Source of the DNA: Candidatus Yanofskybacteria bacterium
GTDB taxonomy: Bacteria; Patescibacteriota; Minisyncoccia; 2-02-FULL-40-12; IGHO2-12-FULL-4
Assembly: GCA_016185525.1 (NCBI GenBank)
Contig: JACPNK010000006.1
Location: forward strand, 22,728 to 86,727
Length of the DNA stretch: 64,000 nucleotides
Reading direction: 5' to 3'
Positions within the stretch are counted from its first letter, which is position 1; each line of letters opens with the position of its first letter. Positions 1 to 64,000 of the stretch are shown here, in pieces. The notes below the pieces were generated by a model. The model was not told the origin of the DNA, did not search any database, and saw only the letters and a list, made by a program, of their open reading frames with translations. The translations under genes and the position numbers were made by a program.

Positions 1-121
1 AGCGGAGCGCGCATAGATCCGTGGGAGATTACCACGTTGATAGGATGCAGGTGTAAGTCCGGTAACGGATTCAGCCGAGCATTACTAATAGATCAATTAA
101 TTCCTTGCAAGATTAAGCCTA
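1..121 (+). rRNA. rrl: 23S rRNA, 3' terminal segment (gene continues upstream of window)
   Basis: Near-exact match to the conserved 23S 3' end (GTTGATAGG..GGTGTAAG..TACTAAT..GATTAAGCCT, cf. E. coli ACGTTGATAGGCCGGGTGTGTAAGCGCAG...GGCTTAACCTT). Confidence 0.75.
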
Positions 122-160
122 AATTTAACTTTACCCAACAAAAAAAACGAGCAAGACATT

Positions 161-372
161 GTGTACAGTGTAAAGGAGTTATACTGCGAGTGCTCCACCT
201 GATCCCATTCCGAACTCAGAAGTGAAATCTCGCAAGGCCGATGATACCCAGCTCTTTTGACCGCAGCACGACATTATTTTTTGTAGACTTAGGGTCTATA
301 GTAATAAAGTTGTTGCAGTGTTGAGATCAAAAGGGCTGGGAAAAGTAGGTAACTCCTCTACACTGTATGCAA
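161..372 (+). rRNA. rrf: 5S rRNA with a ~90 nt insertion in the 3' half
   Basis: Core CCACCTGATCCCATTCCGAACTCAGAAGTGAAA (195-227) is nearly identical to the bacterial 5S loop B/helix III. The 5' segment GTGTACAGTGTAAAGGAGTTA pairs with the 3' TAACTCCTCTACACTGTATGC (helix I). The insertion at 251-340 is closed by CCAGCTCTTTTGA/TCAAAAGGGCTGG. Confidence 0.55.
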
Positions 373-565
373 TACGCTCGTTTTTGTTTGGGGACTCAGA
401 AGCATACCCCCTTGGGGTAAAAGACATCAAGGCCGATGCGTCAGTCCTGTATAAGGCAAAAATTACGCAAAAGCGAAGCGAGGCTATGCCGAGCGGAGTC
501 CCGCCTATATGAAATATGGGCGGGGTAGGTCGTCGCCAGACTAATGGCTTTAATTTTGGATCCGC

Positions 566-594
566 TTGACAATACGCTGTCTCTGGTGTATTAT
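566..594 (+). promoter_or_regulatory. sigma70-like promoter (TTGACA-17-TATTAT) for the LysM gene
   Basis: Canonical -35 and -10 hexamers with a 17 bp spacer; GGGGG RBS precedes the ATG at 628. Confidence 0.5.
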
Positions 595-627
595 TTTATT
601 ATCCTTTTACAATATGGGGGAAACTAG

Positions 628-1428
628 ATGCGCAAATTTGCTTTGACAGTTGTCGTATTCTTTATTCTGTCCAATGGCTATATCTTTGGGGCCACCTACA
701 AAGTAAAAATCGGAGACAATCTGACCCGAATTAGCCGTAAGATTGGTTATAGTGTTGAGCAAATTGTGACTGTAAACAGTATTAAAAATCCAGACATTAT
801 CATACCCGGACAAATTATCCGATACGTAGACATAGAAGACATTCAACTTGCCAGATTGTGGTTAGTTACAGCTTTATCTGACCCAACATTAACTCAAGAA
901 AGTTACTTGGTCATGAAACAAACCATTCGCGATCTAGATGGTATATGGTCTAAAAGTAATAAAAACTCTAGCCAAACTCTTGGTGAAATTTTGAGGATAA
1001 CTCAACTGGTTCGTTCCTCTGAGAAGCAGTTAATTGACCGTCAACTCATCAACCTAAATCTTTGTGTAAATGGAGCACAGTTCGTACTGCGCAATCCTCC
1101 TAGAGTTGAAATATGGAGTTACCCAGAAATCAAAAAAGCAGTTATTTATGTATCCGATTTTCCTGGTCTTTATCGCCTTACTCTTAGGAATACGATAGAT
1201 TTGTCAGATCTTTTTTATGTTATACAGTTGGATCCTTTTTATGTAGATCTAGGAAACATGGTAGCAATCTCAGTAATCAACACAGACACGGAGCTGTGTC
1301 CAAAAAATGCTGAGGAAGTTTTGCTCTATCTTTTCCAGAGAAAAGGATACCCTTTTCTTTTAGGAATAGAAGCCCTAGAAAGACTCTCTCGGTTGTCCGG
1401 TTTATCTCACTCTTACCGTTTGCCGTGA
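628..1428 (+). CDS. LysM domain-containing secreted protein
   Basis: N-terminal hydrophobic signal; LysM motif YKVKIGDNLTRISRKIGYSVEQIV...IIPGQII; rho-independent terminator at 1436-1462. Confidence 0.7.
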   Translation: MRKFALTVVVFFILSNGYIFGATYKVKIGDNLTRISRKIGYSVEQIVTVNSIKNPDIIIPGQIIRYVDIEDIQLARLWLVTALSDPTLTQESYLVMKQTIRDLDGIWSKSNKNSSQTLGEILRITQLVRSSEKQLIDRQLINLNLCVNGAQFVLRNPPRVEIWSYPEIKKAVIYVSDFPGLYRLTLRNTIDLSDLFYVIQLDPFYVDLGNMVAISVINTDTELCPKNAEEVLLYLFQRKGYPFLLGIEALERLSRLSGLSHSYRLP

Positions 1429-1492
1429 ATTTAAAGCGGCTGCATAGTTAGCCGCTTTTTTTGTACGCATTTTTGTTTATACTTAAAGCGAT

Positions 1493-1639
1493 ATGTTGCC
1501 ACGGATTCAAAAACAGCTGATTTTCGGATTTGTTTTTCTTGTTGCAGTGGGGTTGCTTGTTTTTGGCATAGAACGCTGGACGGAGCCAACGCCGACTTTT
1601 TTGACAGAGTCATACAAATATGCTATCCTATTTTAAAGT
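1493..1639 (+). CDS. small membrane protein (48 aa), N-terminus paralogous to the 2337-3167 protein
   Basis: MLPRIQKQLIFGFVFLVAVGLLVFGIERW resembles MSRTVKQLLFGLIFLTLFGLVSFGIYKSF; both follow a similar terminator + TATACTT motif. Confidence 0.35.
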
Positions 1640-1667
1640 GTAGCGTCATCTTTGGGGGACACATTCT

Positions 1668-2276
1668 TTGAGAATTCTATATCATATTCCTGTTCTACAT
1701 AATTTTGCAGATAACGGACGTAGCCCAGAAGATCCCTTGATGAAATTTGTCGAAAAGTTTTGGGATGCGGTTGATCTAGCCGTTGAGAGTCTTCAGTTGC
1801 CATGGACATCAGTCGTTTTATATAACGATTCGTTTATACTTTCTCCAAACAATCAGTCGTGGATGACAGGAGTCATCAATAGTCAGGCCAACAAAGGGAG
1901 CAGGCATTGGCAACTTGTTCTTAGGTTGGTTGAGATAGGCGCAAGATTAGAAAAAACAGAACACCATAAGCTGTTGGGTATAAAAAGTTGGAGTGTCCCA
2001 CGTGAGTTGACAAAAACGGAGTCTTTTCTCAGGGACCCCTCAACACCAAGTTATAAAAAAAACGAGCTAAAGAAAAAGATTTTGCTTCTTCGTGATCGTT
2101 ATATTGCTCATCGTATTAATATGACGTTGGGAGATAAAGAATCGGGTCTGCTTCTGTTGGGTGCTGCTCACAGAGATTTTATTTGTTTTCTCTCTCACAA
2201 TATTGAAGTAAAAAATGTCTTAAGCCAGGAAGATTACAGGAAGTTCCTTTTGTATGTATATGAAAAAAATTTTTAG
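1668..2276 (+). CDS. hypothetical protein (TTG start)
   Basis: 202 aa ORF followed by a terminator hairpin at 2280-2305. Confidence 0.5.
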   Translation: MRILYHIPVLHNFADNGRSPEDPLMKFVEKFWDAVDLAVESLQLPWTSVVLYNDSFILSPNNQSWMTGVINSQANKGSRHWQLVLRLVEIGARLEKTEHHKLLGIKSWSVPRELTKTESFLRDPSTPSYKKNELKKKILLLRDRYIAHRINMTLGDKESGLLLLGAAHRDFICFLSHNIEVKNVLSQEDYRKFLLYVYEKNF

Positions 2277-2336
2277 GCAGCTGCTAATTAGCTGCTTTTT
2301 TTTACGTTCGATTTGGTCTATACTTGAAATATAGCT

Positions 2337-3167
2337 ATGTCTAGAACTGTCAAACAACTTCTATTTGGCCTTATTTTTCTGACCCTTTTCGGGTTAGTAA
2401 GCTTTGGGATTTATAAATCATTTCAGGTTGAGCCGACTTGTTTTGACAAGATTCAAAACCAGCAGGAAGAAGGCGTGGATTGCGGCAAAGTCTGCGGAAA
2501 TACCTGTCTTCAGTCTTTGGAATCTGTCAGGGTTTTGAGTTCAAACCTTTTTGAGATTAGAGAGTTAAATGGCCAGATAGATTACGATGCTCTTTTCAGG
2601 GTCTATAACCCAAATACTCAATTCGGCTCTTCAAATACCGAGTTTGAACTTAAAATTTTAGATTCTGCCAACAATGTTATATTATCTCAAGCGGGCAGTT
2701 TCTACATTCTTCCCGGCCAGACAAAATATATTTACATTCCACTGCTCAAGACCAGTGTTGCCGGCAATCGCGCGGAACTGAACATCCGGAAAGCTGACTG
2801 GCAAAAACTGGAGGGAATTTTTGGTGAGGAGGTAAAATTAGTCGTCAAATCTAAAGATTATTTTGCCAACGGCAAGCCGGGTGTTTCGGCCAGAGTTACA
2901 GGGACTATTTTTAACTCTTCTGATTTTGATTTTGAGAGAGTAGATGTTGTCGTGGTTCTTTTGAAGAACAATGTTCCTGTCGGGGCAAATAGGACAGAGA
3001 TGAGAACCCTTTTATCTAAAAGCGACAGGTTTTTTGAAGTTGACTGGATCAATCCTATTCCCGAAAACCCCGACCGCATAGATGTTGAAGCCAGTACTAA
3101 TGTTTTTATGAACTCTAACTTTATCAGGCGCTACGGCACTCAAGAAAAGTTCCAACAGCCATTTTAG
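2337..3167 (+). CDS. membrane-anchored hypothetical protein
   Basis: N-terminal TM helix; 276 aa ORF abutting the ftsW start. Confidence 0.55.
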   Translation: MSRTVKQLLFGLIFLTLFGLVSFGIYKSFQVEPTCFDKIQNQQEEGVDCGKVCGNTCLQSLESVRVLSSNLFEIRELNGQIDYDALFRVYNPNTQFGSSNTEFELKILDSANNVILSQAGSFYILPGQTKYIYIPLLKTSVAGNRAELNIRKADWQKLEGIFGEEVKLVVKSKDYFANGKPGVSARVTGTIFNSSDFDFERVDVVVVLLKNNVPVGANRTEMRTLLSKSDRFFEVDWINPIPENPDRIDVEASTNVFMNSNFIRRYGTQEKFQQPF

Positions 3168-3168
3168 A

Positions 3169-4251
3169 ATGAATCCCTCTCTTTTTTTAAGAAAATTTGA
3201 TTGGCGCCTTTTTTTTATTTTTTTGGCTTTATTGGGAGCGGGCTTGTTTTCCATGGCCGGCATGGGACCCAACATCAGGCCTTTTTTGGAAAAACAAATT
3301 TATTTTTTGATTGTCGGTTCCGTTCTTATTTTTCTCGTTTCTTTTTTTGATTACCGTGTTTTTAAAAACAGTTCCCTGCCGTCGCTGTTAATATATCTGA
3401 TAGCCTTAGTTCTTTTGGTGATTTCTTTGATGTCCAGTTCGGTGCGGGGAATTAACGCATGGATCAATTTTGGCAGTATAAGATTGGAGCCATCGGAGTT
3501 TGCCAAACTCGCTGTCGTCATATTGCTGGCCAAGTATTTCTCCCAGAAGCACGCGGAGATTTATAGAATCCACCATATTGTCGCTTCCGGAGTTTATGCT
3601 ATGGTTCCGGCTCTTTTGGTTTTAAAGCAGCCTGACTTGGGGTCGGCTTTTATTTTTTTTGCGATTTGGCTGTCCATGCTTTTGGCAGTCGGAATTAAGA
3701 GAAAGCATCTTATGATAATTTTTTTCTCCGCAATTTTGGTTGCTTCCGTTGCTTGGCTTGTTTTTTTACAACCGTACCAAAAAAACCGCATTACCTCTTT
3801 TTTGAATCCGTATCTGGATCCCAAGGGGGAAGGCTATAGCGTGATTCAGGCCAAGACAGCGATTGGTTCAGGAATGACTTGGGGAAACGGTTTCGGCCAG
3901 GGTACGCAGTCGCGTTTTGGTTTTTTGCCGGAGGCGCATACTGATTTTGCTTTTGCCTCTTTTGGCGAGCAGTTTGGTTTTGCCGGTATTTTAGTTTTGT
4001 TTGCCGCATTTTTTATGTTTCTTTTGCGGGTGGGCGGTATAGGTTTCAGGGCGAAAAACAATTTTGCTAAACTTTTTTCAGTTGGCTTTATTGCTTTTGT
4101 TTTTTCTCACGTTGTCATCAATGCCGGAATGAATTTGGGCTTGATGCCGATTACCGGCATACCGTTTCCTTTCTTGAGTTACGGAGGCAGTTTTTTGATT
4201 TCGCTAAGTTTAGGCATCGGTCTTTTGGAGAGCATAAAGATGAGGAGTTGA
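3169..4251 (+). CDS. ftsW: SEDS family peptidoglycan glycosyltransferase FtsW/RodA
   Basis: Polytopic membrane protein; LPEAHTDFAFASFGEQFG and GLMPITGIPFPFLSYGGS motifs. Confidence 0.85.
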   Translation: MNPSLFLRKFDWRLFFIFLALLGAGLFSMAGMGPNIRPFLEKQIYFLIVGSVLIFLVSFFDYRVFKNSSLPSLLIYLIALVLLVISLMSSSVRGINAWINFGSIRLEPSEFAKLAVVILLAKYFSQKHAEIYRIHHIVASGVYAMVPALLVLKQPDLGSAFIFFAIWLSMLLAVGIKRKHLMIIFFSAILVASVAWLVFLQPYQKNRITSFLNPYLDPKGEGYSVIQAKTAIGSGMTWGNGFGQGTQSRFGFLPEAHTDFAFASFGEQFGFAGILVLFAAFFMFLLRVGGIGFRAKNNFAKLFSVGFIAFVFSHVVINAGMNLGLMPITGIPFPFLSYGGSFLISLSLGIGLLESIKMRS

Positions 4252-4440
4252 CAAAATTTAAGGCAAGGAATACAATGACCATATTGTTTTTGAATAAAGA
4301 GCCAGGTAGACTAATCATTCTAAGAGGCTTGAATTTGCTAGATTTTAAGATAAAATAAGTACTTTCTAGAGGTTTGAAACCCGTCCAAAGGACAGGAGTC
4401 TGTTTTTGTCTATTTTTTAAATTTAGAACACGTTCTAACC

Positions 4441-7400
4441 ATGGCTACTAGAAAACTATTTTCAAAATACGAGCCGGACGTTTTAGAAGCTCCTAATCTG
4501 GCTCAAGTTCAGTTAGATTCCTACGATTGGTTTTTTAAAGAAGGATTAAGAGAACTGCTCAAAGACATATCACCGGTAAAGGACTGGACGGAAAAAGAAT
4601 TTGAACTTCACTTTGTAGATTATATTTTGGAAAAACCCAAGTTTGACGAGAGGGTTGCCAGAGAAAAAAATATCACCTACGAAGCTCCGTTGCGGATCAA
4701 AGTGGAGCTGAAAAACAAAAGAACCGGCAAAACAGTTGACCAAGAGCTCTATCTTGGAGATTTCCCCCTGATGACGCCCAGGGGCACTTTTATTATTAAT
4801 GGGGTGGAGAGAGTAGTCATTTCTCAACTTATAAGAAGTCCGGGAGCCTTTTTTTACGTTGTCAGATCAACCGGCCTGAGAAATCTTTTTGGCGCCAAGA
4901 TTGTGCCGTCAAGAGGCGCCTGGCTTGAATTTGAAACCGAAAGCAGCGGAGTCATATCAGTCAGGATTGACCGTAAAAGAAAGTTAGCTGCTACCGGATT
5001 GCTTCGGGCTTTTGGCATAGGCAAGGATGAAGATATAAAAAAGCTTTTTACTGACGTTGATACCGATGAAAGCATGAAATATATTTTAGCCACTATCGCT
5101 CAAGACCCCTCCTCTTCAGAAGACGAGGGTCTGATCGAAGTCTATAAACGCATTCGTCCCGGCGATCCGGCTACAGCCGAAAATTCCAGACAGATGATTC
5201 ACAACATGTTTTTTAACTTTTCCCGTTATGATCTTTCCAGGGTGGGACGACACAGAATGAATCAGCGCTTCGGTTTAGATTTTGACTTTTCGGAAAGCAA
5301 CAGGACCCTGAAGCCGGAAGATATTGTCGCCACCTTAAAAGAGATTATCCGTTTGAACAATAATCCTTCCGCCGCTTCTGACAACATTGATCATCTTGGC
5401 AACAGGCGTGTCAAGGTTTTAGGCGAACTCTTGCAAGACAAGTTGAGAGTTGCTTTTGCTCAAATGGAGAGAATCATCAAAGACAGAATGAGTACGATGG
5501 ATGTTGACACTATCTTGCCTTCTCAACTTATTAATCCACGTCCTTTTGTTGCCAGACTTAAAGAATTTTTTGCTTCCGGACAACTTTCACAGTTCATGGA
5601 TCAGTACAATCCTCTTTCTGAACTGGAACACAAGCGCCGTCTGTCCGCGATGGGTCCTGGAGGTTTGACTAGAGAAAGAGCCAGTTTTGAAGTTAGAGAC
5701 GTTCATCCTTCCCACTATGGCAGGATTTGTCCGATTGAAACTCCGGAAGGCCCGAACATTGGTTTGGTTGGCTATCTTTCGTTATATGCCAAAATTTCTC
5801 CTCTCGGTTTCATCTTGACCCCTTACAGAAAAGTCAAAAATGGCAAAGTTACAGACGAGGTTTTGTATTTGGACGCCAGTGAAGAAGAAAGACACATCAT
5901 TGCTCCCGCCGGAGTAAAAATAGGCAAAGACGGCAAGATACTGGAAGAAAAGATACCGGCAAGAATTCACAGCGAAGCCGGTATTGCTTCGGCTAGCGAG
6001 ATAGATTTTGTGGATGTTTCTCCAAAACAGCCTTTTTCAGCGGCAACCTCGCTTATTCCTTTTTTGGAGCATGATGATGCAAACAGGGCGTTGATGGGAT
6101 CAAATATGCAAAGACAGGCGGAACCTTTAATCAATCCGCAATCTCCTTATGTCGGCACCGGTTTGGAAGAAAAGGTTGCCAGAGATTCCGGCTTGATGGT
6201 TGTCGCTGACGAAAGCGGAGAAATTGAAAGTGTGGACGCTTCTCACATAGTTTTAAAAACAGCTAAAGACGAGAAAATCAGATATGAACTGGTTAAGTTT
6301 CTGAAGTCAAACGCTTTCACTGCGATTAATCAGAAGCCTCTTGTTAAAAAAGGAGAAAAAGTTAAGAAGAATCAGGTTTTGGCTGACGGCCAGGCGACTG
6401 ACGGCGGTGAGCTGGCTTTGGGCACCAATCTCTTGGTGGCCTTTACTTCTTTTGAGGGTTTGAACTTTGAGGATGCCATTGTTATTTCTGAACGCTTGAT
6501 TAAGGAAGATGTTTTCACGTCGCTTTACATAGAAGATTACTCAACGGATGTCAGAGAGACAAAACTTGGACCTGAAATTACGACTTACGACATACCAAAT
6601 GTCGGAGAAGAAAGACTTAAAGAGTTGGATTCTGAAGGCGTAATCAGGGTGGGGGCGGAAGTCCGCTCGCAAGATATTCTGGTTGGCAAGATCTCTCCAA
6701 AAGGGGAAAGCGATCTCACTGCGGAAGAGCGTTTGCTAAGAGCCATTTTTGGAGAAAAATCCAGAGATGTTAAAGACACTTCGCGCAGATTGGACTATGG
6801 CAGACAGGGCAGAGTGGTGGGGATAAGAGTTTTTTCCCGAGATCAAGGTGACAGGTTGCCGGCCGGCGTTATTAAAACCATCAGAGTTTCCATCGCTCAA
6901 ATGAGAAAAGTCCAGGTTGGCGACAAGCTGGCCGGGCGGCACGGCAACAAAGGCGTTATCTCGGCGATTTTACCGGAAGAGGAAATGCCCTTTTTGGAGG
7001 ATGGACGGAGAGTGGATATGGTTTTAAGTCCCTTGGGTATCATCTCCAGAATGAACATCGGCCAGGTTTTGGAAACCCATCTCGGCTGGGCGGCTCAACG
7101 TTTGGGCTACAAGGCTACTGTTCCGCCAATGGCCGGACCGACCGAGGAGGCAATAAAAGTGGAGCTAAGAAAAGCCGGCTTGCCGGAAGACGGCAAGGTC
7201 CAGCTTTACAACGGGCGCACCGGATTGCCTTTTCACCAAAGGTCAACCGTCGGGATTATCTATTTTATGAAACTTTCCCATATGGTTGAAGACAAGATTC
7301 ACATGAGATCAATCGGGCCCTATTCTTTAATTACCCAACAGCCTCTCGGCGGAAAAGCCCAATTCGGCGGCCAGAGGTTTGGAGAAATGGAAGTTTGGGC

Positions 7401-7599
7401 GTTGGAAGGCTACGGCGCGGCCCACACTTTACAGGAAATGCTGACCATTAAATCAGACGATGTTTTGGGACGCGCCAAAACTTACGAAAACATAGTTAAC
7501 GGCGAGGAAATCAGGGCGCCGCATATTCCCGAATCGTTTAAAGTCCTGCTTTCTGAAATTAAAGGATTGGGCTTGAACGCGGAGTTATTAGAAAGGTAA
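4441..7599 (+). CDS. rpoB: DNA-directed RNA polymerase subunit beta
   Basis: 1052 aa; GEMEVWALEGYGAAHTLQEMLTIKSDD and other RpoB signature blocks. Confidence 0.97.
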   Translation: MATRKLFSKYEPDVLEAPNLAQVQLDSYDWFFKEGLRELLKDISPVKDWTEKEFELHFVDYILEKPKFDERVAREKNITYEAPLRIKVELKNKRTGKTVDQELYLGDFPLMTPRGTFIINGVERVVISQLIRSPGAFFYVVRSTGLRNLFGAKIVPSRGAWLEFETESSGVISVRIDRKRKLAATGLLRAFGIGKDEDIKKLFTDVDTDESMKYILATIAQDPSSSEDEGLIEVYKRIRPGDPATAENSRQMIHNMFFNFSRYDLSRVGRHRMNQRFGLDFDFSESNRTLKPEDIVATLKEIIRLNNNPSAASDNIDHLGNRRVKVLGELLQDKLRVAFAQMERIIKDRMSTMDVDTILPSQLINPRPFVARLKEFFASGQLSQFMDQYNPLSELEHKRRLSAMGPGGLTRERASFEVRDVHPSHYGRICPIETPEGPNIGLVGYLSLYAKISPLGFILTPYRKVKNGKVTDEVLYLDASEEERHIIAPAGVKIGKDGKILEEKIPARIHSEAGIASASEIDFVDVSPKQPFSAATSLIPFLEHDDANRALMGSNMQRQAEPLINPQSPYVGTGLEEKVARDSGLMVVADESGEIESVDASHIVLKTAKDEKIRYELVKFLKSNAFTAINQKPLVKKGEKVKKNQVLADGQATDGGELALGTNLLVAFTSFEGLNFEDAIVISERLIKEDVFTSLYIEDYSTDVRETKLGPEITTYDIPNVGEERLKELDSEGVIRVGAEVRSQDILVGKISPKGESDLTAEERLLRAIFGEKSRDVKDTSRRLDYGRQGRVVGIRVFSRDQGDRLPAGVIKTIRVSIAQMRKVQVGDKLAGRHGNKGVISAILPEEEMPFLEDGRRVDMVLSPLGIISRMNIGQVLETHLGWAAQRLGYKATVPPMAGPTEEAIKVELRKAGLPEDGKVQLYNGRTGLPFHQRSTVGIIYFMKLSHMVEDKIHMRSIGPYSLITQQPLGGKAQFGGQRFGEMEVWALEGYGAAHTLQEMLTIKSDDVLGRAKTYENIVNGEEIRAPHIPESFKVLLSEIKGLGLNAELLER

Positions 7600-7667
7600 G
7601 TAAGTTTAAAGTCTAAAGACTAATGACTAAGGCCAGAAAAATCTTGCTTTAGACTTTAGTCTGTTCA

Positions 7668-10600
7668 ATGAATAACTTTACATCATTAAAACTAAAAATA
7701 GCCTCTCCAGAAGAGATTCTCGAGTGGTCTTACGGAGAAGTTACCAAGCCGGAAACGATAAACTACAGGACCCAAAAACCGGAAAGAGACGGCTTGTTTT
7801 CCGAAGCTATTTTCGGGCCGGTCAAAGATTTTGAATGCTATTGCGGAAAATACAAGAGAATAAGATATAAAGGCATAATTTGTGACCGTTGTGGAGTAGA
7901 AGTAACCAGATCAATCGTTAGGCGTGAAAGGATGGGCCATATCAGGCTTGCCAGTCCCGTTGCCCATATATGGTTTTTGAGAGGTGTGCCATCTAAAGTT
8001 GCCGTGGTTTTGGATGTCTCTTTGGTGGAACTTGAAAGAGTTATATATTTTGCCAGCTATATTGTGATGCGGGTGAACGAGGAGCTTAAGGCCGAAGCCA
8101 TGAAAAAGATTGAAAATGAGTTTCGTTCAAAAATCAAGAATGCCAAAGATGAAAACGAGGCAATTCGTCTGAAAGAGCAGAAAGACTATGAAAAGAACAA
8201 TCTACGCGCCATCAAGAAATACCAGATTCTTTCGGAGTTGGATTTTAGAGATTTATCTTTAAAATACGGCGAGGTTTTTGAGGCGGGCATCGGCGCCGAG
8301 GCCATCAAAAAACTTTTGGGTGAAATTGAACTCAACGACTTGGTGAAAGCTACGGATAACGAGCTTAAGGCAACCGACAACCCTAACATCAGAAAAAAAA
8401 TGATTCGCAGGCTCAAGCTTCTCAGGGGCATGATCAGAAATAATATCAGACCCGAGTGGATGATTTTGGATATTCTTCCCGTGATTCCGCCGGCTTTGCG
8501 TCCGATGGTTCAACTGGACGGCGGCAGGTTTGCTACAGCCGATTTAAACGATCTTTACCGCCGGGTTATCAATAGGAACAACCGTTTGAAACATTTATTG
8601 GAACTCCATGCTCCGGAAGTTATAACTAAAAACGAAAAAAGAATGCTGCAGGAAGCAGTGGATGCTTTGATTGATAACTCTATGCGCCGCGGACAAACCA
8701 TGATTTCCGCTTCAACCGGCCAAAAGAGAGCTCTGAAATCTTTGGCCGATATGTTAAAAGGCAAGACCGGGCGTTTCAGGCAGAATCTTTTGGGCAAGAG
8801 GGTAGACTACTCTGGCCGAAGCGTTATTGTCGTCGGACCGAACCTTGATATTGACCAATGCGGTTTGCCTAAGCATATGGCGCTTGAGCTTTTCAAGCCT
8901 TTCGTGGTGCATAAATTAATCAGCGCCGGTTTAGCTCACAATATCAAATCCGCTAACCGCTTGATTGACCAGCAAATTCCGGAAGTTTGGCAGGCCTTGG
9001 AAGAATCCATTAAAGACAAACTAGTTTTACTTAACAGGGCGCCGACTCTGCATCGTTTGAGCGTTCAGGCTTTCAGGCCAAGCTTGATTGAGGGCAAAGC
9101 TATTACAATTCCGGCTTTGCCGACCAGCGCTTTTAACGCTGATTTTGACGGTGACCAGATGGCGGTCCACTTGCCTTTGACAAACGAAGCACAAAAAGAA
9201 GCTAAAGACTTGATGCTTGCCAGCCACGGAATTCTCAAGCCCTCAACCGGAGAACCGGTTGCCGCGCCGTCAAAAGACGTGGTTTTCGGCTGTTTCTATC
9301 TTACTCATCCTGGTGACAATCTTTTGGGCGAAGGCAAAACGTTTTCTTCAGAAGAGGAAGCATTGCTTTCACACAATAATGGCTTTACCGATTTGAGGGC
9401 TAAAATAAAAATTAAAACAGATAAAAAAATAGATGCTAACGAGCTTTTGGAAAATGGATTTATTACGACTACTGTCGGCCGGATAATTTTTAACCGCGGT
9501 TTGCCTGAAGATTTTCGCTTTGTTAACAAAACTTTGACCAAGGGCCAGTTGAAGGCTCTTGAAGCCGAGCTTTTGGATGAACGGGGAGAAGAGGAAACGG
9601 TAAAGTTTTTGAATACCGCTAAAAATTTAGGTTTTCATTATGCCACTATTTCCGGCGTCTCTTTTGCGGTTGAAGATTTGCGCGCAGTTTCTGACAAGCA
9701 GTCGATGCTAGACGAAGCCGATCAGAAAATTGAAGAAGGCCGCGGCTTGTATGATCAGGGTCTGCTCACGGAATATGAAAGAAAGTCTAAGGCTATAGAA
9801 GTTTGGACCGATGTTAAATCTCGTTTGGAAAAAATGGTTAAACAAAATTTTAAAAATGACGATTCGGTCTTTATGTTGGTTGAGTCCGGCGCCAGAGGTT
9901 CTTGGGCGACGGTTAATCAGCTGGCCGGCATGAGGGGTTTATTTGCTAATCCGGCCGGAGAGTTGATTGAACTGCCGGTAAAAGGCTCTTTCAAAGAAGG
10001 CTTGAGTGTTTTGGAATATTTTCTTTCAACTCACGGCGCCAGAAAAGGTCTGGTTGACACCGCGTTAAACACCGCCCAAGCCGGTTATCTGACCAGGCGT
10101 TTGGTTGATGTTGCTCAAGACGTTGTGGTTAAAGAAAAAGACTGCAAAGACAAAGATGGCTATGTCATGTTAACTGAAGATGGGAAGCAGATAGGCGAAT
10201 CTCTGGGCAAGAGGATAAAAGGAAGAGTAATTCTGGAAGACGTTTTAGACAAGGACGGCGAGGTTGTCATAAAGAAAGGAACTCTTATCAGCAAGGACTT
10301 GGCGGCAAAGATTGACTCTCTCAACTTGGACAAGATAAGGATAAGGTCCATTATTGCTTGCAGAGCCAAAGACGGCATTTGTCAGTATTGCTACGGTTAC
10401 GATCTGTCAAAGAATCGGCTGGTTGAAGTTGGCGAGGCTGTGGGTATTGTAACCGCGCAGGCAATTGGTGAGCCGGGCACCCAGCTGACCATGAGAACTT
10501 TCCATACCGGAGGCGTGGCTGGCGGAGGCGATATTACCATGGGCTTGCCCAGAGTGGAAGAAATTTTTGAAGCCCGGACGCCTTCTGCCAAAGCTCTTGT

Positions 10601-11267
10601 TTCTGATGTTGAAGGACGGGTTGTGGAGATTAAAGAAAGTGCCCGCCAGCACTCCATCAATATTGTTACAACTACAGGCGAGGAGAAATCTTTTACCGCT
10701 CCTTTGGGTCAGGTTTTATGGATCAAAGAGGGCGATGAAATTGTTCCCGGCCAGCAGTTGACTGAAGGACATGTTGACCCCAAAGAGCTTTACACAATTA
10801 CCAAAGACATAAATGCTGTTGCCAACTACATTATTCGTGAAGTTCAAAGCATATATTTTGCCACTGGTGAAGGAATTAACAACAAACACGTTGAGCTGAT
10901 TGTCAGGCAGATGTTTTCCCGAGTCAGGATTATTGATGCCGGAGACACTGATTTGCTTCCGGGAGACATTGTTGAAAGAAGACAGTTCAGAGAGCAAAAC
11001 GATCTTGTCAAAAAAGAAGGCGGAACAGAGGCAACATTTGAGTCTTTTGTTTTGGGCATCAGTAAAGTCGCTCTCTCTACCGAAAGCTTCTTGTCTGCCG
11101 CTTCTTTTCAGGAAACAGCCAGAGTTTTGATTGATTCGGCGATTGTCGGCAAAGAGGACAAACTTCGAGGCCTTAAAGAGAATGTCATTATCGGTCGTCT
11201 TATTCCTGCAGGAACCGGTTATAACGTTGACTTTCAAGATGTGCCGCAGGAACCGGTACAGGAATAG
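7668..11267 (+). CDS. rpoC: DNA-directed RNA polymerase subunit beta'
   Basis: 1199 aa; NADFDGDQMAVHLP catalytic motif; zinc-finger CGKYKRIRYKGIICDRCG. Confidence 0.97.
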   Translation: MNNFTSLKLKIASPEEILEWSYGEVTKPETINYRTQKPERDGLFSEAIFGPVKDFECYCGKYKRIRYKGIICDRCGVEVTRSIVRRERMGHIRLASPVAHIWFLRGVPSKVAVVLDVSLVELERVIYFASYIVMRVNEELKAEAMKKIENEFRSKIKNAKDENEAIRLKEQKDYEKNNLRAIKKYQILSELDFRDLSLKYGEVFEAGIGAEAIKKLLGEIELNDLVKATDNELKATDNPNIRKKMIRRLKLLRGMIRNNIRPEWMILDILPVIPPALRPMVQLDGGRFATADLNDLYRRVINRNNRLKHLLELHAPEVITKNEKRMLQEAVDALIDNSMRRGQTMISASTGQKRALKSLADMLKGKTGRFRQNLLGKRVDYSGRSVIVVGPNLDIDQCGLPKHMALELFKPFVVHKLISAGLAHNIKSANRLIDQQIPEVWQALEESIKDKLVLLNRAPTLHRLSVQAFRPSLIEGKAITIPALPTSAFNADFDGDQMAVHLPLTNEAQKEAKDLMLASHGILKPSTGEPVAAPSKDVVFGCFYLTHPGDNLLGEGKTFSSEEEALLSHNNGFTDLRAKIKIKTDKKIDANELLENGFITTTVGRIIFNRGLPEDFRFVNKTLTKGQLKALEAELLDERGEEETVKFLNTAKNLGFHYATISGVSFAVEDLRAVSDKQSMLDEADQKIEEGRGLYDQGLLTEYERKSKAIEVWTDVKSRLEKMVKQNFKNDDSVFMLVESGARGSWATVNQLAGMRGLFANPAGELIELPVKGSFKEGLSVLEYFLSTHGARKGLVDTALNTAQAGYLTRRLVDVAQDVVVKEKDCKDKDGYVMLTEDGKQIGESLGKRIKGRVILEDVLDKDGEVVIKKGTLISKDLAAKIDSLNLDKIRIRSIIACRAKDGICQYCYGYDLSKNRLVEVGEAVGIVTAQAIGEPGTQLTMRTFHTGGVAGGGDITMGLPRVEEIFEARTPSAKALVSDVEGRVVEIKESARQHSINIVTTTGEEKSFTAPLGQVLWIKEGDEIVPGQQLTEGHVDPKELYTITKDINAVANYIIREVQSIYFATGEGINNKHVELIVRQMFSRVRIIDAGDTDLLPGDIVERRQFREQNDLVKKEGGTEATFESFVLGISKVALSTESFLSAASFQETARVLIDSAIVGKEDKLRGLKENVIIGRLIPAGTGYNVDFQDVPQEPVQE

Positions 11268-11273
11268 AATTCG

Positions 11274-11457
11274 GGAACTTGGCGAACATCACTTCTTTGG
11301 TACGTTCGCTGATTCCAGCCTGCCTGCTGGCAGGCAGGCGGCAGACTCACTCGCTGTTCGCCTGGGTTTTGGCTGGAGTTACAGAATAATTATACTCCAG
11401 CCAACAAAGCAAACCGCAGGCTCACAGCGACCCAGAAGTAATTTTCGCCAAGTTCCC
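11274..11457 (+). ncRNA. structured intergenic element copy A (candidate ncRNA or cis-regulatory RNA)
   Basis: Closing helix GGGAACTTGGCGAA/TTCGCCAAGTTCCC; conserved blocks shared with copy B at 15789-15921; hairpin GGCTGGAGT-loop(TACAGAATAATTAT)-ACTCCAGCC. Confidence 0.45.
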
Positions 11458-11553
11458 TTAGTAAGCCTTGCCTGATTATGTCACTTGCGGGAGTGGGCAG
11501 GTTTTATATAATAAAAACAAGGTCGAGCTAATTTCTAAAAGAGTTCTACTTAT

Positions 11554-11787
11554 ATGATAAAAAAAATAGCGGTTAGCGTTCTCATTACTTCAGTAGTGCT
11601 TTTAACATTTTTAGCGGTACTCTCCATTTGGGATGTTTTACAAAAAGATGTTTTAGGGAAATCTCTTGCTACTCTAGGTGTTATAGCCTTTGCATCGCTG
11701 ATTGTATTGTTGGCAGCTAAATACATAGAGGATCACCCAAGGACAGGCGGTAAAGAAGATCCTGGTCAGAACAATTTTGTTCAATAA
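11554..11787 (+). CDS. small two-TM membrane protein
   Basis: 77 aa hydrophobic ORF downstream of element copy A. Confidence 0.5.
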   Translation: MIKKIAVSVLITSVVLLTFLAVLSIWDVLQKDVLGKSLATLGVIAFASLIVLLAAKYIEDHPRTGGKEDPGQNNFVQ

Positions 11788-11890
11788 AACAAAATAATTA
11801 CATCAAGGCGCCGCCTTGATGACGCACATATCCCAGCTTAAAAGCTTGGGAGAAAAACCGCCATATGTGTGTGGACATTACCAAAGCCTC

Positions 11891-11919
11891 TTGACAGAGG
11901 CTTTGTCATTTGGTATCCT
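11891..11919 (+). promoter_or_regulatory. sigma70-like promoter TTGACA-17-TATCCT
   Basis: Lies within the hairpin AAAGCCTCTTGACAGAGGCTTT; precedes RBS AAGGAG and the ATG at 11955. Confidence 0.45.
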
Positions 11920-11954
11920 GTAGAAGCAGTATCAAGAAGAAAAGGAGAAAAAAC

Positions 11955-12308
11955 ATGTTTGAAGTTGTGGTTGCCATGGAAACGGTTGGGAAGTTTCCAA
12001 ACTTCCAAGAGGCTTTCAGAGTTTTCTTTGACAAAGTAAAAAAGTTGGTTGGGCAAGGGGCGAGTCTCAATGTTTTGGGAACTACTTGTTGGATTGAATA
12101 TTCAAATATACTGATGTATTTTTATGATGCCAGGGATCTGGCCTACAAAGTCGGTGTTTTGAAAGGTAGAGGGGAACTTGTTGATCCTTTGCCTAAGATT
12201 GACCATCAGGTTATTGACGTGGCTTTCGCCGAAAGAGCGCTAGTTGCATTTGAAGAATTCATGATGGTGAAACCTGATGAGCCCTTGGAATATAAGCTCT
12301 TGAAATAG
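11955..12308 (+). CDS. hypothetical protein (117 aa)
   Basis: ATG with an AAGGAG RBS; the longer ORF from 11910 starts at TTG and is less likely. Confidence 0.5.
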   Translation: MFEVVVAMETVGKFPNFQEAFRVFFDKVKKLVGQGASLNVLGTTCWIEYSNILMYFYDARDLAYKVGVLKGRGELVDPLPKIDHQVIDVAFAERALVAFEEFMMVKPDEPLEYKLLK

Positions 12309-12386
12309 CGCGCAGACTGTGAACGGGTTTAAGTATAACCCGTTTTTTGCTTTTTTTGACAGTCTCTAATATGATATAATGTACTT

Positions 12387-14576
12387 ATGTCCAAGAAGAA
12401 AGAATGGAAAAAGAGAGAGTCGGCAACGGCAGAGTCCAAGCCTCTTTTTGACTTGTCGCAAGAGACCAAGAACGGTATTTGGGGGGTATTGAGTTTTGGC
12501 TTGGCAATCTTAGCGACTCTGGCTTTTTTTGATAAAGCCGGACGGGCGGGGGATATTTTTAATAATTTAGCAAATTCACTTTTTGGCTGGGGAATGTTTT
12601 TGGTTCCGCTGGCCTTTTTAATTTTGGGAGCTTCCTTTGTAAAATCGGTTTCCAGGAAAATTTATACCAGCGCTATTTTCGGCACTTTGCTTTTTGTCCT
12701 TACTTTTTTAGCCTTGTTTTTCATTATCGGCCAAGGCGATTTTCAGGCCAGAGTTGCTCAAGGCGGATATTTGGGAGTTCTGATCGGCTTTCCGGTTCTC
12801 AAAGCTTTGAGCTTTACCTCTTCTTTAATTGTTCTGGTTTTGCTTTTGCTGGTTTCTCTTTTGATTGCTCTTAACATTTCCGTAGCCAACTTGCTTTTCA
12901 AGAAGAAAGAAGAAGATGCGCCATTACAGGATAATGTCGTGGTGAAAAGGGGGACGGAAGTGGTGGATATGAAAGAGGAGTCAAGAAAACACGAACCTGC
13001 TCCTAAAGTTGTGCCGGTTAAAAAAAGTATTGTTGACGAAGAAAAAGAGTTCGTTCTAAAAATGAGCAAATCTGGCAACTGGACTTTACCGCCGCTGGAA
13101 CTTTTACATACCGACACAGACCAGCCCCGTTCGGGAGATATCAATGCCCATGTCAATATTATCAAAAGAACTTTATCCAACTTTAACATAGAAGTGGAGA
13201 TGGGCGAGGTTTCTATCGGGCCGACTGTTACGCAATACACTTTGCGTCCGGCGGTGGGGGTCAAACTTTCAAAAATCACCACTTTACAGCCAGACTTGTC
13301 TCTGGCTTTGGCGGCCCATCCGATTAGGGTGGAAGCGCCTATTCCGGGTAAATCACTTGTGGGTATAGAAGTTCCTAACAAAAAGTTTGCCTTGGTGGGG
13401 TTAAGGAATCTGATTGATACCGATGAATTTAAAAAAGGCAATTCGGTTCTGCCTATCGGACTGGGGCGAGATGTCGCCGGTTTTCCGGTTTTTGCCAGTA
13501 TGGAAAAGATGCCTCATCTTTTGGTGGCCGGCGCTACCGGCACGGGTAAATCCGTTTGCATTAACGCGGTAATTTTATCCCTCTTATACAAGCACTCTCC
13601 AAATATTCTTAAATTTATATTTATTGACCCCAAGCGCGTTGAACTTACCGCTTACAATGGCATTCCTCACTTGGTTACTCCGACAATTGTAGACCCCAAA
13701 AAGGCCGTCAACGCCTTGAAGTGGGCGGTCAGAGAAATGGAAAAAAGATATGAATTGCTTTCGGCGGCTGGGGCTAGAGACGTTTTTTCCTATAACTCTA
13801 AAATGTCCGGCAAGAAAGATATTGAGGTTATGCCTTTCGTTGTCATAGTCATAGATGAGCTGGCCGATCTTATGGCTTCTCACGGCCGAGATATAGAGGG
13901 AGCGATTATCCGTTTGGCGCAAATGGCGCGAGCGGTTGGCATCCATCTGATTGTTTCCACTCAAAGACCCTCGGTGGAAGTTATCACCGGCCTTATCAAA
14001 GCCAATATCACTTCACGAATCGCTTTTCAGGTTGCTTCAGGTATAGACTCGCGGACGATTTTGGACTCTTCCGGTGCGGAAAAACTTTTGGGCAGAGGTG
14101 ATATGCTTTTCCAGGCAGGCGATACGGCTAAGCCGAGGCGTATTCAAGGCGCTTTTGTTTCCGAAAAAGAAGTCAAAGATGTGGTCAAGTTTATTAAGAT
14201 GCAAGCCGAACAGGCGGCTGAAGAAGGTGTTGAGGAAAACGGCAATTTGGTGATTGAGCCGGATGCAGTGGTGGCTGATACTCGCGGCGGTTCCGGCGAA
14301 GACATGGGCGACGATATGTACTTTGATGCTAAAGATGTGGTGGTGCAGGCCGGCAAAGCTTCCGCCTCTTTACTCCAGCGCAGATTACGGGTAGGCTATG
14401 CAAGAGCGGCTAGACTACTAGATCTGCTTGAAGAAAAAGGCGTGATTGGGCCGGGTGAAGGCGCCAAACCGAGAGAAGTATTTATCGCCCGTTCTAATAT
14501 GGACGCCGGCATAGGAAGAAACATTGAACCGGATGACGGCAGTATGGCTGAAGAAGCGCCGACAGAAGAAACGTAA
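12387..14576 (+). CDS. ftsK: DNA translocase FtsK/SpoIIIE
   Basis: N-terminal TM helices; Walker A GATGTGKSV; C-terminal gamma domain LLQRRLRVGYARAARLLDLLEEKGVIGP. Confidence 0.9.
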   Translation: MSKKKEWKKRESATAESKPLFDLSQETKNGIWGVLSFGLAILATLAFFDKAGRAGDIFNNLANSLFGWGMFLVPLAFLILGASFVKSVSRKIYTSAIFGTLLFVLTFLALFFIIGQGDFQARVAQGGYLGVLIGFPVLKALSFTSSLIVLVLLLLVSLLIALNISVANLLFKKKEEDAPLQDNVVVKRGTEVVDMKEESRKHEPAPKVVPVKKSIVDEEKEFVLKMSKSGNWTLPPLELLHTDTDQPRSGDINAHVNIIKRTLSNFNIEVEMGEVSIGPTVTQYTLRPAVGVKLSKITTLQPDLSLALAAHPIRVEAPIPGKSLVGIEVPNKKFALVGLRNLIDTDEFKKGNSVLPIGLGRDVAGFPVFASMEKMPHLLVAGATGTGKSVCINAVILSLLYKHSPNILKFIFIDPKRVELTAYNGIPHLVTPTIVDPKKAVNALKWAVREMEKRYELLSAAGARDVFSYNSKMSGKKDIEVMPFVVIVIDELADLMASHGRDIEGAIIRLAQMARAVGIHLIVSTQRPSVEVITGLIKANITSRIAFQVASGIDSRTILDSSGAEKLLGRGDMLFQAGDTAKPRRIQGAFVSEKEVKDVVKFIKMQAEQAAEEGVEENGNLVIEPDAVVADTRGGSGEDMGDDMYFDAKDVVVQAGKASASLLQRRLRVGYARAARLLDLLEEKGVIGPGEGAKPREVFIARSNMDAGIGRNIEPDDGSMAEEAPTEET

Positions 14577-14712
14577 ATTGACCTAATTGCTCTAATTAAC
14601 CTAATTTCTAAAAAATAACCAATGTCTAATTTTAAAATTGGGATTTAGAAATTATTTAGGTCAATTAGAAATTAGAAAAATTAGAAATTTTAATCGGAGG
14701 GATAAATATATT

Positions 14713-15765
14713 ATGGCAAAGGAAAAAAATAAAGACGGCAAAAGTGCGGTCAGTGAGAACAGTAAAAGTGCCAGCACTGAGAATAGTCGAAGTGTTGACT
14801 TGGCTGTCAAAGAAATTCAGCAAAAATACGGCGACGGGTCAATAATGAAACTGGGCGATGCTCGGAAGGTTGATGTTGACGTTATTCCGACTGGTTCAAT
14901 TTCGCTTGACCTGGCTTTGGGTGTCGGCGGTGTGCCCCGGGGAAGAATGATTGAAATTTACGGACCGGAAAGTTCCGGCAAAACCACTTTGGCTTTGCAT
15001 CTTGTGGCCGAAGTTCAAAAAATGGGCGGAACGGCGGCTTATGTGGACGCTGAACACGCTCTTGATCCGGAATATGCCGGCAGAATTGGCGTAAAAACCA
15101 AAGACTTGCTGATTTCCCAGCCAGACCATGGTGAACAGGCGTTGGAAATAGTTGAGACGCTGGTCCGCTCCGGTGGGATAGATTTGGTGGTGATTGATTC
15201 GGTTGCGGCTTTGACGCCAAGGGCGGAAATTGAAGGGGAGATGGATCAACAGCACATGGGTTTGCAGGCGCGTCTCATGTCGCATGCCCTACGCAAACTC
15301 ACCGGAATTGTTTCAAAGACTAACACCACCGTTGTTTTCATAAACCAGATCAGGCACAAAATCGGAATTATGTTTGGTAATCCGGAAACTACAACCGGTG
15401 GTTTGGCTTTAAAATTTTATTCTTCGGTTAGAATAGAAATTCGCCGGGCGGCGCAAATCCAATCGGGCGAAAAAATTATCGGTAACCGGACTAAAGCAAA
15501 AATTGTAAAAAATAAAGTGGCGGCGCCGTTCAAAGTTGCCGAGTTTGATATTTTGTACAACGAAGGCATCTCGCGTTTGGCAGACTTGGTAAATACTGGA
15601 GTTAATCTGGGCGTGGTTGCCAAATCCGGCAGTTGGTATAACTTTGGCGAACAAAAACTGGGGCAAGGGATTGAGGGTTCTCGCCAATTTCTAAAAGAAA
15701 ATCCTAAGATAGAAAAAGAAATTCTCTCAAGCGTCAAAAAAGCGGCGGCGGTCAAAGAGGCGTAA
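14713..15765 (+). CDS. recA: recombinase RecA
   Basis: [20 protein letters not shown] Walker A; RecA L1/L2 regions; GGAGG RBS upstream of the ATG at 14713 (table ORF starts earlier at 14638). Confidence 0.95.
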
Positions 15766-15788
15766 TTTTTACAAGCTTCGCAGATACA

Positions 15789-15921
15789 GTCTTTTCGGTA
15801 CTTTCGCTGATTCCAGCGATCAGCTCACTCGCTGTTCGTCTGGGTTTCAGAAGGAGTTAAAGAATAATTATACTCCTTCTGACCAAGCAAACCGCAGGCT
15901 CACAGCGACCTCAAAGGCTGT
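15789..15921 (+). ncRNA. structured intergenic element copy B
   Basis: Closing helix GCAGATACAG/CTGTATCTGC; hairpin CAGAAGGAGT-loop(TAAAGAATAATTAT)-ACTCCTTCTG; conserved CAAGCAAACCGCAGGCTCACAGCGACC. Confidence 0.45.
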
Positions 15922-16114
15922 ATCTGCTACGCTTTAGACGACATCTTGCCTGCCAAAATCTCCACTATTGGTTTCAAAGTGATCGGCAGTTACTTTTTAG
16001 AAAAATCTCTAAAGGCCCGACCTTTTCAGAGGACTGTCCTTAAATCTGAAAAAAGGACAGTCCTCGGATCGGACCTTGGTGTTAAAACCCTTGCAAAACA
16101 AGGATTTTAAGGTC

Positions 16115-16144
16115 TTGCGCAGTCACCAAGTTTTGTGGTATAAT
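16115..16144 (+). promoter_or_regulatory. promoter with extended -10 (TGGTATAAT)
   Basis: TTGCGC-18-TATAAT with TGn; GGAGG RBS then ATG at 16164. Confidence 0.4.
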
Positions 16145-16163
16145 ATAATTTGGAGGTAAGAAC

Positions 16164-16349
16164 ATGAGAAAGTATGTAGTTCTGGGTGGTGCTCTATTGG
16201 GTGTCGCCTTGGCGCTCTTTTCCAAGGCAAACCCTGAAATGTTGTTGTTCAGGGGAATACCACTCGCGTTCCATTTTACCATTATTGGGGCGGTCGTGGG
16301 CAGTCTCACCCACGACATTGCCACCTCTTTTGGCAAAAAAGAGGAGTAG
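16164..16349 (+). CDS. small membrane protein (61 aa)
   Basis: Two hydrophobic helices; good RBS. Confidence 0.5.
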   Translation: MRKYVVLGGALLGVALALFSKANPEMLLFRGIPLAFHFTIIGAVVGSLTHDIATSFGKKEE

Positions 16350-16452
16350 AGAAGAGTAGTTCAACCAGTTCTCCGGCAGGGGGGGTCCAAAAAGCTCTCT
16401 GCCGGAGTTTTGACAACAGGATTTTTTCAAAGAAGAATTTGCAAAGGAGGCG

Positions 16453-16785
16453 GTGATGGCAAAATACTGTATGTTGGTCAGTGACGAAGAGGAAAGCCAT
16501 GTCGTTTGTGACTGTGGTGAAGATGTTTTTGTGCGGGGTCTTGAGCCGCTACGAAAAAAAAGTCTGGATTTTGCGTTGGACCAGCTTGAGACTAAAGGCC
16601 AAGTAAAAAAGTGCTCGTGTTGCGAGCACCGAGTAGTTGTCTGTCGGGATTGTGTTGATGACGATATTTTCTTATGTATTTGTTGCAGGAAGGAAGCCGA
16701 CGAGTTGCCCGAGTTTTACAACTCGGATGATGACTTTCGGGAACTTGCCGGGGTCTTTGAGGGTCACGACGGTTATGACGAGTAA
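16453..16785 (+). CDS. cysteine-rich (zinc-ribbon-like) protein with acidic C-terminus
   Basis: CDCGED...CSCCEHRVVVCRDC...CICC; RBS AAGGAGG. Confidence 0.5.
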   Translation: MMAKYCMLVSDEEESHVVCDCGEDVFVRGLEPLRKKSLDFALDQLETKGQVKKCSCCEHRVVVCRDCVDDDIFLCICCRKEADELPEFYNSDDDFRELAGVFEGHDGYDE

Positions 16786-16923
16786 ACCTTAGTGTATTTA
16801 CCGAGTGTTTACTGAGGACTGTCCTCAGGAGTGGTCAAAAGAAAAGAGAAAAGAAAAAGGAGACTGAAAAGCCCTGTACCGTATGGTATGGGGCTTCATT
16901 TTTAAAACTCTTGCTTAAAAACT

Positions 16924-16954
16924 AAAACCCCTTGCATTAATGCAAGGGGTTTTA
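16924..16954. terminator. bidirectional rho-independent terminator
   Basis: AAAACCCCTTGCATTAATGCAAGGGGTTTT palindrome flanked by A/T runs. Confidence 0.7.
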
Positions 16955-16957
16955 GCG

Positions 16958-17026
16958 TGGAGCCAAGGGGAATTGAACCCCTCTATCCGAATGACAATTG
17001 CGGATTCCTCACCTTGAGGTGGCCCC
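16958..17026 (-). tRNA. probable reduced tRNA (about 69 nt), tentative anticodon UGU (Thr)
   Basis: Minus strand ends ...AGGGGTTCAATTCCCCTTGGCTCCA (T-arm + acceptor); 5' GGGGCCA pairs with TGGCTCC; atypical D region, so the assignment is uncertain. Confidence 0.4.
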
Positions 17027-17196
17027 TTAAACTCCACAAAGTTATCCTATCATTTTAGTATTAAAAATTAAAACTGGAATTAAAAAAAGAAAATCCGAGA
17101 ATTTTCTCGGATTTTCGAGGCTAAATTGAACCCGCAATTGTCAACTTAAAGTATAGCAAATTCAAAAATCTTGTCAATGACTAATGTGGATAAACC

Positions 17197-17403
17197 TTAT
17201 TTTCTTGTCTGCGCGCGAGTATACGGCATCAAAGCCATGAAGCGGGCGTGTTTGATGGCGGCGGCGAGCTGGCGCTGATGTTTGGGGCAGAGGCCGGTGC
17301 GTTTGGCGGTGATAATTTTAAATTGACCCGTTGTAAACTTGCGCAATAAACGAGCGTCTTTATAGTCAATCGTATTTATTTTTTCCTGACAGGCGATACA
17401 CAT
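17197..17403 (-). CDS. rpsR: 30S ribosomal protein S18 (short N-terminus)
   Basis: IDYKDARLLRKFTTGQFKIITAKRTGLCPKHQRQLAAAIKHARFMALMPY. Confidence 0.85.
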   Translation of the reverse strand: MCIACQEKINTIDYKDARLLRKFTTGQFKIITAKRTGLCPKHQRQLAAAIKHARFMALMPYTRAQTRK

Positions 17404-17485
17404 GTTTGCTTCGCAAACTAGTTATCAAGTTAAAAGTTCATCAAATTCTTAAAGTTTTTACTTTATAACTTTATAACTTTACGAA

Positions 17486-18037
17486 CTAGAAAGGTATATC
17501 TTTCAAATCTACTTCCGCTTCTTCAATTTCATTGCTTGAAATTATCGGTTCGTTGATGGGCTCGTTTTCATTGATAACCGGTATTTCTTCGTCTTCAATT
17601 TCCTTAGCTGTTATTGCCGGTTTTTGTGAGGTGAATTTCTGGGACATCGGGCTGGAGTTTTGAGAGTAACCATTGCTGTTGCCAAGGCTTCTTGAGCCGG
17701 ATTCATTTGTTGTGCGCGGACCCAATTGTATGTTTTCAGCAACTACTTCTGTTCTGTAGCGTTTCAAATTATCTTGTCCGGTCCAAGATCGCGTCTGCAA
17801 TCTGCCCTCTATCATTACAAGTCCGCCCTTTTTTAGGTACTGGGCGGCTATCTGCGCCAATCTGCCCCACAAAGTGATGCTGTGGAATTCGACCTGCTCT
17901 TGTTTTTGTCCCGATTGGTTTGTCCAGACTCTGTTTGTCGCGACTCGCATACTGACAACTTCTTGCCCCGTGGCGGTGGTTCGGCTTTCCGGATCAGCCG
18001 CCAAACGGCCTACTAAAATGACGCGGTTTAAGTTCAT
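17486..18037 (-). CDS. ssb: single-stranded DNA-binding protein
   Basis: OB-fold N-terminus; C-terminal acidic tail ending DIPF. Confidence 0.9.
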   Translation of the reverse strand: MNLNRVILVGRLAADPESRTTATGQEVVSMRVATNRVWTNQSGQKQEQVEFHSITLWGRLAQIAAQYLKKGGLVMIEGRLQTRSWTGQDNLKRYRTEVVAENIQLGPRTTNESGSRSLGNSNGYSQNSSPMSQKFTSQKPAITAKEIEDEEIPVINENEPINEPIISSNEIEEAEVDLKDIPF

Positions 18038-18043
18038 GTTATT

Positions 18044-18499
18044 TTATAATTTAGTTATTACTTCTTCAATTTGTTTTTCAATTTCTTCCGGTTTGACTTC
18101 TTCTTTTGGTCTCTTTTCTAGTGCCGGCGGCGTATGGGTTCTAATCTTTGGTCTGGAAGAAGTTTCTTTGATACTTCTTAAAACTCTCTGATTTTCTTTG
18201 ATCTTAAGTATCAGAAATCTAAGCAAAGAGTCGTTGAGTTTAAGCTGATTTTCCAAGGGCTTAATCGCTTCCGTTGGCGATTTAAATTCAACAACTCCAA
18301 AGAAAGAAAAGCGTTTGTGTTTGAGAGGATAGGAAAGTCTTTGCTTTTTTGGTTCCCTTGAATTCAAAATAGTGCCGCCAAGCCGGGATATTACATCTTC
18401 TATTTCCTTGAGTTTGGTTCCAGTTTCGCTCTCTTCCAATTCAGGCAGAAGATGGAAACCGAGCTCGTAGTTGTCTATTTTTTGTTCTAATTCCGCCAT
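18044..18499 (-). CDS. rpsF: 30S ribosomal protein S6
   Basis: MAELEQKIDNYELGFHLLPELEE...; classic rpsF-ssb-rpsR order. The table ORF extends to 18655 but an in-frame ATG with RBS sits at 18499. Confidence 0.8.
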   Translation of the reverse strand: MAELEQKIDNYELGFHLLPELEESETGTKLKEIEDVISRLGGTILNSREPKKQRLSYPLKHKRFSFFGVVEFKSPTEAIKPLENQLKLNDSLLRFLILKIKENQRVLRSIKETSSRPKIRTHTPPALEKRPKEEVKPEEIEKQIEEVITKL

Positions 18500-18537
18500 T
18501 TTGTATGGTGGCATCCTAACAAAGAAAGTTAGTTGAG

Positions 18538-19557
18538 TCAAATTTTTATTTCCACCACGTCGCCGTCTTGGACTATGTAATCTCGGCCGACAAGTTTCAA
18601 GGTGCCGTTTTCGCGTGCTTTGCCCCACGAGCCAGCCTCCACTAACTTTTGCCAATTAATAACTTCTGCTCTAATGAAAAGTTTTTCAAAGTCAGTATGA
18701 ATAGCCCGGGAAGCTTTGGGGATAGGTGTATTTTTGGGCGCGGTCCAGGCCCGGGTTTCGTCTTCCCCCGTGGTTAAGAAGGTGATTAAATCCAGAAGCT
18801 TATAACTTTTGGAAATCAGTTCATCTAAACCGGAGTGTTCCCGGAAGACTTCTGTGAGGTATAAATCTTTTTCTTCCGGAGAGGCTTCAGACAGCAGAAG
18901 TTCAAAATTAGCGGACAAGACGACATATTGTGATTCGCCCATGGCTTTGATTAGCTCCGGTTCCGGTTGCCAGCGGTTTTTAACCTGCTCTTCCGAAGCG
19001 TTTAAAACATATATCACTTTTTTTGAAGCGAGCAGTTCCAATTCCGGCAATCCTGCCTGACCGGCAGACAGGTCTTCATTCTTGTTTTTTTTGGCCTTTC
19101 TTTTTTCTATGGATTGCAAATCGGCCAATGCTAACTCTGTCTTGATTATTTCTATGTCATGAACCGGGTCAACTTTGCTGTGGACGTGAATTATATTCTT
19201 GTCTTCAAAAACTCTTACCACATGAGCGACTGCATCCACCTCTCTGATGTTGGCCAAAAACTTATTGCCCAAACCCTCGCCTTCAGCGGCGCCTTTGATT
19301 AGTCCGGCAATGTCTATGAACTCAATTGCTGTCGGCACTATTTTTTTTGAATGAGAAAGTCCGGCTAGTATTTTCAGTCTTTCATCCGGCACCTCAACTA
19401 CGCCTACATTGGGATCAATCGTCGTAAAGGGGTAGTTGGCAATGGCTATTTGTTTTCCTGCCCCGTGGCCGCCGTCAGGCGACTTTACGGGGTTAGTTAA
19501 GGCCTTAAAGAGGGTGGATTTACCTACATTAGGCAGGCCTACGATTCCGATTTGCAT
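18538..19557 (-). CDS. ychF: ribosome-binding ATPase YchF (Obg-like GTPase family)
   Basis: [22 protein letters not shown]1 motif; C-terminal TGS-like [13 protein letters not shown]. Confidence 0.85.
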
Positions 19558-19683
19558 ATGCGGTGAATATTAGCAAAAATCCAGTAGATACGCCAATTTT
19601 TTGAGCTTGACTTTTTGCTGAAAAGGTATATGATTAAGGTATAGTTAGGATAGTTCCTTTATTTACTACTTGCCCGCTTCGAC
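19541..19683. repeat. direct repeat DR-L (ychF start + promoter region), partner at 23915-24056
   Basis: About 143 bp, roughly 93% identical to 23915-24056; includes the first 17 nt of ychF. Confidence 0.8.
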
Positions 19684-19828
19684 AAGTCGAAGACGAGGCG
19701 AGCGAGCAGTCATAGCCATAAGTTTCTGATACAAATTGGAAGTTTATTGCTATGACTGCCATTCTGGTGGTCATCGCTGCCGCATAGTGCGGCCAAAACT
19801 GCCGGCATAGCGCCGGAAGGAGGAAGTT

Positions 19829-20422
19829 ATGCGTTGGAATCCAGTTGAACAAGTACAGGATGTCGTGAACAAGTTCGGGACCGAGGAGCGCGTCAAGCGT
19901 TTCCAGTCCGGCGAGCTCGTGCTCGTGGAACGGACGGACCCTCGTGCAGTCGCGATGGTCCTCAACTTCGAGCGGAAGGTCTCGGTGGCCAGCCGCCGGT
20001 TCGTCACCGGCGAGAGCTTCACCAAGAGCAATCCCAAGGTGAAGTTTGGCCACATTGACGAGAAGGTCGTCAAGCTTTTTGGCAAGAGCCAGGACGTGCC
20101 GGCCGGCGAGCTGGCCACACACACGCTCTTACTGCCTAAGCACGATCCCGAAATCATGGTCGCTCTTGGACCTCAGTCCAGGCGTTTCATCAAGCTGGGC
20201 CAGTTCTACCAGTTGATCGAAGCGCAGGGCCAGGGCCAGGAAGGCTCCCTTCTCGTCAACGGATGCGCGAACATTGCGTACATTCTTGACGAGAACGGCG
20301 CGCCTTGGGCGGTCAGCGCGTACTGGGGCCCGATCGATGGCGACTGGCGCATGTGCGTTAACTCGGTTGCCCGCCTGCACGCGTGGCTTGCCGGCAGCCG
20401 GGTTCTCTCGCAAGTCGGATAA
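19829..20422 (+). CDS. DGR target protein 1 (variable C-terminus, C-type-lectin/FGE-like fold presumed)
   Basis: GC-rich (~60%) ORF with GGAGG RBS; its last ~35 codons are VR1. Confidence 0.75.
   Translation: MRWNPVEQVQDVVNKFGTEERVKRFQSGELVLVERTDPRAVAMVLNFERKVSVASRRFVTGESFTKSNPKVKFGHIDEKVVKLFGKSQDVPAGELATHTLLLPKHDPEIMVALGPQSRRFIKLGQFYQLIEAQGQGQEGSLLVNGCANIAYILDENGAPWAVSAYWGPIDGDWRMCVNSVARLHAWLAGSRVLSQVG
20304..20410 (+). repeat. DGR variable region VR1
   Basis: 107 bp aligned with TR1 (20701-20807); nearly all mismatches fall where TR1 has A (AAC codons in TR become GGC/CGC/TGC etc.). Confidence 0.8.
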
Positions 20423-20427
20423 GAACT

Positions 20428-20482
20428 GGGTTCCTTGGGAACTTGGTTCTTGGGCCGGCAGTAGCTTCAACGCTGTTGCCGG
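20428..20482 (+). other. GC-rich hairpin downstream of VR1 (DGR cruciform/stem-loop)
   Basis: GGGCCGGCAGTAGCTTCAACGCTGTTGCCGGCTC inverted repeat. Confidence 0.5.
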
Positions 20483-20700
20483 CTCATTTTTATTTCTATA
20501 AAATACAACTTGGATATTAGGCGAATCTGCTGATCTCCAATTGGATATCAGCGGCCGAACTCTAAGCGCGCATTCAGATTGCTATCGGAGCTTAAAAACG
20601 AAGATACTTGGTGCGGAACACTATGTGAGTCAGCTCACGAATTCGATGCAGTCCCGAGAGTATTCAACGGACAGTGGTAATGGTGGTGTTTCGCACAGAG

Positions 20701-20807
20701 CTTGGGCGGTCAACGCGAACTGGAACCCGAACTATGGCGACTGGAACATGAACGTTAACTCGGTTGCCAACCTGAACGAATGGAATGCCGGCAACCAGGT
20801 TCTCTCG
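20701..20807 (+). repeat. DGR template region TR1
   Basis: Asn-codon (AAC) rich: NWNPNYGDWNMNVNSVANLNEWNAGNQ; downstream hairpin AAACTCC/GGAGTTT and a CCAGCCGCC motif. Confidence 0.8.
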
Positions 20808-20820
20808 AAATTCTCTTCGT

Positions 20821-21168
20821 TCAAAAACTCCTTTGCGGAGTTTTTGTTTGTTTTTGCCAGCCGCCGAGCATTTTGCCTATCTCATTCAGATGATTCGACA
20901 ATGTTACATATTTCTTTACATCAAGTATTTCTATTTCCCATGCAATCTGTAATATAAATTTCAACATATCAAATGAGTCCGAGGCCTTGGCAAGATAAAA
21001 TCCTTTTTGTTCACGGTTTTTATGAGCTGCAATAAATAAATGTTCCGTGGTTTCGATAAACAGGTTATCAATTTTTAGACCAATAGTATATCGATTGATT
21101 TTCTCTAATCTAATAAAATATTCATGCCAAACTTTGTAAACCACAATCAACTTTTGGATAATCGGCAA
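20821..21168 (-). CDS. avd: Avd-like accessory variability determinant (four-helix-bundle / 23S rRNA IVS protein family)
   Basis: 115 aa; ...KFILQIAWEIEILDVKKYVTLSNHLNEIGKMLGGWQK is the typical IVS/Avd C-terminus; immediately adjacent to TR1 and the RT. Confidence 0.65.
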   Translation of the reverse strand: MPIIQKLIVVYKVWHEYFIRLEKINRYTIGLKIDNLFIETTEHLFIAAHKNREQKGFYLAKASDSFDMLKFILQIAWEIEILDVKKYVTLSNHLNEIGKMLGGWQKQTKTPQRSF

Positions 21169-21177
21169 AGTAGCGCT

Positions 21178-21187
21178 GGGGGGGGGG
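21178..21187. repeat. G10 homopolymer tract in the avd/RT divergent intergenic region
   Basis: gctggggggggggcgtag. Confidence 0.9.
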
Positions 21188-21232
21188 CGTAGAAGGATTG
21201 AATTTGGTCATAGTTTTGATGAGGTTATTAGT

Positions 21233-22177
21233 TTGGAAAATTTACTGGAATCCTGGAAAGAGTTCCTGAAAGGCAAACGCAAGAGAAAGGATGTCCAGGA
21301 GTTTGGCCTTTTTCTGATGGATAATATTATAGGCCTGCACAACGATCTTGACAATCATACATATAACCACGGGCCATATCAAGCGTTTCGCATAAATGAT
21401 CCCAAACCGAGACAGATACACAAGTCATTGGTCCGTGACCGGTTGCTCCACCATGCTATTTATCGTCAACTCTATCCGTTTTTTGATCGAATGTTTACTG
21501 CCGACTCCTTCTCATGCCGACTTGGCAAGGGGACACACAAAGCATTAAACAGGTTCAGAAGTTTTGCATTCAAAGTCAGCAAAAACAACACCAGGACGTG
21601 TTGGATTTTGAAATGTGATATCAAGAAGTTCTTTGAGAATATTGACCACGAGGTTTTGCTTAGCATCTTAAAAGAATACATCCGTGACCGGAACACTATC
21701 TGGCTTTTAGAGAGAGTGATTTACAGCTTCTCATCCGCTCCAGGTAGGGGATTGCCTCTCGGCAATCTCACCTCGCAGTTGTTCGTGAATATCTATATGA
21801 ACGAATTTGATCAGTTTGTGAAGCACAATTTGAAGGCAAAATACTATATCAGATATGCCGATGACTTTGTGGTCTTGTTTCAAGACAAATCTTGGCTCGA
21901 AGAGATGCTTCCTAAAATGGGTGACTTTCTGGAAGAAAGATTAAAACTTGAACTTCATCCAGACAAGGTTTTTATCAAAACGTTTGCTTCGGGAGTTGAC
22001 TTCCTTGGCTGGGTTCACTTTCCAGATCACAGAGCATTGAGAACGACTACCAAGAAGCGGATGCTTAAAAGGATTAAGGCAAAACAGGATATTAGCACAA
22101 CCAAATCTTATTTGGGACTTATTAGTCATGGAAATGCTAAAAAACTAGAAAAAGAGATATTAAGGATTTCTGAATAA
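21233..22177 (+). CDS. DGR reverse transcriptase
   Basis: 314 aa; RT motifs including GLPLGNLTSQLF (DGR-specific IGxxxSQ) and YIRYADDFVVL (YADD). Confidence 0.85.
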   Translation: MENLLESWKEFLKGKRKRKDVQEFGLFLMDNIIGLHNDLDNHTYNHGPYQAFRINDPKPRQIHKSLVRDRLLHHAIYRQLYPFFDRMFTADSFSCRLGKGTHKALNRFRSFAFKVSKNNTRTCWILKCDIKKFFENIDHEVLLSILKEYIRDRNTIWLLERVIYSFSSAPGRGLPLGNLTSQLFVNIYMNEFDQFVKHNLKAKYYIRYADDFVVLFQDKSWLEEMLPKMGDFLEERLKLELHPDKVFIKTFASGVDFLGWVHFPDHRALRTTTKKRMLKRIKAKQDISTTKSYLGLISHGNAKKLEKEILRISE

Positions 22178-22182
22178 TTTCT

Positions 22183-22272
22183 GTAGAGGGGGAAGTTTTA
22201 TTGTAAACTGAAACGGGATGTATTTGAGCCGGTTATCGTCAAATCCATGTCGCATTGCGTTCCGACTATACC
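22183..22272 (+). repeat. about 90 bp junction element, copy 1 (copies at 23811-23914 and 25389-25507)
   Basis: Shared GGAGGAAGTTTTAYTGTRAAC...TGTCGYATTGCGTTC blocks. Confidence 0.6.
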
Positions 22273-22406
22273 AATCTGGAGCATTTTGGTAATTTATCAT
22301 TTTAAACCCACCTTCTCAAGTTAACTTGCTATCATCAGGATCTTATGATTTAATTCCGATATAATTACTAATGTAAATTTAGTGAGTGTTTGGTAAATTA
22401 TTATTT

Positions 22407-22976
22407 ATGGAAAACGGCTATTTTTATTCACGAAGAGAAAACGTCAACGATTTGTACTATGATGCTATGGAATTGCTTCATGGAAACATTGAGGAGGCCA
22501 GGAAAGCTGAAAAATTATTAGCAAAAGCTCTTGGCCTGGATCCTAATAATATCCAAACGCATATTGGTTTTGCGCATTTGTACGGACGTCTTAAAAATAA
22601 AAAGAAAACAGAAGAACATATCAAGAAGGCCTACGAAGAAACAACTAAGAAATTTCCGGTTTGGCCCAAGCGTATGGAGTGGGGCGACATGGATAATCGG
22701 GCGTATATGAGAGCGATACAATACCGCGCTGATCTTTACGCTGATGATGGAGAAAAAGAAAAAGCCGTAAGTTTATATCGGCTGCTTCTTAAGTTGAATC
22801 CCAACGATAACCAGGGTGCTAGGTACACCATCTCTGGTGTCTATGCCGGAATAAGCGGAAAAGAAATTAATAAAATGTTTGACGAGTGCAACAGGCGACA
22901 AAATTGGGCTAGGCTTGAAGACCTGATCAAAAAACAAAATGCCAAACACAAGTTTTGGAAAGAACCAAGATTTTGA
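22407..22976 (+). CDS. TPR repeat protein
   Basis: TPR-like helical repeats (AEKLLAKALGLDPNN..., LYRLLLKLNPNDNQG); table ORF starts at a GTG at 22386. Confidence 0.5.
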   Translation: MENGYFYSRRENVNDLYYDAMELLHGNIEEARKAEKLLAKALGLDPNNIQTHIGFAHLYGRLKNKKKTEEHIKKAYEETTKKFPVWPKRMEWGDMDNRAYMRAIQYRADLYADDGEKEKAVSLYRLLLKLNPNDNQGARYTISGVYAGISGKEINKMFDECNRRQNWARLEDLIKKQNAKHKFWKEPRF

Positions 22977-23019
22977 GAAGATTGTTGATATCAAATTTCC
23001 TACATGGTATATAATAAAA

Positions 23020-23358
23020 ATGAGTACAATTCATGAGTACCTCATTGATACAGAAGATTATAGAGGCAAGCGGGTAATCTTTACTGAAGCTAAGCGTCTA
23101 GAAAAGTCAGCCCAGCATGCCGAATTAAACAATAAGCAGTTTCTAAAAAATATTGAGCCGACCATTAAAGATCCCGAAGAGGTCTGGCCAGACTATAGTG
23201 ACAAAAATAGAAAAGCATGTTATTATAAGAAATACTCAGCCACTACTTATGTTAAGGTGGTAATTTGGATATATGACAGTCCTTGTCGAGTAGTTACTGC
23301 TTATGAAACTGATAAAATTAAGGAAATGCTATATCCAGAATTAAATCGTCTTAAATAA
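23020..23358 (+). CDS. hypothetical protein
   Basis: ORF; internal ATG with A-rich upstream region, since the table start at 22939 overlaps the previous gene. Confidence 0.4.
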   Translation: MSTIHEYLIDTEDYRGKRVIFTEAKRLEKSAQHAELNNKQFLKNIEPTIKDPEEVWPDYSDKNRKACYYKKYSATTYVKVVIWIYDSPCRVVTAYETDKIKEMLYPELNRLK

Positions 23359-23368
23359 TTATAAAAAC

Positions 23369-23791
23369 ATGACAACTAACATTAAACAAAATAGAGAGTT
23401 TATTGACCTAGCCTCAAATCTCCAAGGATTTATTCAGAAAAACGGTTGGATTAGTAGATACGATCTTGAAAGTGATGCCTTTTCAATTACCACCCCGAAT
23501 TTATCGGAGGACGCTAGAATTCGCTATTTCGATGATGAGATAGCTCTTTATGTTACGAATGACAATAAGATTGAGGGTATCTTTATGGAATACTTCAAGA
23601 GTAATTTTGTCCAACACCATAAAGACCTCAAGCCTGTTTTAGAAAATATAGAAAAAGAACAAGGAAAGAAAGAAATCGGTCTTGTCCAATTAGGTAAAGA
23701 TAAAATACAAAAACTCGCTCCTGACATACAGGAAGCCCTCCAGGTGCTTCTGGCAGAGAAGCTTAATCTAGGATTAAACCAAGCTCGATAG
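23369..23791 (+). CDS. hypothetical protein
   Basis: 140 aa ORF. Confidence 0.45.
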   Translation: MTTNIKQNREFIDLASNLQGFIQKNGWISRYDLESDAFSITTPNLSEDARIRYFDDEIALYVTNDNKIEGIFMEYFKSNFVQHHKDLKPVLENIEKEQGKKEIGLVQLGKDKIQKLAPDIQEALQVLLAEKLNLGLNQAR

Positions 23792-23810
23792 TAGCCTGCT
23801 CAAATAATTG

Positions 23811-23914
23811 CTAAGGATTACCAAATAACTTCTGGACAGGAGGTAATTTTTTTTGAAACTAAAAGGTATCAGTTTTACCGGCATATTACCATAGCTGTAT
23901 CGCATTGCGTTCAT
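23811..23914 (+). repeat. about 90 bp junction element, copy 2
   Basis: CTAAGGATTACCAAATAACTT...TCGCATTGCGTTCAT. Confidence 0.6.
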
Positions 23915-24056
23915 ACGATTCCTATTTGCATATGCGGTGAATATTAGCAAAAATCCAGTAGATACACCAGTTTTTGAACTTGACTTTTTGCTGAAAAGGT
24001 ATATAACTAAAGTATAGTTAGTATAGTTCCTTTATTTACTACTTGCCCGCTTCGAC
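23915..24056. repeat. direct repeat DR-R (remnant ychF promoter + first 6 codons MQIGIV then stop)
   Basis: Matches 19541-19683. Confidence 0.8.
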
Positions 24057-24112
24057 TCCTACTACCGTCTCGTTCGTCCTCGCAGGTAGCAAAAACCTGA
24101 GACTCTTGGTTC

Positions 24113-24361
24113 TTGGACCCCGTTCAGTTTACTGAACGGGGTCGTTTTCTTTGTAGCTTTTCAACTTTAAGCACTTTTACAGGCCTTGCCTGTCAGAATA
24201 CAATGAAATACCTCGCAAACCTGTGCAATCAGACGACCAATTCAAGAAAGTTCTGGCCCAAAACAATGCTTTACCACAGCAATGACCCTGAAGGCGTTGA
24301 AATAACGAGAGCCTTTACGACAAGTTTTGAAAAAGAAACTCTGCCTAAATATAGTGAGTAA
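24113..24361 (+). CDS. hypothetical protein (weak)
   Basis: 82 aa ORF only. Confidence 0.25.
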   Translation: MDPVQFTERGRFLCSFSTLSTFTGLACQNTMKYLANLCNQTTNSRKFWPKTMLYHSNDPEGVEITRAFTTSFEKETLPKYSE

Positions 24362-24543
24362 CTGGGTAGGGTAATCTGCTCTAATCAAAATAAAACCAAC
24401 CAACAAAAAAAACACCCCTCCGAGCCATATGTTGATATCTAATTTTCTATATGGTATATAATGAAGTTAAGGAAAATTTATAGTATAGAGCGTTGGTTAT
24501 AGGTAATGTTGACTTTTCTAGTTTACTAATTTATAATATTGCT

Positions 24544-25388
24544 ATGGTAAAAAATGTCAAAAATACTCTTCATATCGGTATTAAACAACTCCTAAAATTA
24601 GATGATAAGTTGGCGAAGCTGCGTAAGCCTACATCTATTGAGGAGGAGTCTTTGCATGCCCAACACAGATTTGAAGCGACATATTACTCAAACAAGCTTG
24701 AGGGGAATAAACTAACGAAAGAAGAGGCCAGAAAAGCTATTCTATTTAAGTAATTAATGAAACGTCCACTTAATAAACGTGAGTCAGACATATTAGAAGA
24801 AGAGGCCACTGGGAAGCCTCTTCTTCTTTACATAGACTTATCAAACGCTTAGTTCGTAAAAGACTTCCTTTAGAGCTGAGGTTTATTAAAACTGCACACA
24901 AAACTATTTTTGATATTGCTAAACAACCAGAAATCGGAGGCGTGTATCGAAACGACAACAGTCCAGAGTTAAAAAGAATAGATGGAACTACTCTGCCAAT
25001 GACAGATTGGCCCTTAATATCTAACGCAATGGCAGAACTTGATTCAGAACTTAGAGAAAAAACTAAAAATCTTGTGCATCCGAAAACTGAGCAAGGATAT
25101 TCTGAATTGATAATGCTAGCAACTAGACTTTCTCATAAACTGGTCTGTATACACCCCTTTAGAAATGGGAATGGAAGAGCGTCTAGATTATTATTAAATG
25201 CTATTCTTTTAAGAGCGGGCTTATCAGAAATTGCCATTAAAAAATCAAAACCAACATATCTCCGTGCCATGAGACAAGCTGATGATGGTGACTTTTCTCT
25301 TCTAGAGAACCTTGTTGTCAACGGGTTGGTCGAAACTAAAAAAATAAATTACTCAAGTATCCATTTGTCTTACCCATCAGGTCGCTAG
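24544..25388 (+). pseudogene. fic: Fic family protein, disrupted (in-frame TAA at 24754 plus a frameshift before 24850)
   Basis: N-terminal part has SNKLEGNKLTKEEA; C-terminal part has IHPFRNGNGRASR (HPFx[DE]GNGR). The two parts lie in different frames; promoter TTGACT-17-TATAAT at 24509-24537. Confidence 0.7.
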
Positions 25389-25507
25389 CTAAGGATTACC
25401 AAATAACTTTTGAGCAGGAGGAAGTTTTACTGTGAAACGGAATGGCATGAATTTAACTGATGAGCCGCTTGAGCTATGTCGTATTGCGTTCATACAATTC
25501 CGATTTT
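25389..25507 (+). repeat. about 90 bp junction element, copy 3
   Basis: Starts CTAAGGATTACCAAATAACTT like copy 2; ends GTCGTATTGCGTTCATACAATTCCGATTT, resembling the ychF 5' end. Confidence 0.6.
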
Positions 25508-25670
25508 TAACATGTTCAGATTGTAGCAGAAAACTATGGAAAACCAAGAAAATAAAATTTAAAAACCGCCGTTACGGCGGGTCAAAAGCTTAGTCGCTCG
25601 AGTCATAATTTTGATTAAGCACCGCTTGTCAGCTTTTTACATTTTAGCGGAACAGGTTTAACATAAGAGA

Positions 25671-26477
25671 GTGCAAAAGCCATGGTACACGATAGAGGAA
25701 AAACACAAAAATAAGAAGCTGATTGTTTTTGATTTAGACGGTACGCTGACCGAGAGCAAAAAGGAGATAGACCAAGAGATGGCCTTGCTTTTGGCTAAAC
25801 TGCTTGAAAAAAAAGAAGTTGCCGTGGTTGGCGGCGGAAAATATGAGTTGTTTCAGAGTCAACTTTTGGCGAGGCTGAAAGTGCCGGAATCCTCACTGAA
25901 AAAACTTTTTATATTTCCAACTTCAGCCTCGTCCTTTTACAGTTATGTTAGGGGTTGGAAAAAAGTATATTCCAAAGAACTTTCAGAGGAAACACGGGCC
26001 AGAATTAAGAAGGCTTTTGAAGAAGTTTTCAAGGAAGTAAACTATAAACATCCCGAAAAAACTTATGGAGAGGTTATTGAAGACAGGGGTTCACAGGTTA
26101 CATTTTCCGTTTTTGGCCAGGACTTAGTTAAGGTTTTGGGCAAAAAAGGAGTTGAAATGAAAAAAGAATGGCGGGACAAAAATACTAGACTCAAATTAAG
26201 GCTCGCAAAGATGCTTCAAAAAAAACTGCCCGATTTGGAAGTCCGCGCGGCGGGCTATACTTCGATTGATGTAACTCAAAAGGGGATAGACAAGGCTTAT
26301 GGTTTAAGGCAAATAAAAAAGCATCTCGGAATTAAATTCAGCGAGATGCTGTTTGTAGGCGATGCTTTGTTTAAGGGCGGCAACGACTACGCTGCTCTTA
26401 AAACCGGCGTAGAATGTGTCGCGGTAAAGGGGCCGGAAGAAGCCAAGAAGATTATCAAATTCCTATTTTTTCTTTGA
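25671..26477 (+). CDS. HAD-IIB family hydrolase, phosphomannomutase-like
   Basis: LIVFDLDGTLTE motif I; KGIDKAYGL; FVGDALFKGGNDY. Confidence 0.65.
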   Translation: MQKPWYTIEEKHKNKKLIVFDLDGTLTESKKEIDQEMALLLAKLLEKKEVAVVGGGKYELFQSQLLARLKVPESSLKKLFIFPTSASSFYSYVRGWKKVYSKELSEETRARIKKAFEEVFKEVNYKHPEKTYGEVIEDRGSQVTFSVFGQDLVKVLGKKGVEMKKEWRDKNTRLKLRLAKMLQKKLPDLEVRAAGYTSIDVTQKGIDKAYGLRQIKKHLGIKFSEMLFVGDALFKGGNDYAALKTGVECVAVKGPEEAKKIIKFLFFL

Positions 26478-27435
26478 TTTCTTTCAAGGTACTGCTTGCA
26501 ATTACTCTAGCTTTTTCTTCTGACTCTGTCAATACCTTATCAACATAGTCCATGTTGTTCTTGAGTTCACTGTATTTCTTTTGAAAAGGCTTTAGAAAAT
26601 CTACAACGACTTCAGCTAAGTCATTTTTAAAGTCCGCGTAAGTTTTGCCTTCATAGTCTTTTTCAATTTCTTCTATCGTTCTGCCGGATAGTAACTGGTA
26701 AATTGTGAGTAAATTGGAAATAGCCGGTTTTTTGTCCTCGTCATATTTTATTTCTTTGCCCGAATCAGTTACCGCCTTTTTTATTTTTTCTCTGACAACC
26801 TCCGGATTATCAGATAAGGCAATGCCCTCGTCGCCGGTTTTGGACATTTTTTTAGCCGGATCCTGCAGGGACATAACTCGGGCGCCTTCAGTAAGGTGTG
26901 GCTTGACCGTCTGGAAAGTTTCGCCGAAAAGATGGTTGAACTTTCTGGCAATTTCGTTTGTCAGGTCAATGTGGGGGAGCTGGTCGTCGCCGACTGGCAC
27001 AAGGTTTGATTTGTAAATTAAAATATCAGCGGCCATGAGCACCGGGTAGTCCAAAATTCCCATATGGGTGTACTTGCCCTGCGTCTGTTCTATTTTTTCC
27101 TTGTAAGTGGGTAAGCGGTCCAGCCAGCTTACCGGAGTTATTGTGTTAAAAATCCAAGCAAGCTCGGTATGCTGTGGAACTTTTGATTGGCGGATTAGTA
27201 TGGATTTTTCCGGATCAACGCCGGCGGCCATATAGTCCAAAACCGCTTCCATAACTTGCTGATGATAGGTTTTGGGGTCAAAAGGCGTGGTGATGCCGTG
27301 GTAGTCCACAACAGCAAAAACAGTCCTTTCCGTGTCCGGACTTTTTTGCAGTTCTACCCAATTTTTTATGGCGCCCAGATAGTTGCCTAGATGCAATTTA
27401 CCGGAAGGCCGTATACCGGAAAAAATTTTATTCAT
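26455..27435 (-). CDS. trpS: tryptophan--tRNA ligase
   Basis: IFSGIRPSGKLHLGNYLGAI (HIGH region) and KMSKT. Confidence 0.9.
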   Translation of the reverse strand: MNKIFSGIRPSGKLHLGNYLGAIKNWVELQKSPDTERTVFAVVDYHGITTPFDPKTYHQQVMEAVLDYMAAGVDPEKSILIRQSKVPQHTELAWIFNTITPVSWLDRLPTYKEKIEQTQGKYTHMGILDYPVLMAADILIYKSNLVPVGDDQLPHIDLTNEIARKFNHLFGETFQTVKPHLTEGARVMSLQDPAKKMSKTGDEGIALSDNPEVVREKIKKAVTDSGKEIKYDEDKKPAISNLLTIYQLLSGRTIEEIEKDYEGKTYADFKNDLAEVVVDFLKPFQKKYSELKNNMDYVDKVLTESEEKARVIASSTLKEIKEKIGI

Positions 27436-27510
27436 ACAACTAAGAATACAGCATTAAAAGTTTTTAGACAATTTTACTGCGACCTGCTATAATTATTATA
27501 ATGGAATTTA

Positions 27511-27606
27511 ACCAACCAACCAACCAACCAACCAACCAACCAACCAACCAACCAACCAACCAACCAACCAACCAACCAACCAACCAACCAACCAACCAAC
27601 CAACCT
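27511..27606. repeat. (CCAA)n tetranucleotide microsatellite, about 24 units
   Basis: Uninterrupted accaacc... run. Confidence 0.95.
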
Positions 27607-27881
27607 AAATTTTTAGAAGTTTGTTCGGTTCTACTATACAGATATACAGACCGTGATAAACGGTTTTTTTATTTTTCGGTTAACCAAAACCAGAATTGAT
27701 TTTTTAGTTCTCGTGACAATTTATATGAATTAGCATGACTTAAAACACCGAGATACGTTTGCAACGATTGTTCAAGAGTTTCAGTAGAAATAAGGTCTTG
27801 CTTTTGGCGGCTGGATAAAATCAACCCGCGATTGTTAAAGAAATATCCTCCAAGCGGAGGATATTTCTTGTAAGAGAGAAA

Positions 27882-27998
27882 GAAGTTCCGGGAGGCACCA
27901 ACGCCCACGTTGTTGTTGCGATTGCCGTTCCAGTTATTGATGTTGAGGCCGTTCTCGTCGAAGTTGCCGACACACGAAACGTTGTCAGCGTTGGCCGA
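27882..27998 (-). repeat. DGR template region TR2 (minus-strand sense)
   Basis: Sense strand encodes FFSANADNVSCVGNFDENGLNINNWNGNRNNNVGVGASRNF (AAC rich); 117 bp aligned with VR2. Confidence 0.75.
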
Positions 27999-28297
27999 AA
28001 AGAACGCATAATGCCCATCTCCATCTATGTCACCGGGGATTTAGGTTTACCACCCAAGCGGGCCTATATCCTATCTCCCCTGAATTTTATTCGGGAGCAT
28101 CTGCTTTTTACGGCAGAACCTCCACTAAAGACAAGCAAGAAGTTCAATCTCAACTTTTTATCGCGCACTACCGTAATCCGTAAACGACGGTATTCCGGCG
28201 ATTCCTCAAAAGAAGAGGTGTCCGCGAGGTGAAGCCGTAACCGCATCTGCATTAGCAGACAAAGAAATTGTATCAAGTATTATTATAAAAACAAAAC

Positions 28298-28338
28298 GAG
28301 CCTTCGGCGCTGCGAAAAAAAATTCGCGCCGAAGGCTC
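28298..28338. terminator. strong hairpin just downstream of VR2 / target 2 stop
   Basis: GAGCCTTCGGCGC-loop-GCGCCGAAGGCTC (13 bp stem). Confidence 0.6.
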
Positions 28339-28355
28339 AAGCAAGGCTTCAAGGT

Positions 28356-29210
28356 TCAGAACTTCCGGGAGGCACCAACGCCCACGTTGCCGGCGCGACC
28401 GCCGTCCCAGCTATCGATGCGGAGGCCGCGCCCGTCGAAGCGGCCGACACACGAAACGTCGCCAGCGAAGGCCGAGTCGGTCTTCACTGTCCGCTCCGCG
28501 CAGGCTGCCCATTTGGATCCGTTGGGACGAACACCAGTCTTACGGAAGACGAGGATGTCCTTGGTCGTTTCCATTATCGTCGATGGCACTTCGTACTCGG
28601 GCGGAAGCATCGCCACCTGCTCTTCGGGCGTCTTGTTCGTCGAGTTAGGAACGATCTCCGTATGGAGCAGGTAATAGCGAAGCCGCATGGTCGCCACATC
28701 GGTGTGGGGCTGGCCTCCGTGCCAGGGGTTGCTGTTGAAGTAGAACTTCGGCTGGCCCGTTGCCGGATGCAACTGAAGCCACTTGGCCACCGTGAGAGGC
28801 GAACCGTTGATGGCGGTCAGGCCCAGGAATGCGAAGTGGCAGTCCTTCACCACCTTGCCGCAGAGCGGGCAGGTGGAATTGAGGATGTCCTCACCCCACG
28901 GGAACTTTCCGGCGTCGCGGATCTGCTTCTTCGTGAACTTGGCGTCGTAGTAGCTCATCCAGTCGGCAACATCGAAAATGTTGCGACCGAGAACCATACG
29001 AGCCATGCGCGATTCGATAGAACCGATGAGGCCTTTTCGCAACATCGCCTGAGCGATGCGGCGAGTGTACTCGCTGTCGGTGCGGAAGAGATCGAAGAGA
29101 TCGCGGGGATTGCCTCCCTCACTGGCAATCGCTTTCTCAAGCGACGCCACGCTTTCCTCGAACTCACCCTTGGTCATGGTCCAGAGACCGCTTGTCTTGG
29201 CTTGTGTCAT
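28356..29210 (-). CDS. DGR target protein 2 (variable C-terminus)
   Basis: GC-rich ORF; ATG at 29210 with GGAG RBS (the longer ORF to 29279 is unlikely); C-terminus DSAFAGDVSCVGRFDGRGLRIDSWDGGRAGNVGVGASRKF is VR2. Confidence 0.7.
   Translation of the reverse strand: MTQAKTSGLWTMTKGEFEESVASLEKAIASEGGNPRDLFDLFRTDSEYTRRIAQAMLRKGLIGSIESRMARMVLGRNIFDVADWMSYYDAKFTKKQIRDAGKFPWGEDILNSTCPLCGKVVKDCHFAFLGLTAINGSPLTVAKWLQLHPATGQPKFYFNSNPWHGGQPHTDVATMRLRYYLLHTEIVPNSTNKTPEEQVAMLPPEYEVPSTIMETTKDILVFRKTGVRPNGSKWAACAERTVKTDSAFAGDVSCVGRFDGRGLRIDSWDGGRAGNVGVGASRKF
28359..28475 (-). repeat. DGR variable region VR2
   Basis: Differs from TR2 almost only at positions that are A in the TR2 sense strand (T on plus). 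Confidence 0.75.
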
Positions 29211-29480
29211 AACACATCTCCTTTTTTTGTCGGTTTGCTCTCCATGTCCTTTAGGGACTCTTGAGAGCGGATGCCCCATGCCGTGGGGCTGCGGTCCTGC
29301 CTACCGGCAGGCAGGCTTGTCTCAGAAGTTGAGACAAGTATGCTGGAAACCATTGTTTAGGCATCCAAAATGCTTGTCTCAAGTAGAACCTTATTGTAAG
29401 GAACTACATCATAATTATATCATCTTGTAAGTGTGCCTGTCAATAGGGTATTTTACTCGGGACTAGGGAATGGACTGGGT

Positions 29481-31298
29481 TTACACTTCTATGACTACCG
29501 GCAAGACCATGGGTCTTTTTTCTGTTTTTTGGAAGAGAAACTTGCCGATTTCTTCGCGGAGATTGTCTTTAAGATAAGCGGTGTCAACCCTGCCGACAGC
29601 GCTGGTTTTTTCAACAACAAATCTGGCCTTCTTTCTGACTTGAGCAAGGAGTTCTTTGTTGTCTTTCAAATAAATAAAACCACGGGAGATGATATCCGGA
29701 CTGGTCAGTACTCGGCCGGTTTTTGTATCTATGAGAATGACTATGACAAACATACCGTCTTCGGCTAGAACTTGTCTGTCTCTCAAGACTACGTTGCCGA
29801 CATCGCCGATGCCTAAACCGTCGACTAGTATCGGATTGCTGGCGACCGTTCTTTTGTCAAACCACCACCTGATCTTATCTGAAATCGGGTTTTCTAAATC
29901 GGGGTTGCTTAGATGAATAACAGAGCCGTTGTCGGCAATAATGATGTTTTCTTCGGGAATTCCTTTGGTCTGGCCTATTTCTGAATGGCTGACCATCATT
30001 GAATATTGTCCATGGATTGGCATGAGGATTTTTGGGTTCATAACTTCCATCATGTGTCCCAAGTCTTCTCTCTGAGCATGTCCGCCGGCGTGTATGTCCA
30101 TCATTTGGTAGTGGTAAACTTTCATGCCTGCTCTGTAAAACATATCTTTTAAATTTTGCACGGCTCTTTCATTGCCCGGCACGGTGGAAGAGGAAAAAAT
30201 CAAAGAGTCTTTTTTAATCAGACGAATAAAACGGTGTTCATGGTTGGCAATACGCATCAAAGCGGCGTTGCTTTGTCCCTGCGCGCCGGTGGCGATGACT
30301 GTAATTTTAGACCGAGGATAATCATTTACCTGATTGGATGTAATCTGGGTGTCTTTTTGCATTTTTATATAACCCAGCTCCTTGGCTATTTCAACGTTTG
30401 ACTTCATGCTGTAGCCTTCAAAAACAACCTTCCGGCCGTATTTTTCCGAAAGCCAGACTATTTGCTGGATACGGTCAACCATGGAAGCAAAAGTTCCAAA
30501 GACAATCATCTGCTTTGATTCTCTGAAAATCAGCTCCATGTTGTCCATGATAGTTTTTTCTGAAATTGAGTGGCCTTCTCTTTCTGCGCCGGTTGAGTCG
30601 GCCATTAAGACTGATACGCCTCTTCTGCCGAGTTCTCTTAGGTGGTCAAGGTTTATGGGTTGGCCGTTGGTGGGCGAATGGTCAAACTTAAAATCAGCCG
30701 TATGAACTATTGTTGCTTTGGGTGTTTTGATGAATAAAGCAAGGTCGTCAGGTATGTTGTGGTTAACATGAAAAAATTCAACTTCAAAATAGTCTCCGAA
30801 TTTTGCGGTGTCATCGGCTTTTACGATATGGAATTTTAGTTTTGGCAAATGGGGGAATTCTTCATGTCTTTTGGCGACGATGCCTCTGGTCAAAGCGCCT
30901 CCGTAAATATCCGGATTGCCAAGTTTTTCCAGCAAGTAGGGCAGAGCGCCGATATGGTCCATGTGGCCGTGAGTTAAAATCAAGCCTCTTATATTCCCTC
31001 TTTTTCTTTCCAGATATTCGGTGTTGGGGATAATGTAATCTATCCCCAAGTGGTCTTCGTCGGGAAACTTAAAACCGGCATCAATTACCAATATGTCGTC
31101 TTTGTATTCCAGGAGACACATATTTTTTCCTATCTCGCCGAGTCCGCCCAGGGGAATAATTTTAAGAGTTTCTTCCCCGTGGTCGGAGGTCATTTTTGTC
31201 GGTCCTAAAGCTGGGGGAGTTCTCCTCGCGGGGCGCGGATTGGGAGATCTTTTCCAAGAAGATCTTCTTGGTTTTTTAGCTGTAGTTGTTTCTATCAT
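29481..31298 (-). CDS. rnj: ribonuclease J (beta-CASP metallo-beta-lactamase)
   Basis: LKIIPLGGLGEIGKNM; HGHMDHIGALPYL; beta-CASP region. Confidence 0.85.
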   Translation of the reverse strand: MIETTTAKKPRRSSWKRSPNPRPARRTPPALGPTKMTSDHGEETLKIIPLGGLGEIGKNMCLLEYKDDILVIDAGFKFPDEDHLGIDYIIPNTEYLERKRGNIRGLILTHGHMDHIGALPYLLEKLGNPDIYGGALTRGIVAKRHEEFPHLPKLKFHIVKADDTAKFGDYFEVEFFHVNHNIPDDLALFIKTPKATIVHTADFKFDHSPTNGQPINLDHLRELGRRGVSVLMADSTGAEREGHSISEKTIMDNMELIFRESKQMIVFGTFASMVDRIQQIVWLSEKYGRKVVFEGYSMKSNVEIAKELGYIKMQKDTQITSNQVNDYPRSKITVIATGAQGQSNAALMRIANHEHRFIRLIKKDSLIFSSSTVPGNERAVQNLKDMFYRAGMKVYHYQMMDIHAGGHAQREDLGHMMEVMNPKILMPIHGQYSMMVSHSEIGQTKGIPEENIIIADNGSVIHLSNPDLENPISDKIRWWFDKRTVASNPILVDGLGIGDVGNVVLRDRQVLAEDGMFVIVILIDTKTGRVLTSPDIISRGFIYLKDNKELLAQVRKKARFVVEKTSAVGRVDTAYLKDNLREEIGKFLFQKTEKRPMVLPVVIEV

Positions 31299-31350
31299 AA
31301 ATTAAAAAATTGAATTAAATTTAGAGATGTTTAAAACTATTTATTTTTTT

Positions 31351-31455
31351 GGTGCAGTATTCTTGAATTAGTCCGAACGCATTTCGCCGCCACAGGCGGC
31401 GAGGAAGTCCCCTCGCGAAAATTCGGAAAGGCGGCGGAGCCACACCGCTGACAAT
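31351..31455. repeat. att-like site L (core GGTGC + arm), inverted copy of 32408-32512
   Basis: Reverse-complement identity to the central block. Confidence 0.7.
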
Positions 31456-31490
31456 TTCAAGTTTTTCTTTGGCGGCAAGTTCTTTAAAAA

Positions 31491-32304
31491 CTATTTAGTA
31501 AATTTGAAAGTTGAAAAAACTTGCGATAGATAATTAAATAATTTTGTTTTATCTAATTCATCTAGCTGTTTCTTTTCGGATGAACTGATTCCTGTATAAA
31601 GTTCTAGGGCGATCCAGTAGCATCTTTCGTTGCGATAGGTTCTGTAAGCTTGTTCGCGACGATTACCAAGATCGATATCGTCATAGGCGTAATCAGTTCC
31701 GTTAACCGATACTTGGGTTGTGTTTTTTTCCATGTAGACCGTTGCTAAACAATCTTTTTGGGATGTATCCTTTTCTGGCACAACTTGCAAAAGCGCGGCG
31801 TCGAGATTTGTGTTTACAAATTCGTCCCCCGTATAGAAAAGGCAAATTGCACTTTTAGGGCTACAATAAGACGTTCCGTCGACCATTGAAAAAGATTTTT
31901 GTTGGTTGGGTCTCAGATCTGTCGAAAGGGTGTAAAACTTTTCCGGGAACTTAAATTCAAAACCGTAATCACGATTATCATAAGCTCTCCAGCTTACCAA
32001 CTGGTCCTGTGACGGTGGTTGCGTATTAAATGCTTCTCTTTTTCGAAAAAGAGTGTTCCCTAAGTCAAGGCTAAATAGGAGTTGAGAGATAAAAAAAACA
32101 ACTAAAAGTGAGAACAAAATCCAATGCCATTTTTTAGTAAAACCACCTCTAACCGCAACCAATGTTCCCCAGACAATCAGCCCGCCTATTGGTATCAATC
32201 GAGCAAGCGATAAATTACCTTTCAGTAAGAAGTATATTGCTAAAGCAGAAGCCACCAGTAAAAGCAAGGCTATAACACCAGCAAATTTTCTATTTTGGTT
32301 CATA
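31491..32304 (-). CDS. hypothetical secreted/membrane protein
   Basis: Start MNQNRKFAGVIALLLLVASALAIYF; the longer table ORF to 32738 reads through the repeat block and is likely spurious. Confidence 0.5.
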
Positions 32305-32407
32305 TAATTATTGTACAAACTTAATTTCGACCTTATGATTAAAAAATTTTCTTCCCCCAAAATTAAAACATGGTTCGAGCCGATGTTTTTCTCCGGGCTC
32401 TTTTGCG

Positions 32408-32608
32408 GTTTTGAGCGGTGCAGCTCCGCCGCCTTTCCGAATTTTCGCGAGGGGACTTCCTCGCCGCCTGTGGCGGCGAAATGCGTTCGGACTAATTCAA
32501 GAATACTGCACCAGACAGGAAATTGCAAGTTTGAAAGGTTTGCCTCGCTTCGCTCGGCGACTAATTCGTATTGGATTTTCGGGGCAAAAAAGAATTGGCG
32601 ATTTTGCA
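32408..32608. repeat. central att-like block (inverted attP-like): arm X' + core GCACC (32508-32512) + arm Y
   Basis: Left half is the reverse complement of 31351-31455; right half is the reverse complement of 34011-34112. Confidence 0.7.
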
Positions 32609-32651
32609 TTTTGGGGGAAGAAAATTTTTTAATCCTTAATCCAAAAACAAT

Positions 32652-34160
32652 ATGAAATATATACTTTACGCTCGTAAATCTACCGAGGAGGATGACCGAC
32701 AAGTGCTTTCGATTCAAGCGCAACTCGAAGAGTTGCAAGAGTATGCCGCCAAAGAAAAACTTGAAATTGTCGCCTCGTTTTGCGAGGCGAAAACCGCAAA
32801 AGAGCCCGGGCGAATTAAATTCGCTGAAATGTTGTCATTGATTGAGAAGGGGAAAGCAGACGGAATTATTTCTTGGCACCCCGATAGATTGGCTCGTAAT
32901 TCTGTGGACGGAGGGAAGATTATTCATTTCGTAGATCGTGGCTTGATTCATTCCCTAAAATTTCCCACTTTCTGGTTCGAGGCAACACCACAAGGTTTGT
33001 TTATGCTTCAGATTGCTTTCGGTCAATCAAAATATTTTGTAGATAATTTGCGAGAGAATGTGAAGCGCGGTTTGCGACAAAAGATACGAAATGGAACATG
33101 GCCCGGTTGGGCTCCGGTTGGCTACCTAAATAACCCTAAAACCCGTGGTATAGACATTGATGTGGACAAAGCACCTAAAGTGCTAAAAATGTTTGAACTG
33201 TATGCCACCGGAGCGCATACGCTCCACTCTCTCGCAAAATGGTGCGATAACAATAACCTACGCGGCAATCTTGGGAAAAAACTTGTTATCGCAAATATAC
33301 AGAAAAATCTACAAAATATTTTCTATCTCGGTTTGATGAAGTGGAAAAGGGAAATTTTTGAGGGAAAACACGAGCCGTTAATCTCAAAGAAACTTTTTGA
33401 TAAATGTCAGGAAGTTATGGCGAAACGCGGTAAAGTGCAGGAGGTTCGCAAACATCATTTTGCTTTTCTTGGCCTTTTAAAATGTGCCTCTTGTGGTTGC
33501 TCAATCACCGGAGAGCGACAGAAAGGACATAATTACTATCGTTGCACGAAAAAGAAAGGGCCATGCCAAGAAAAGCATTATCTCCGCGAGGAAGTGTTAA
33601 CCGAGCAGATCAAAAACTTCTTGCAAAAAGTTTCTTTGTCGAGCCAAGACACCGAGAAAGTTTTGGCGGCGTTGGATAGCGAACAGGATAAAGCACGGCA
33701 AGATGCACAAGGCGAGATTAGTATTTTGAAAGAGCAATTAGGAGAGGTTGAAACAAAACTTCAAAAACTATTAGACATCTATCTTGCCGACACTTTATCC
33801 ACAGAAGAATATGCCGCCAAAAAGAAAAGTTTGCTGTATCAAAAAATGTCTTTGAATGAGAAAATCACCGACTTTGAGACAAAAGGATTGTCTTGGCTCG
33901 AACCGGCTCGTGATTTCGTTTTATCTTTGAATCAAGCCACGAATCTGCTTTCCCCTCCCAATCTTTCTGGAATGACAACATTTCTAAAAAACATCGGCTC
34001 GAACCATGTTTTGCAAAATCGCCAATTCTTTTTTGCCCCGAAAATCCAATACGAATTAGTCGCCGAGCGAAGCGAGGCAAACCTTTCAAACTTGCAATTT
34101 CCTGTCTGGTGCCCAGGGGGAGATTTGAACTCCCACGCTCTTACGAGCACACGGCCCTGA
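32652..34160 (+). CDS. large serine recombinase (integrase-type)
   Basis: N-terminal resolvase domain YARKSTEEDDRQ (catalytic Ser), zinc ribbon CASCGC...CTKKKGPC, coiled-coil; the 3' end reads through att site R into tRNA-Leu, so the true C-terminus is uncertain. Confidence 0.8.
   Translation: MKYILYARKSTEEDDRQVLSIQAQLEELQEYAAKEKLEIVASFCEAKTAKEPGRIKFAEMLSLIEKGKADGIISWHPDRLARNSVDGGKIIHFVDRGLIHSLKFPTFWFEATPQGLFMLQIAFGQSKYFVDNLRENVKRGLRQKIRNGTWPGWAPVGYLNNPKTRGIDIDVDKAPKVLKMFELYATGAHTLHSLAKWCDNNNLRGNLGKKLVIANIQKNLQNIFYLGLMKWKREIFEGKHEPLISKKLFDKCQEVMAKRGKVQEVRKHHFAFLGLLKCASCGCSITGERQKGHNYYRCTKKKGPCQEKHYLREEVLTEQIKNFLQKVSLSSQDTEKVLAALDSEQDKARQDAQGEISILKEQLGEVETKLQKLLDIYLADTLSTEEYAAKKKSLLYQKMSLNEKITDFETKGLSWLEPARDFVLSLNQATNLLSPPNLSGMTTFLKNIGSNHVLQNRQFFFAPKIQYELVAERSEANLSNLQFPVWCPGGDLNSHALTSTRP
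34011..34112. repeat. att-like site R (arm Y inverted + core GGTGC overlapping the tRNA-Leu 3' end)
   Basis: Reverse-complement identity to 32508-32608. Confidence 0.7.
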
Positions 34161-34193
34161 ACCGTGAATGTCTGCCAATTTCATCACCTGGGC
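34107..34193 (-). tRNA. tRNA-Leu (anticodon CAG), CCA encoded
   Basis: GCCCAGG acceptor stem, anticodon stem-loop CACGG-TTCAGGG-CCGTG, long variable arm, T-arm GGGAGTTCAAATCTCCC, 3' CCTGGGCACCA. Confidence 0.85.
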
Positions 34194-34207
34194 TTTTGCG
34201 ATGCGGT

Positions 34208-35140
34208 TTAGAGTTTTTTAAAACTCTCAATTATTTCCGTGGAGTCGGGGTCAACTCCCAGTTGTTGGGCGAGTTGAGCTGATGTTGTGGAAGCTAAAAT
34301 GTATTGGCCAAGTACTTTTTCCAGACGGGTTTTGCCCTCAATTTTAATCAATACATTCTCTGTGTTATATTTTTTCAGGAATTTATAAAATTTTTCTAAA
34401 TTAAGTCGGTCTGTCGTTTCTTCTTCGGAATCTTCTAAAATCAAATAGAAAAACCTTTGATCTTTTTCTTTTACTCCGGCTATTTCGTTGTGTACTGCTT
34501 CGGGCAGGAAACTTGCAAAAGCGTGGATTTTAGAGTTCTCATTAAAAAACTTTTTCCAAAATAGTCCGAGAAATCTCCAAGAGTAAGAAGAATATATAAT
34601 AGGAGTTTTTGCGCCTATGGCTTCAGAGATGCTGGCACCAAAGCCAAAATTATCCTTTTCTTGGGAGAATAGCGGAGAGTTAAAAGTACTTTCAATTATA
34701 TCAGAGTGGGAAAATAAAGTCAACGTGGAGGCCAGCATTGAACCAAAGGCGTTTCTGGGGTTGAGGTTTTGGTTGGGGAGCAGGATTAAGATTACGCCGT
34801 CTTTTCGGGCCAGTTCGGCAAGTCTGCCGCCGCTGGTTATAACTACTGTTTTAATATTTTTTTCCATAGCCGATTCATACGAGGCGATGGTTTCTTCGGT
34901 GTTGCCGGACCAGGAAGTGCATATGACCAGATGTTCTTTTGATGCCCAGTGGGGGAGATGGCGCGCGCGGTTTATATAGACTGCGATATCTTCCAACCAA
35001 AGCATTGAGATGGCTTCGGCAGGCATAATTGAACCGCCCATTCCGCAGAAAATTATACGGGAATAATCCGAAGGATTAATCGGAGTTATTCTTTTGGCAA
35101 CATTTAAGCCGTCTATTAGTTGTTGTCTAACTTGGACCAT
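34208..35140 (-). CDS. bifunctional phosphoglucose/phosphomannose isomerase (SIS domain)
   Basis: IIFCGMGGSIMPAE, ICTSWSGNTEET SIS motifs. Confidence 0.7.
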   Translation of the reverse strand: MVQVRQQLIDGLNVAKRITPINPSDYSRIIFCGMGGSIMPAEAISMLWLEDIAVYINRARHLPHWASKEHLVICTSWSGNTEETIASYESAMEKNIKTVVITSGGRLAELARKDGVILILLPNQNLNPRNAFGSMLASTLTLFSHSDIIESTFNSPLFSQEKDNFGFGASISEAIGAKTPIIYSSYSWRFLGLFWKKFFNENSKIHAFASFLPEAVHNEIAGVKEKDQRFFYLILEDSEEETTDRLNLEKFYKFLKKYNTENVLIKIEGKTRLEKVLGQYILASTTSAQLAQQLGVDPDSTEIIESFKKL

Positions 35141-35297
35141 TTGTTTTTTAGAGTTATGAGTTAGAATTTCTAATTAATCTAATTATTTTAATCAAGCTCC
35201 AAACCCCAATAACTAATAATTGAAATCTTTTTTTGGGATTTGGTAATTGGGAATTGTTTAGATCAATTAGATTAACTAGAAATTAGAAATTTTATTT

Positions 35298-37127
35298 TCA
35301 TCTTCTTACCCTCTTTGTTTCTATGTACCATTGGCTTATATTATCAAATCTGGCCGACGGGATTGAGAGTATTTCTGTCTGGTTGCCTTTGATTTTTTTG
35401 CTGGGCAGATATAGGTAGTAAGGCGAGTAAAGGAATATGGCAGGTGCGTCTTCCAACAAGATTTTTTCAAAATCTTCGTACTTTTTAATCCTTTCCGAGG
35501 TGTTGAAAATTTGTCTGCCCTCTTCAAGAATTTTATCAGCGGTCTTGTTGTCATACAAGGCCAGGTTTAAACCCGGATCTTTTTTCTGCGATGAATGCCA
35601 GAAGCTGTATGGGTCAAAGTCAAGACCCAGAACTTCTCCAAAAAGCAGGACTTCATAATCACGGTCTCTGATGGATTGCTGTATTTCTGTTAAAGTCTCA
35701 ACTTTTACGCTGACTTTAAACCCGACTTCTTCCCACTGTTTTTTCAAGATTTCCGCCGCCTTGCTAAGATCAGAAGAATGAGAAGTTTTTATCTCAATCA
35801 CCGCTTCATCTTTTGGCTCTGTTTGGCTTTTTTTTGCCGGTTCTTTTTCCCTGAATCCGTCGCCGTCAGAGTCTTTCCAGCCGCTGTTTTCAAGGATTTG
35901 CTTGGCAAATTCTTTGTCATAAGCGTATTTTTGAGCAGTTTCTTGCTGTTGGGTTAGTTCCTTTAGTATCGGTGAATTTATAATTAGGCCTTTTTGGTCC
36001 AGCACTTTGTCCAGCAATTCTTGTTTGTCGGTAGCGTAGTTAATGGCCAGACGGATGTTTTTATCGGTTAGGACCTTGCTTTGGTTTTGATTAAAAAAGG
36101 CGGCGAAATATCTGGGCAACCGAATTTTTTGCGGAGAGAGTTTCTGGCTGAACTTAAGGTTTTTAATTTTTTCCGTGGATAAAAATCCTATACCCTCAAC
36201 CATGTTGCTGTTATAAGCCCGCACGAGTTCGTCTTCGGAGTTAAAAAATTTAAATGTAAGGTTTTTAATGAACGGTTTCTGTCCGTGGTAATTTTCATAA
36301 GCCGTTAATTCGTAGCTTGTGGTTGAGCCGTTGGAATCTTTTTTTAATTTTTTAAATTTGTATGGGCCGGAACCTATGGGTTTAAGATTGAGCTCGGAGA
36401 AAGAAAACAGGCTGGGCTTTACGTTTTCCCATAGATGCTTAGGCAGGATGCCTAAAGTTGTGTTATTTAGAAACTGGGCATATTTATTTTTTAGTTTCAA
36501 CTTGATTGTGTAGTCGTTTATTTTTTCAATCTCCACTCCTTGCCAGTTTATTCTTTGGATACTGCCATAGTCGTTATTCTGTAAAATCCCGAGAGTGAAA
36601 ATCACGTCATCGGCGTTAAGAGGCAAGCCGTCGTGCCACTTGATATTTTTTTTAAGTACAAAGGTATACTCCAGCTGGTTATCCGATATTTCATAAGATT
36701 CAGCCATATCGGGTACAATATTGCCCGATTGGTCGTATTTCATAAGCGAGGAATAAATGACTTCAGATATGTCTCTATCTGCGTCGTTGGCCTGAATTAA
36801 AAGAGGGTTTATATATTGAGGCGTTCCCAACAAGCCCTCTGAATAAGAACCGCCGAAATCCGGCACGGGCTGTGTTATGTGGTAAAAAAATCCCAGGGGA
36901 ATATAAAGCAGTGAGAAAAGACCGGCTGACAGAAAAAGCAAAATTAAATAACGCTCTTTTTTGGAAAGAACCTGCGGAAGCAGACGAAGTTGATTTTTTG
37001 ACGGCAGGCTGTTTTTAAAACGTTGCCAAAAACCGGGCCTTTCGGTCTTTCTTTTATTTGAGGAATCGTTTTTATTTGGAGACGAGCTGGTATAAAACTC
37101 GTCAATCTGGTTGTCTAAGTTTGGCAT
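35298..37127 (-). CDS. ABC transporter substrate-binding protein, family 5 (peptide/nickel type)
   Basis: N-terminal TM anchor; SBP-5 features (WHDGLPLNADDVIFTL). Confidence 0.7.
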   Translation of the reverse strand: MPNLDNQIDEFYTSSSPNKNDSSNKRKTERPGFWQRFKNSLPSKNQLRLLPQVLSKKERYLILLFLSAGLFSLLYIPLGFFYHITQPVPDFGGSYSEGLLGTPQYINPLLIQANDADRDISEVIYSSLMKYDQSGNIVPDMAESYEISDNQLEYTFVLKKNIKWHDGLPLNADDVIFTLGILQNNDYGSIQRINWQGVEIEKINDYTIKLKLKNKYAQFLNNTTLGILPKHLWENVKPSLFSFSELNLKPIGSGPYKFKKLKKDSNGSTTSYELTAYENYHGQKPFIKNLTFKFFNSEDELVRAYNSNMVEGIGFLSTEKIKNLKFSQKLSPQKIRLPRYFAAFFNQNQSKVLTDKNIRLAINYATDKQELLDKVLDQKGLIINSPILKELTQQQETAQKYAYDKEFAKQILENSGWKDSDGDGFREKEPAKKSQTEPKDEAVIEIKTSHSSDLSKAAEILKKQWEEVGFKVSVKVETLTEIQQSIRDRDYEVLLFGEVLGLDFDPYSFWHSSQKKDPGLNLALYDNKTADKILEEGRQIFNTSERIKKYEDFEKILLEDAPAIFLYSPYYLYLPSKKIKGNQTEILSIPSARFDNISQWYIETKRVRR

Positions 37128-37149
37128 GAGAAAAAACGAGCTTTCAAAA

Positions 37150-37368
37150 CTAAAGCCTGATTCTGACGACCGACAGGATTATAAAGACTGCCGCCAAGAA
37201 AATAGTGGCGTAAAAAAGAACTTTTTCCATACCCCGTCGGGTGCTGTAGACATTGCCGCCGTCCGAGCCGAAAGCCGATCCCAGTCCGGAACCTTTTTGT
37301 TGGAGAAGAATAGTGATTATTAAAAGAAAAGAAACAGCAATTTGTATTATCGTAAGAGTTTTAGTCAT
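37150..37368 (-). CDS. secG: preprotein translocase subunit SecG
   Basis: LLQQKGSGLGSAFGSDGG motif; two TM helices. Confidence 0.75.
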   Translation of the reverse strand: MTKTLTIIQIAVSFLLIITILLQQKGSGLGSAFGSDGGNVYSTRRGMEKVLFYATIFLAAVFIILSVVRIRL

Positions 37369-37723
37369 TTTGGCTGGTTAGGGCTTTTGAAGCGGTTGTG
37401 ATGATTACATTTACAAAAGAAATAATTATTGTGGACCAAATCAAGGCGCCGGAAGTCTGAATAACGACAAAGTCTAAAAAGTAAGACACGAGCCACAACA
37501 AAAAGCCGTTGATAATTAAACTGAAAATACCCAGAGTGAGAATTATGATCGGAGCCGAAACAAATTTTAGAATAGGCTTAACAGTCAGATTAAGCAAGCC
37601 CAAAACCAAACCGGCTAATACAAATCCAGCTATGCCTCTGTTGATAACAAGTCCCGGCACCAAGAGGTAAGCCACCCAAAGGGCAATTGAATTTGAAAAA
37701 AGCCTTATAATAAAAGAAGCCAT
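37361..37723 (-). CDS. DUF360/YvlD-like (phage holin 4 family) membrane protein
   Basis: Four TM helices; GFLLWLVSYFLDF pattern. Confidence 0.5.
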   Translation of the reverse strand: MASFIIRLFSNSIALWVAYLLVPGLVINRGIAGFVLAGLVLGLLNLTVKPILKFVSAPIIILTLGIFSLIINGFLLWLVSYFLDFVVIQTSGALIWSTIIISFVNVIITTASKALTSQND

Positions 37724-37756
37724 AGGCTAAATATATGGTAGCAAATATGACCTGTT

Positions 37757-37802
37757 TTAGCAACTACAACTGTGGGACGTTCAACGTCCCACAGTTGTAG
37801 TT
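37757..37802. terminator. long perfect hairpin terminator
   Basis: GCAACTACAACTGTGGGACG-TTCAA-CGTCCCACAGTTGTAGTTGC. Confidence 0.7.
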
Positions 37803-37857
37803 GCCGGGTATGCTGGGTAAGGGAAGCAATAAAAAAGAGGCTTTGTGCCTCTGTTGT

Positions 37858-38727
37858 TTACTCAACAATATGACCGTCAATTTTATGGATATCAATAGTA
37901 ACCTCAATTGGACCCTTTTTTGCGGACAAAAAGTTAAGTAAGCTTTTTTTATTCTGATGTATTTCTTCAGCTCTTTTTCTTTGTTCTGGTTTGTAAGTTG
38001 AAAGAAATTCATTCCAAATAATTTCAACTTCCTCAGTTTTTAACAAGAAAGCTTTTGAAGGCTTTGTTGTAGACTCGATTATGAGTTTCTTAAAAGTTGG
38101 AGAGTCTTCAATAAGCCAGGCTAAACTTCCAGTGATAAATTCACATCCTGGTTGCAGTGATGTGCTATCATATTGATATGGCCAAGGAAAGTTGATGTCC
38201 TTAATCTTGCCAGAAAAAGTGTGAATTTTTTCTTTTTCTAGCAAACCTCTTAAAACAAAAACTGTATCTAGACTTACAGGCTGAGAAACCCTAATCTCAA
38301 AAGGCTGTTCAATGAAAAGGTTTAATTTGTATTTTTCCAATCCTACCGCTATAAGTTCATTTTGTCGTGAGATTGTCATAAAAAAACTTCCGCTTCTTTC
38401 GATACTCTCTCTGGTGACTTTTTTTTCTTCTCTTATCTTAAATTCTTTTACTTTGCCTTTGAAAGTTATAAAACTGCCATTTTTTGGTTCACGCTCCTCT
38501 TTTACTACCAAGTTGAATCCGCTTGATTCGTCATAACCCAGTGCGGTTGATACAAAGTTAGACATAGATTCATACATTTTTTCGGGGCTGGTTTCTTTGT
38601 AAGTGGCCATTATGTTTGGGTTGTAGTCGCAGGCAGATACCAAAAGTAAGCTTAAAAACAAAGAAGATACTAGAGATATTTTTTTCAAGGTTCGTCTCCT
38701 TTCTAAGACTGTTGGTAAGCGTAGCAA
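37858..38727 (-). CDS. putative lipoprotein
   Basis: Signal peptide with lipobox LLVSAC. Confidence 0.55.
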   Translation of the reverse strand: MLRLPTVLERRRTLKKISLVSSLFLSLLLVSACDYNPNIMATYKETSPEKMYESMSNFVSTALGYDESSGFNLVVKEEREPKNGSFITFKGKVKEFKIREEKKVTRESIERSGSFFMTISRQNELIAVGLEKYKLNLFIEQPFEIRVSQPVSLDTVFVLRGLLEKEKIHTFSGKIKDINFPWPYQYDSTSLQPGCEFITGSLAWLIEDSPTFKKLIIESTTKPSKAFLLKTEEVEIIWNEFLSTYKPEQRKRAEEIHQNKKSLLNFLSAKKGPIEVTIDIHKIDGHIVE

Positions 38728-38730
38728 TTT

Positions 38731-39999
38731 TTACCCACTTTTGTCAAGGGCGGTTTTGCGGTGGGTTTTGCGATAATAGCTTATTGCGAAACGATGAGCT
38801 TCACTGTCAGCCCAAAGAATCAACTTTCTGACATCGGGTGTCAGAAAGTCTAGGTGGAACGGTTTTGGGCTTGCCGGAGTAAAGACGTGGTCGGCTTGAT
38901 GTTTTTTGTTTTTGGTTAGGGCGATAATTTGGATTTGTTTGGGGATGATTGAAGATGCGGTATTCAGTTGCGCTTTTCCACCGTCAACCAAAATCAAATC
39001 AGGCATGGGCCATTCTTTGTGTCTTAATCTCCTTGATAATACTTCTTTAAGCATGGCGATGTCATCAGGAGAAGACTTTGATTGAATTTTAAATTTACGG
39101 TACTGGCTTTTGTCCGGCTGGCCGTCAGTAAAAACTGCCATAGCTCCGACGGCATCAGTTCCTTGAATATTAGATACATCGTAAGCTTCAATTCGTCTTG
39201 GCAAGTCATTAAATACTCCCTGAGGACAGTCCTCAGGGGATTTGTTTATTATTCTGGCGTTTTCAAAAACCTTTTTTAAATTATCGAGCTGTTTGCGTAT
39301 CTTTATCGCTTCTTTAAATTTTTCTTTCTTGGCTAGCGCCATCATTTCTTTCTCTAATTGTTTTGCCAACACCACTCTTTTTCCACTTAAAATATTTCTT
39401 ATCGCTCCGATATTTTTCTGATAAATCCTTAATTCATAATTCACCTGCCCGTCAGTCACCTTGGCTCCAGGCCATGGCAGGCGGGTAATTCTTGATTCAT
39501 TTTTCAGGCAGCAATATCCGGGGCAATTTTCAAGGTGGTAATTTAAACAATAGTTGTGGTGCGTCTGTTTGCAGGTGCAGTAAGGGAAAACCCGGCGAAG
39601 AACTTTCAACGTGATTTTGAGGGCTCCGCCATCGGTAAAGGGGCCGATGTCTTTTTGCTGATGAGATGTGAATATTTTTGGGAAGATGTCCTTAGTAAAG
39701 TTCACATAAAAATATTGCTTATCGTCTCGCATCAAAATGTTGAATTTTGGGCGGTGTTTTTTGATAAGTTGTGATTCTAAAATCAACGCTTCAATCTCCG
39801 AACCTGTTTCTTGCCACTCAAGCCCATCGGCTGTTTCCAGCATATTCAAAACTCGCATGTCTTTAATGCTTTTGGAGAGGTAAAATCTTAAACGATTTCT
39901 TAAGTCGGCCGCTTTGCCTATGTAAATTATTTTTTTGTTCTTGTCCTTAAAAAAATAAACCCCTGACTTTTTGGGGATTTTTGTTTTTAACTTAAGCAT
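38731..39999 (-). CDS. uvrC: excinuclease ABC subunit C, short form (GIY-YIG + UvrC core, no C-terminal HhH)
   Basis: GVYFFKDKNKKIIYIGKAADLRNRL GIY-YIG; RDEAHRFAI-like SEAHRFAISYYRKTHRK near the C-terminus. Confidence 0.75.
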   Translation of the reverse strand: MLKLKTKIPKKSGVYFFKDKNKKIIYIGKAADLRNRLRFYLSKSIKDMRVLNMLETADGLEWQETGSEIEALILESQLIKKHRPKFNILMRDDKQYFYVNFTKDIFPKIFTSHQQKDIGPFTDGGALKITLKVLRRVFPYCTCKQTHHNYCLNYHLENCPGYCCLKNESRITRLPWPGAKVTDGQVNYELRIYQKNIGAIRNILSGKRVVLAKQLEKEMMALAKKEKFKEAIKIRKQLDNLKKVFENARIINKSPEDCPQGVFNDLPRRIEAYDVSNIQGTDAVGAMAVFTDGQPDKSQYRKFKIQSKSSPDDIAMLKEVLSRRLRHKEWPMPDLILVDGGKAQLNTASSIIPKQIQIIALTKNKKHQADHVFTPASPKPFHLDFLTPDVRKLILWADSEAHRFAISYYRKTHRKTALDKSG

Positions 40000-40122
40000 A
40001 ATAATCCAAGGATGACCCTTGGATTATTAAAGCACATACCTACTATTTTGGTCAAAGGTTGGCGGGCTTGCTATCTTGGCAGATAAGTTGTACTCTTTGT
40101 CCAGCAATATTAGGGATGTTTT

Positions 40123-41196
40123 TTGACAACGAGGAATAAAATGAAAGAAGAAGCAGTTAGAAAGATATTGGAAAAATGCCGCCGGGCCAGAGAAGAAATT
40201 CACCGGAAAATTATCGGTTTGGACGGGCATATTACTTTGCTTTTTGTTACTCTACTTGCCAAGGGGCATATTTTGATTGAGGGTGAACCTGGTGAAGGCA
40301 AGTCGCTTTTGGCCAGTGCTTTTCTTGAGATCTTCAACTTGGACGCCAGCAGAATCCAAATGACAGCCGATATCATGCCTGAAGACATACGCTTTGCATA
40401 TAATCTTCTGCAGGAAGGCGGAACGGAGCTAAAAAACTTAAAGGTGGACAGAGGTTCTCTTTTTGCCCAGCTTATTTTGATTGACGAAATTAACCGGGCA
40501 CAGCCCAAGACCCAGTCTGTTCTTCTGGAACCGATGGAAGAGGGAACGATAAGCTATGAACGCAAGACTATAAAGATGAAGCAGCCGTATATGGTAATTG
40601 CCACAGCCAATCCGGTGGAGACTTCCACGGGAGGAGTGTTTGAGCTGCCTCCGGCCGCTTGCGACCGTTTTATGCTTAAGGACCTTTATCCGTATCCGAA
40701 CATAGAATTACTAAAAAAAATCTATGTGCGTGACCGGCGGCACCTTTCGCTGGAGAAAATTTTTATGAGCGGCGATGAGATTTTGGAAGCCCAGAACTTT
40801 GTGACTGAATTTCGTCTGCGTTACGACGAACACCACTATATTATTGAGTATATTGCTCGTCTCATCAACTGCATTCGCCAGAGCGGTTTAATCAGGCATG
40901 ACGAGGAAAAGGGCAGTGGTTATGGTCCGACTCCGCGCGCGGGAGAAGATCTTTTGGATGCGGCCGCGGCTTATGTGGTTTTACATTGGCAAGAACGTCA
41001 AATAAAACACGTGACTTTTGACGATGTTCTGCAGCTGGTTTATCCCACTGTCCGTTTCAAATTTGTCTTTGATCCCAGAAAAAGAGCGGAAGCGAGAGAA
41101 CTGGGTATCAACAGCAACGACGATCTTATCAGAATTGCCATAGCCAATACGCCCATTCCCATTGGCTTAAAAAAAGTTAAGGCGGTTCGGCCATGA
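40123..41196 (+). CDS. MoxR-like AAA+ ATPase
   Basis: GHILIEGEPGEGKS Walker A; LILIDEINRAQPKTQSVLLEPMEE. Confidence 0.85.
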   Translation: MTTRNKMKEEAVRKILEKCRRAREEIHRKIIGLDGHITLLFVTLLAKGHILIEGEPGEGKSLLASAFLEIFNLDASRIQMTADIMPEDIRFAYNLLQEGGTELKNLKVDRGSLFAQLILIDEINRAQPKTQSVLLEPMEEGTISYERKTIKMKQPYMVIATANPVETSTGGVFELPPAACDRFMLKDLYPYPNIELLKKIYVRDRRHLSLEKIFMSGDEILEAQNFVTEFRLRYDEHHYIIEYIARLINCIRQSGLIRHDEEKGSGYGPTPRAGEDLLDAAAAYVVLHWQERQIKHVTFDDVLQLVYPTVRFKFVFDPRKRAEARELGINSNDDLIRIAIANTPIPIGLKKVKAVRP

Positions 41197-42038
41197 GTAC
41201 GGACCGTCATCAATTACGCCTTCAGATATCTAGAAAAATTTACGGAACTACGGCTGGCGGACACACAAGTGTGTACAAGTCAACAAGCGGGTATGAGTTA
41301 AGCGAAAAAAGACCATTTCAAATTTCTGATAATCCCAAAGCGGTTGACCTTGTTTCAACTATCACTAAAGACACCTGGTTGGTAAAAGTTAAAAATCCTG
41401 ACAAGGGGGCCAACATTTTTATGTCGTGGGATGTTTCTGGTTCTCACCAATTTGGTCCCCTTGGCAAAAGCAAACTGAAGTTCATGTCTGAACTAAGCGA
41501 GTTGTTAGTGGCTGCTTGTGTCGGCGAGGGTAATCGTGTGGCTATGATTTGCCATACGGAAGTTGTGGAGCACTTTACTTCTTTGACCACCAACCGTTTT
41601 CTTCTTGAAGAGTCAAGCGGATTTATCAAAGAAGGCGTTTTCAAGCGCAAAGGCACAAATTTGAACGCATCAATTCGCGAGATCATGGAATGCGCCAGTA
41701 CCAGCGGACAAAAACCGGATTTGGTTTTTATTGTGTCCGACTTTCTGGCGCAGGACTTTGAAAAAAAGTTGCGCGCTCTGGCGCAGGAAGTTGACTGTGT
41801 CGCTCTGGTTCTGCGGGAGCCGGTTGAGGAAAAATTTCCGGCATTGAGCGGAGCAATGGCGGTCAGAGATCTTGAGACCGGGAAAATCTTTTATGCCTCC
41901 GGACTGACCAATCTGTATGGCGATTTGAGCGCGTGGTTCAAAAAAAATCAGATAACCCATGTTTTCATGGATACTTCGCGGCCAGTTTTGGAGAATCTTG
42001 ACCGCTTAGCGCAGGTTTTGGAGGACAAATTTGATTGA
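41193..42038 (+). CDS. DUF58 domain protein (MoxR partner)
   Basis: LVFIVSDFLA motif; translationally coupled to the MoxR gene. Confidence 0.7.
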   Translation: MSTDRHQLRLQISRKIYGTTAGGHTSVYKSTSGYELSEKRPFQISDNPKAVDLVSTITKDTWLVKVKNPDKGANIFMSWDVSGSHQFGPLGKSKLKFMSELSELLVAACVGEGNRVAMICHTEVVEHFTSLTTNRFLLEESSGFIKEGVFKRKGTNLNASIREIMECASTSGQKPDLVFIVSDFLAQDFEKKLRALAQEVDCVALVLREPVEEKFPALSGAMAVRDLETGKIFYASGLTNLYGDLSAWFKKNQITHVFMDTSRPVLENLDRLAQVLEDKFD

Positions 42039-43584
42039 GAAAGGAGGAAAAATGAAAAAGCAAAATGTTTTTGGCGCAATTCTTTTATTGACTGCGTGTT
42101 TTTGGCCGGCAGTTTTTGGCCAAGAAACGCCTCAACAAGTCGAACCGTCTCCTAAGCCGTCTTCCCAAGTGGAGTTGGTGGTCCGTGGAGCGGTTGTAAA
42201 TCCGGAAATTGTCGGTGACGAATTTGTTCAAGTCCGGCTGGAGATTCTGGTTTTGCAAGGACGAAAAGTAAATTGGGAGGTTACGAAAAAACCTAAAACC
42301 TTTGAACCGTTTACACTGGAAAGTTCTTCTGTGGTCGAGAGGGGCATTCCTCTTGACTCGAGGTTTAAAGATTATAATGCATTTGAAGTTCTGATTTTCT
42401 TGTCTTTACCAGACAAACCTCCTGGCAGGTACAAGTCTATAGCGATGCCTTTGGAAATTGGTTTTACCGATTTCCAGTATAAAGACCAAGCCGTGGAAGG
42501 CAAGGAAAAAAAGAAAACGGTTTACTTGAAAGGCTTTACGGTCTCCAAAGTTTCTCTTCGTGCAGAGCTTGATGCTGACAGAAAGTCGTTGGAAATCGGA
42601 GACCAGTTCAACATTATCTTAAAAATTGTACATGACCCGGAAACGCGTGTTTTAAATCTCCGACAACCCGCTTCGCCAGAGTTACAGCCCAGCCTCGACT
42701 CGCATCTTCGGCGAGGCGGGCAAGGCGAGCCGAAAGATATTGATGCCTCTGAAAGTAGCGTTTTGTTTCTGGACAAGGTCAAAATGCCGGGTAATGAAAC
42801 GCTTGGCGTAGAGATGAAAGAAACAAGTGAAAGCGTTTCTCGCAAGGTGACCCAAATTGTTTATCATCTCACCTCTTTTGAGCTTCCGCCGCAAGAATTT
42901 AAAATTGGGCCTTTGTCTGTTTTGTATCAGGCAAAAGACGCGGAAAATGCCCAGTCTTATAAAACGGGTGAGCTTAGCATAAAGCTCAACAGCGTATTAA
43001 CTAAAAATTCCCAATGGGAAGGAACCAAGTCTCCTGTTTTTACTGACGCATTTGAGCGTTTCTGGCTGATAACCGTACCATACTACGGGTCGGCAACGTC
43101 TGCTATCTTGTTGGTTGTTGTGCTGTGTTTTTGGCTGGCAAACTTTATTCTTGCCGCGCGCAAGAAGACCAGAGAAGAAATTCTGCCCGTCCAACTTCTG
43201 CTTGAAAGAAAATCGCCGATGCCGTTCTTTATCAGGCATTGGGCATATCTACGGTTTAATTATAGAAAGTTGGCAGCAGGTAACAGGGAACTACTTGAAA
43301 ACTTTATTTGTCACTATCGGCTTTGCGCCGGTTCTGCTGAAGGTTTGTCTACGGACAGAGCTTTGACGCTGACAGCCGGGCAATTCAAGAAATGTACGGC
43401 TGGGTCAGCATTATTGCTTGGTAAGCTGGAAAATTCTCTTTTTGAAAATGTTCAGCCTGATTTTTCTGAAAATGAGCTACGGGATGTGTTGAGTGACTTA
43501 GCCAGAACTAAACTAAGAGAAGGTTTGCAAAGATTTTTTAACAGGCTGTATGTTTTTACCAAAAACGCGGTTAGACATTCTTAA
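42031..43584 (+). CDS. BatD-like hypothetical membrane/secreted protein
   Basis: Signal peptide, internal TM; position within the Bat-like operon. Confidence 0.45.
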   Translation: MIEKGGKMKKQNVFGAILLLTACFWPAVFGQETPQQVEPSPKPSSQVELVVRGAVVNPEIVGDEFVQVRLEILVLQGRKVNWEVTKKPKTFEPFTLESSSVVERGIPLDSRFKDYNAFEVLIFLSLPDKPPGRYKSIAMPLEIGFTDFQYKDQAVEGKEKKKTVYLKGFTVSKVSLRAELDADRKSLEIGDQFNIILKIVHDPETRVLNLRQPASPELQPSLDSHLRRGGQGEPKDIDASESSVLFLDKVKMPGNETLGVEMKETSESVSRKVTQIVYHLTSFELPPQEFKIGPLSVLYQAKDAENAQSYKTGELSIKLNSVLTKNSQWEGTKSPVFTDAFERFWLITVPYYGSATSAILLVVVLCFWLANFILAARKKTREEILPVQLLLERKSPMPFFIRHWAYLRFNYRKLAAGNRELLENFICHYRLCAGSAEGLSTDRALTLTAGQFKKCTAGSALLLGKLENSLFENVQPDFSENELRDVLSDLARTKLREGLQRFFNRLYVFTKNAVRHS

Positions 43585-43598
43585 TAAGGAGGCAACAA

Positions 43599-44657
43599 AT
43601 GGATATCCAAAATCCGCTTTGGCTTTTGGCCATTGCGCCATTTCTCTGCCTCCTTTTTTTCTTAAGGCGGGAGAGAAAAGTTATCAAAGGCTCAAGGTTT
43701 ATTTTCCGGCGGCCGAATCTGGTTGATCGTTTGATTCTGAAAATCAGAAAACCTCTCTGGCTGACATCTGTTCTGTTGGTGATTTACGCTTTAGCTTCGC
43801 CGATAGTCAAGCAGGAGAGCCTACCCAGTTTCTATACGGAAAGCCGTGTTATGGCGATTTGCATTGATACTTCAACCAGCATGGGAGGAGGTCCTGAATC
43901 GGCCATGGAAAAGATAAAGAGACTTTCCAAAGATTTTGCCTTGAAACGCCACCAGAGCGGAGACTATTTAAGCGTGACCGCTTACAGCGGAATTTCGGGA
44001 AATCCGCGCGGAGGGGCGGCAATCATTATGCCCCCGACTCGCGACTGGGAAAATATTGAAAACAGCATCGGTATTCTTAAATCCCAACTTTTGGGTACGC
44101 ATACTGCTATCGGTGAAGGTGTCTGGGTGTCGTTGAAGGCGCTTTTGAAAGAACAGGTTTTTGAAAATAAACTTGACTTTGAAATGATGCGCCAATCGCT
44201 TAAAACTATCGGTACGCCGGAAGAAGATGTTTCCTACCTGCTTAAAGCGGCCAACAAACTGGGAGTCCAGAAAAATAAAGTGATTGTTCTCTTTACCGAC
44301 GGCTACTATAACACTGGTATTGATCCGGCCAAACCCTTATGGTTTGCCAAAAGGCTTGGTATCAGGGTTCACTTTGTCGCTTTCCACGCTTCTTCTGCAA
44401 CCGGATTGTCACGAGAAGAAGCTGAAAAACACAAGGCCTTGTTAGCTCAAAGCGTTGTTGCGACAGGCGGGCTTTACTATGAAAGCGGCAACATTGAGGA
44501 AGTGGCGCACTTTTACAGCCTTATTGACCATGCAGAAAAGGGAAAAGTTTTGGTGAAGCCGGAATTTGTCACTCAAGAAAACTATAAGCAATATATCTGG
44601 CTATCTTTCATTTTGTTTTCGGTTCTGATTATAAGCGAAGGGAGGATAAAAGTATGA
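43599..44657 (+). CDS. vWA domain protein (BatA-like)
   Basis: N-terminal TM helices; MIDAS-like AICIDTSTSM. Confidence 0.7.
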   Translation: MDIQNPLWLLAIAPFLCLLFFLRRERKVIKGSRFIFRRPNLVDRLILKIRKPLWLTSVLLVIYALASPIVKQESLPSFYTESRVMAICIDTSTSMGGGPESAMEKIKRLSKDFALKRHQSGDYLSVTAYSGISGNPRGGAAIIMPPTRDWENIENSIGILKSQLLGTHTAIGEGVWVSLKALLKEQVFENKLDFEMMRQSLKTIGTPEEDVSYLLKAANKLGVQKNKVIVLFTDGYYNTGIDPAKPLWFAKRLGIRVHFVAFHASSATGLSREEAEKHKALLAQSVVATGGLYYESGNIEEVAHFYSLIDHAEKGKVLVKPEFVTQENYKQYIWLSFILFSVLIISEGRIKV

Positions 44658-45274
44658 AAACTTCAGGAGTCTTTTTGTTGATTGTTTTGGCGGTAACTCT
44701 GTATGCCAGTTTCTGGTTTTTCGGCCAGATATATCAGGTTTATGACGCAAATGCTTTGCAAACAGAGCGTTCAAATTTTCAATCAGTCGGCAAGAATGTT
44801 GACAGTTTTTTGTCTTCAAAGGCCGGGATTGTTCTGGAGAAACTTGATATTAGTTTTTTGAAGAACCAAAAAGCCAAGCTTCTTCACCAGAAAGCAGTGG
44901 CTCTTTACCGGTCGGGCTCTAAAGAGTCGGAGCAGGTATTTTCCGAGGCCCAGACTTCAGCTGTTAACCCTCGGGTAAAAGCGGATATTATTTTCAACTC
45001 TACAGAAGGTAAGGTTATAAAGGGAGACACTGAATCGGCAATTGCCGCTTATCAGGAAAATCTGAAGTTGAATCCTGAAGATTGGCAGGCGAAAAATAAC
45101 TTAGAAATGCTTTTGCAACAGCAAGAAGGTTCCGGTAAGGGCAAGGACAAAGACGGCAAAGACAAGGGCAAACTAGACAATCAAAAGGGCGGTGGGGGCA
45201 ACAAAAGAAGCAAGATGTTTGACCTGGAACTGTTCCAACAGATTCCCAAGGGTACAAAGAAAGTAGATAAATAA
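44654..45274 (+). CDS. TPR protein (BatC-like)
   Basis: AIAAYQENLKLNPEDWQAKNNLEML TPR; lysine/glycine-rich tail. Confidence 0.55.
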   Translation: MKTSGVFLLIVLAVTLYASFWFFGQIYQVYDANALQTERSNFQSVGKNVDSFLSSKAGIVLEKLDISFLKNQKAKLLHQKAVALYRSGSKESEQVFSEAQTSAVNPRVKADIIFNSTEGKVIKGDTESAIAAYQENLKLNPEDWQAKNNLEMLLQQQEGSGKGKDKDGKDKGKLDNQKGGGGNKRSKMFDLELFQQIPKGTKKVDK

Positions 45275-45283
45275 GGAGGGGCT

Positions 45284-46348
45284 ATGAAATTGGGATTTGA
45301 CTTTCCGGCTTACCTTCCGTGGCTGATTGGAACGGCCGGACTAATCCTGATTTTTTACATCTGGAATGTCTTTGGCCGTTATAGAAGTTTTATGAAGCAG
45401 TTTGGAAGTTACTATTTTTTGCGCAGGGATAAGCAGGCGTTCAATCTTGTCCGTTTGATGTTCAGAGGCATTTGCGTAACTTTGATTTTTTTTCTGCTGG
45501 GGCTTGTGCTTATAGGGGTCTATGACGTTGAGGAAGTCAGTCATCCAAAATATGACGGCATGCAGATTGTTTTTGTTCTCGATGGCTCTTTGAGTATGCT
45601 GGCAGAAGATATTTTCCCCTCCCGTTTTGACAGGGCGATTGAAGAGATGCGCAATGTGACTAAAGATCTTGCCGGCAGAGGAGACAAGCTTGGTTTGGTG
45701 ATTTTCGCGGAAATTGGTATTCCCTATGTGCCTTATCTGACTTCTGACGCCACTCTTTTCCAATGGTACCTTGATACTCTAGATCCGGCTTTACTGGAAA
45801 ACGAGCTACCGCAGGGAAGCAATATCAGTGATGGATTTTATGAAGGTTTAATGCTTTTTACGGAAGAGAAAAAGAAAAAGGTGCTAGTTATTATCAGTGA
45901 TGGCGAGCCGGCTGATGTCAGTGGTCCGGACCAAAAGTATCTTGAAGAAAAATTTGCCGAAGCGGCAAAGAAAAAAAACGAAATGCAGAATGTTTCCTTG
46001 TTTCTGGTGGGTATCGGTGACCCTTCAAAAAAGTCTCTGATACCGATTAAAGACCAAAACGGCCGAATCGTTGATTACTATAAATATGTTGAAGGCGAAA
46101 AAAAAGATGAGTTTCTTCTGACTAGCCCCAATCTATGGTTTTTGAAAGATATGGCCTCAATGTTTGGCGGTGTTTACCGGCACTCAACAACTGGTCATGA
46201 CCTGAAACAGTTAATGTATGAAATAATTGAGAATCAGCGCCCGATAGTCAAAAGAGTAAAAGTTGAAGAGCGAAGAGATATAAGCAAGTATCTGCTTATA
46301 TCCGCACTGGTGTTAATGTTCTTTTTTCCTATATTAAAAAGCCCCTAA
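45284..46348 (+). CDS. vWA domain protein (BatB-like)
   Basis: VFVLDGSLSM MIDAS; TM helices at both ends. Confidence 0.7.
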   Translation: MKLGFDFPAYLPWLIGTAGLILIFYIWNVFGRYRSFMKQFGSYYFLRRDKQAFNLVRLMFRGICVTLIFFLLGLVLIGVYDVEEVSHPKYDGMQIVFVLDGSLSMLAEDIFPSRFDRAIEEMRNVTKDLAGRGDKLGLVIFAEIGIPYVPYLTSDATLFQWYLDTLDPALLENELPQGSNISDGFYEGLMLFTEEKKKKVLVIISDGEPADVSGPDQKYLEEKFAEAAKKKNEMQNVSLFLVGIGDPSKKSLIPIKDQNGRIVDYYKYVEGEKKDEFLLTSPNLWFLKDMASMFGGVYRHSTTGHDLKQLMYEIIENQRPIVKRVKVEERRDISKYLLISALVLMFFFPILKSP

Positions 46349-46359
46349 AGTTAGGGGTT

Positions 46360-47358
46360 TTATTTTTGCGTTGGTTCAGCTATAGTTTTAACAAAAACGT
46401 CAATACTGGTTTTTGTTTTTGATTTAAATACTGACAGTGCAACTTCTGTTCCCGGTGGTGCGTTTCTTACGGCCCACTCAAGGTCGCTTTTTAGAACAGT
46501 GACAGTATTGTTTACTTTTGTTACCACGTCTAGCGACTCCAGTTTATTTTTTGCCGGACTAAGCGGATGTATTGAAGTTACCACTAGTCCATTGATATTT
46601 TTTGGAATGTTAGCGGCTGACCGCAAGTCGGAGGTTAGCTCTTGCGTGCTTATGCCAAGCCAACCCGTTTGGTTAGAAGGTGAAAGTAGTTGCGGCAAAA
46701 CTGTTTTTAGGACGTTTACCGGGATTGCAAAGCTGATATTTTGCCAACCGGCCAACATCAAGGTTGGTATTCCAACAAGCTTTCCTTCTAAATTTACCAA
46801 AGCTCCGCCAGAGTTGCCTGGATTGATGGCGGCGTCGGTTTGTATGAAGGTGTGCGGTGTGGGCCTGTCTTCGCCTGGAATGTAGCGCCCGACAGCTGAA
46901 ACAATTCCTTGGGTTAAGGTTTTGTTTAAGCCGGCTGGGTTGCCTAAGGCTAAAACAATTTCTCCCGGCTCGAGTTTTTCAGAGTCACCAAGAATTATAG
47001 GCTTAAGATTTGGGGGCGGGTTACTGATTTGAATAACTGCCAAGTCAATATCTCTGCTGGCACTGATCAAGCGAGCCGGATACTCTTCGTTGTTGTAAAG
47101 AATAACTTTTAAGTCTCGTGTTCTCTCTACGACATGTTTATTTGTTACAATCAAACCTTGGTCATTCAGAATAACCCCTGTGCCTGTTACGGGGGAATAG
47201 GTTCCGCCTCTCAAAGGATTGCCTACTTGTATAGCTTTTATGCCTATCACTGACTCGGCCACTTTTTGATAAGTTGTTTTATATATGTTTTGATAATCTT
47301 GTGCTTTAACTGTGAATGACAGTAAAGTTAAAGGCAACAACCAACCCACTTTTTTCAC
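46360..47358 (-). CDS. trypsin-like serine protease (S1C, HtrA-like without obvious PDZ)
   Basis: GLIVTNKHVV (His), NPGNSGGALVN (Ser). Confidence 0.75.
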   Translation of the reverse strand: MKKVGWLLPLTLLSFTVKAQDYQNIYKTTYQKVAESVIGIKAIQVGNPLRGGTYSPVTGTGVILNDQGLIVTNKHVVERTRDLKVILYNNEEYPARLISASRDIDLAVIQISNPPPNLKPIILGDSEKLEPGEIVLALGNPAGLNKTLTQGIVSAVGRYIPGEDRPTPHTFIQTDAAINPGNSGGALVNLEGKLVGIPTLMLAGWQNISFAIPVNVLKTVLPQLLSPSNQTGWLGISTQELTSDLRSAANIPKNINGLVVTSIHPLSPAKNKLESLDVVTKVNNTVTVLKSDLEWAVRNAPPGTEVALSVFKSKTKTSIDVFVKTIAEPTQK

Positions 47359-47485
47359 AACATCTCCTTTTTAAGGTTCTCTCCCGCTTTTTTCACAGTA
47401 ATACATTTTCCCAAAACTAGCAAGTAAAGGATTTGGGACCGAATAATTCACGGGTATTTCTTGGACAAGTCCTAGTGTTTTAGTT

Positions 47486-48475
47486 ATGACCGGTTTAGAA
47501 AAGTCAGTTTTGGCTACCATAATTTACTATGATGTTTTTGACTTTCCTCTGACTTTGTTGGAGGTTTTTAACCTGCTGATTAACCCCAGGAGGATTTCCG
47601 TTACAGAAGAAGTTGGTGAGCCGGATCTTGAGAAAGTTTTCAAGGCTCTGGAGGAGTTAAAAAAACTTGGAGAGATTCAGGAGTGGCAAGGCTTCTATTT
47701 CCCATCAAGGCTTAGCCTTGATGGGAGAATGCTGGTTCAGGAACGGCTTGAGAAAAACAAAATCGCCGAGGAGAAATGGAAAAAAGCCAGGCGGTATCTT
47801 TTTTGGGTTCAAGCTCTCCCGTATATTGAAGCTGTTTTTGCCAGCGGTTCTCTGGCTTTGAACCATACCGCGGAGGAAAGCGATCTGGATGTTTTGGTTG
47901 TGGCCAGCCAAGGCAGAATTTGGATAGCGAGAGTTTTTATATCTTTGCTGATGGGTTTCTTGGGAGTAAGAAGGAAAAAGAATCAAACTATTGCTCCAGA
48001 CAAAGTTTGTCTAAACCACTACATTACTTCTTCCTCACTAAAAATTTCTTTTGAGAGTTTGTATAATGCGCAAAGCTATGTTCATTTGGCGCCAATTTAT
48101 TGTCGTAAGGGGGGTTTGATAAAAGATTTTTTAACTGAAAATAGGTGGGTTTTAAACTTTGTAAATCACTGGCCGGACCCGCTTCTTTTGCAAAAAAGGA
48201 GGGTCGCATCAAGCCCGTTTTTAAGAGCTATAGCTTTTTTGGCAGAAAATTTTTTAGAAGTCACTTTCCTTGGTTCAACTTTAAACAAACTGGCCAAAAA
48301 ACTTCAGCTTAAAAGAATCAACCCGAACCTTCCCGGCAGGGTTATTGCCAATGACCAACAGTTGGAATTTCATCCTTATTCGGCGGAGAAAACAGTACTG
48401 GAAAAATATAATCGGGCTATTGCTTCCCGCGATGTTTTTGGCGATTATCGTGAACTTGACTCGGGTTTAAAATAG
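47486..48475 (+). CDS. nucleotidyltransferase-fold (Pol beta superfamily) protein
   Basis: GSLALNHTAEESDLDVLVV matches the GS-x(9-13)-DxD NTase signature. Confidence 0.45.
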   Translation: MTGLEKSVLATIIYYDVFDFPLTLLEVFNLLINPRRISVTEEVGEPDLEKVFKALEELKKLGEIQEWQGFYFPSRLSLDGRMLVQERLEKNKIAEEKWKKARRYLFWVQALPYIEAVFASGSLALNHTAEESDLDVLVVASQGRIWIARVFISLLMGFLGVRRKKNQTIAPDKVCLNHYITSSSLKISFESLYNAQSYVHLAPIYCRKGGLIKDFLTENRWVLNFVNHWPDPLLLQKRRVASSPFLRAIAFLAENFLEVTFLGSTLNKLAKKLQLKRINPNLPGRVIANDQQLEFHPYSAEKTVLEKYNRAIASRDVFGDYRELDSGLK

Positions 48476-48528
48476 TCATACTCTCACTCAAGATGTTCGT
48501 TTAAAATAATTTTTAGATTGGAGCAGTT

Positions 48529-50493
48529 GTGAAAAAAATTCTAAGTTATAGTCTTTTGGTTTTTTGTTTTTTGGCGGTGTGGCCAACTTCTGTTTTTTCC
48601 GCTGATCTGCCTTCCGAATTTATGTCTCTTGCTGAATTGGATAATCTTTTGAGGGCCGGTCCTGTAAATGCCTTTTTTGAAACTGTGCCTAAGGGCATGT
48701 GGCCTAGAGATATCAGAAAGTTTAAGGTCCAAATCCAAGGGATTCACCGAATGCCCGGTCTGGGTGTTGTGATGTTTACCACCAAGGTTAAGATCGCCGC
48801 CGGCATGAGCGGAAGTCCGGTCTATGTTAAAGGCAAGTTGGTTGGCGCTTTGGCTTACAGTTTTAACAAATTTGCTTTTAATCAGCTTTCTTGGGGCGGC
48901 ATTTCGTCGGCGGAGTTGATGTATTATGACCAGCTTGGCTCTGCCACCGCCGGTTTGCAAAGATTGCAAAGCGTGAAGTCTTTCATCTATGAAGGTAAAA
49001 CTTTCACTCCCATCGCTTTGGGTGACGAATCATTAAGTTTTTCTTCGTTTGTTCAAGTCCAAGCGGGTTTTCCGGAACTTGCCGGCATGCTTAAAAGCCA
49101 GAAGTTCGTCTTTTCTCAAGTGCAGAGCAGTGATAGCCACGGCACCAATGTTTTAAGGGTAGAAAAGGCCGCATTAAAAGCCGGCATGCCGATTATGGTT
49201 GACCTTTTAGAATGGACAGACCAATCAGGCAAGAGGACATTGTTGGGTGTTATCGGCACTATCACATATATTGACAAAAAAAGCGGGCGTATTTACGCTT
49301 TCGGCCATCCTTTTTTGGGAGCCAAGAAAATAAAATATACTTTTAGAACATATAATATTATAGGTACGGTTTTTTCAGAAGGAGGTTCTTTTAAGTTGTC
49401 GGGCGACAGTTCGGAGCCTCTCGGCTTGATAGACTTTGATTCTAACTACGGAATCTACGGCAATCTGTCTCTTGATGGTTTGGAAAAATTGCACAGCTTA
49501 TACCTTGAGCTAAAAAAGCAAGGACAAACCTACAACAATTTTTCTGTCAGAATTGCTGACCATCAGGCTTTGGTGCCTTTGATTGTCGGCGGGGTTCTGG
49601 GTTTGATAGGCGAGACAAACGATACCCCGTTGTCTAATGAGCCGAGTGTCACCGAGCTTGAAAGCAAGATAAGCATTGAAAATTTTCAGCCGGTGGAAAG
49701 CAAGCAGATATCTTACTCCGATTCTTCCAGCTTTGGCGATAGGGTAATTTACTCCTCTTCCTATAAGGTGGCTATAAGCAGGTTTATTCACGGAATTTAC
49801 GCACCGCTTTTCTTCAGCAATTATAATTTTAAGATTAGCAATGTGGAGTTAGCGGCCAACTTTATTCCTGGCAGGCCGCAGGAACTTAAGCTGGTCGCTT
49901 ATAAGTTGCCCAGCAAGGTTGCTTGGGGCGAGGATCCGGTTCTTGAAATTTTGCTGGTTAACGAAACTAACACAATGGCTTTTGAAAAGAAAATGGCCAT
50001 CCCAATCAATTGGAGCGAGGTTGAAGAGCCGGTCTATTTCAGAGAAACCAGGGACCTAGAAAAGGAACCGGAAAAAATTATAAATGCTGTTGTAAAAATT
50101 TTTGGTGCTGATGTCGCTAAAACCTTGCTTTCGGGGAAGGAAAAACAAGATCTTTTTCCAGACTATTTTCTTGGGCCGGAAGATTTTCTTAAATCCTTCT
50201 CCGGGCGTCTGCGTTTTGCGGACAAGGGTCTTTTTGGGGCGGTAGCCGTCAGGGTCAAAAGCGGTTTGGCGGAAGAAAAAGTTGCCAATGCGGAAAGTGT
50301 CGTGACCGACCAAGCTGAATATGTTGAAGGCTGGCATATGATGGAAGGCGGTATCAAGAGCAGGAAGGCGACAATCAAGAGTGAAAATTTTGTCAAATTT
50401 AACATTCCATTTCCTCCTATACCGAGTGGCTATGTCATAGATCCAGACTTGAGCGAGACAGCTGTTTTTGAAGTTGTGAAGAAAACCGAATAA
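48529..50493 (+). CDS. secreted peptidase S55 (SpoIVB-like) domain protein
   Basis: Signal peptide; GMSGSPVYVKGKLVGAL matches the SpoIVB catalytic-serine motif; terminator with C9 tract at 50494-50520. Confidence 0.55.
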   Translation: MKKILSYSLLVFCFLAVWPTSVFSADLPSEFMSLAELDNLLRAGPVNAFFETVPKGMWPRDIRKFKVQIQGIHRMPGLGVVMFTTKVKIAAGMSGSPVYVKGKLVGALAYSFNKFAFNQLSWGGISSAELMYYDQLGSATAGLQRLQSVKSFIYEGKTFTPIALGDESLSFSSFVQVQAGFPELAGMLKSQKFVFSQVQSSDSHGTNVLRVEKAALKAGMPIMVDLLEWTDQSGKRTLLGVIGTITYIDKKSGRIYAFGHPFLGAKKIKYTFRTYNIIGTVFSEGGSFKLSGDSSEPLGLIDFDSNYGIYGNLSLDGLEKLHSLYLELKKQGQTYNNFSVRIADHQALVPLIVGGVLGLIGETNDTPLSNEPSVTELESKISIENFQPVESKQISYSDSSSFGDRVIYSSSYKVAISRFIHGIYAPLFFSNYNFKISNVELAANFIPGRPQELKLVAYKLPSKVAWGEDPVLEILLVNETNTMAFEKKMAIPINWSEVEEPVYFRETRDLEKEPEKIINAVVKIFGADVAKTLLSGKEKQDLFPDYFLGPEDFLKSFSGRLRFADKGLFGAVAVRVKSGLAEEKVANAESVVTDQAEYVEGWHMMEGGIKSRKATIKSENFVKFNIPFPPIPSGYVIDPDLSETAVFEVVKKTE

Positions 50494-50593
50494 CCCCCCC
50501 CCGCCTAATAGCGGGGATTTACTTTTTTTAGGGCTTGCTTTATAGTTTAGCGAAGTTCTTTGAAACTCATGTAAAGATAGAAGAGGTGACGAA

Positions 50594-52096
50594 ATGTTGC
50601 CAAAAAAAGTCTTGTCAATTTTTTTGGTTGTTGTTTTGGTTCTTTTGAGCCACTCTATTTTTGCTGCTGGAAAGAAAAAAGTCTGGCCGGGAATCGGCAT
50701 GAATAATCCGGGGCTTTTTAATATGTATTTGGGCAATGCATTTGTGGCCGGACCGGAATTACAGGAGACGATTGCTCGCAAGACCATTATTGACGCTCGC
50801 AATAATAGCATTGGCTACTTCCGTTTTTCAGCCAGCGGATTCGGCAGTTATGAGTTGGAATTATGGCAGAGATACCCCGATTTTTTCTGGAACCGTTTTG
50901 ATAAAATGATGGGGGACTTGTATGAAAACCATGTCCAGGCGGTTTTTGTTTTAAGCTGGTGGAACATACAATTTCCACGGTTTGCCGGTGACAGTATGCA
51001 TATCTTTTTTACCGACCCAAATTCGGCTTCAAGAAAACTTTGGTCAAAATATGTTCGGGAGGTTGTAAACCGGTATAAAAATCATCCGGCAGTGCGTTTC
51101 TGGGAAATGGGCAACGAATGGAACTTGGATGCCGACATGGACATTGACAAAAGAATGGGTACCAAAGGCGACAACTACAGTACCGGTGAACTTCTTGATC
51201 TTGTGCGTGAATTTGCTAACCTTGTCCGCGCAACTGACCCGAACCACCTGATTTCCAACGGTTTTTCCATGCCGCGTCCGGCTGCCGAACATATTAGAAG
51301 ACAGCCGGAGTGGTCGCCAGATGGTCCTGACTGGACAAGCGATTCAAGAGAGGAGTTCAGGAAAAATTTGATTGACGCAAGTAGAGATGTGGAAATAATA
51401 AGTGTCCACTTTTACAACCTTTGCCCTGATATTTCAGACAATTGTTCTACTTCTCGTGATAACGAAAGATTTGATATTGTGGGAAAGAATAACGTTGATC
51501 TTTTGGACGAGGTGGTTAAGGTTGCCAACGAAACCAGTAAATTTGTTTTTGTGGGCGAGACCGGAGATGGTTTAAACGATAATTACTCGGTGGGTTCTTT
51601 CACTCAAGCAACGCTGGAGAGAGTCGGGCGACTGAAAATTATGTTTAGCGCTCTTTGGGCTTGGGAGGAATATTCGCCAATAATTAAACCGGGACCGTCA
51701 AATATTGAACCGGGTTTCAGCGACGCTTTGATAAACAAGATAAGAGAAGTTAATAGCATTTATTTTAATAGGGTGTCTCCGGAACCGAGAGTACCTGATC
51801 TTGAACCGCCTATTGTTATTATTACGGCTCCTTTGGAAGGGACAAGCATCCTAAAATTTTATTACGGTTTAGAAATTTATGCTTTAGCCAGCGATAACGA
51901 CCGTATAGAGAGAGTGGAATTTTGGCTGGAAAATGCTTTTTTGGGTGAAGTAAGAAAAGCTCCGTATACTATTAAACTGCTCGGTGGAACATATCCTGTG
52001 GTTGGCCGCAACCTTAAATTGAAAGCAAAAGCTTTTGATTCTTCGGGTAATTTTTCAGAATCAGTAGTTAATGTTTCCGGTTTCTACTTTTGGTAG
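50594..52096 (+). CDS. glycoside hydrolase (GH5-like) with C-terminal Ig-like domain
   Basis: Signal peptide; FWEMGNEWN catalytic-acid motif; C-terminal beta-rich region. Confidence 0.5.
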   Translation: MLPKKVLSIFLVVVLVLLSHSIFAAGKKKVWPGIGMNNPGLFNMYLGNAFVAGPELQETIARKTIIDARNNSIGYFRFSASGFGSYELELWQRYPDFFWNRFDKMMGDLYENHVQAVFVLSWWNIQFPRFAGDSMHIFFTDPNSASRKLWSKYVREVVNRYKNHPAVRFWEMGNEWNLDADMDIDKRMGTKGDNYSTGELLDLVREFANLVRATDPNHLISNGFSMPRPAAEHIRRQPEWSPDGPDWTSDSREEFRKNLIDASRDVEIISVHFYNLCPDISDNCSTSRDNERFDIVGKNNVDLLDEVVKVANETSKFVFVGETGDGLNDNYSVGSFTQATLERVGRLKIMFSALWAWEEYSPIIKPGPSNIEPGFSDALINKIREVNSIYFNRVSPEPRVPDLEPPIVIITAPLEGTSILKFYYGLEIYALASDNDRIERVEFWLENAFLGEVRKAPYTIKLLGGTYPVVGRNLKLKAKAFDSSGNFSESVVNVSGFYFW

Positions 52097-52235
52097 CCCC
52101 CCCTCTTGACGGGGTTTTTTCTTTAGCTTAAGATACCCCAGTTGGCAGTCAGTGGTCGTGAGTGCCAGGAATCTTTAAGTTGTAAGTTATAAGTTAAAAT
52201 TTTAACCTATAACCTAAAACTTGTAACCTATAACA

Positions 52236-52523
52236 ATGCTTAAGATTAAGCCATTGCGAGATCAAGTTCTGTTGGAGCCTCTTAAAGAGGAAAGGAAGAA
52301 AGGCGGGATAATTTTGCCGGATACCGTTCAGAAAGAAAGGCCGGAGAAAGCTAAAGTGGTTGCCGTCGGGCCGGGCAAATACGAGGACGGAAAATTAGTG
52401 CCGCTGTCTGTTAAAAAGGGAGATGTGGTTTTGTTTACAAAATACGGCCCGAACGAAATTAAGGTCGACGACAAAGAGTACTTAATTGCCCGCGAGGAAG
52501 ATATTCTCGCCATAATTGACTAA
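52236..52523 (+). CDS. groES: co-chaperonin GroES
   Basis: [15 protein letters not shown]...GGIILPD. Confidence 0.95.
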
Positions 52524-52583
52524 AGACTAAAGTCCAAAGACTAAAGCCAATCTGGCCTTAGACTTTAGACCTTAGACTTTTAG

Positions 52584-54230
<1,647 letters not shown>

Positions 54231-54292
54231 ATCAAAAGCGGCGCTAGCGCCGCTTTTGATTTAATTTAGATAAAAATATAATCTGTTGGTAT

Positions 54293-55915
54293 ATGCAAAA
54301 ACCTAAATTCATTTTCATAGCCGGCGGGGTGATGTCTGGAATCGGCAAAGGCGTGACCGTGGCTTCCACGGCGAGAATTTTAAAAGACTATGGTTTCAGG
54401 GTAACGGCCGTAAAAATTGACCCTTACCTCAATGTTGATGCCGGCACGATGAACCCCACTGAACACGGTGAGGTTTTTGTGACTGACGATGGTTTGGAAT
54501 GCGACCAAGACATCGGCAACTACGAAAGATTTTTGGACGAGGATATTTTAAGGACTAACTACATGACTACCGGCTCGGTTTATCAGTCGGTTATAAATCG
54601 GGAACGCGCTTTAGGATACAAAGGCAAATGCGTTGAAACTATTCCTCATGTGACCGACGAAATTAAAAACCGTTTGCTTTTGGTGGCTAAGAAAAATAAA
54701 GCAGAAATAGTTTTGGTTGAAATTGGCGGCACGGTGGGCGAGTATCAGAACTTAGTTTTTTTGGAAGCGGGTAGAATCATGAAATTGGAAATGCCGGGCG
54801 ACATCTTGTTTATGCTGGTCAGCTATTTTCCGGTGCCGAAAATGCTGGGCGAAATGAAAACTAAACCGACGCAATATGCGGTACGCACCTTAAACTCTGC
54901 CGGAGTCCAGCCGGATTTTATTATCGCCCGTTCTTCGGTGGCTTTGGATGATGTCCGCAAGAAGAAGGTTTCAACTTTTTGCAATATGAGTCCGGGCGAT
55001 GTCATTTCCGCGCCGGATATCGCTTCCATTTATGAAATTCCCATTAATTTTGAAAAAGACAATTTGGGCAAAAAAATTCTTGAAAAGTTTAATTTAAAAC
55101 CAAGGACTAAAAACGTAAGCCAATGGACAAAGATGGCGGGGAAGATAAAAACAGCTAAAACGCCGGTTAAAATCGGTATTGTCGGCAAGTATTTTGGCAC
55201 GGGAGATTTTACATTGTCCGACTCCTATCTTTCTGTGATTGAGGCGATAAAACACGCCGCTTGGTCTTTGAACCGCAAGCCGGAGATTACTTGGCTGGAT
55301 GCCGAGTCTTATGAAAAAGAGCCGGTTAAACTGTCGGAACTGAAAGAGTTTGACGGAGTAATCGTGCCGGGAGGTTTTGGCAAAAGAGGAGTAGAAGGTA
55401 AAATTATGGCGATAAATTATGTCCGTGAAAACAACATTCCTTTTCTGGGTTTGTGTTATGGTTTACAGTTGGCGGTCGTAGAATTTGCCCGGAATGTTTG
55501 CAAGTTAAAAGAGGCGAATACCACAGAAATTGAGCCGGATACTTCCCAGCCGGTGATTTGTACCATGGCGGAGCAGATGGCAAACATAGCCGGAAAAAAA
55601 ATGGGCGGGACAATGAGGTTGGGTGCTTATGGTTGCAAGTTGGCGGAGGGAAGTTTAAGCCGGAAACTTTACAGCGAGGAAAAAATTTCTGAAAGGCATC
55701 GCCATCGTTATGAAGTCAACAACCGCTACAGAAGTGTTTTGATAAAAAAAGGGATGTTGATTGCCGGTGAAAACACGAAGCAAAAGTTAGTTGAAATTAT
55801 TGAAATTCCGCAAAATAAATTTTTTGTGGCGACCCAATTCCATCCTGAACTTAAATCTCGTCCGCTTAACCCGCACCCATTGTTTTTGGGGCTTATTAAA
55901 GCATCCATTAACTAA
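54293..55915 (+). CDS. pyrG: CTP synthase
   Basis: FIFIAGGVMSGIGKG; glutamine amidotransferase domain GLCYGLQ. Confidence 0.95.
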   Translation: MQKPKFIFIAGGVMSGIGKGVTVASTARILKDYGFRVTAVKIDPYLNVDAGTMNPTEHGEVFVTDDGLECDQDIGNYERFLDEDILRTNYMTTGSVYQSVINRERALGYKGKCVETIPHVTDEIKNRLLLVAKKNKAEIVLVEIGGTVGEYQNLVFLEAGRIMKLEMPGDILFMLVSYFPVPKMLGEMKTKPTQYAVRTLNSAGVQPDFIIARSSVALDDVRKKKVSTFCNMSPGDVISAPDIASIYEIPINFEKDNLGKKILEKFNLKPRTKNVSQWTKMAGKIKTAKTPVKIGIVGKYFGTGDFTLSDSYLSVIEAIKHAAWSLNRKPEITWLDAESYEKEPVKLSELKEFDGVIVPGGFGKRGVEGKIMAINYVRENNIPFLGLCYGLQLAVVEFARNVCKLKEANTTEIEPDTSQPVICTMAEQMANIAGKKMGGTMRLGAYGCKLAEGSLSRKLYSEEKISERHRHRYEVNNRYRSVLIKKGMLIAGENTKQKLVEIIEIPQNKFFVATQFHPELKSRPLNPHPLFLGLIKASIN

Positions 55916-55953
55916 AAACCCCGCGTTTGCAAAGCGGGGCAGACTTTACTGGT

Positions 55954-56859
55954 CTAGAGTTTCTTTATCAGGGAAAAGTCAAAACTTAAACCGAGCACCG
56001 GCCCTCCGGCGCCGAAGCGCATATCTGCTCCTGCGGCTTGTGTGTTGAGTTTTGCAAACGCACGGCTCCAGCCAAAGAAAAAAGTACCCGATCCGTATCT
56101 TTTGCCGATAACAGGCGCGACGACGAGGATTTTGGCAAACGATTTATGGTCGCGAGTGGTAAGTGCGTCCCAAGAGTCAACGCCGCGTTGGATATCCAAC
56201 CGATAGTTTTCCAAGTGTATGCCCGCAAACCAGGCGCGGTAATCCCCGGTTTTTCTTTCGTATTCTAACACTGCGCCCGGGATGTAACTCCAGCGGGCCT
56301 TGGAAGCGTAATATACCAAAGACCGGCCGGTTCCCCGGTAAGTCGTGCCATTACCGGCATCTTCGCTAGTATTATCAGAACCGATCATAGCAGCTGGAAT
56401 AAAGCCGAATGCTGTCCAAGAGGGACCAAATCGCAGTGTATTTTTGTTCCAGCTATATTTGGGAACAAGTTTGAAAGATAACAATGCGAGATGGCCGGGG
56501 TTGATATTTTGTTTAAAGACCAGAGTGCACCCTAAGGGTATGCTGGTCAGACCTAACGGTTGGGAACTACAATCAGTACCTTTGATACTGGGAACCAAAC
56601 GATATTCACGCGGAATGTTTCGTATTTCACTGATGTGAAAGAGCGCGCCCCAGATGGAAAAACGCCAGTCCAAACTGAAATGCTTTTGTTCAGTTTCGCC
56701 TGTCTGCACAGGCGGGGCAGACTGTTCAGACGCGAATGCAAAGGATGTAAATAATGCAGTTAATAACACTAAAACTGTCAGTTTTACAGTCACTTTTGGC
56801 CTCCTTTCGGGCCTCACTGTTATAGTCCTCCAGTAAACGAAAGTCAAACAATCTTGCAC
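55954..56859 (-). CDS. hypothetical secreted protein (start uncertain)
   Basis: Signal-like LVLLTALFTSFAFA; beta-rich. Confidence 0.4.
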   Translation of the reverse strand: MQDCLTFVYWRTITVRPERRPKVTVKLTVLVLLTALFTSFAFASEQSAPPVQTGETEQKHFSLDWRFSIWGALFHISEIRNIPREYRLVPSIKGTDCSSQPLGLTSIPLGCTLVFKQNINPGHLALLSFKLVPKYSWNKNTLRFGPSWTAFGFIPAAMIGSDNTSEDAGNGTTYRGTGRSLVYYASKARWSYIPGAVLEYERKTGDYRAWFAGIHLENYRLDIQRGVDSWDALTTRDHKSFAKILVVAPVIGKRYGSGTFFFGWSRAFAKLNTQAAGADMRFGAGGPVLGLSFDFSLIKKL

Positions 56860-56889
56860 TCGTTTTAAATTAGAAGTAACTTTACTAAT

Positions 56890-57435
56890 ATGCCGACCGT
56901 GCCCATGAAAGTCGTTATTGCCACAAAAAATCCGGGCAAGTTGAGGGAAATCAAAGAATTTTTGGGTCCTGACTTTGAGTGTGTCTCTTTTTTAGATTTT
57001 GAAGATTCTCCCGATATTGAAGAAACCGGAACAACTTTTTTGGAAAACGCCATTTTAAAGGCTAAAACTTGTTTTGAATGGTCCCGCCTGTCGGTCGGGC
57101 AAGCAGGTTTGCCTTCAGTTGCTGATGACGGCGGACTGGAGATAGACTTTTTAAACGGCGAGCCCGGAATTAAAAGCCGGCGCTGGCCGGGTTATGAAGC
57201 TACCGATGAGGAACTTATTGAACTGGCACTGAGTAAGCTTCATGGCATTCCTTGGGAAAAAAGAACAGCCTCTCTGGTTTCGGTCGGAGTATTTTATGAC
57301 GGCAAAAATACAATAAACGTTGTAGAGAAAATCAAAGGCTTTATTACGGAAAACAAAGCGTCTCGCTTTGAAAAAGGCTATCCTTTCAGATCAATTTTCT
57401 GGGTGCCGGAATTTAAAAACTTTACCAAGACTTAG
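56890..57435 (+). CDS. rdgB: non-canonical purine NTP pyrophosphatase (RdgB/HAM1)
   Basis: VVIATKNPGKLREIKEFL, SVADDGGLEID. Confidence 0.8.
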   Translation: MPTVPMKVVIATKNPGKLREIKEFLGPDFECVSFLDFEDSPDIEETGTTFLENAILKAKTCFEWSRLSVGQAGLPSVADDGGLEIDFLNGEPGIKSRRWPGYEATDEELIELALSKLHGIPWEKRTASLVSVGVFYDGKNTINVVEKIKGFITENKASRFEKGYPFRSIFWVPEFKNFTKT

Positions 57436-57511
57436 CCAAAGAGGAACACGAAGACATAAATCACCGCCGAAAAGTTTTCCTAAAATTGGCAAATATGGTA
57501 AAAGCGGGTAT

Positions 57512-58972
57512 ATGAAACCCAGCTTATTTCAAACAGATTTTAAAGGCAAAAAAGTCCTTGTTTTTGGTTTGGGGCTTTTGGGCGGGGGAGTGGCGACAAC
57601 TAATTGGCTTTTAAGGCAAGGTGCAAAAGTTACGGTTACTGATTTGAAAGACAAAAAAACATTAATGCCGTCTCTTAAAAAAATCAAAGGTCCATCAAGG
57701 TTCAACCTTGATGAGCAGAAGCTCGGCGGGCATAGCGAGCAAGACATCAAAGAAAACGAAGTTGTTGTCGTCAACCCCGATGTATCAATAAACAACAAAT
57801 ATATTCAGCTTGCTTTTAATCTTGGCAAGCAAGTTGAAAATGAGGCGACAATTTTTTTAAAAAACTGGCAAAAACCGGTGGTAGCTATAACGGGTACAAG
57901 AGGCAAGACCACAACCGTAAATTGGACGAATCATTTTTTGAAATCAAAATACAAATCTTCTGTTGCCGGCAATTCTTACGACAATCCTTTTCTTAAAATT
58001 TTAGATAAGCAAAAAAGTTTTGAAATAGCGGCAGTGGAAATACCTTCTTTTGCTTTGGAGTTTTTTGATAAAACAGTTCCGTCTTCTGACGTTGCTGTCA
58101 TAACCAGTATTTATCAAGACCACCTCAATCGTCACAATACTCTTAAAGACTATGCGCTGACTAAAGCCAACATTTTTAAAAACCAATCTTCAAAACAGCA
58201 CTTAATTTTAAATTATGATAACGATTGGACTAAGTTTTTTTTGAAGCAAAAACCAAGGTCGCAGGTTTGGTTTTTCTCAAATAAAAAATTGCCACTAAGG
58301 TTTAACGGCATTTACTCTCAAAAAGAGGCGATACTCTTTCAAAAAAATGGCAAAGCAGAAGTTGTTTTGAAAGTTAACGATTTTGTTAAAAATTGGGGAG
58401 GGCACAATCTTTACAATTTGCTTGCCAGTTCTCTTTCAGCGCACTTGTCAGGTGTATCTTGGCGGGAGATCGAAAATAAAATTGCCGATCTTCCGCAAGT
58501 GCCATTCCGTCAGGAGATTATATTTCAAAGCCCTAAGCTTAAAATTATTAATGACACAACAGCAACTTCACCTGACGGAGCAATTGCGGCTCTGGAAAGG
58601 TTCGGCTCTGCGAACACGATTTTAATTACCGGCGGCACCGACAGACAACTGGAATACCAAGCGTGGTCAAAGGTTGTTAAGAAAAAAATTAAGTCCAAAA
58701 ACTTAATTTTTCTTTCCGGTAGTGCGACTGATAAGATGCTCAAGGCAAAAGGACTAAGGACTAAGGCCACAATTTTTGACACCCTTAAAGAGTGTTTCGA
58801 AGCCGCTCTAGAAAAAGCTGGAAAATATTCTCAATCCGTGATATTGTTCTCACCAGCTGCCAAGAGCTTTGAAAAGTTCAAAAACGAATATGATCGCGGC
58901 GAACAATTCAACAACTTGGTCGGCGGGTTAATTAAAAAGGAGAGAAAAATTGAGTCAAGGCAATCGGGATAG
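57512..58972 (+). CDS. murD: UDP-N-acetylmuramoylalanine--D-glutamate ligase
   Basis: KKVLVFGLGLLGGGVA Rossmann fold; ITGTRGKTTT P-loop; start taken at the internal ATG (MKPSLF), not the table start 57368. Confidence 0.8.
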   Translation: MKPSLFQTDFKGKKVLVFGLGLLGGGVATTNWLLRQGAKVTVTDLKDKKTLMPSLKKIKGPSRFNLDEQKLGGHSEQDIKENEVVVVNPDVSINNKYIQLAFNLGKQVENEATIFLKNWQKPVVAITGTRGKTTTVNWTNHFLKSKYKSSVAGNSYDNPFLKILDKQKSFEIAAVEIPSFALEFFDKTVPSSDVAVITSIYQDHLNRHNTLKDYALTKANIFKNQSSKQHLILNYDNDWTKFFLKQKPRSQVWFFSNKKLPLRFNGIYSQKEAILFQKNGKAEVVLKVNDFVKNWGGHNLYNLLASSLSAHLSGVSWREIENKIADLPQVPFRQEIIFQSPKLKIINDTTATSPDGAIAALERFGSANTILITGGTDRQLEYQAWSKVVKKKIKSKNLIFLSGSATDKMLKAKGLRTKATIFDTLKECFEAALEKAGKYSQSVILFSPAAKSFEKFKNEYDRGEQFNNLVGGLIKKERKIESRQSG

Positions 58973-59294
58973 ATATTTGGAAGAAGGTTACAGAAAACTT
59001 TTCGGCAAAGAACCGGAACCCGGTATGAATGACTGGCAGATTGCAGCTTTGGTCATGGAAGGGCTAGACCCTCGTGTTCTGGGGGCAAAGCTCTCTAAGC
59101 AATGTATATTTCGGGTTTTCAATTATCTACTGCAGGATGTAGATGAAGATTTAATAAGGTCAGTTTGGTTCTTAGCAGAAAGCAATGCTCGTCAGTTTTT
59201 TTGGCCAAACCTGCCGGAAGAAATTCACCGGGACGATATGGCGGCGTTGGAGTATCTGGAGTCTAGCGGTTTTTGGAGCAAAGTTGGCGATTAG
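58950..59294 (+). CDS. hypothetical protein
   Basis: 114 aa ORF with terminator hairpin at 59320-59345. Confidence 0.4.
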   Translation: MSQGNRDRYLEEGYRKLFGKEPEPGMNDWQIAALVMEGLDPRVLGAKLSKQCIFRVFNYLLQDVDEDLIRSVWFLAESNARQFFWPNLPEEIHRDDMAALEYLESSGFWSKVGD

Positions 59295-59347
59295 TTTTTA
59301 CCTTTTTACCACCTCGCCAAAAGCGAGGTTTACTTTTGGAGGATTCG

Positions 59348-59432
59348 CCTAATGGTATGGCACACGCTTGGAAAGCGTGCGGGAGCAATCCCTTACAGGT
59401 TCGACTCCTGTATCCTCCGCCAAAATTCGGAA
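59348..59432 (+). tRNA. tRNA-Ser (anticodon GGA), CCA encoded
   Basis: GGAGGAT acceptor, anticodon stem-loop CACGC-TTGGAAA-GCGTG, long variable arm, T-arm CAGGTTCGACTCCTG, ATCCTCCGCCA. Confidence 0.8.
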
Positions 59433-59475
59433 AACGATTTACTTTTAGTTTTTATCTTTATATAATTGTCTTACT

Positions 59476-60189
59476 ATGGAAAATAAATTTGATAAGACCA
59501 AACTCATTTTGCCCGGCGCAATTTTGATTGCCGCCGTTTTAATTTCCGGATCGATTTTTTATGTCAACGGAGGCTTGCCGAATAAGAACAGCCAGGCCCA
59601 AATTAATCAGGGGGCCGGCGGCGCTGACGATAGTGTCCCTGTCGATGTCGCCGAAGACAATGACTCTTTTTTGGGAGAAAAAAATGCCGAAGTAGTAATT
59701 ATTGAGTTTAGCGATTTCCAATGTCCTTTTTGCCGAAGTTTTTGGAGAGACACACTGCCTTTAATTAAAAAAGAATACATAGATACAGGAAAAGTGAAGC
59801 TTGTCTATCGGGATTTTCCTTTGTCTTTCCATCCGGCGGCCCATCCGGCGGCCCAAGCGGCCGAATGCGCCAAAGATCAGGACAAATTCTGGGAGATGCA
59901 CGACAAAATTTTCAGCGAACAGGAAAAGATGGGCAGCGGCACTATTCAGTTCACGGTCAATGATATTAAAAAGTGGGCGGGCCAGATTGGTCTCAACACG
60001 GGAGACTTTGATCAGTGTCTGGACTCTGAAAGCAAGAAAGGTGAGGTTGAAAAAGATACGGCCGACGGCTCAAACGCCGGAGTAAACGGCACACCAGCCT
60101 TTTTCATTAACGGACGCAAGCTGGTGGGCGCCCAGCCATTTGCTGTTTTTAAAGCCGCTATTGAAGAAGAAATTTCATCAGTAAAGTAA
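59476..60189 (+). CDS. DsbA-like thiol:disulfide oxidoreductase (thioredoxin fold)
   Basis: N-terminal TM; FSDFQCPFC CxxC motif. Confidence 0.8.
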   Translation: MENKFDKTKLILPGAILIAAVLISGSIFYVNGGLPNKNSQAQINQGAGGADDSVPVDVAEDNDSFLGEKNAEVVIIEFSDFQCPFCRSFWRDTLPLIKKEYIDTGKVKLVYRDFPLSFHPAAHPAAQAAECAKDQDKFWEMHDKIFSEQEKMGSGTIQFTVNDIKKWAGQIGLNTGDFDQCLDSESKKGEVEKDTADGSNAGVNGTPAFFINGRKLVGAQPFAVFKAAIEEEISSVK

Positions 60190-60360
60190 ACCAATTTTAA
60201 TCCCGATATTGCAATTTGCCGAGTTTTCACACTGTTACGGATAGGACAAAGTAAAATATTGGCATAAAATTAGTTTAATGCTATAATGCAATTTAACCAG
60301 CTTTAAAAAGCTGATTTTGGCTTATTTTATTAAATAAGCCGCTCGAGTGTTCAAATTCAA

Positions 60361-62181
60361 ATGGAAGACAATGTCCAAAAAATAAAGGAGAGGGTGGATA
60401 TTGTTGACCTCATTTCCGGTTATTTAAAACTTCAAAAGGCGGGTGTTAACTACAAAGCCAGATGCCCGTTTCATAGTGAGAAGACGCCTTCCTTTTCAGT
60501 TTCTCCGGAGAGGCAGATTTGGCATTGTTTTGGTTGCGGCAAGGGTGGCGACCACTTCACTTTTATAGAAGAAATTGAAGGAACTGACTTTCCGGAAGCT
60601 CTAAAAATGCTGGCAAAAAAAGCCGGCGTTGAGCTTCGTGATTTTGACCGTTCTTTCCAAAACGAAAAAACCAAGTTGCTGGAAATTTGCGAGTTGGCAG
60701 CCAAATTTTTTGAAAAACAGCTTTGGCGTTCTAACGTCGGACAAAAAGCCCTTGCTTATCTTAAAGAGAGGGGAGTGCAAGATGATTTTATAAAAAATTT
60801 CAGGTTGGGTTTTGCGCCGGAGTCATGGCAGAGTCTAAGCGATTTTTTAAACAGCAAAGGCTATCGGAATCAGGAAATTTTTGAATCAGGAATGTCTATC
60901 CGCCGCGAATCCAGAGACGGATTTTATGACCGCTTTCGTTCAAGGATAATTTTTCCAGTAACTGACGCCAATGCTCAAGTTGTGGGTTTTACCGGAAGGA
61001 TTTTTCCCGACCAAAAAGATAAAGACTCCTCGGATTTTAAAGAAGCAAAATACATCAATACGCCGCAGACGCCAATCTACGACAAAAGCAAAATTCTTTA
61101 CGGTTTGGATAAGGCAAGAAGCCAGATAAAAAAGGTTGACCAGTGTCTGGTGGTGGAGGGCAACATGGATGTGGTTTTGTCTCACCAGGCAGGAGTTGTT
61201 CACGCGGTGGCTTCTTCAGGAACGGCGCTGACCGACCAGCATCTTAAAGTCATTAAGCGATTTACCAATAATCTTAATCTGTGTTTTGACCAAGATTCGG
61301 CCGGCTCAAACGCAACCGAGAGAGGAATTGCTTTAGCTCTTGAAAATAACTTTAACGTTTCAGTTTTGGGTATAGATGATCCGGAGTGCAAAGATCCTGC
61401 CGACTTTGTAAAAAAATTCGGATTGAAGTGGCGGGAACAAGCAAAAAACTCCAAACCCCTGATAGAGTTCTATATAGAGCATTCTTCCAGATTGTTTGAT
61501 TCCAGTACGGCTGTCGGTAAAAAAATGATTGCCGATAAAGTTTTGCCGTTTATAAAGACCATACCCAATGAGATAGAAAGGTCGCATTGGGTCGGTGATT
61601 TGGCGGTCAGGCTGGCGGTTAAAGAAGAAACCCTGATACGGCAGATGGAAACGATGCAGAACAAGTTGTCGGACGCCAAAACAATTTCAAGCGTTTCCAA
61701 CAAAAAAGAACATTTTTTTGAGTCGGCAAGTTTTGACCTGCTGGAGGAATACTTAATTTCTCTGCTGATGCTGAAACCGCAACTGGCTTCCGGCGCGGAC
61801 CAGCAGAAAATTGGCTTTTTTTCTGATAAACTGGCAACGATTTTTTCCGCTCTCGCCGGCTATCTGAACGAAAAACCTTTTGAAAAAGCCATTGATTATA
61901 TTTTACAAAAATCTGCGGATAAAAATTTGGGGCTTGAGAAGATGTATTTAGAAAAATTATATTTACAAGCCCAAGAAGTTAACTTTGATGACAAGATGCT
62001 GGCCGAAGACTTTGATATGGCACTAAAGAGGCTTCAAGAAAGAAAGGTAAAAGCCAAAATGGTTGACCTGGAGTTGGCCATCAAGAAAGCCCAAAAAGAA
62101 CAAAATAAAGACCTGACAGCAAAATTAATAAACGAAGCCCAGATCACAGCCAGTTTTTTAAATAGCGTAAAGACAATATAA
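60361..62181 (+). CDS. dnaG: DNA primase
   Basis: Zinc-binding CPFHSEKTPSFSV...CFGCGKGGD; TOPRIM EGNMDV. Confidence 0.92.
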   Translation: MEDNVQKIKERVDIVDLISGYLKLQKAGVNYKARCPFHSEKTPSFSVSPERQIWHCFGCGKGGDHFTFIEEIEGTDFPEALKMLAKKAGVELRDFDRSFQNEKTKLLEICELAAKFFEKQLWRSNVGQKALAYLKERGVQDDFIKNFRLGFAPESWQSLSDFLNSKGYRNQEIFESGMSIRRESRDGFYDRFRSRIIFPVTDANAQVVGFTGRIFPDQKDKDSSDFKEAKYINTPQTPIYDKSKILYGLDKARSQIKKVDQCLVVEGNMDVVLSHQAGVVHAVASSGTALTDQHLKVIKRFTNNLNLCFDQDSAGSNATERGIALALENNFNVSVLGIDDPECKDPADFVKKFGLKWREQAKNSKPLIEFYIEHSSRLFDSSTAVGKKMIADKVLPFIKTIPNEIERSHWVGDLAVRLAVKEETLIRQMETMQNKLSDAKTISSVSNKKEHFFESASFDLLEEYLISLLMLKPQLASGADQQKIGFFSDKLATIFSALAGYLNEKPFEKAIDYILQKSADKNLGLEKMYLEKLYLQAQEVNFDDKMLAEDFDMALKRLQERKVKAKMVDLELAIKKAQKEQNKDLTAKLINEAQITASFLNSVKTI

Positions 62182-62193
62182 AAATAAAACAAA

Positions 62194-63417
62194 ATGCCTA
62201 AAACCAAAAAAATAAAAAATAAAAAACCTTTGAAAAAAAAGAAACCTGCCAAGGCCAAAAAAGCCAAGTTTCATGTTTCAAAAAAACAGAGCAAGCCAAA
62301 GGCAAAACCGGCAAAAAAACCCGCCAAAGTTAAGGTTCCCAAGGAGTTGATTAAAGAAGAAGACATTTTAAAGTTGATTGAAAAGGGTCGTCATCGCGGT
62401 TTTGTTACCGAGTCGGAAATTATGCACACCTTTCCGCATATTGAAAAAGATATTGAGGGATTGGAGAGGCTGTACGAGAGGCTGGAGTCTTCAAACATCA
62501 ACATTATTGAAACGGGCAGAGTCTTTGAACAGGATCGGGCTAAAGAATTTGAGGAAAAGAAAAAATTGGAAACCGAACTTGGCGATATTTCTTCAGACTC
62601 GGTGCAAATGTATTTGCGGGAAATTGGCCAATATCCGCTTTTGCGGGCCGAAGAGGAAGTTGACTTGGCTAAGAAGATTTTAGAAAGCGACGAAGCGGCC
62701 AGACAAAAACTTATTTTATCCAATTTGCGTCTGGTGGTTTCAATCGCTAAAAAATATATCGGGCGTTCGGCAAATTTAACTCTTTTGGATTTAATCCAAG
62801 AGGGTAACATCGGTCTTTCAAAAGCCGTTGAAAAATTTGACTACAAAAGGGGCTACAAATTCTCAACTTATGCAACTTGGTGGATCCGGCAGGCTATTAC
62901 CCGCGCTTTGGCAGACCAGGCCAGAACCATCCGTATTCCAGTGCATATGGTTGAAACGATAAACAAGTATCAGCAAGTGGTCAGAAGGTTGGTGCAGGAT
63001 TTGGGGCGGGAGCCTTTGCCGGAAGAAGTCGCTATGGAAATGGGGATGGATATAGACAAAATCAGGCATATTATTAAAATTTCCCAAGATACAATTCCTT
63101 TGGAAACTCCGGTGGGCGATGACGACGAAGACAGCATGCTGGCGGATTTTATTCCTGACGAAGACAGCATCTCGCCGGCGGTTTCAGCGGCGCGCAGGAT
63201 TTTGAAGGATCATCTGGTTGAGATTATTGCTGACCTGACTCCGCGTGAACAAAAAATTCTTGAGATGAGATTTGGCTTGAATGATGGCGTTCTGCATACT
63301 CTTGAAGAAGTCGGCAAAGTTTTTGCCGTTACCCGCGAACGCATCCGACAAATTGAAGCGAAGGCGTTAGAGAAAATCAGACAGCATCATAAGGCGGAGA
63401 AGCTTAAAGGCTATTAG
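62194..63417 (+). CDS. rpoD: RNA polymerase sigma factor RpoD (sigma-70) with lysine-rich N-terminus
   Basis: Regions 2-4: [38 protein letters not shown]. Confidence 0.92.
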
Positions 63418-63638
63418 CCTTTAAGCTTCGGAGTCCAGCCCTTTCTAAGACTTTAAAGAAAGAGCTGTGGCAGATAAGCTTAAGGGATATTAGTGAAATT
63501 TCTAATTTCCCCGTAAAGGGCCAGTGGCCCCACGGGGCTTTACTGGCTAATTAACCTAATTTCTAAATTCTAAACGAACGCCTATTTGTAAAAACACTGA
63601 AAATAGCGTAAATTTGTCTTAGTTTGAAAATTAAATAT

Positions 63639-63910
63639 TCCCCGGTAGCTCAGCGGTAGAGCGGCTCGCTGTGAAATAACGCAGCTACCTAGAGAAATCT
63701 AGGATGAAAAACTTTGGGATAACGGTGAAACCTTTTTTAAAATGGTAACACCGTGGGAACCACGTAAAATGCTAAGGCATCACGTGGGCGCCGTAGAGAC
63801 TAGATACCGAAGCACCCAACAGTAGGGTGGTGATATAGTCCATCCCACTACGAAAGTAGTGGACAAATGTAACGAGAAGGTCGTAGGTTCGATCCCTACC
63901 CGGGGAGCCA
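63639..63910 (+). tRNA. tRNA (tentatively Asn, anticodon GUU after splicing) interrupted by a group I intron
   Basis: 5' exon TCCCCGGTAGCTCAGCGGTAGAGCGGCTCGCTGT; 3' exon TAACGAGAAGGTCGTAGGTTCGATCCCTACCCGGGGAGCCA; acceptor halves pair perfectly. Confidence 0.6.
63673..63869 (+). ncRNA. group I intron (197 nt) in the tRNA anticodon loop
   Basis: Follows a U in the exon and ends in G; contains the R-like GTAGAGACTAGA and S element GATATAGTCC. Confidence 0.55.
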
Positions 63911-64000
63911 AAAGTTGACACAGTACAGTTTTAGTGTTACTGTACGATCAGTTCTCGTTAGATTAAAGTCAAAAATAGGGTGCAAATGAAAAAATCTATC

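Follow-up and report, generated by a model that had tools for sequence, protein, structure and literature searches.

Enlarged 5S rRNAs have been catalogued by Stepanov & Fox (2021), who recorded 89 of them in 15 types, with inserts of 13-109 nt and with helix IV among the regions affected (PMC7812874). Their hosts are distributed among the Clostridiales, Halanaerobiales, Thermoanaerobacterales, Alteromonadales, and Halobacteriales, and the catalogue contains no member of the CPR (PMC7812874). In Halococcus morrhuae, the sole 5S type is nearly doubled by one structured insertion of 108 nt, which reportedly occupies an exposed position flanked by loop E and the three-way junction, is conserved among genera, and has been visualized on the ribosome (PMC7530397). 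A further parallel is provided by the intervening sequences (IVSs) of 23S rRNA genes in Salmonella, Campylobacter, Coxiella, and other bacteria, stem-loops of about 100 nt that replace terminal hairpins and occur sporadically among relatives (PMC8708148, PMC11270868). These extra stems are known from helices 25 and 45, rarely from 16S rRNA and not from 5S rRNA, and are removed by RNase III without religation and without harm (PMC8708148). Short IVS-like inserts are also present in the 23S genes of CPR, where extra sequence in 16S and 23S rRNA genes is a phylum-level habit, while none of 645 CPR 5S genes surveyed carried an insertion of 100 bp or more (PMC11270868).

The locus described here contains a 5S rRNA gene of Candidatus Yanofskybacteria in which the helix IV hairpin is replaced by a 94-nt rod. 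In the window, i.e., the whole stretch of 64,000 nucleotides that was analysed, this gene (5S*) occupies positions 171-361, and its identification as a 5S gene with a helix IV insertion is given a probability of about 0.95. The features of the locus are listed below, with L numbers designating the contigs used for comparison.

1-109, plus strand: 3' end of the 23S rRNA, native to the lineage (Rfam RF02541, 72.7 bits, model positions 2815-2925)
110-133, plus strand: remaining native 23S-5S spacer, which aligns with the spacers of L010, L014, and L015 to about 133-138, where similarity ends
134-170, plus strand: cassette leader arm, the left inverted repeat (CCCAACAAAAAAAACGAGC...); 134-181 pairs with 350-391, and the arms are also present in L033
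171-361, plus strand: 5S rRNA gene (5S*), 191 nt, ends set by comparison with the L033 orthologue, which Rfam aligns in full
171-180/352-361, 185-190/229-234, 196-224, and 236-246/341-350, plus strand: helix I, helix II, helix III with loop C, and loop E/helix V of 5S*, respectively
247-340, plus strand: helix IV extension (the rod), predicted as an unbranched hairpin of 94 nt and about 39 bp from folds and from comparison with relatives
362-393, plus strand: cassette trailer arm, the right inverted repeat (GCTCGTTTTTGTTTGGGG) with a T-run, delimited by the inverted repeats, the fold, and L033
394-541, plus strand: decayed native-type 5S remnant without loop C and without the 5' strands of helices I-III
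394-402 and 403-417, plus strand: within the remnant, ACTCAGAAG and a 15-nt hairpin insert (at GAAG^TAAAAG)
418-438 and 439-524, plus strand: within the remnant, TAAAAGACATCAAGGCCGATG, identical to the native 5S of L034, and 86 nt replacing helix IV
525-541, plus strand: within the remnant, GTAGGTCGTCGCCAGAC
542-559, plus strand: native 5S trailer (TAATGGCTTTAATTTTGG), identical or nearly so in L010, L014, L015, L031, L033, and L036

The gene is located at the 3' end of the rRNA operon, 61 nt after the end of the 23S rRNA, and the order 23S, 5S, ORF276, RodA, rpoB is the same in relatives; the rpoB and rpoC genes are compact, in keeping with a Parcubacteria/CPR host. The initial annotation had proposed that 161-372 encodes a 5S rRNA with an expansion, a canonical core, and paired terminal halves, which is borne out by the fold, by an alignment of 14 genes, and by covariation. 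The conserved core CCACCTGATCCCATTCCGAACTCAGAAGTGAAA is found at 195-227, and all core elements are present. In the minimum-energy fold of 161-372 (-84.1 kcal/mol, z = -7.3, none of 200 shuffles as good), a long terminal stem is followed in order by loop A, helix II, helix III with loop C, and the loop E/helix V strands flanking one hairpin. This fold contains the conserved loop C (CCCAUNCCGAAC), helices II-III, the three-way junction, and helix I formed from the 5' and 3' ends, as well as the loop E/helix V strands CCGAUGAUA (238-246) and AAAGUAGG (342-349). Of the 17 positions in the terminal arms ACAGTGTAAAGGAGTTA (165-181) and TAACTCCTCTACACTGT (350-366), 16 are paired, and the pairing extends outward to 134/393.

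When the window gene is aligned with 13 other Parcubacteria-type 5S genes, the insert appears as a single block of window-only columns, and the invariant CCGATGRTA and RAGTAGG columns are filled on either side of it; in the window, these loop E/helix V motifs (CCGAUGRUA ... RAGUAGG) correspond to 238-246 and 343-349. The 5S structure laid on this alignment leaves 84% of the cells paired, with 23 of 37 pairs changed on both sides (0/500 shuffles as good), while sliding the partners by 1-3 columns as a control leaves 34-43% paired. Changes on both sides affect 14/15 pairs in helix I and 5/6 pairs in helix II, and covariation supports all the 5S core helices.

The Rfam 5S model RF00001 places a 5S at this locus with 50.2 bits, above its gathering score of 38, with a match that covers 171-260 only. 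This alignment is local and mis-delimited, and 41 model positions corresponding to helix IV/V are skipped. The limits are an artefact, since the model takes the insert arm GCUCUUUUG (251-259) as the 3' strand of helix I and pairs it falsely, and the insert-free L033 orthologue is aligned end to end with 69.7 bits, its helix I 3' strand ACUCCUCUAC corresponding to window 352-361. Thus, the short call is explained by the insert itself, and the 5S identity stands.

The base of the rod is formed by CCAGCTCTTTTGA (248-260) and TCAAAAGGGCTGG (327-339), including one G-U pair, with C247-G340 as the 14th pair, and the rod folded alone reaches -39.6 kcal/mol (z = -6.0). Its 94 nt stand in place of the 13-nt helix IV/loop D hairpin GCGGTTTATCCGC of L033, a net gain of 81 nt. 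A stem-closed insertion of about 90 nt had already been recognized in the helix IV/V region and placed at 251-340; the insertion and its closing stem are confirmed, but its limits, compared with L033, are 247-340. The predicted structure of the rod, known from one strain, is based on thermodynamics and not on covariation. Minimum-energy and centroid folds keep the rod independent; yet 251-259 can make 9 pairs with the 5' strand of helix I, an alternative pairing that could disturb folding.

With an insert of at least 13 nt in an otherwise complete core, 5S* belongs among the expanded 5S rRNAs, with which it shares an intact core, one helical insert in the range of 13-109 nt, predicted here to fold on itself, and a described region of insertion, helix IV (PMC7812874). 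As in that group, standard annotation overlooks or truncates the gene, and the genomes concerned also carry 5S remnants with insertions (PMC7812874). Nevertheless, 5S* is found outside the 15 described structural types and host orders, its host being Ca. Yanofskybacteria and its rod having no similarity to the fetched sequences. Unlike the expanded 5S rRNAs described so far (PMC7812874), it belongs to a CPR/Patescibacteria host, its whole helix IV/loop D hairpin is replaced, and the insert is restricted to one strain instead of being genus-wide. Moreover, the copy of Desulfitobacterium dichloroeliminans with a 69-nt helix IV insert coexists with normal copies, whereas in the window lineage, where a single operon is normal, no intact 5S other than 5S* was seen. 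The comparison with Halococcus likewise concerns a 5S rRNA nearly doubled by one structured insert, although the window insert is located at the buried tip of helix IV and has no conservation record (PMC7530397). A 5S expansion of this size had been called uncommon in the initial annotation, which agrees with the absence of insertions of at least 100 bp among the 645 CPR 5S genes (PMC11270868) and of CPR members in the catalogue (PMC7812874). Both the size threshold of the survey and its Rfam-based gene extraction would have missed 5S*. The kind of enlargement is known, and 5S* is its first CPR example, at the least permissive site and apparently in a sole-copy gene.

Relatives were found via RodA homologues and the contigs carrying them, L036 and L037 being among them. 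The identity of rpoB to the window at the amino acid level is 98.3% in L010-L013, 91% in L014 and L015-L017, and 85% in L031, L033, and L034. A plain 5S of 108-110 nt directly follows the 23S gene in L010, L014, L015, L031, L034, and L036, and no 5S is found upstream of the LysM homologue in L009. The comparison with related 5S genes reveals the same insertion in none of eight related lineages, and the rod is absent from L033, L018, L024, and every native-type relative. In L033, the orthologue shares 94-96% identity with the window 5S and its flanks, carries a normal hairpin at helix IV, and differs from the 5S* core at only 2 positions. Since L033 has the 13-nt hairpin and other relatives have plain 5S genes, the rod is specific to the window strain and, judging from these sequence comparisons, would likeliest be a very recent insertion. 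A scan of genome contigs for a generic 5S pattern with a gap of 96-126 nt before RAGTAGGNAAC yielded 3 matches, all of them normal 5S genes with a chance downstream motif; this 3' motif is over-specific, the native type ending in GGTCGTC. A scan of metagenome contigs with a 5S*-specific 22-mer gave zero matches.

The nested-cassette context of the gene is less expected than the expansion itself. The 5S* gene is enclosed by a leader/trailer stem of about 45 bp in a 260-nt cassette (134-393) bounded by inverted repeats, and the fold of 128-400 reaches -105.6 kcal/mol (z = -8.1). The remnant that follows has no Rfam 5S match at 394-541 and a fold (z = -1.6) no better than shuffles, and 525-558 shares 97-100% identity with L010, L015, and L031 over the 3' end and trailer of their 5S genes. 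It resembles the 5S remnants known downstream of rRNA operons (Stepanov & Fox 2021) in being a partial 5S with recognisable motifs and insertions after a stem and T-run. Unlike those, it represents an ancestral gene displaced by a cassette, the new gene being nested in the old one in L033 and L022. In L033 (5060-5470), the remnant is also present, and the cassette is nested in a still recognisable native 5S that is split at CCGA^ACTYAG and retains its 5' half.

The affinities of 5S* are incongruent with those of its surroundings. Identity to the native 5S of its own clade is 62%, and only 21-24% in the helix I/II columns, while identity to distant Parcubacteria contigs is 80% (L018) and 74% (L024). 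Only the window and L033 carry the cassette, which L010 lacks despite an rpoB identity of 98.3%; window 134-558, comprising cassette and remnant, is 94-98% identical to L033 5130-5449. The 23S end (15-109), in contrast, matches the closest relative L010 at every position (100%) but shares only 77% identity with L018 and with the cassette-bearing L033. These figures also led to the rejection of an intron-type co-conversion, in which the 5S would have brought the 3' end of the 23S gene along. These comparisons indicate that 5S* is not the ancestral 5S of the lineage and that an incoming cassette displaced the native gene. L033 is the outgroup to the window, L010, and L014/15, yet its cassette resembles that of the window far more closely than its 23S end does, and L010 has no cassette. 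Hence, horizontal transfer probably brought cassette and remnant into the window lineage once this had separated from L010. The right-hand join of the exchange would fall within the homologous 3' end and trailer of the 5S, and the left join would be illegitimate, in an A-run near 134-140.

Displacement of 5S genes is found beyond this locus. A metagenome scan for a 5S core with a second RAGTAGGT motif 70-100 nt further on detected 13 loci, two of which are true helix IV expansions, namely L025 (720-910) and L030 (12290-12520, minus strand). In L025, the Rfam call is shortened to 728-811, and a CheW-like neighbour argues against a CPR host. L030 is found on a contig with a T-box, also contains a long hairpin in the helix II/III region, and its 5S is missed by Rfam. 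In most of the other scan loci, 3' fragments of a second 5S come after an intact one, on Parcubacteria-type contigs (cf. L018, L023, L024, L026-L029), and in L022 (2690-3010, minus strand) an outer 5S, split at GAAGT^TGAAAAT, encloses a complete inner one that has a long stem of its own. All inserted pieces in these loci start with a C-run and end with a G-run; this holds for the rod, both ends of the cassette, 403-417, the insert in loop C of L033, and the cassette of L022. On this sequence evidence, it appears that in Parcubacteria the 5S has repeatedly been replaced by a cassette entering the resident gene. A more speculative joint reading, which we consider improbable as a whole, is that inverted-repeat 5S cassettes enter resident 5S genes, pass between species, and leave decaying shells, and that the rod, of the same C-run...G-run type, is excised by RNase III from the only functional 5S, which would make it the first naturally split bacterial 5S.

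Several other features were observed around the locus and in its relatives. Downstream of the native trailer, a gene with a LysM domain (628-1428) is preceded by a near-consensus TTGACA-17-TATTAT promoter at 566-594, and a 202-aa ORF (1668-2276) has no Pfam match. Both genes, which fall within 559-2336, are absent in six related lineages, where the 5S trailer runs into the ORF276 homologue; in L033, the slot after the 5S contains different genes, including a calpain-like peptidase, and this slot looks like an insertion hot spot. On the other side, immediately upstream of window base 1, the 23S gene of this strain contains more than 139 nt of non-23S sequence with TAAAGTC/TTAGTC repeats, seen at positions 1-139 of the same-strain contig L004. 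Relatives have a short hairpin (GGACGCAAGTCC) at this site, just before 23S model position 2815, so the L004 stretch would be, from this comparison, another strain-specific rRNA insertion. In the relative with 91% rpoB identity, an RVT_1 reverse transcriptase is found beside a bAvd-family gene after rpoC (L014 9711-11115), looking like the pair of a diversity-generating retroelement, and the window has no such pair there. At 63641-63930 of the window, a group I intron (Rfam RF00028, 63663-63862, 55.4 bits) splits the anticodon region of a tRNA gene, and this tRNA is not reported by ARAGORN. Finally, a permissive Rfam scan gave a weak partial tmRNA match at 16955-17026 (minus strand, 21.9 bits, below the gathering score), and ARAGORN reported no tmRNA.

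Regarding its function, 5S* is the only intact 5S after the 23S gene and within the 64 kb, with no other detected at E <= 0.1, and is probably the functional 5S of the genome. Selection on it would be indicated by the core, since only 2 core positions differ from L033, against 84% identity and indels in the remnant. 5S* belongs to another 5S lineage than the ancestral gene of its clade, and its cassette is nested in the resident 5S of a related lineage (L033); the window lineage probably gained the cassette and the dead 3' part of the host gene by recombination, with loss of the ancestral 5S. After the transfer, a self-contained rod of 94 nt took the place of the helix IV/loop D hairpin of 13 nt, a change confined to this strain. 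For the rod, the reading preferred here is excision, which is considered tentatively and at somewhat less than even odds. Transcribed with the rRNA operon, the rod would fold apart from the 5S core, and RNase III would both free the 5S from the leader/trailer stem and cut the rod out without religation, as in 23S IVSs. The product would be a two-piece 5S with a helix IV about as short as that of other Parcubacteria, in which the tip of this helix is naturally reduced (PMC9297842).

Several features are consistent with excision. The predicted rod offers a base stem of 14 bp within about 39 bp overall, and it has two properties of 23S IVSs, an extended stem-loop in place of a terminal hairpin and a sporadic occurrence among close relatives. 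The small genome, the single rRNA operon, and the presence of RNase III in the lineage are also shared with IVS-bearing bacteria, although the rod is in helix IV of a 5S. To our knowledge, an excised IVS has never been described for any 5S rRNA. The gene rnc for RNase III is kept in CPR (PMC12641178), RNase III being the double-strand-specific nuclease that these bacteria keep, and Stepanov & Fox consider a long helix IV insert sterically hard to dock in its cavity (PMC7812874). Against this reading, the clade has a record of replaced and decaying 5S genes with helix IV insertions, and the insert could mark the onset of decay.

Alternatively, the rod may be retained as an expansion segment, with an RNA of 191 nt intact in the 50S subunit and a rod of about 100 Å protruding from the central protuberance region without a required function, an outcome judged slightly less probable than excision. 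The characterised expanded 5S rRNAs are all self-folding helical modules with an intact core, those that are the sole type are considered functional (PMC7812874), and the H. morrhuae insert is reportedly visible on the ribosome by cryo-EM (PMC7530397). The window rod is cleanly closed at the helix IV stem of an intact core, and CPR ribosomes lack uL30 and several surface elements (PMC9297842), which might free space. However, the known retained inserts occupy exposed sites (loop B/helix III, junction) and not the helix IV tip. Helix IV docks in a cavity, and the 69-nt helix IV insert of D. dichloroeliminans was judged likely incompatible with binding (PMC7812874).

The main rival reading, considered unlikely, is that 5S* is a pseudogene in the making, which the helix IV insertion either has already inactivated or is now inactivating while a canonical 5S works elsewhere in the genome. 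Stepanov & Fox propose pseudogenes for helix IV-expanded copies and report 5S remnants with insertions (PMC7812874), the dead 5S copies of this clade bear helix IV insertions (window 439-524 and the L033 remnant), and 5S turnover is frequent in these lineages. However, the motifs and helices of 5S* are all intact, and the scarcity of core differences from L033 contrasts with the divergence of the remnant. Moreover, 5S* holds the operon position after the 23S gene with an intact processing stem, the rod replaces the hairpin precisely with a perfect closing stem, and no other 5S is found in the 64 kb, a single 5S being usual in CPR (PMC9297842).

A further explanation concerns the origin of the rod and is compatible with any fate: a small palindromic mobile element, MITE/REP-like or left as the footprint of a cassette-type insertion, could have landed in helix IV and produced the rod as one of its copies. 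The shared C-run start and G-run end of the inserted pieces speak for this origin, and so does the rod being a replacement and not a simple loop insertion. However, we regard it as quite improbable, and a multi-copy element is not supported: neither self-BLAST nor a repeat search found a second copy of the rod, nor a further copy of the cassette, in the 64-kb window, no rod-like sequence was found in the 40 fetched loci of relatives or in phage and plasmid collections searched by BLAST, and two scans of viral contigs gave no match. Derivation of the rod from a duplicated cassette leader/trailer stem was likewise set aside as unproven. The 5' arm of the rod matches the cassette leader weakly, at 10/11 positions in the best local match (17/2000 shuffles), the other three comparisons are non-significant, and the similarity is lost after correction for the four comparisons.

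Insertion sequences and introns were reportedly found in CPR 16S and 23S rRNA genes by Brown in 2015, and relatives of the window genome carry LAGLIDADG-bearing 23S inserts. The rod shares with such CPR insertions the habit of extra rRNA-gene sequence, but differs from them in lacking an intron fold or ORF and in being shorter than 100 nt (PMC11270868). Group I and group II introns, which would be recognized by a catalytic fold seen by covariance models and roughly 200 nt or more, were rejected, since no intron family matches 100-640 even at E <= 10 and the 94 nt are unbranched and contain no ORF.

The rod sequence is identical base for base in independent Logan assemblies from several SRA runs (L001-L005), and all same-strain contigs reaching the rod region carry it, two extra contigs ending short of this region. 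An assembly chimera or misjoin within the conserved rRNA gene is extremely improbable: 5S cores are repeat-like in metagenomes and Logan contigs L001-L003 start inside the gene (window 198-200), but L004 spans the 23S, the entire 5S* with its insert, the remnant, and the LysM gene with a sequence identical to that of the window, four more contigs, assembled from other runs, agree fully across the insert or the 3' junction, and both insert flanks are orthologous to L033.

The locus also points to an annotation blind spot. Rfam pipelines shorten 5S* (171-260) and L025 and miss L030, and CPR surveys reporting no 5S insertions would have overlooked all three. The cassette/remnant architecture and the incongruent phylogeny together offer a concrete example of an rRNA gene being replaced through horizontal transfer in single-operon bacteria. 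If 5S* is the sole 5S, the ribosome of this bacterium either accommodates, at the tip of a helix thought to dock in a cavity between functional centres (helix IV), a rod of about 100 Å, or runs on a nicked, two-piece 5S. Either outcome would inform the need for helix IV/loop D and the steric argument by which helix IV-expanded copies have been called pseudogenes.

Follow-up and report, generated by a model that had tools for sequence, protein, structure and literature searches.

Open reading frame-less repeats that are dispersed over intergenic regions have been described from several bacterial groups, such as bcr1 in the Bacillus cereus group, ERIC in the Enterobacteriaceae, Correia in Neisseria and BOX/RUP in the pneumococcus, and these transcribed, MITE-like repeats are the nearest known kind to the element described here. 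Like this element, they often occur at gene 3' ends, measure 100-200 bp, fold stably, possess inverted ends that form a long helix, and vary between related strains. bcr1 is reported to keep a double-stranded RNA structure by means of compensatory changes and ERIC to alter the stability of upstream mRNA (reviewed in PMC3184786); dispersed intergenic copies with helices that are kept by compensatory changes are a trait of our element as well. The known repeats are co-transcribed with genes, and for the studied element orientation and position point to the same. There are also clear differences. bcr1, ERIC, Correia and BOX are characterized by duplicated target sites (TA or 5 bp) and by terminal inverted repeats (TIRs) that are conserved throughout each family, neither of which was seen in our element, and they are simple foldbacks, whereas the element branches at two junctions and has conserved loops and a domain that only some members carry. 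Its long forms are, furthermore, retained at orthologous sites despite saturated synonymous divergence, its orientation is strictly gene-sense, and its host belongs to a CPR lineage with a tiny genome.

Other systems resemble it in fewer respects. REP/BIME and REPIN-RAYT sequences are also extragenic palindromes that occur after stop codons or between cistrons, and REP/BIME sequences are transcribed and can stabilise the upstream mRNA. However, REPs are simple hairpins of 20-40 nt and REPINs are plain long hairpins, unlike the multi-branched element, and in REPIN-RAYT systems the RAYT gene is flanked by the same repeat, whereas our element is absent from the flanks of the Y1 transposase genes in the loci L022 and L006 (see below). 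HEARO and other omega RNAs (IscB-TnpB, IS200/IS605) and their ORF-less derivatives are, like the element, multi-copy, mobile, 150-250 nt long and covarying, and non-autonomous elements carry them, but HEARO and related Rfam models give no match to it. Omega RNAs go with a tnpB or iscB gene, adjacent or elsewhere in the genome, and according to the gene tables of the loci neither adjoins any copy of the element; they also have a free guide end, whereas both ends of the element are paired in its closing helix P1, and the ends of IS200/IS605 are subterminal hairpins instead of inverted termini. Orphan motif RNAs such as raiA, OLE and ROOL share with it a covarying complex fold, an unknown function and a restriction to certain lineages, but they usually occur as a single copy with their own promoter and terminator, whereas the element is multi-copy, appears to reside inside the transcription units of other genes and shows signs of mobility.

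A comparison with Rfam 15 at the gathering threshold recovered from the window, i.e., the whole 64 kb stretch of DNA that was analysed, only the end of a 23S rRNA, a 5S rRNA, one tRNA and a group I intron. With the threshold relaxed to E<=10, the short form of the element (copy A) reached at best 16.9 bits, where the gathering score is 60, and a long-form relative produced only hairpin-like miRNA noise; the loci L004, L006 and L008 also gave no match. In the Rfam scan that the original prediction had called for, the short and long forms of the element thus match no family. No description of the element was found in the literature either, and the family is previously undescribed. Of the known RNAs, the 23S rRNA is represented by its 3' end at the very start of the window (1-109), the 5S rRNA (171-260) is unusually short, with 41 model positions replaced by 11 nt, and the group I intron (63663-63862; 55.4 bits) is located close to the end of the window, just past rpoD (62194-63417). 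Patescibacteria are reported to have frequent group I introns in their tRNA genes (PMC13011429).

That a structured element occurs twice in the window, after rpoC and after recA, as originally predicted, is borne out by exact sequence blocks: the 22-mer AAACCGCAGGCTCACAGCGACC has a count of 2 where shuffles expect 0.00, and the 15-mer CTCACTCGCTGTTCG occurs twice versus 0.07 expected from shuffles. The repeat finder (family D4) aligned copy A and copy B with 87% identity across an 87-nt core. The predicted folding energies are -95.1 kcal/mol for copy A and -51.4 kcal/mol for copy B, and MFE z-scores of -10.4, -5.3 and -14.8 relative to shuffled controls, the first two of which belong to copies A and B, respectively, support the fold. 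For further searches two covariance models were used, R1, which was made from nine short-form copies, and R2, a shorter model made from divergent members. A scan of the window with R2 added no third copy, and no remnants of older copies were found in the flanks of the window.

A single pattern scan of metagenomes yielded six contigs with the element, and a scan of GTDB genomes yielded a Paceibacterota MAG, a Yanofskybacteria MAG and a contig labelled Saccharibacteria, in addition to one chance match. With R1, divergent members came to light both within these loci and in contigs of relatives that were anchored on recA, and the inventory comprises six metagenome contigs, three GTDB genomes and six recA-anchored relatives, with ca. 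20 copies beyond the window. R2 recovered all divergent members and added a remote variant in Yanofskybacteria RIFCSPLOWO2_01_FULL_49_25. The window, L014 and L008 contain two copies each, L009 and L022 three, and L011, L017, L023, L024, L001-L006 and L010 a single one; L019, L020 and L025 have none. Judged from these sequences, the hosts are Yanofskybacteria and related Paceibacteria (Patescibacteria/CPR), with the element in intergenic regions. The window belongs here as well, as its RecA matches a protein from a Candidatus Yanofskybacteria MAG at 100% identity. Scans of viral contigs with three patterns gave 0 matches, and six-frame translations of the element, compared with 5.8 billion proteins in a search for mis-called ORFs, had no matches.

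The members of this family are 160-240 nt long and share one fold, which the covariation described below demonstrates. In all 19 copies the closing helix P1 joins both ends over 22-30 bp; its sequence is variable and its inner end is U-rich. Inside P1 the short helix P2 (GG/CC) opens a three-way junction (P2/P3/P4), from which the hairpin P3 emerges with a covarying stem and a conserved loop, (U)CCAGCG. A conserved junction strand, CUCACU, is followed by a coaxial rod of P4 (CGCUGU/ACAGCG) and P5 (GYCUG-GGUUU/AAACC-G-CAGGC), capped by the hairpin P6, the loop of which usually ends in AAUUAUAC, and by the bulge ACC/AAGCAA. Long forms (210-240 nt) possess an extra domain, P7, which sits in this bulge precisely where ACC would adjoin (A/G)AGCAA, with an outer stem and an inner mini-stem that both covary and with the conserved flanks AUCUUAU...AUGGGCUG; both window copies are short forms without P7. 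The core is sequence-invariant, in contrast to the free covariation of the helices P1, P3 and P6 at the periphery, and the loop and junction motifs are conserved across the whole family. Two tertiary or alternative pairings were considered and rejected. A kissing interaction or pseudoknot that would join CCAGC of the P3 loop to GCUG of the P7 loop is lost in L014y and L022a, and short forms have no P7; a switch in which the P3 loop and the P4 3' strand compete for CGCUG lacks the necessary complementarity in long forms.

Copy A, a short form whose P3 loop carries 20 inserted nt, runs from 11273 to 11457 on the + strand (159.8 bits with R1, 66 bits with R2) and starts 5 nt past the rpoC stop codon (TAG, ending at 11267). 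Copy B, a canonical short form on the same strand (194.4 bits with R1), starts 7 nt past the recA stop codon (TAA, ending at 15765) and covers 15773-15934. The limits proposed before, 11274-11457 and 15789-15921, were thus nearly right for A and too short for B. P1 is formed in copy A by the arms GGGAACTTGGCGAACATCACTTCT (11273-11296) and AGAAGTAATTTTCGCCAAGTTCCC (11434-11457), and in copy B by AAGCTTCGCAGATACAGTCTTT (15773-15794) and AAAGGCTGTATCTGCTACGCTT (15913-15934). P3 of copy B is the hairpin GCUGAU-UCCAGCG-AUCAGC (15806-15824), with the loop CCAGCG that is kept family-wide; in the P3 region of copy A (11308-11346) this loop is split (CCAGC|G) by the palindrome CTGCCTGCTGGCAGGCAGGC (11320-11339), an insertion also present in L010, another Yanofskybacteria genome. 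The junction and the 5' strands of P4 and P5 follow at 11347-11369 in copy A, as (C)UCACU, CGCTGT (11352-11357) and GCCTGGGTTT (11360-11369), and at 15825-15847 in copy B, as UCACU, CGCTGT and GTCTGGGTTT. P6 consists of UGGCUGGAGU and ACUCCAGCCA around the conserved loop UACAGAAUAAUUAU in copy A (11370-11403) and of CAGAAGGAGU and ACUCCUUCUG around UAAAGAAUAAUUAU in copy B (15848-15881). The remaining 3' part contains, in copy A, the bulge ACAAAGC and the 3' strands of P5 (AAACCGCAGGC), P4 (ACAGCG) and P2 (ACC) at 11404-11432, and, in copy B, the bulge ACCAAGC, which corresponds to the P7 site of long forms, and the 3' strands of the same helices at 15882-15910.

Every helix named in the original prediction as differing between the copies yet complementary is indeed present and complementary in both. 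The blocks that it regarded as single-stranded are conserved, but several of them pair with each other as P4 and P5, and the variable internal hairpin that it noted in copy A does exist, as the palindromic insertion within the P3 loop.

Compensatory changes are found throughout this fold. For the nine short forms RNAalifold predicted 55 pairs, 21 of which show compensatory double changes. When 17 distinct sequences were aligned to R1, 94.5% of the cells were paired and both sides had changed in 42 of the 55 pairs; none of 500 shuffles attained even one of five measures, and pairing fell to 31-47% once the partners were slid. Since this alignment is fitted to the model, the count was repeated on a plain MAFFT alignment of ten divergent members, in which 19 of 29 pairs had changed on both sides and 91.5% were paired versus 37-50% after sliding. 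It follows from these two counts that the structure is under constraint, and copies A and B are not a pair of recent duplicates. The suggestion of a conserved RNA structure is, therefore, supported as far as secondary structure and compensatory changes are concerned, while its action as an RNA is something that we infer. The covariance search recommended at the time recovered divergent members in relatives, and an absence of further covarying homologs, named as the outcome that would speak against the idea, did not occur, given the ca. 20 more copies and the 42 of 55 double-changed pairs.

The kind of non-canonical pairs provides a less uniform picture. Over all helices, ca. 23 G.U and ca. 33 A.C combinations were counted on the sense strand. 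In P1, across all 19 copies, A.C outnumbers G.U by 24 to 8, the reverse of the usual RNA pattern, whereas the inner helices P4-P7 have 15 G.U and 6 A.C. Mutation bias fails to explain the excess of A.C since synonymous sites on the sense strand are T- and C-rich, which should favour G.U. The DNA or the antisense strand may, consequently, still have a role, at least for P1.

The element recurs next to the same genes in different genomes. It is located after rpoC in the window (copy A), L014 and L022, after recA in the window (copy B), L009 and L022, between rpsF and ssb in L009 and L023, and between ftsK and recA in L017, L021 and L022, with a short form at this last site in L009. At four-fold degenerate sites of recA these genomes share only 33-58% identity, which is essentially saturation. 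Still, the core of the ftsK-recA copies of L017 and L022 is 93% identical and the P1 arms have diverged with compensation, which, in view of the saturated synonymous sites, speaks for purifying selection both on the sequence of the core and on pairing. In the window, the ftsK-recA gap holds AT-rich repeats at the place where relatives have a long-form element. These intergenic repeats, CTAATTAACCTAATTTCTAAA and TTAGAAATTAGAAA, occur at 14592-14692 (upstream of recA), 35240-35294 and 63547-63592. A second, different repeat (CACTTTCYTT..AGAT...CAAGCCGACAAAAAT...) was noticed in L014 (11010-11230), L020 (4295-4500), L011 (2540-2640) and L022 (4785-4860); it fills the gap after recA or rpoC in some relatives, sometimes beside the studied element and sometimes replacing it.

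With co-directional neighbours the element lies on the strand of the genes at all 15 places (ca. ten distinct site classes), and in L009 and L014 its orientation flips along with the genes within one contig; it thus tracks transcription and not the direction of replication. It usually starts 0-9 nt past the upstream stop codon, and the upstream genes include rpoC, recA, ftsK, rpsF and ychF. Some copies fill the entire intercistronic gap and end 8-18 nt before the next start codon (rpsF-ssb, rplI-rpmA and upstream of topA). Elsewhere a terminator-like hairpin follows 3' of the element (L014, 6777-6803; L022, 5131-5158 and 10944-10962), with a promoter-like site beyond this terminator, a strong one in L022, and in the window promoter-like sequences occur between the element and the next gene. 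The start just past the stop codon, the gap-filling copies and the separate, later terminator all suggest that the element would be part of the transcription unit of the upstream gene. Exceptions are a copy after a terminator in L006/L008 and the copies of L004, L024 and L008 (1272-1483), which lie between divergent genes; in L022, the gene that follows the recA copy is convergent. At the examined loci no consistent promoter or terminator belonging to the element itself was found, and in the window a terminator scan called none at the element ends, with no T-tract after P1. A candidate promoter inside P6 (TTGGCT/TTCAGA-16/17-TATACT on the sense strand, accompanied by an antisense TATAAT) has 9 of 12 matches, but the scan returned 12 sites versus 6.9 expected, the spacing is forced by the geometry of the hairpin, and a terminator directly follows in several loci; an internal promoter is thus not supported.

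The downstream genes are heterogeneous and comprise small membrane ORFs, recA, ssb, rpmA and topA. This bears on the earlier observation that each window copy precedes the gene of a small membrane protein with two transmembrane segments, a link that we reject: the two ORFs are unrelated to each other and are not conserved downstream. Since other genes occupy this position in relatives, the association with small membrane-protein genes is coincidental.

What the original prediction had missed is that the element belongs to a family of interspersed repeats that is partly mobile and comes in a short and a long form. Short forms at unrelated sites in different genomes have identical termini, AAGCTTCG...CTACGCTT, and nearly the same P1, from which it follows that the short form moves as a unit; the 5' terminus AAGCTTCG of copy B is common to L001, L004, L005, L006 and L009c. 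Short forms occupy sites where relatives carry long forms, and when the window is compared with L009, L017, L019 and L020, a given site may hold the element in one genome and lack it, or hold another form of it, in the next. Directly 5' of a complete short form in L006 there is a lone 5' arm that belonged to an older element, GCTTCGCCAATACTGCTTTTTCCGG (2933-2960); it is identical in 25 of 26 nt to the rpsF-ssb copy of L009, and a matching 3' arm occurs nowhere in the locus. The P1 arms (22-30 bp) represent terminal inverted repeats, the sequence of which is not conserved between subfamilies. The flanks of 11 short or intermediate copies revealed no target-site duplication, direct repeat or consistent TA, and a conserved insertion tetranucleotide was not convincing at the examined junctions.

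No transposase or parent IS with matching TIRs was found in the window (20 ORFs scanned) or in the loci of the relatives. Y1 transposase genes (RAYT/IS200-like, PF01797, 26.7 and 32 bits) are present in L022 (6400-7106) and L006 (4480-5262, equivalent to 7300-8000 in L008). The Y1 gene of L022 has its own palindrome, CCACTTGGAAAC-N4-GTTTCCAAGTGG, on both sides, which is unrelated to the element and represents a REP-RAYT arrangement in Patescibacteria. A Y1/RAYT protein was, therefore, rejected as the cognate enzyme, as these genes have their own, different flanking palindromes in L022 and L006 and the window contains no Y1 gene. The window does contain a 314-aa reverse transcriptase (21233-22177; RVT_1, E 4e-25) in a typical arrangement of a diversity-generating retroelement (DGR): the region 19829-22177 resembles such an element, with an ORF (19829-20422) that ends in a VR-like repeat (20304-20416) and a TR-like copy (20701-20813; 81% identical) ahead of the reverse transcriptase gene. 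Repeats were also observed at 19540-19683 and 23914-24056 (94-95% identity), together with a triple repeat at 22159, 23810 and 25388 (region 19540-25506). A large serine recombinase (32652-34160) overlaps a tRNA-Leu(cag) gene on the minus strand (34107-34193; region 32652-34193); the recombinase and the nearby repeats may represent an integrated element.

How, then, should the element be interpreted? The reading that we favour, with about even chances, is a cis RNA module that would be co-transcribed with its neighbours and that, in addition, behaves like a repeat. It would be transcribed within the flanking mRNA, either between two cistrons, as a spacer, or as a 3' UTR that precedes the terminator, and would act there in cis. 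The length-conserved but sequence-free P1 might serve as a double-strand-specific (RNase III-type) determinant of processing or stability, and the conserved core might be the binding site of a factor that acts in trans or might be set free as a small RNA; these roles of P1 and of the core are the least supported parts of the reading. The short form, including both window copies, would be a younger deletion derivative that spread as a unit to new sites and to sites of long forms. What speaks against such a module is that the usual RNA signature, G.U in excess of A.C, is missing, which it leaves unexplained, that read-through is doubtful for a few copies (L006/L008, L004, L024 and L008 1272-1483), and that the fold exceeds in complexity what a stability element would require. 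Two functions that the original prediction had put forward fare worse. The position directly past the stop codons of rpoC, recA, ftsK, rpsF and ychF and the very stable closing helix would suit a structured intrinsic terminator or transcriptional insulator of the upstream gene, but there is no T-run after P1, the scan calls nothing at the element ends, canonical terminator-like hairpins of their own follow the element in L014 and L022, and copies such as those between rpsF and ssb lie inside operons, 8 nt before the next cistron; we regard this as the least probable of the interpretations. Only marginally less improbable is a cis-regulatory leader, riboswitch-like or an attenuator, for the downstream gene. 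The element does end 8-35 nt before the start codons of topA (L005), rpmA (L002/L003), ssb (L009/L023) and recA (L009/L017/L022), and recA, ssb and topA all function in DNA metabolism, but the downstream genes are otherwise unrelated, terminator- and/or promoter-like sites intervene before the next gene in the window, L009, L014, L022 and L006, the gene after the recA copy of L022 points the other way, and no conserved alternative pairing of an expression platform was found; the complementarity of P3 loop and P4 in short forms is lost in long forms.

The signs of mobility raise the question whether the element is a selfish, non-autonomous DNA repeat (MITE, REPIN or palindrome) with hairpins that serve its mobilisation as DNA, in single strands or a cruciform, by an enzyme acting in trans, the RNA structure being a by-product. 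Movement of the short form with conserved ends among unrelated sites and genomes, the varying occupancy of sites between the window and L009, L017, L019 and L020, the Y1 (IS200/RAYT-like) genes in two related loci, the location of the L006 element between a terminator and a promoter, and the lack of a G.U excess with its reversal in P1, which one would predict where both strands, or the bottom one, are important, would all fit. Nevertheless, we think this rather unlikely: ca. 11 short-form junctions lack a target-site duplication, the termini differ between subfamilies, unlike TIRs recognised by a transposase, the RAYT-like genes carry their own unrelated palindromes, and the window has neither a Y1 gene nor a transposase among the 20 ORFs scanned. 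Moreover, orientation follows the strand of the genes and not replication, and long forms with asymmetric loops and a multi-branched fold have been conserved at orthologous sites far past neutral divergence. A free-standing functional RNA, i.e., a trans-acting sRNA, an RNP component or a self-cleaving ribozyme that is present in multiple copies and liberated from host transcripts, so that the flanking genes are irrelevant, seems improbable. An invariant core with covarying P1, P3 and P6 is the pattern of a ribozyme or protein-binding RNA, P1 unites both termini, a trait of excised RNAs, a single genome region can hold several copies, and some copies (L004, L006) are located outside obvious upstream transcription units. 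Yet even at E<=10 there is no match to a ribozyme or sRNA in Rfam, a consistent promoter or terminator of its own is lacking, and the conserved hexamers inside P6 that resemble a promoter are weak and do not exceed what chance would give. A similarly slim chance is given to an RNA-dependent mobile or catalytic RNA, i.e., a compact ribozyme or RNP RNA that spreads via its own transcript (for instance by insertion into RNA and subsequent copying back into DNA), or an abundant small RNA excised at P1. If true, this would explain the sense orientation, the unit bounded by P1, the lack of duplications and of a transposase, and the invariant core, and it would constitute a new, CPR-specific class of RNA elements.

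Genomes of CPR/Patescibacteria measure ca. 1 Mb and contain very little non-coding DNA. A strongly structured, multi-copy family that occupies the few intergenic gaps by rpoC, recA, ssb and ribosomal-protein genes, and that is kept there across deep divergence, is, therefore, either a part of the post-transcriptional machinery that matters to the cell or a genomic parasite that has done unusually well in minimal genomes. To our knowledge, almost nothing is known about the RNA biology of the CPR. With a consensus, covariance models and ca. 20 examples, the element provides a defined, testable RNA target and a marker for recombination and mobility in these uncultivated lineages.

Follow-up and report, generated by a model that had tools for sequence, protein, structure and literature searches.

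Organisation of the ychF 5′ region

The window analysed here, a stretch of 64 kb (64,000 nucleotides) from Candidatus Yanofskybacteria, contains ychF, an essential-type GTPase gene, at a distance of 6.1 kb from its native neighbour, a HAD/PMM-like hydrolase gene; in close relatives, this distance is 20–420 bp. The initial annotation had predicted an empty site with a single-promoter ychF in such relatives, and this is what ten of their loci (L003–L008, L010–L012) contain: ychF beside the HAD/PMM-like gene, with one ychF start, one promoter, and zero cargo. The inserted segment of the window, from the ychF body to the original ychF start, measures 5.95 kb and comprises three modules, A (adjoining ychF) to C (outermost), each ending in a copy of a repeated element, E (Table 1). 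The HAD side of the insertion is native sequence: positions 25493–25620 align at 93% identity with L012:2960–3087, where the closest relative has its ychF start and the sequence upstream of it, and homology to the L012 ychF stops at window position 19551.

Table 1. Features of the ychF–HAD region, in window coordinates
Feature	Position	Strand	Basis
Live ychF (339 aa)	18538..19557	-	Pfam YchF-GTPase_C + MMR_HSR1
Junction J3 core ATCGGAATCGTA, module A right arm / ychF body	19540..19551	-	Junction table; end of L012 homology
143-bp block A, divergent promoter region	19540..19683	.	Repeat families D3, D5
DGR target gene, 197 aa, GC ~0.60	19829..20422	+	VR/TR repeat D2
VR in DGR target	20304-20416	+	Repeat D2
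Post-VR hairpin	20451-20486		Hairpin scan
DGR template repeat (TR)	20701..20813	+	Repeat comparison with VR
DGR accessory protein Avd	20821..21168	-	Pfam bAvd; 93% aa identity to L035 Avd
DGR reverse transcriptase	21233..22177	+	Pfam RVT_1
E1, orphan LSR C-terminal tail, frame intact, DWYSRNAMRHGFDDNRLKYIPFQFTIKLPPLQKLFRNP then stop	22160..22276 (repeat copy 22161-22263)	-	tblastn; tail alignment
ychF start remnant MLQIGIV, module B right arm, junction J2	22264..22284	-	Follows E1; read from sequence
Module B cargo	22386..23791	+	Pfam
TPR protein, module B	22386-22976	+	Pfam
PBECR2-family nuclease, module B	22939-23358	+	Pfam
ORF140, module B	23369-23791	+	
E2, orphan LSR tail, frameshift in poly-A run (NRNRMNAMRYSYGNMPVKLIPFSFKK/...)	23811..23926 (repeat copy 23812-23913)	-	tblastn; tail alignment
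143-bp block C, module C right arm	23914..24056	.	Dead ychF start + DGR-target promoter copy
Dead ychF start MQIGIV then TGA, junction J1	23914-23931	-	Follows E2
DGR target 3′ flank remnant, CTTGGTTCTTGG then hairpin	24097..24143	+	Aligned with post-VR of module A, L033, L035; hairpin scan
Disrupted fic	24493..25388	+	Pfam Fic; three-frame translation
E3, orphan LSR tail, frame intact, NRNCMNAIRHSSSGSSVKFMPFRFTVKLPPAQKLFGNP then stop	25389..25505 (repeat copy 25390-25492)	-	tblastn; tail alignment
Native ychF start MLKIGIV then TGA	25493-25513	-	Follows E3
Native ychF start + promoter + upstream, junction J0, attL-like	25493..25620	-	93% identity to L012
HAD/PMM-like hydrolase, native neighbour of ychF	25671..26477	+	Pfam; synteny in L003-L012

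Module A is an intact diversity-generating retroelement (DGR), with a reverse transcriptase (RT), Avd, adenine-specific TR/VR variation (22 of 23 mismatches fall at TR adenines), and a VR at the 3′ end of the target followed by a hairpin. Its target and its RT are each 81% identical in amino acids to those of L035, and the RT is 76% identical to that of L033. The last RT codons overlap E1, and the same RT–E junction is found in L033/L034/L020 and in L023. Because the L033 host is distant (70% and 53% amino acid identity for TrpRS and RNase J, respectively), the similarity of its RT points to horizontal spread of a DGR+E module. The cargo of module B consists of a TPR protein, a PBECR2-family nuclease, and ORF140. 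In L014, the E copy, which is 83% identical to E2 in nucleotides, is followed by a similar pair of ORFs; the second ORF resembles ORF140 by eye (unscored), and neither has a Pfam match.

Module C is a DGR remnant together with a disrupted fic gene. The surviving target flank identifies it as a decayed A-like DGR element. As the initial annotation had stated, fic is broken. The core frame is open from 24816 to 25388, and only when read from 24816 does it match positions 2–93 of the Pfam Fic profile; the earliest start codon, at 24942, lies inside the domain, and the called ORF covers positions 42–93. An N-terminal fragment with an S-x-x-x-E-G motif (24493–24753) lies in another frame, behind a stop. 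It is plausible that this outer module is older than the others.

The duplication of a 143-bp block, also described earlier, is borne out: blocks A and C are direct repeats 4.4 kb apart, 95% identical between 19540–19601 and 23914–23975 and 94% between 19598–19683 and 23971–24056. The block had been described as containing the promoter and first codons of ychF. These occupy its left ~60 bp (19540–~19600 in block A, minus strand); its right half is the promoter of the DGR target (TTGACT-16-TATGAT at 19607–19634, plus strand; promoter scan 10/12); the same motif precedes the DGR targets of L033 and L035. The first six codons (MQIGIV) and the promoter of the live ychF are derived from module A. 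The blocks are 95% identical, whereas their E copies are only ~74% identical, a disparity more suggestive of subsequent gene conversion or rearrangement than of three clean events.

Element E and the tail of a large serine recombinase

The junction element, previously put at ~90 bp, does occur three times, and its true extent is slightly greater, at ~105 bp. Its right edge is marked by a near-invariant 15-mer, T(G/A)TCG(C/T)ATTGCGTTC, which at <=2 mismatches is found three times in 64 kb against 0.15 expected; 0 of 100 shuffles gave three. The left 20-mer, at <=3 mismatches, is found in the window in E2 and E3 only, E1 being more diverged there. As both motifs are confined to E copies, E is, within the window, no genome-wide repeat of the kind that would speak against a role at insertion boundaries: there are three copies, and none elsewhere in the 64 kb.

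The minus strand of E encodes the final ~35 codons of a large serine recombinase (LSR). E1 matches the LSR of L025 (tblastn E=3.7e-5, 54% over 28 aa), and E3 matches the tail of the same protein (tblastn E=4.4e-4). The LSR tails align without indels from NAMR to IPF, and they differ 272, 272, and 444 times at codon positions 1, 2, and 3, respectively. Judged by sequence homology, E is the severed C-terminal coding tail of an LSR and, as such, the P′ arm of attP; with this, both the enzyme class and the nature of E have been identified. E1, E2, and E3 are the P′ arms of modules A, B, and C, and these arms are conserved, invariant GAACGCAATRCGA included. The description as a junction element is apt insofar as E bounds the modules, but E is not a dedicated boundary signal, since it codes for a recombinase tail. 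As for a full-length LSR whose tail is of the window type (ending QKLFGNP), the searches yielded orphan tails only, a point against the insertion explanation given below.

The region's short toxin- or defence-type cargo units, all of them terminated by a conserved element of ~100 bp, could also suggest an integron-like cassette array with E as a folded attC-type site, or E as a structured RNA. This reading has next to no probability in our view: E folds no better than shuffled sequence on either strand (z -1.8 to +0.5), and as an RNA it has neither covariation support nor a match to an Rfam family. E as an RNA or attC-like site was rejected on these grounds and because E varies with codon periodicity and is homologous to LSR tails at the protein level. 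Pfam detects no tyrosine integrase in the inserted region or in the other window ORFs scanned, the only recombinase among the flanking ORFs being a serine recombinase.

The near-identical 143-bp direct repeats, for their part, would be expected had the ychF 5′ region undergone segmental duplication on the spot and then diverged, without site-specific recombination. We regard such an origin as extremely unlikely. Among themselves, the E copies are only 68–74% identical, as against 72–83% when compared with those of other genomes; the ychF start variant next to E differs from copy to copy; the module cargoes are unrelated; and the same junction elsewhere has a recombinase tail to which E is homologous.

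Insertion at the ychF start in the window and in relatives

All three E copies are followed by a minus-strand ychF start. Such remnants had been recognised after E2 and E3, and a third, MLQIGIV after E1, had been overlooked. MLQIGIV is a native-type start, present in 6 of 120 homologs; MQIGIV is unique to the window ychF among these 120, the majority of which have MLSIGIV. An E-type junction with a preceding ychF start occurs in 7 further contigs. The core of the insertion point, ATNGGNATNGTN (codons IGIV), has identical nucleotides in at least 10 other contigs and is found at J0–J3 and at the attL, attR, or attB of 14 other loci. J3 is attR-like and resembles intact attB. Insertion at one site is therefore evident from the common short core at the junctions and the uninterrupted site in relatives.

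An LSR family inserts at the ychF codons IGIV/GLPNVGKS in CPR genomes, those of related Candidatus Yanofskybacteria among them. The LSR at the insertion point runs into ychF in L009, L024, L026, and L030, giving a new start codon. Resolvase, Recombinase, and Zn_ribbon_recom domains (PF00239, PF07508, PF13408) make up the L009 LSR, and three-domain LSRs are also present in the elements L025, L026, and L030. L026 is a complete integrated element of 10.6 kb: its attL joins a native MLSIGMV start to the tail ...IPFAFTIKLPAP..., its attR fuses an LSR ending ...HRYRRTA (stop) to ychF, and the LSR body at ychF is separated from its tail by 10.6 kb. In L025, LSR, core, and tail form a single 577-aa ORF. 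Of the best 120 LSR homologs, 54 are full-tailed, with a median length of 580 aa; another 60, with a median of 544 aa, terminate in the ychF P-loop, read in its -1 frame. According to the AlphaFold model, the crossover falls in a linker of low confidence (residues 525–545) and the tail motif IPFxFxIKL forms a strand (548–557), which lies in a block of 10 residues with a mean pLDDT of ~87. In this family, then, the recombination site lies inside the integrase ORF, and the gene is partitioned. L024, a 1.1-kb derivative, retains both canonical arms with its LSR reduced to the last ~270 nt, which indicates LSR loss by deletion.

We consider it likely that the window contains three tandem insertions at the ychF-start attachment site of this LSR family, with the E copies as LSR tails. 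The enzyme targets the DNA for IGIV/GLPNVGKS at the ychF 5′ end; its attP core sits within its own frame, about 35–45 codons ahead of the stop, so that integration splits the LSR gene. The LSR body remains beside ychF, reading a few codons into it out of frame and providing a new ychF start, and the tail is carried off to the distal end, where it abuts the orphaned native start. Modules A, B, and C retain the tail arm without the recombinase; the opposite end of each has a short native-like ychF start and promoter, which would keep ychF expressed and leave an attB-like site next to the ychF body. An LSR in trans, or one formerly present and then deleted, may have put in the three modules successively. 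We infer serial insertion and an order of arrival that the sequences of J0–J3 do not themselves fix. The initial proposal, in which successive site-specific integrations each restore the gene start, is supported by the empty sites, the shared insertion point, and the LSRs in relatives.

The window itself lacks an LSR of the ychF type, which counts against this explanation: tblastn with two ychF-type LSRs recovered three ~35-codon tails only from the 64 kb. The modules carry no LSR of their own within 19540–25513, where Pfam identifies no ORF with Resolvase, Recombinase, and zinc-ribbon domains.

The ychF-side arms of modules A, B, and C resemble native B arms and have no likeness to the 3′ end of an LSR gene, the canonical P arm (CATGTC...AAAACT). 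A circular module would therefore carry an attL-like rather than an attP-like site, and to our knowledge, recombination of attL with attB does not occur in canonical LSRs. Right arms that are native-like ychF starts and promoters without LSR 3′ ends fit another scenario as well, in which DNA taken up from other strains brought in the array, either whole or one module at a time, by recombining homologously with the ychF and HAD genes on either side; a native-like ychF start would in that case be the genuine chromosomal start of an earlier donor lineage, into which an LSR element had integrated. MLQIGIV is common as a native start and module A occurs in a distant host too, both as this scenario would have it. 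We nevertheless think it unlikely, given the native HAD side, the lack of MQIGIV in any other ychF among the homologs, and a ychF body that matches its counterpart in the closest relative at ~92% throughout (92% to P0002, two insertions aside), with no 5′ mosaic. As it requires LSR integration in each donor, it moves the location of the event and leaves the identity of E unchanged.

A false tandem strung together from strain alleles of the ychF upstream region during metagenome assembly is very unlikely. The source is a MAG contig, and independent Logan assemblies of two runs break within the repeated block, 22–34 nt upstream of the ychF start; however, short-read assemblers are expected to break at a 143-bp repeat even if it is real. 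The junctions of start remnant and tail match the architecture in independent assemblies from other samples, and one 183 kb NCBI contig covers the entire region.

Known systems and implications

In the SCC and SCCmec composite islands of staphylococci, LSRs insert elements at the end of rlmH (orfX), a conserved housekeeping gene that stays functional; the elements pile up in tandem and include psiSCC and ACME units without a recombinase (10.1101/336396; PMC5964201). The window modules are similarly arranged in tandem at the end of a housekeeping gene and lack a recombinase. Recombinase-less SCC units are mobilised in trans. Unlike in SCCmec, the target is the 5′ end of the gene, at P-loop codons, so each element must supply a promoter and start codon; the ychF system also differs in its CPR host and in using one LSR, whose gene spans attP and is cut, rather than CcrA/CcrB. 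Likeness to the SSV-type "suicidal" integrases of archaeal viruses and plasmids, whose site lies within the integrase gene and whose two pieces flank the element (PMC8371274), is architectural only, in that integration partitions the ychF-type LSR gene. SSV-type split integrases are tyrosine recombinases cut near the N-terminus and, according to a review, are known only in Archaea (PMC8371274); the ychF-type enzyme is a bacterial serine recombinase without a tyrosine fold that loses just its last ~35–45 residues.

As in SXT/R391, the ychF insertions replace the 5′ end of an essential-type GTPase gene. SXT/R391, a single large conjugative element with a tyrosine integrase, reportedly enters the 5′ coding end of prfC, an essential-type translation GTPase gene, and brings a new promoter and N-terminus (work ascribed to Hochhut and Waldor, 1999); a split integrase and tandem small modules distinguish the ychF site. 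Recombinase-less, att-flanked units in tandem with, or left by, autonomous elements are also known as CIMEs from the ICE family of Streptococcus thermophilus (ICESt1/ICESt3), a tyrosine-recombinase system at the fda 3′ end, but the ychF-side arms of the window modules are not canonical att arms. A defective pneumococcal prophage with int directly upstream of ychF affects ychF expression; that prophage uses an attB in the intergenic DNA separating DUF951 from ychF and leaves the ychF coding start in place (PMC8637289), whereas the window insertions replace it.

That CPR bacteria possess a widespread family of "self-splitting" serine integrases, with attP in a disordered C-terminal linker, alongside LSR-less modules in which a tail arm is paired with a native-like ychF start and each insertion regenerates an attB-like site, is a tentative and rather doubtful proposition. 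If true, integration into the ychF P-loop codons would remove a structurally needed beta-strand, so that integration would be self-limiting and the tails molecular fossils. DGR and toxin-pair modules could go on accumulating at the ychF start, an open-ended platform in the manner of an integron, with the LSR acting in trans.

Repeated ychF starts and the empty site

The window comes from a MAG of Candidatus Yanofskybacteria (CPR/Patescibacteria), and the locus is known here from MAG assembly. Two independent Logan assemblies, from two runs (L001:1-22, L002:1-34), contain an identical ychF and end within a repeated 143-bp block, 22-34 nt ahead of the ychF start. The initial annotation had described this block as duplicated and a junction element (E) as present in three copies, and both descriptions stand (table): the block copies are 94-95% identical, and E1-E3 share 68-74% mutual identity overall and end in a near-invariant 15-mer, with three occurrences in 64 kb where chance alone would give 0.15. 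The left 20-mer of E recurs within the window (≤3 mismatches) only in E2 and E3, E1 being more diverged there. Remnants of the ychF start had been recognized after E2 and E3, and a third, after E1, had been missed; a ychF start therefore lies behind every E copy. Divergent promoters make up the 143-bp block: the ychF start and a promoter occupy its left ~60 bp, and its right half is the promoter of a target gene of a diversity-generating retroelement (DGR; TTGACT-16-TATGAT), which likewise lies upstream of the targets in related loci L033 and L035. A reading of this block as the decayed 3′ end of a large serine recombinase (LSR) gene was rejected, the tblastn matches being offset or non-significant (E = 0.18-0.37).

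Features of the ychF locus and of other elements in the window
Feature	Position	Strand or direction	Content or basis
ychF	18538-19557	minus	identical protein at NCBI, encoded on a 183-kb contig
143-bp block, first copy	19540-19683
143-bp block, second copy	23914-24056
E1	22161-22263
E2	23812-23913
E3	25390-25492
ychF start remnant MLQIGIV after E1	22264-22284	minus	sequence reading
Original ychF start	25493-25513
Module A	22276 down to 19540	ychF orientation, tail to ychF-side arm
Module B	23926 down to 22264	ychF orientation	TPR protein, PBECR2-family nuclease, ORF140
Module C	25505 down to 23914	ychF orientation	143-bp block, DGR remnant, disrupted fic gene
DGR proper (module A)	19749-22146
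52-nt sequence, first copy	22983-23034
52-nt sequence, second copy	24430-24481
GC-rich ORF	28356-29279	minus	307 aa, ~0.60 GC, no Pfam match
RNase J to PGI insert	31299-34193		~2.8 kb
ORF415	31491-32738		no Pfam match
Second LSR	32652-34160	plus	502 aa; Resolvase, Recombinase, Zn_ribbon
tRNA-Leu(CAG)	34107-34193	minus
Group I intron	63663-63862		Rfam match, 55 bits (above gathering score)

The idea of an interrupted site was borne out by relatives with an empty one. In ten close-relative loci (ychF 81-86%, TrpRS 90-94%, and RNase J 95% identical to the window), ychF directly adjoins a divergent HAD/PMM-like gene, at a distance of 20 to ~420 bp as against 6.1 kb in the window. Window positions 18006-19551 align with ychF of the closest relative (L012), positions 25493-25620 match its ychF start and upstream region at 93%, and the 12-nt core ATCGGNATTGTA stands at both ends of the inserted segment; thus, ~5.95 kb has been inserted after ychF codon 6/7, just before the P-loop codons. 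The uninterrupted attB of relative L003 reads ATCGGTATTGTAGGTCTGCC. Wobble positions of the junction cores gave no informative signal for the order of insertion. The window YchF itself has two insertions without counterpart in close homologs, one of 13 residues directly behind the P-loop helix (residues 22-34) and one at residues 163-169 (LSAGQAG), outside which it is ~92% identical to the nearest relative.

The junction element as a recombinase tail

E1 and E3 each hold 38 open codons on the minus strand, offset from the ychF frame by one base and ending in a stop (DWYSRNAMRHGFDDNRLKYIPFQFTIKLPPLQKLFRNP and NRNCMNAIRHSSSGSSVKFMPFRFTVKLPPAQKLFGNP, respectively); the E2 tail has a frameshift within a poly-A run. 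The tail of an LSR encoded on metagenome contig L025 is matched by both E1 (E = 3.7e-5) and E3 (E = 4.4e-4). Eleven such tails align gap-free from NAMR to IPF, with pairwise differences at codon positions 1/2/3 of 272/272/444. The plus-strand edge of E, CTAAGGATT, is the stop codon of this tail, and the AGGAGG within E represents two consecutive Pro codons; the alternative of a small ORF on the plus strand, with AGGAGG as its ribosome-binding site, was rejected, as stops occur in that frame of E1 and E2. A structured RNA or DNA hairpin was likewise ruled out: neither strand of E1-E3 folds better than shuffled sequence (no z-score below -1.8), RNAalifold returned no convincing covariation, and Rfam has no match in the region.

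Pattern scans for E adjoining a ychF-like core recovered one more Yanofskybacteria genome (L014) and six metagenome contigs (L020-L025); in viral contigs, neither this junction pattern nor the QKLFGNP-tail pattern had a match. A ychF start precedes E in all of these except L025, where the 3′ end of the LSR gene takes its place and one 577-aa ORF spans the LSR body, the core, and then E. At another locus (L009), whose YchF is identical to protein P0003, a 546-aa LSR (Resolvase, Recombinase, Zn_ribbon_recom) reads straight into ychF, replacing its start codon.

The LSR family comprises >2,000 homologs. Among the best 120 of these, 54 have the full tail HRHGxxxxRH(5-9)IPFxFxIxLPPP (median 580 aa), and 60 end soon after HR(N/Y/H)C(R/W) (median 544 aa); the C-terminus of these short forms is the ychF motif in the -1 frame, the LSR being fused to ychF, so that about half of the sampled family members have been caught integrated at ychF. 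Hosts of the fused forms include Kaiser-, Komeili-, Buchanan-, Jorgensen-, and Yanofskybacteria. One locus (L026) holds a complete integrated element of 10.6 kb, with the native MLSIGMV start and a tail at its left end, and at its right end an LSR cut at HRYRRTA and a stop within ychF, which there begins MSSLKLSIGIV; the genes it carries encode, among others, an AAA ATPase, an S8 peptidase, an HTH_17 protein, and a replication protein of the Prim-Pol/AAA_25 type. This structure places attP within the LSR reading frame, so that integration splits the recombinase gene. Comparison of the junctions puts the crossover to the left of core position 9, where most attL junctions show the P-type and attR junctions the B-type.

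As modeled by AlphaFold (mean pLDDT 78), the L025 LSR has its crossover region in a low-confidence linker (residues 525-545), followed by the tail-motif strand (548-557, block mean pLDDT ~87), which comes after a C-terminal helix-and-hairpin unit; removal of the tail strand may change activity. Unsplit family members also occur within larger islands of other phyla, which makes the tail an ancestral part of the protein. No full-length LSR with a window-type (QKLFGNP-type) tail was found: a profile search across 1.84 billion representatives gave only 14 matches, mostly short ORFs or C-terminal LSR fragments with orphan tails.

Cargo of the modules and neighboring elements

Module A is a complete DGR, comprising a 197-aa target with its variable repeat (VR), a post-VR hairpin, the template repeat (TR), Avd, and a reverse transcriptase (RT). 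Of the 23 VR/TR mismatches, 22 fall at TR adenines; there is no second VR, the TR matching only 20304-20410. The DGR proper is 82% identical to one lying between rnc and rpsP in L035-L037, where E is absent, and the RT-E junction recurs in L033/L034/L020 and L023. The L033 host is distant (TrpRS 70%, RNase J 53%, and PGI 35% aa identity), yet its RT is 76% identical; the nearest relatives of the window have an empty ychF site and a different DGR (RT 48% identical). This distribution suggests that the DGR+E module has moved horizontally. Contigs L033, L034, and L023 end within the DGR, with the far end of the A-like module falling outside them. In L033 (1-1195), two target genes stand in tandem, each behind the same ~145-nt leader, and the contig end falls within the first copy. 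A nine-G run (21181-21189) lies just upstream of the RT start in the window (TTG, 21233), and the N-terminus of some RT homologs extends ~25-35 aa further; the true start may thus be masked by a frameshift in this homopolymer or by a sequencing error.

In L014, a two-ORF pair comparable to module B follows an E copy; neither ORF has a Pfam match, and the second resembles ORF140 (by eye, unscored). Module C retains a remnant post-VR flank, hairpin included (24097-24143), has no DGR target gene, TR, Avd, or RT, and is a decayed A-like element. A 52-nt sequence with a TATAAT-like box, its two copies 81% identical, stands ahead of the fic fragment in module C and of the PBECR2 nuclease gene in module B, so that the two modules share a promoter-like region. 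On metagenome contig L021 (1269-5899), behind an E tail comes an ABC-transporter cluster of two ATPase-like and two substrate-binding-like ORFs (from translations); cargo at such junctions is therefore not limited to defense or toxin genes.

Elsewhere, the window starts with the 23S rRNA 3′ end and the 5S rRNA gene, and the group I intron match lies near its end. The GC-rich ORF, to which the module A TR has no match, sits between TrpRS and RNase J, a position taken in L003, L004, and L006 by a different DGR (target, Avd, RT). ORF415 and a second, unrelated LSR make up the RNase J to PGI insert, which L004 lacks; the last 54 nt of this LSR overlap tRNA-Leu(CAG), and it likewise runs into its presumed attachment site. 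We consider it unlikely to have mobilized the ychF modules, since its N-terminal domain is only 26% identical and it has its own tRNA-Leu site.

Formation of the array and its significance

Step-by-step tandem LSR insertion is the most likely reading of the array, and the original proposal of serial site-specific integration at the ychF start is supported by the empty sites, the junction cores, and the LSRs at the same site. An LSR of the ychF-targeting family would insert elements at the ychF core, each insertion pushing the earlier ychF start outward and supplying a new one. Modules A, B, and C now lack the enzyme, and their ychF-side arms resemble native ychF starts, not LSR 3′ ends. With such native-like arms, the ychF-proximal junction resembles an intact attB and would permit the next insertion; by the same token, a module in circular form would have an attL-like site, and such sites are not used by canonical LSRs. 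LSR-less modules may have arisen through trans-mobilization, deletion decay, or import by homologous recombination. One route to this state is seen in a 1.1-kb unit on L024, in which a tail and an NYN-domain gene are accompanied by no more of the LSR than its last ~270 nt.

The region consists of site-specific integrative elements in tandem, a known kind of arrangement. As a working analogue, the SCC composite island at rlmH comes closest, being LSR-driven and tandem and including recombinase-less units; a defective pneumococcal prophage upstream of ychF offers a loose precedent for the locus. The ‘suicidal’ SSV-type integrases have the same split-gene architecture, but are tyrosine recombinases, and a 2021 review describes this architecture as exclusive to archaeal tyrosine integrases (PMC8371274). 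In our literature searches, neither a ychF-targeting LSR nor a serine integrase that integration splits turned up. The unusual traits are the recombinase that cuts its own gene, the 5′ P-loop target in ychF, and the mobile DGR module.

An unexplained repeat pattern thereby becomes a defined system, that of an LSR family with a near-universal coding motif of YchF/OLA1 as its target. Genome engineering has a demand for LSRs whose natural att sites are conserved and well defined, and, speculatively, an attB encoding a motif whose conservation extends from bacteria to humans is a possible tool lead. A recombinase gene cut by its own reaction is a possible means of directionality control without, or alongside, an RDF. 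The hosts of this family at the ychF site are small-genome CPR bacteria, and DGRs, which are abundant in CPR genomes, here are carried by a site-specific module that passes between lineages, which offers a concrete means for their spread.

Follow-up and report, generated by a model that had tools for sequence, protein, structure and literature searches.

A complete diversity-generating retroelement (DGR) of the kind known from CPR/Patescibacteria, arranged as target(VR)-TR-(avd inverted)-RT, very probably occupies positions 19829–22177 of the window, the 64,000-nucleotide stretch of DNA that was analyzed; we put the probability of this reading at roughly 90%. The window comes from a metagenome-assembled genome (MAG) that NCBI names Candidatus Yanofskybacteria, that is, from a CPR bacterium, which agrees with an initial annotation that had called the genome CPR-like. 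The same annotation had proposed a complete element made up of a target gene with VR1, TR1, Avd, and a reverse transcriptase (RT), and every one of these parts was found in the place assigned to it (Table 1). Its view of the element as a mutagenic-retrohoming diversification system is supported by the adenine-enriched mismatches between the repeats, the match of the RT to a DGR enzyme, and the presence of an Avd ORF between TR and RT.

CPR bacteria are the richest known reservoir of DGRs, and the element described here (DGR1) is an ordinary member of a class already known as common in these ultra-small bacteria. The layout target-TR-(avd)-RT is common to 58 of 58 related loci in which a TR/VR pair is detectable beside avd and RT. 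[quoted passage not shown] 2018, PMC5758913). Having this standard CPR layout, DGR1 adds little as a DGR. Its practical value lies in the correction of annotation, as NCBI assigns the RT to group II introns and leaves the targets as hypothetical proteins.

Table 1. Positions of DGR1, the second repeat pair, and the cassette boundaries in the window
Feature	Position	Strand	Remarks
Left boundary repeat of DGR1 cassette	19540–19683		ychF start codon region and 126 nt upstream
T1 target gene	19829–20422	+	197 aa; VR1 at C-terminal end
VR1	20304–20416	+	last ~38 residues of T1 (from ~159 to 196); 3' end GGTTCTCTCGCAAGTC, an IMH-like boundary
Two hairpins directly after T1 stop codon	20421–20486	+	DNA fold; terminator scan
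TR1	20701–20813	+	invariant template repeat
avd	20821–21168	-	115 aa, TTG start; opposite strand to TR1 and RT
Post-TR1 stem-loop and U run	20822–20856	+	10-bp stem, 5-nt loop, 9 nt after TR1
G10 homopolymer	21178–21187		in 64-nt gap between divergent avd and RT
DGR RT	21197–22177	+	ORF-list start TTG 21233 (314 aa); homology from ATT 21197
Right boundary repeat of DGR1 cassette	22161–22290		begins inside last RT codons
Scar of lost TR2 partner genes	27669–27832	-	avd2 tail joined to RT2 tail
TR2 stem-loop	~27838–27869	-	14 bp, GCTT loop
TR2	27881–27998	-	template repeat for VR2
G+C-rich hairpin and T run after VR2	~28298–28338	-	
VR2	28358–28475	-	C-terminal end of T2
T2 target gene	28356–29279	-	longest ORF 307 aa; NCBI and homologues: 284 aa from 29210

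Template and Variable Repeats

TR1 is located within the 398 nt that separate T1 from avd, and an ORF of 138 aa that overlaps it is merely TR read in the VR frame. Ungapped alignment of TR1 with VR1 (113 nt, offset 397 nt) gives 21 mismatches, 19 of which fall at TR adenines (Fisher p = 1.4e-11), while only 2 of the 82 non-A positions differ. The initial annotation had counted about 22 mismatches in 107 nt, almost all at A; the adenine bias stands on realignment by template base, and the count for that stretch is 19, with 18 of 28 adenines mismatched versus 1 of 79 non-A positions (Fisher p = 1.9e-12). It had also placed the non-A mismatches at the 3' boundary, which is true of T20811>G and not of the internal T20733>G. 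[quoted passage not shown] In the VR frame, TR1 contains 11 AAC/AAT codons and 16 variable codons, with a coding potential of ~8e15 peptides and no reachable stop codon.

The 3' ends of the two repeats differ, VR1 ending in ...TCTCGCAAGTC and TR1 in ...TCTCGAAATTC (IMH versus IMH*). Because two other pairs have a similar contrast at their 3' ends, A20808>C is probably a fixed IMH/IMH* difference and no product of mutagenesis. In a sister element, the VR ends in ...CGCAAGT and the TR in ...CGAAACT; TR2/VR2, described below, has only the downstream G-versus-C difference in common (VR2 ...GGAAGT, TR2 ...GGAACT).

The stem-loop downstream of TR1 overlaps the 3' end of avd on the other strand. Its conservation was assessed by per-sequence folding in comparison with control windows: among the 58 related loci, 49 have a stem of 7 bp or more with a T run behind it, compared with 75 of 1368 controls (5.5%), and 44 distinct stem sequences are represented. 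When 57 post-TR regions were aligned with MAFFT, RNAalifold detected no structure, as stems and loops of unequal length were misaligned. A stem-loop just downstream of TR was found in 207 of 278 DGRs in a survey that included CPR elements (Handa et al., bioRxiv 10.1101/2023.10.23.563531), and the structure in DGR1 probably corresponds to the stem-loop that Avd binds in the DGR RNA. The U run behind it looks like an intrinsic terminator. If it does terminate transcription, the RNA would be without the downstream primer and RT-binding segments needed in Bordetella, and priming may therefore differ here from Bordetella.

Reverse Transcriptase

The RT matches Pfam RVT_1 with 89.2 bits, and the motifs GLPLGNLTSQ and YIRYADD, the former and the YADD of the latter already pointed out in the initial annotation, can be read in the ORF translation. 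The best PDB match is 8ub7_A, the Bordetella phage DGR RT (149.5 bits, E = 1.2e-42), in which D215/D216 of YMDD match the catalytic residues assigned to Bordetella bRT. In the same search, group II intron RTs scored 74 bits at best and retron-type RTs scored lower. This difference between the Bordetella enzyme and the group II intron RTs bears out the proposed DGR type, and RT1 appears from its sequence to belong to the DGR RTs rather than to the group II intron or retron RTs.

An alternative reading would treat the repeat pair as the product of ordinary duplication or gene conversion and the RT as an unrelated group II intron or retron enzyme. The NCBI name of the RT, [quoted passage not shown], points in this direction, as does the best NCBIfam model, group_II_RT_mat, although the score of 147.7 compares with a cut-off of 300 (retron_St85_RT: 55, cut-off 235). 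However, the mismatches fall almost solely on adenines of one copy (p ~1e-11), the RT possesses no maturase or endonuclease domain, and an Rfam scan of 19000–30000 found no known RNA family and no intron RNA. Additionally, a DGR RT matches the RT far better than any other solved structure does, and both Avd and the conserved cassette layout are present. The adenine bias, the solved relative, and the layout refute this alternative, the probability of which is negligible.

Searches for relatives of the RT returned 551 sequences. The best 80 of the 551 are 63–79% identical to it and mostly labelled CPR/Patescibacteria or "bacterium", with a few MAGs labelled otherwise. Homology to the relatives (IEFGHSFDEVIS...) starts at the ATT codon, where the relatives have ATG-AAA-ATT, and no ATG, GTG, or TTG codon is present at the position of their start codon. 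The ATT may therefore serve as the start codon of the RT. This configuration without an ATG start is kept in at least seven related species and is consequently no recent defect.

Avd and the G Tract

The initial annotation had placed an Avd-like gene on the opposite strand between TR1 and the RT, and this identification is upheld by Pfam bAvd (48.6 bits, above the cut-off of 40). Against the NCBIfam equivalog DivGenRetAVD the protein reaches 65.2 bits, short of the cut-off of 80. A phmmer search of Avd1 against solved Avd structures gave no match. The position and orientation of avd are identical in every related locus with enough DNA.

The gap between avd and the RT contains a tract of ten G residues, which reads as C10 on the avd mRNA and stops 9 nt short of the TTG start. 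Among 74 related loci, 65 have a G run of 7–14 in this position, with conserved flanks and variable tract length; only 12 other G/C runs of at least 7 occur in 0.8 Mb of these loci. The ATG upstream of the RT, which is the antisense of a conserved Avd histidine codon, is in the RT frame only if the tract length is a multiple of three. Frame-shift phase variation of the RT via the G tract was considered and is unlikely, as none of the 8 observed lengths brings this ATG into frame. In a broader proposal, the G7–G14 tract would be a slippage-prone control element that sets or switches expression of the mutagenic machinery and so makes hypermutation phase-variable or tunable, the same machinery would also serve TR2 in trans, and the G+C-rich targets would possibly be a further signature; we regard this combination as unlikely. 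A homopolymer conserved across dozens of species between genes of mutagenic machinery nevertheless suggests an unstudied control layer, if the observation holds up. No description of the avd-RT G tract, the G+C-rich targets, or the subgroup without a canonical RT start was found in the literature examined (Paul et al. 2017 was outside its scope), and a full-text literature search combining DGR with homopolymer or poly-G gave no relevant paper among the results listed.

The Target Protein T1

T1 has no Pfam domain. The C-terminal half of the protein was modelled as a C-type-lectin-like fold, and the model is C-type-lectin/FGE-like, as is TvpA, a known DGR target. The family alignment shows an alternation of hypervariable columns and invariant scaffold residues (W, A, V, and S). 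The modelled structure places the VR on display on a C-type-lectin-like fold.

The two hairpins that follow the gene include the GC-rich hairpin after VR1 named in the initial annotation, which was located at 20451–20486 and has a 13–15-bp stem followed by TTTTTATTT (a T run). The second, at 20421–20451, has an imperfect 14-bp stem. The region is predicted to fold as DNA with -18.6 kcal/mol (z = -5.2; 0 of 200 shuffles as stable), and the hairpin at 20451–20486 together with its T run looks like a terminator.

The G+C content of T1 is 59–63% versus ~40% for the genome, and target genes are 10–15 points richer in G+C than their flanks. Adenine-specific erosion was rejected as the cause of the high G+C content of the target body, as T is rarer than A. 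This sharp, gene-limited excess has no obvious cause.

Proposed Mechanism and Possible Activity

For DGR1, we infer the limits of transcription, the binding of the stem-loop by Avd, the mechanism of priming, the RT start codon, and present activity, and a mechanism is proposed as follows. First, TR1 would be transcribed together with the stem-loop just downstream. Next, pentameric Avd, presumed to be bound to this stem-loop, would hold the RT, which would copy TR1 into cDNA with random bases opposite template adenines. Finally, the cDNA would replace VR1, with the common 3' end (IMH versus IMH*) and the hairpins behind VR1 as guides. In this way the ligand-binding face of T1 would be rewritten at up to 16 codons, giving ~1e15–1e16 possible variants of what would be a small, apparently cytoplasmic or non-anchored C-type-lectin-like protein.

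DGR1 could also be structurally complete but silent or very rarely active, with VR1 effectively a fixed allele in the population. The DNA of VR1 and TR1 is 100% identical over 1.1–2.2 kb in five assemblies from separate sequencing runs, although minority variants would not show in consensus assemblies. At its conserved N-terminus the RT is without a canonical start codon, and the G10 tract is out of frame with the sole upstream ATG, both of which would suit a silent element. Against this, all ORFs of DGR1 are intact, catalytic YADD is present, and the non-A positions hold only two mismatches in 82, so TR1 and VR1 have not drifted apart; conservation of the RT configuration without an ATG start in at least seven related species also argues against a recent defect. 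Moreover, a sister DGR (RT 76% identical) compared in four samples has an invariant TR and 22 of 23 polymorphic VR positions at TR adenines; this sister element is visibly active and varies between samples. A silent DGR1 is the less likely reading, and this copy may still be active. Exact-pattern scans of metagenome contigs with a segment of the T1 body and the TR1 core gave no match and hence no VR variants of the same strain.

A Second Repeat Pair and the ychF Array

About 6 kb from DGR1, the window contains a second repeat pair and target gene. TR2 and VR2 (118 nt) differ at 21 positions, 20 of them TR2 adenines (p = 2.8e-14), with 1 mismatch in 88 non-A positions. T2 has an intact ORF with 57–59% G+C and at least 292 homologues; of those with a named source, most come from CPR/Patescibacteria MAGs. 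Profile searches of T2 against PDB and Pfam found nothing credible, and its AF2 model is poor (pLDDT 57) and unfit for fold search.

The genes that would accompany this pair are reduced to a scar, which contains the last ~13 codons of avd2 (27794–27832, plus strand) and the last 44 codons of RT2 (27669–27806, minus strand). The window is collinear with a syntenic locus, L081 (85% identity), in which T2-TR-(avd)-RT is intact; positions 6422–7655 of L081 (1234 bp) are missing from the window, with junction microhomology of only ~3 nt. Comparison of the two sequences indicates that TR2/VR2 belongs to a second, distinct DGR lineage resident in the genome, from which a 1.2-kb deletion removed avd and RT, and the pair is most simply regarded as a recent relic.

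It is also conceivable that TR2/VR2 is kept diversifying in trans by RT1 and Avd1, so that one RT would serve two templates. The pair is as clean as the first, the T2 ORF is intact, and TR2 retains both its stem-loop and the 3' motif CGGAACTTCTTTC (clade consensus CGCAACTCTCTTC). In addition, TR2 and VR2 have lineage-specific non-A substitutions relative to L081 in common, and homing therefore took place after the split of the two lineages. However, RT1 shares only 48% identity with the cognate type of RT, and Avd1 no more than 29% with the cognate protein, and the RNA elements recognized by the proteins in Bordetella are specific (Handa et al., bioRxiv 10.1101/2023.10.23.563531). A recent deletion accounts equally well for the clean pair, and VR2 is identical in both runs that carry it. 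Furthermore, a related locus (L084) has the same target family in decay, with a truncated TR and no RT, and the loss is therefore recurrent. Service in trans is consequently judged unlikely, and the recent relic remains the preferred reading. Either way, a mapped RT-less TR/VR pair beside a heterologous intact DGR offers a natural test of the action of DGR proteins in trans.

As a separate observation, the DGR1 cassette stands in a tandem array beside ychF. The left boundary repeat holds a promoter-like site (19607–19634) and has a 94–95% identical copy at 23914–24056; copies related to the right boundary repeat are located at 23812–23931 and 25390–25520. Each right-boundary copy contains a degenerate ychF 5' end on the minus strand (MLQIGIVG, MQIGIV*, and MLKIGIV*, as read from the aligned sequences). 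The boundary repeats have no match in any related locus, and the ychF array is therefore specific to this genome.

Comparison with Known Systems

Incomplete DGRs have been given as a reason for caution in inferring function (Wu et al. 2018, PMC5758913). Similar to other degenerate or non-autonomous remnants, TR2/VR2 and T2 are without RT and avd. In contrast to these, an intact syntenic relative allows the deletion to be mapped exactly, the pair is pristine, and an intact heterologous DGR lies nearby.

Compared with the DGR targets Treponema denticola TvpA and Legionella LdtA, T1 has no lipoprotein or other evident export signal, is much smaller, and shares less than 10% sequence identity with them.

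Like the DGR of Bordetella phage BPP-1 (mtd-avd-TR-brt), DGR1 has adenine-specific transfer from TR to VR, an Avd accessory protein, a target of the C-type-lectin-type fold, hairpins downstream of VR, and a stem-loop just downstream of TR. Unlike the phage-borne BPP-1 element, DGR1 is chromosomal, its avd is inverted and placed between TR and RT, its stem-loop is followed by a terminator-like U run, and its target is a 197-aa protein without tail-fibre context. Any RNA extending 3' of the DGR1 stem-loop would be antisense to avd, whereas BPP-1 has a dedicated 140-nt spacer there.

The closest resemblance is to the CPR DGRs (B3, Wu et al. 2018, PMC5758913; DGR clade 2, Roux et al. 2021, PMC8144416). 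DGR1 has the same order and orientation of parts, a short upstream target without a transmembrane segment or known domain and with a C-terminal VR, and a host from the Parcubacteria group of CPR bacteria; relatives of its RT with 63–81% identity likewise stem mostly from CPR MAGs. It shows no essential difference from these elements.

Components and classification of DGR1

The initial annotation described a complete diversity-generating retroelement (DGR1), and all of its parts, namely the target gene (T1), the variable repeat (VR1), the template repeat (TR1), the Avd-like ORF and the reverse transcriptase (RT), are found in the region by the ORF list and repeat alignment. The RT matches Pfam RVT_1 at 89 bits and contains the LGNLTSQ and YADD motifs attributed to it earlier. 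The best solved relative of this enzyme is 8ub7_A (149.5 bits, E = 1.2e-42), which is recognized from the catalytic D215/D216 as the Bordetella phage DGR RT of Handa et al. (bioRxiv 10.1101/2023.10.23.563531). Among solved structures, group II intron RTs score at most 74 bits against the RT and retron-type RTs score lower. NCBIfam has no model for DGR RTs, and its group II model scores 147.7 bits, far under the cut-off of 300. The ORF on the opposite strand between TR1 and the RT is above the Pfam bAvd cut-off (48.6 vs 40), consistent with its proposed identity, and is spanned end to end by NCBIfam DivGenRetAVD, yet below the cut-off of that model (65.2 vs 80).

Coordinates of features in the window
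Feature	Position	Strand	Basis or remark
Left boundary repeat of DGR1 cassette	19540-19683		ychF start and 126 nt of upstream sequence
T1 target gene, 197 aa	19829-20422	+	ORF list
VR1	20304-20416		end of T1; ungapped alignment to TR1, offset 397 nt
TR1	20701-20813		intergenic; ungapped alignment to VR1, offset 397 nt
avd, 115 aa	20821-21168	-	ORF list
Post-TR1 stem-loop	20822-20856		window counterpart of the clade's post-TR stem
G10 run	21178-21187		64-nt gap between avd start and RT
RT, 314 aa	21233-22177	+	ORF list
Right boundary repeat, ~125 nt	22161-22290		starts in last RT codons
T2, VR2/TR2 and avd/RT tails	27669-29279	-	
TR2	27881-27998	-	repeat comparison
VR2	28358-28475	-	end of T2 gene
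T2 target gene	28356-29279	-	

Over the full 113 nt, TR1 and VR1 have 21 mismatches, 19 of which are at TR1 adenines (19/31 A vs 2/82 non-A; Fisher p = 1.4e-11), and tabulation by template base thus bears out the anticipated enrichment. The changes are A>G, A>C and A>T, predominantly at codon positions 1 and 2. The earlier count of about 22 mismatches in 107 nt was too high, as 19 are found, while the reported bias holds, with 18 of these at adenines of the downstream copy. Only one of the two non-A differences, T20811>G at the 3' edge, lies at the 3' boundary where such mismatches had been placed; the other, T20733>G, is internal. Two hairpins lie 3' of the T1 stop codon, and the second is the G+C-rich hairpin previously noted after VR1, with a T run behind it (z = -5.2).

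At 100% identity, the RT matches a protein encoded on a 183-kb contig of a Candidatus Yanofskybacteria MAG. When one genome per species was scanned, 551 RT relatives were recovered; the best 80 (63-79% identity) are mostly labelled CPR/Patescibacteria or "bacterium", and a few MAGs are labelled otherwise. Wherever a TR/VR pair was detectable beside avd and RT (58 loci), the layout runs from the target with its VR through TR and an inverted avd to the RT, and the TR/VR mismatches are at adenines. This layout matches architecture B3, "TR-(avd)-RT" (Wu et al. 2018, PMC5758913). A DGR clade 2 that is restricted to Patescibacteria, is cell-encoded and has targets without recognizable domains has been described (Roux et al. 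2021, PMC8144416). Therefore, DGR1 is a typical member of an already known DGR group; the initial observation is confirmed, and its interpretation as a DGR is supported.

Activity and target-gene composition

The window is matched at 100% identity over 1.1-2.2 kb, VR1 and TR1 included, by five assemblies derived from separate sequencing runs, and two metagenome scans provided no further matches for DGR1. A sister element, the RT of which is 76% identical to that of DGR1, was recovered from several samples; its TR does not vary, and comparison of four samples places 22 of the 23 polymorphic VR sites at TR adenines. This VR variation is the basis for concluding that DGRs of the clade are active.

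The target genes differ in composition from their surroundings. Mean G+C across the 58 loci is 0.41-0.47 upstream, 0.54-0.57 in the target body, 0.65 in the VR, ~0.5 in the TR and 0.38-0.44 in avd and RT, placing target genes 10-15 points above both flanks, avd and RT. Likewise, GC3 is 0.65 in target bodies vs 0.45 in RTs and 0.46 in other ORFs of the same loci, and target GC3 exceeds that of other ORFs by more than 0.1 in 37/52 loci. The excess is present in both window targets, is confined to the target ORF and TR, and is shown by most relatives. Adenine-specific depletion is ruled out as its source (A 0.26, T 0.20). In Wu et al. 2018 (PMC5758913), G+C is treated only at the level of the whole DGR, as a sign of transfer.

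The G tract and the RT start

A G7-G14 run occupies the site of the window's G10 run in 65 of 74 related loci; elsewhere in these loci, 0.8 Mb in total, G or C runs of this length number only 12. The length of the tract varies among close relatives and its flanks are conserved; no length variation is seen at consensus level, with G9 in 7/7 contigs of the sister element and G10 in all of the window's assemblies. In the avd mRNA the tract reads as a C run that stops 8-11 nt ahead of the start codon, and the RT start is 9-45 nt downstream of the tract. Candidate roles for it are expression tuning, a Shine-Dalgarno-like leader of the RT or a structural function. The DGR lineage of L081, a syntenic locus described below, has no such tract, and no paper tying DGRs to one was found in the literature covered, which did not include the main CPR DGR paper.

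The RT frame and homology to relatives run upstream of the called TTG start (21188-21235), and no ATG, GTG or TTG is present at the conserved RT N-terminus in the window's subgroup. A conserved ATT is found 9-12 nt past the G tract in this subgroup, and the window copy, 9 nt past the tract at 21197, may be the start codon of the RT. This arrangement is shared by at least 7 related species.

The orphan TR2/VR2 pair

TR2 and VR2 differ at 21/118 positions, 20 of them TR2 adenines (p = 2.8e-14) and one non-A, and TR2 has its own stem-loop. Behind TR2 there is no RT or avd beyond remnants, namely the final 44 codons of an RT and the final ~13 of an avd. The syntenic locus L081, which is 85% identical to the window, contains an intact element in the order RNase J, target, TR, avd, RT. 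Relative to L081, the window has a deletion of 1234 bp that takes out almost the whole of avd together with RT residues 1-305, and the junction shows ~3 nt of microhomology. The pair is still clean, which suggests either that the deletion was recent or that TR2 is served in trans by the RT and Avd of DGR1; the lost type of RT is only 48% identical to the RT of DGR1, and its Avd only 29% identical to that of DGR1. A relic of recent deletion is favoured over service in trans. Decay is also seen in L084 (2282-2954), where a T2-family target is accompanied by a truncated 76-nt TR (6 mismatches, all at A) with neither avd nor RT nearby, indicating that loss in the T2-type lineage is recurrent.

Two other features were observed around this pair. 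A long (CCAA)n microsatellite (27501-27608) separates the RT remnant from the tryptophanyl-tRNA synthetase gene. Relative to L081, the window also has a ~2.9-kb insertion (31299-34207) separating the RNase J and PGI-like genes; it contains a large serine recombinase (32652-34160) along with inverted repeats 101 nt (100% complementarity) and 105 nt (96%) long.

The ychF cassette array

The repeat at the left boundary of DGR1 has a second copy at 23914-24056 (94-95% identity), and the right boundary repeat recurs at 23812 and 25390, with a degenerate ychF 5' end in every copy of this right repeat. The region 19540-25520 has the appearance of three tandem cassette insertions at the ychF start, each cassette ending in the ~125-nt repeat. 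The first carries the DGR, and the cargoes of the other two are a TPR protein with a PBECR2 nuclease plus a 140-aa ORF, and a gene with a Fic domain. The array contains no integrase, and the boundary repeats are absent from every related locus. The Fic-domain gene is seemingly split into an N-terminal piece and an HPFxxGNGR piece (24493-24753, 24942-25388), and may be a pseudogene or frameshifted.

Elsewhere in the window, two directly repeated copies of an 87-nt sequence containing an internal hairpin, 87% identical to each other, occupy 11346-11432 and 15824-15910, with 4.5 kb between them. Rfam identifies the 23S rRNA 3' end and 5S rRNA at the window start (1-260) and a group I intron near its end (63663-63862).

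The post-TR stem-loop and mechanism

About 13 nt past the TR, 49/58 loci have a stem of 7 bp or more with a T run behind it, vs 75/1368 control windows with such a stem, and the stems of the loci comprise 44 different sequences. Handa et al. (bioRxiv 10.1101/2023.10.23.563531) described an Avd-binding stem-loop "just downstream of TR", most commonly with a 9-bp stem, in 207/278 DGRs of a survey that included those of CPR. The hairpin seen here would most simply be this Avd-binding element. Read in this way, it makes the standard DGR mechanism the best supported for DGR1. First, Avd-RT would attach to the TR RNA via the post-TR stem-loop. Next, the TR would be copied to an adenine-mutagenized cDNA, and finally the VR would be replaced by this cDNA. 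The primer and RT-binding RNA of Bordetella are located further downstream, whereas the counterpart stretch here would be antisense avd. Given this antisense stretch and the terminator-like U run, priming in these elements may differ from that in Bordetella.
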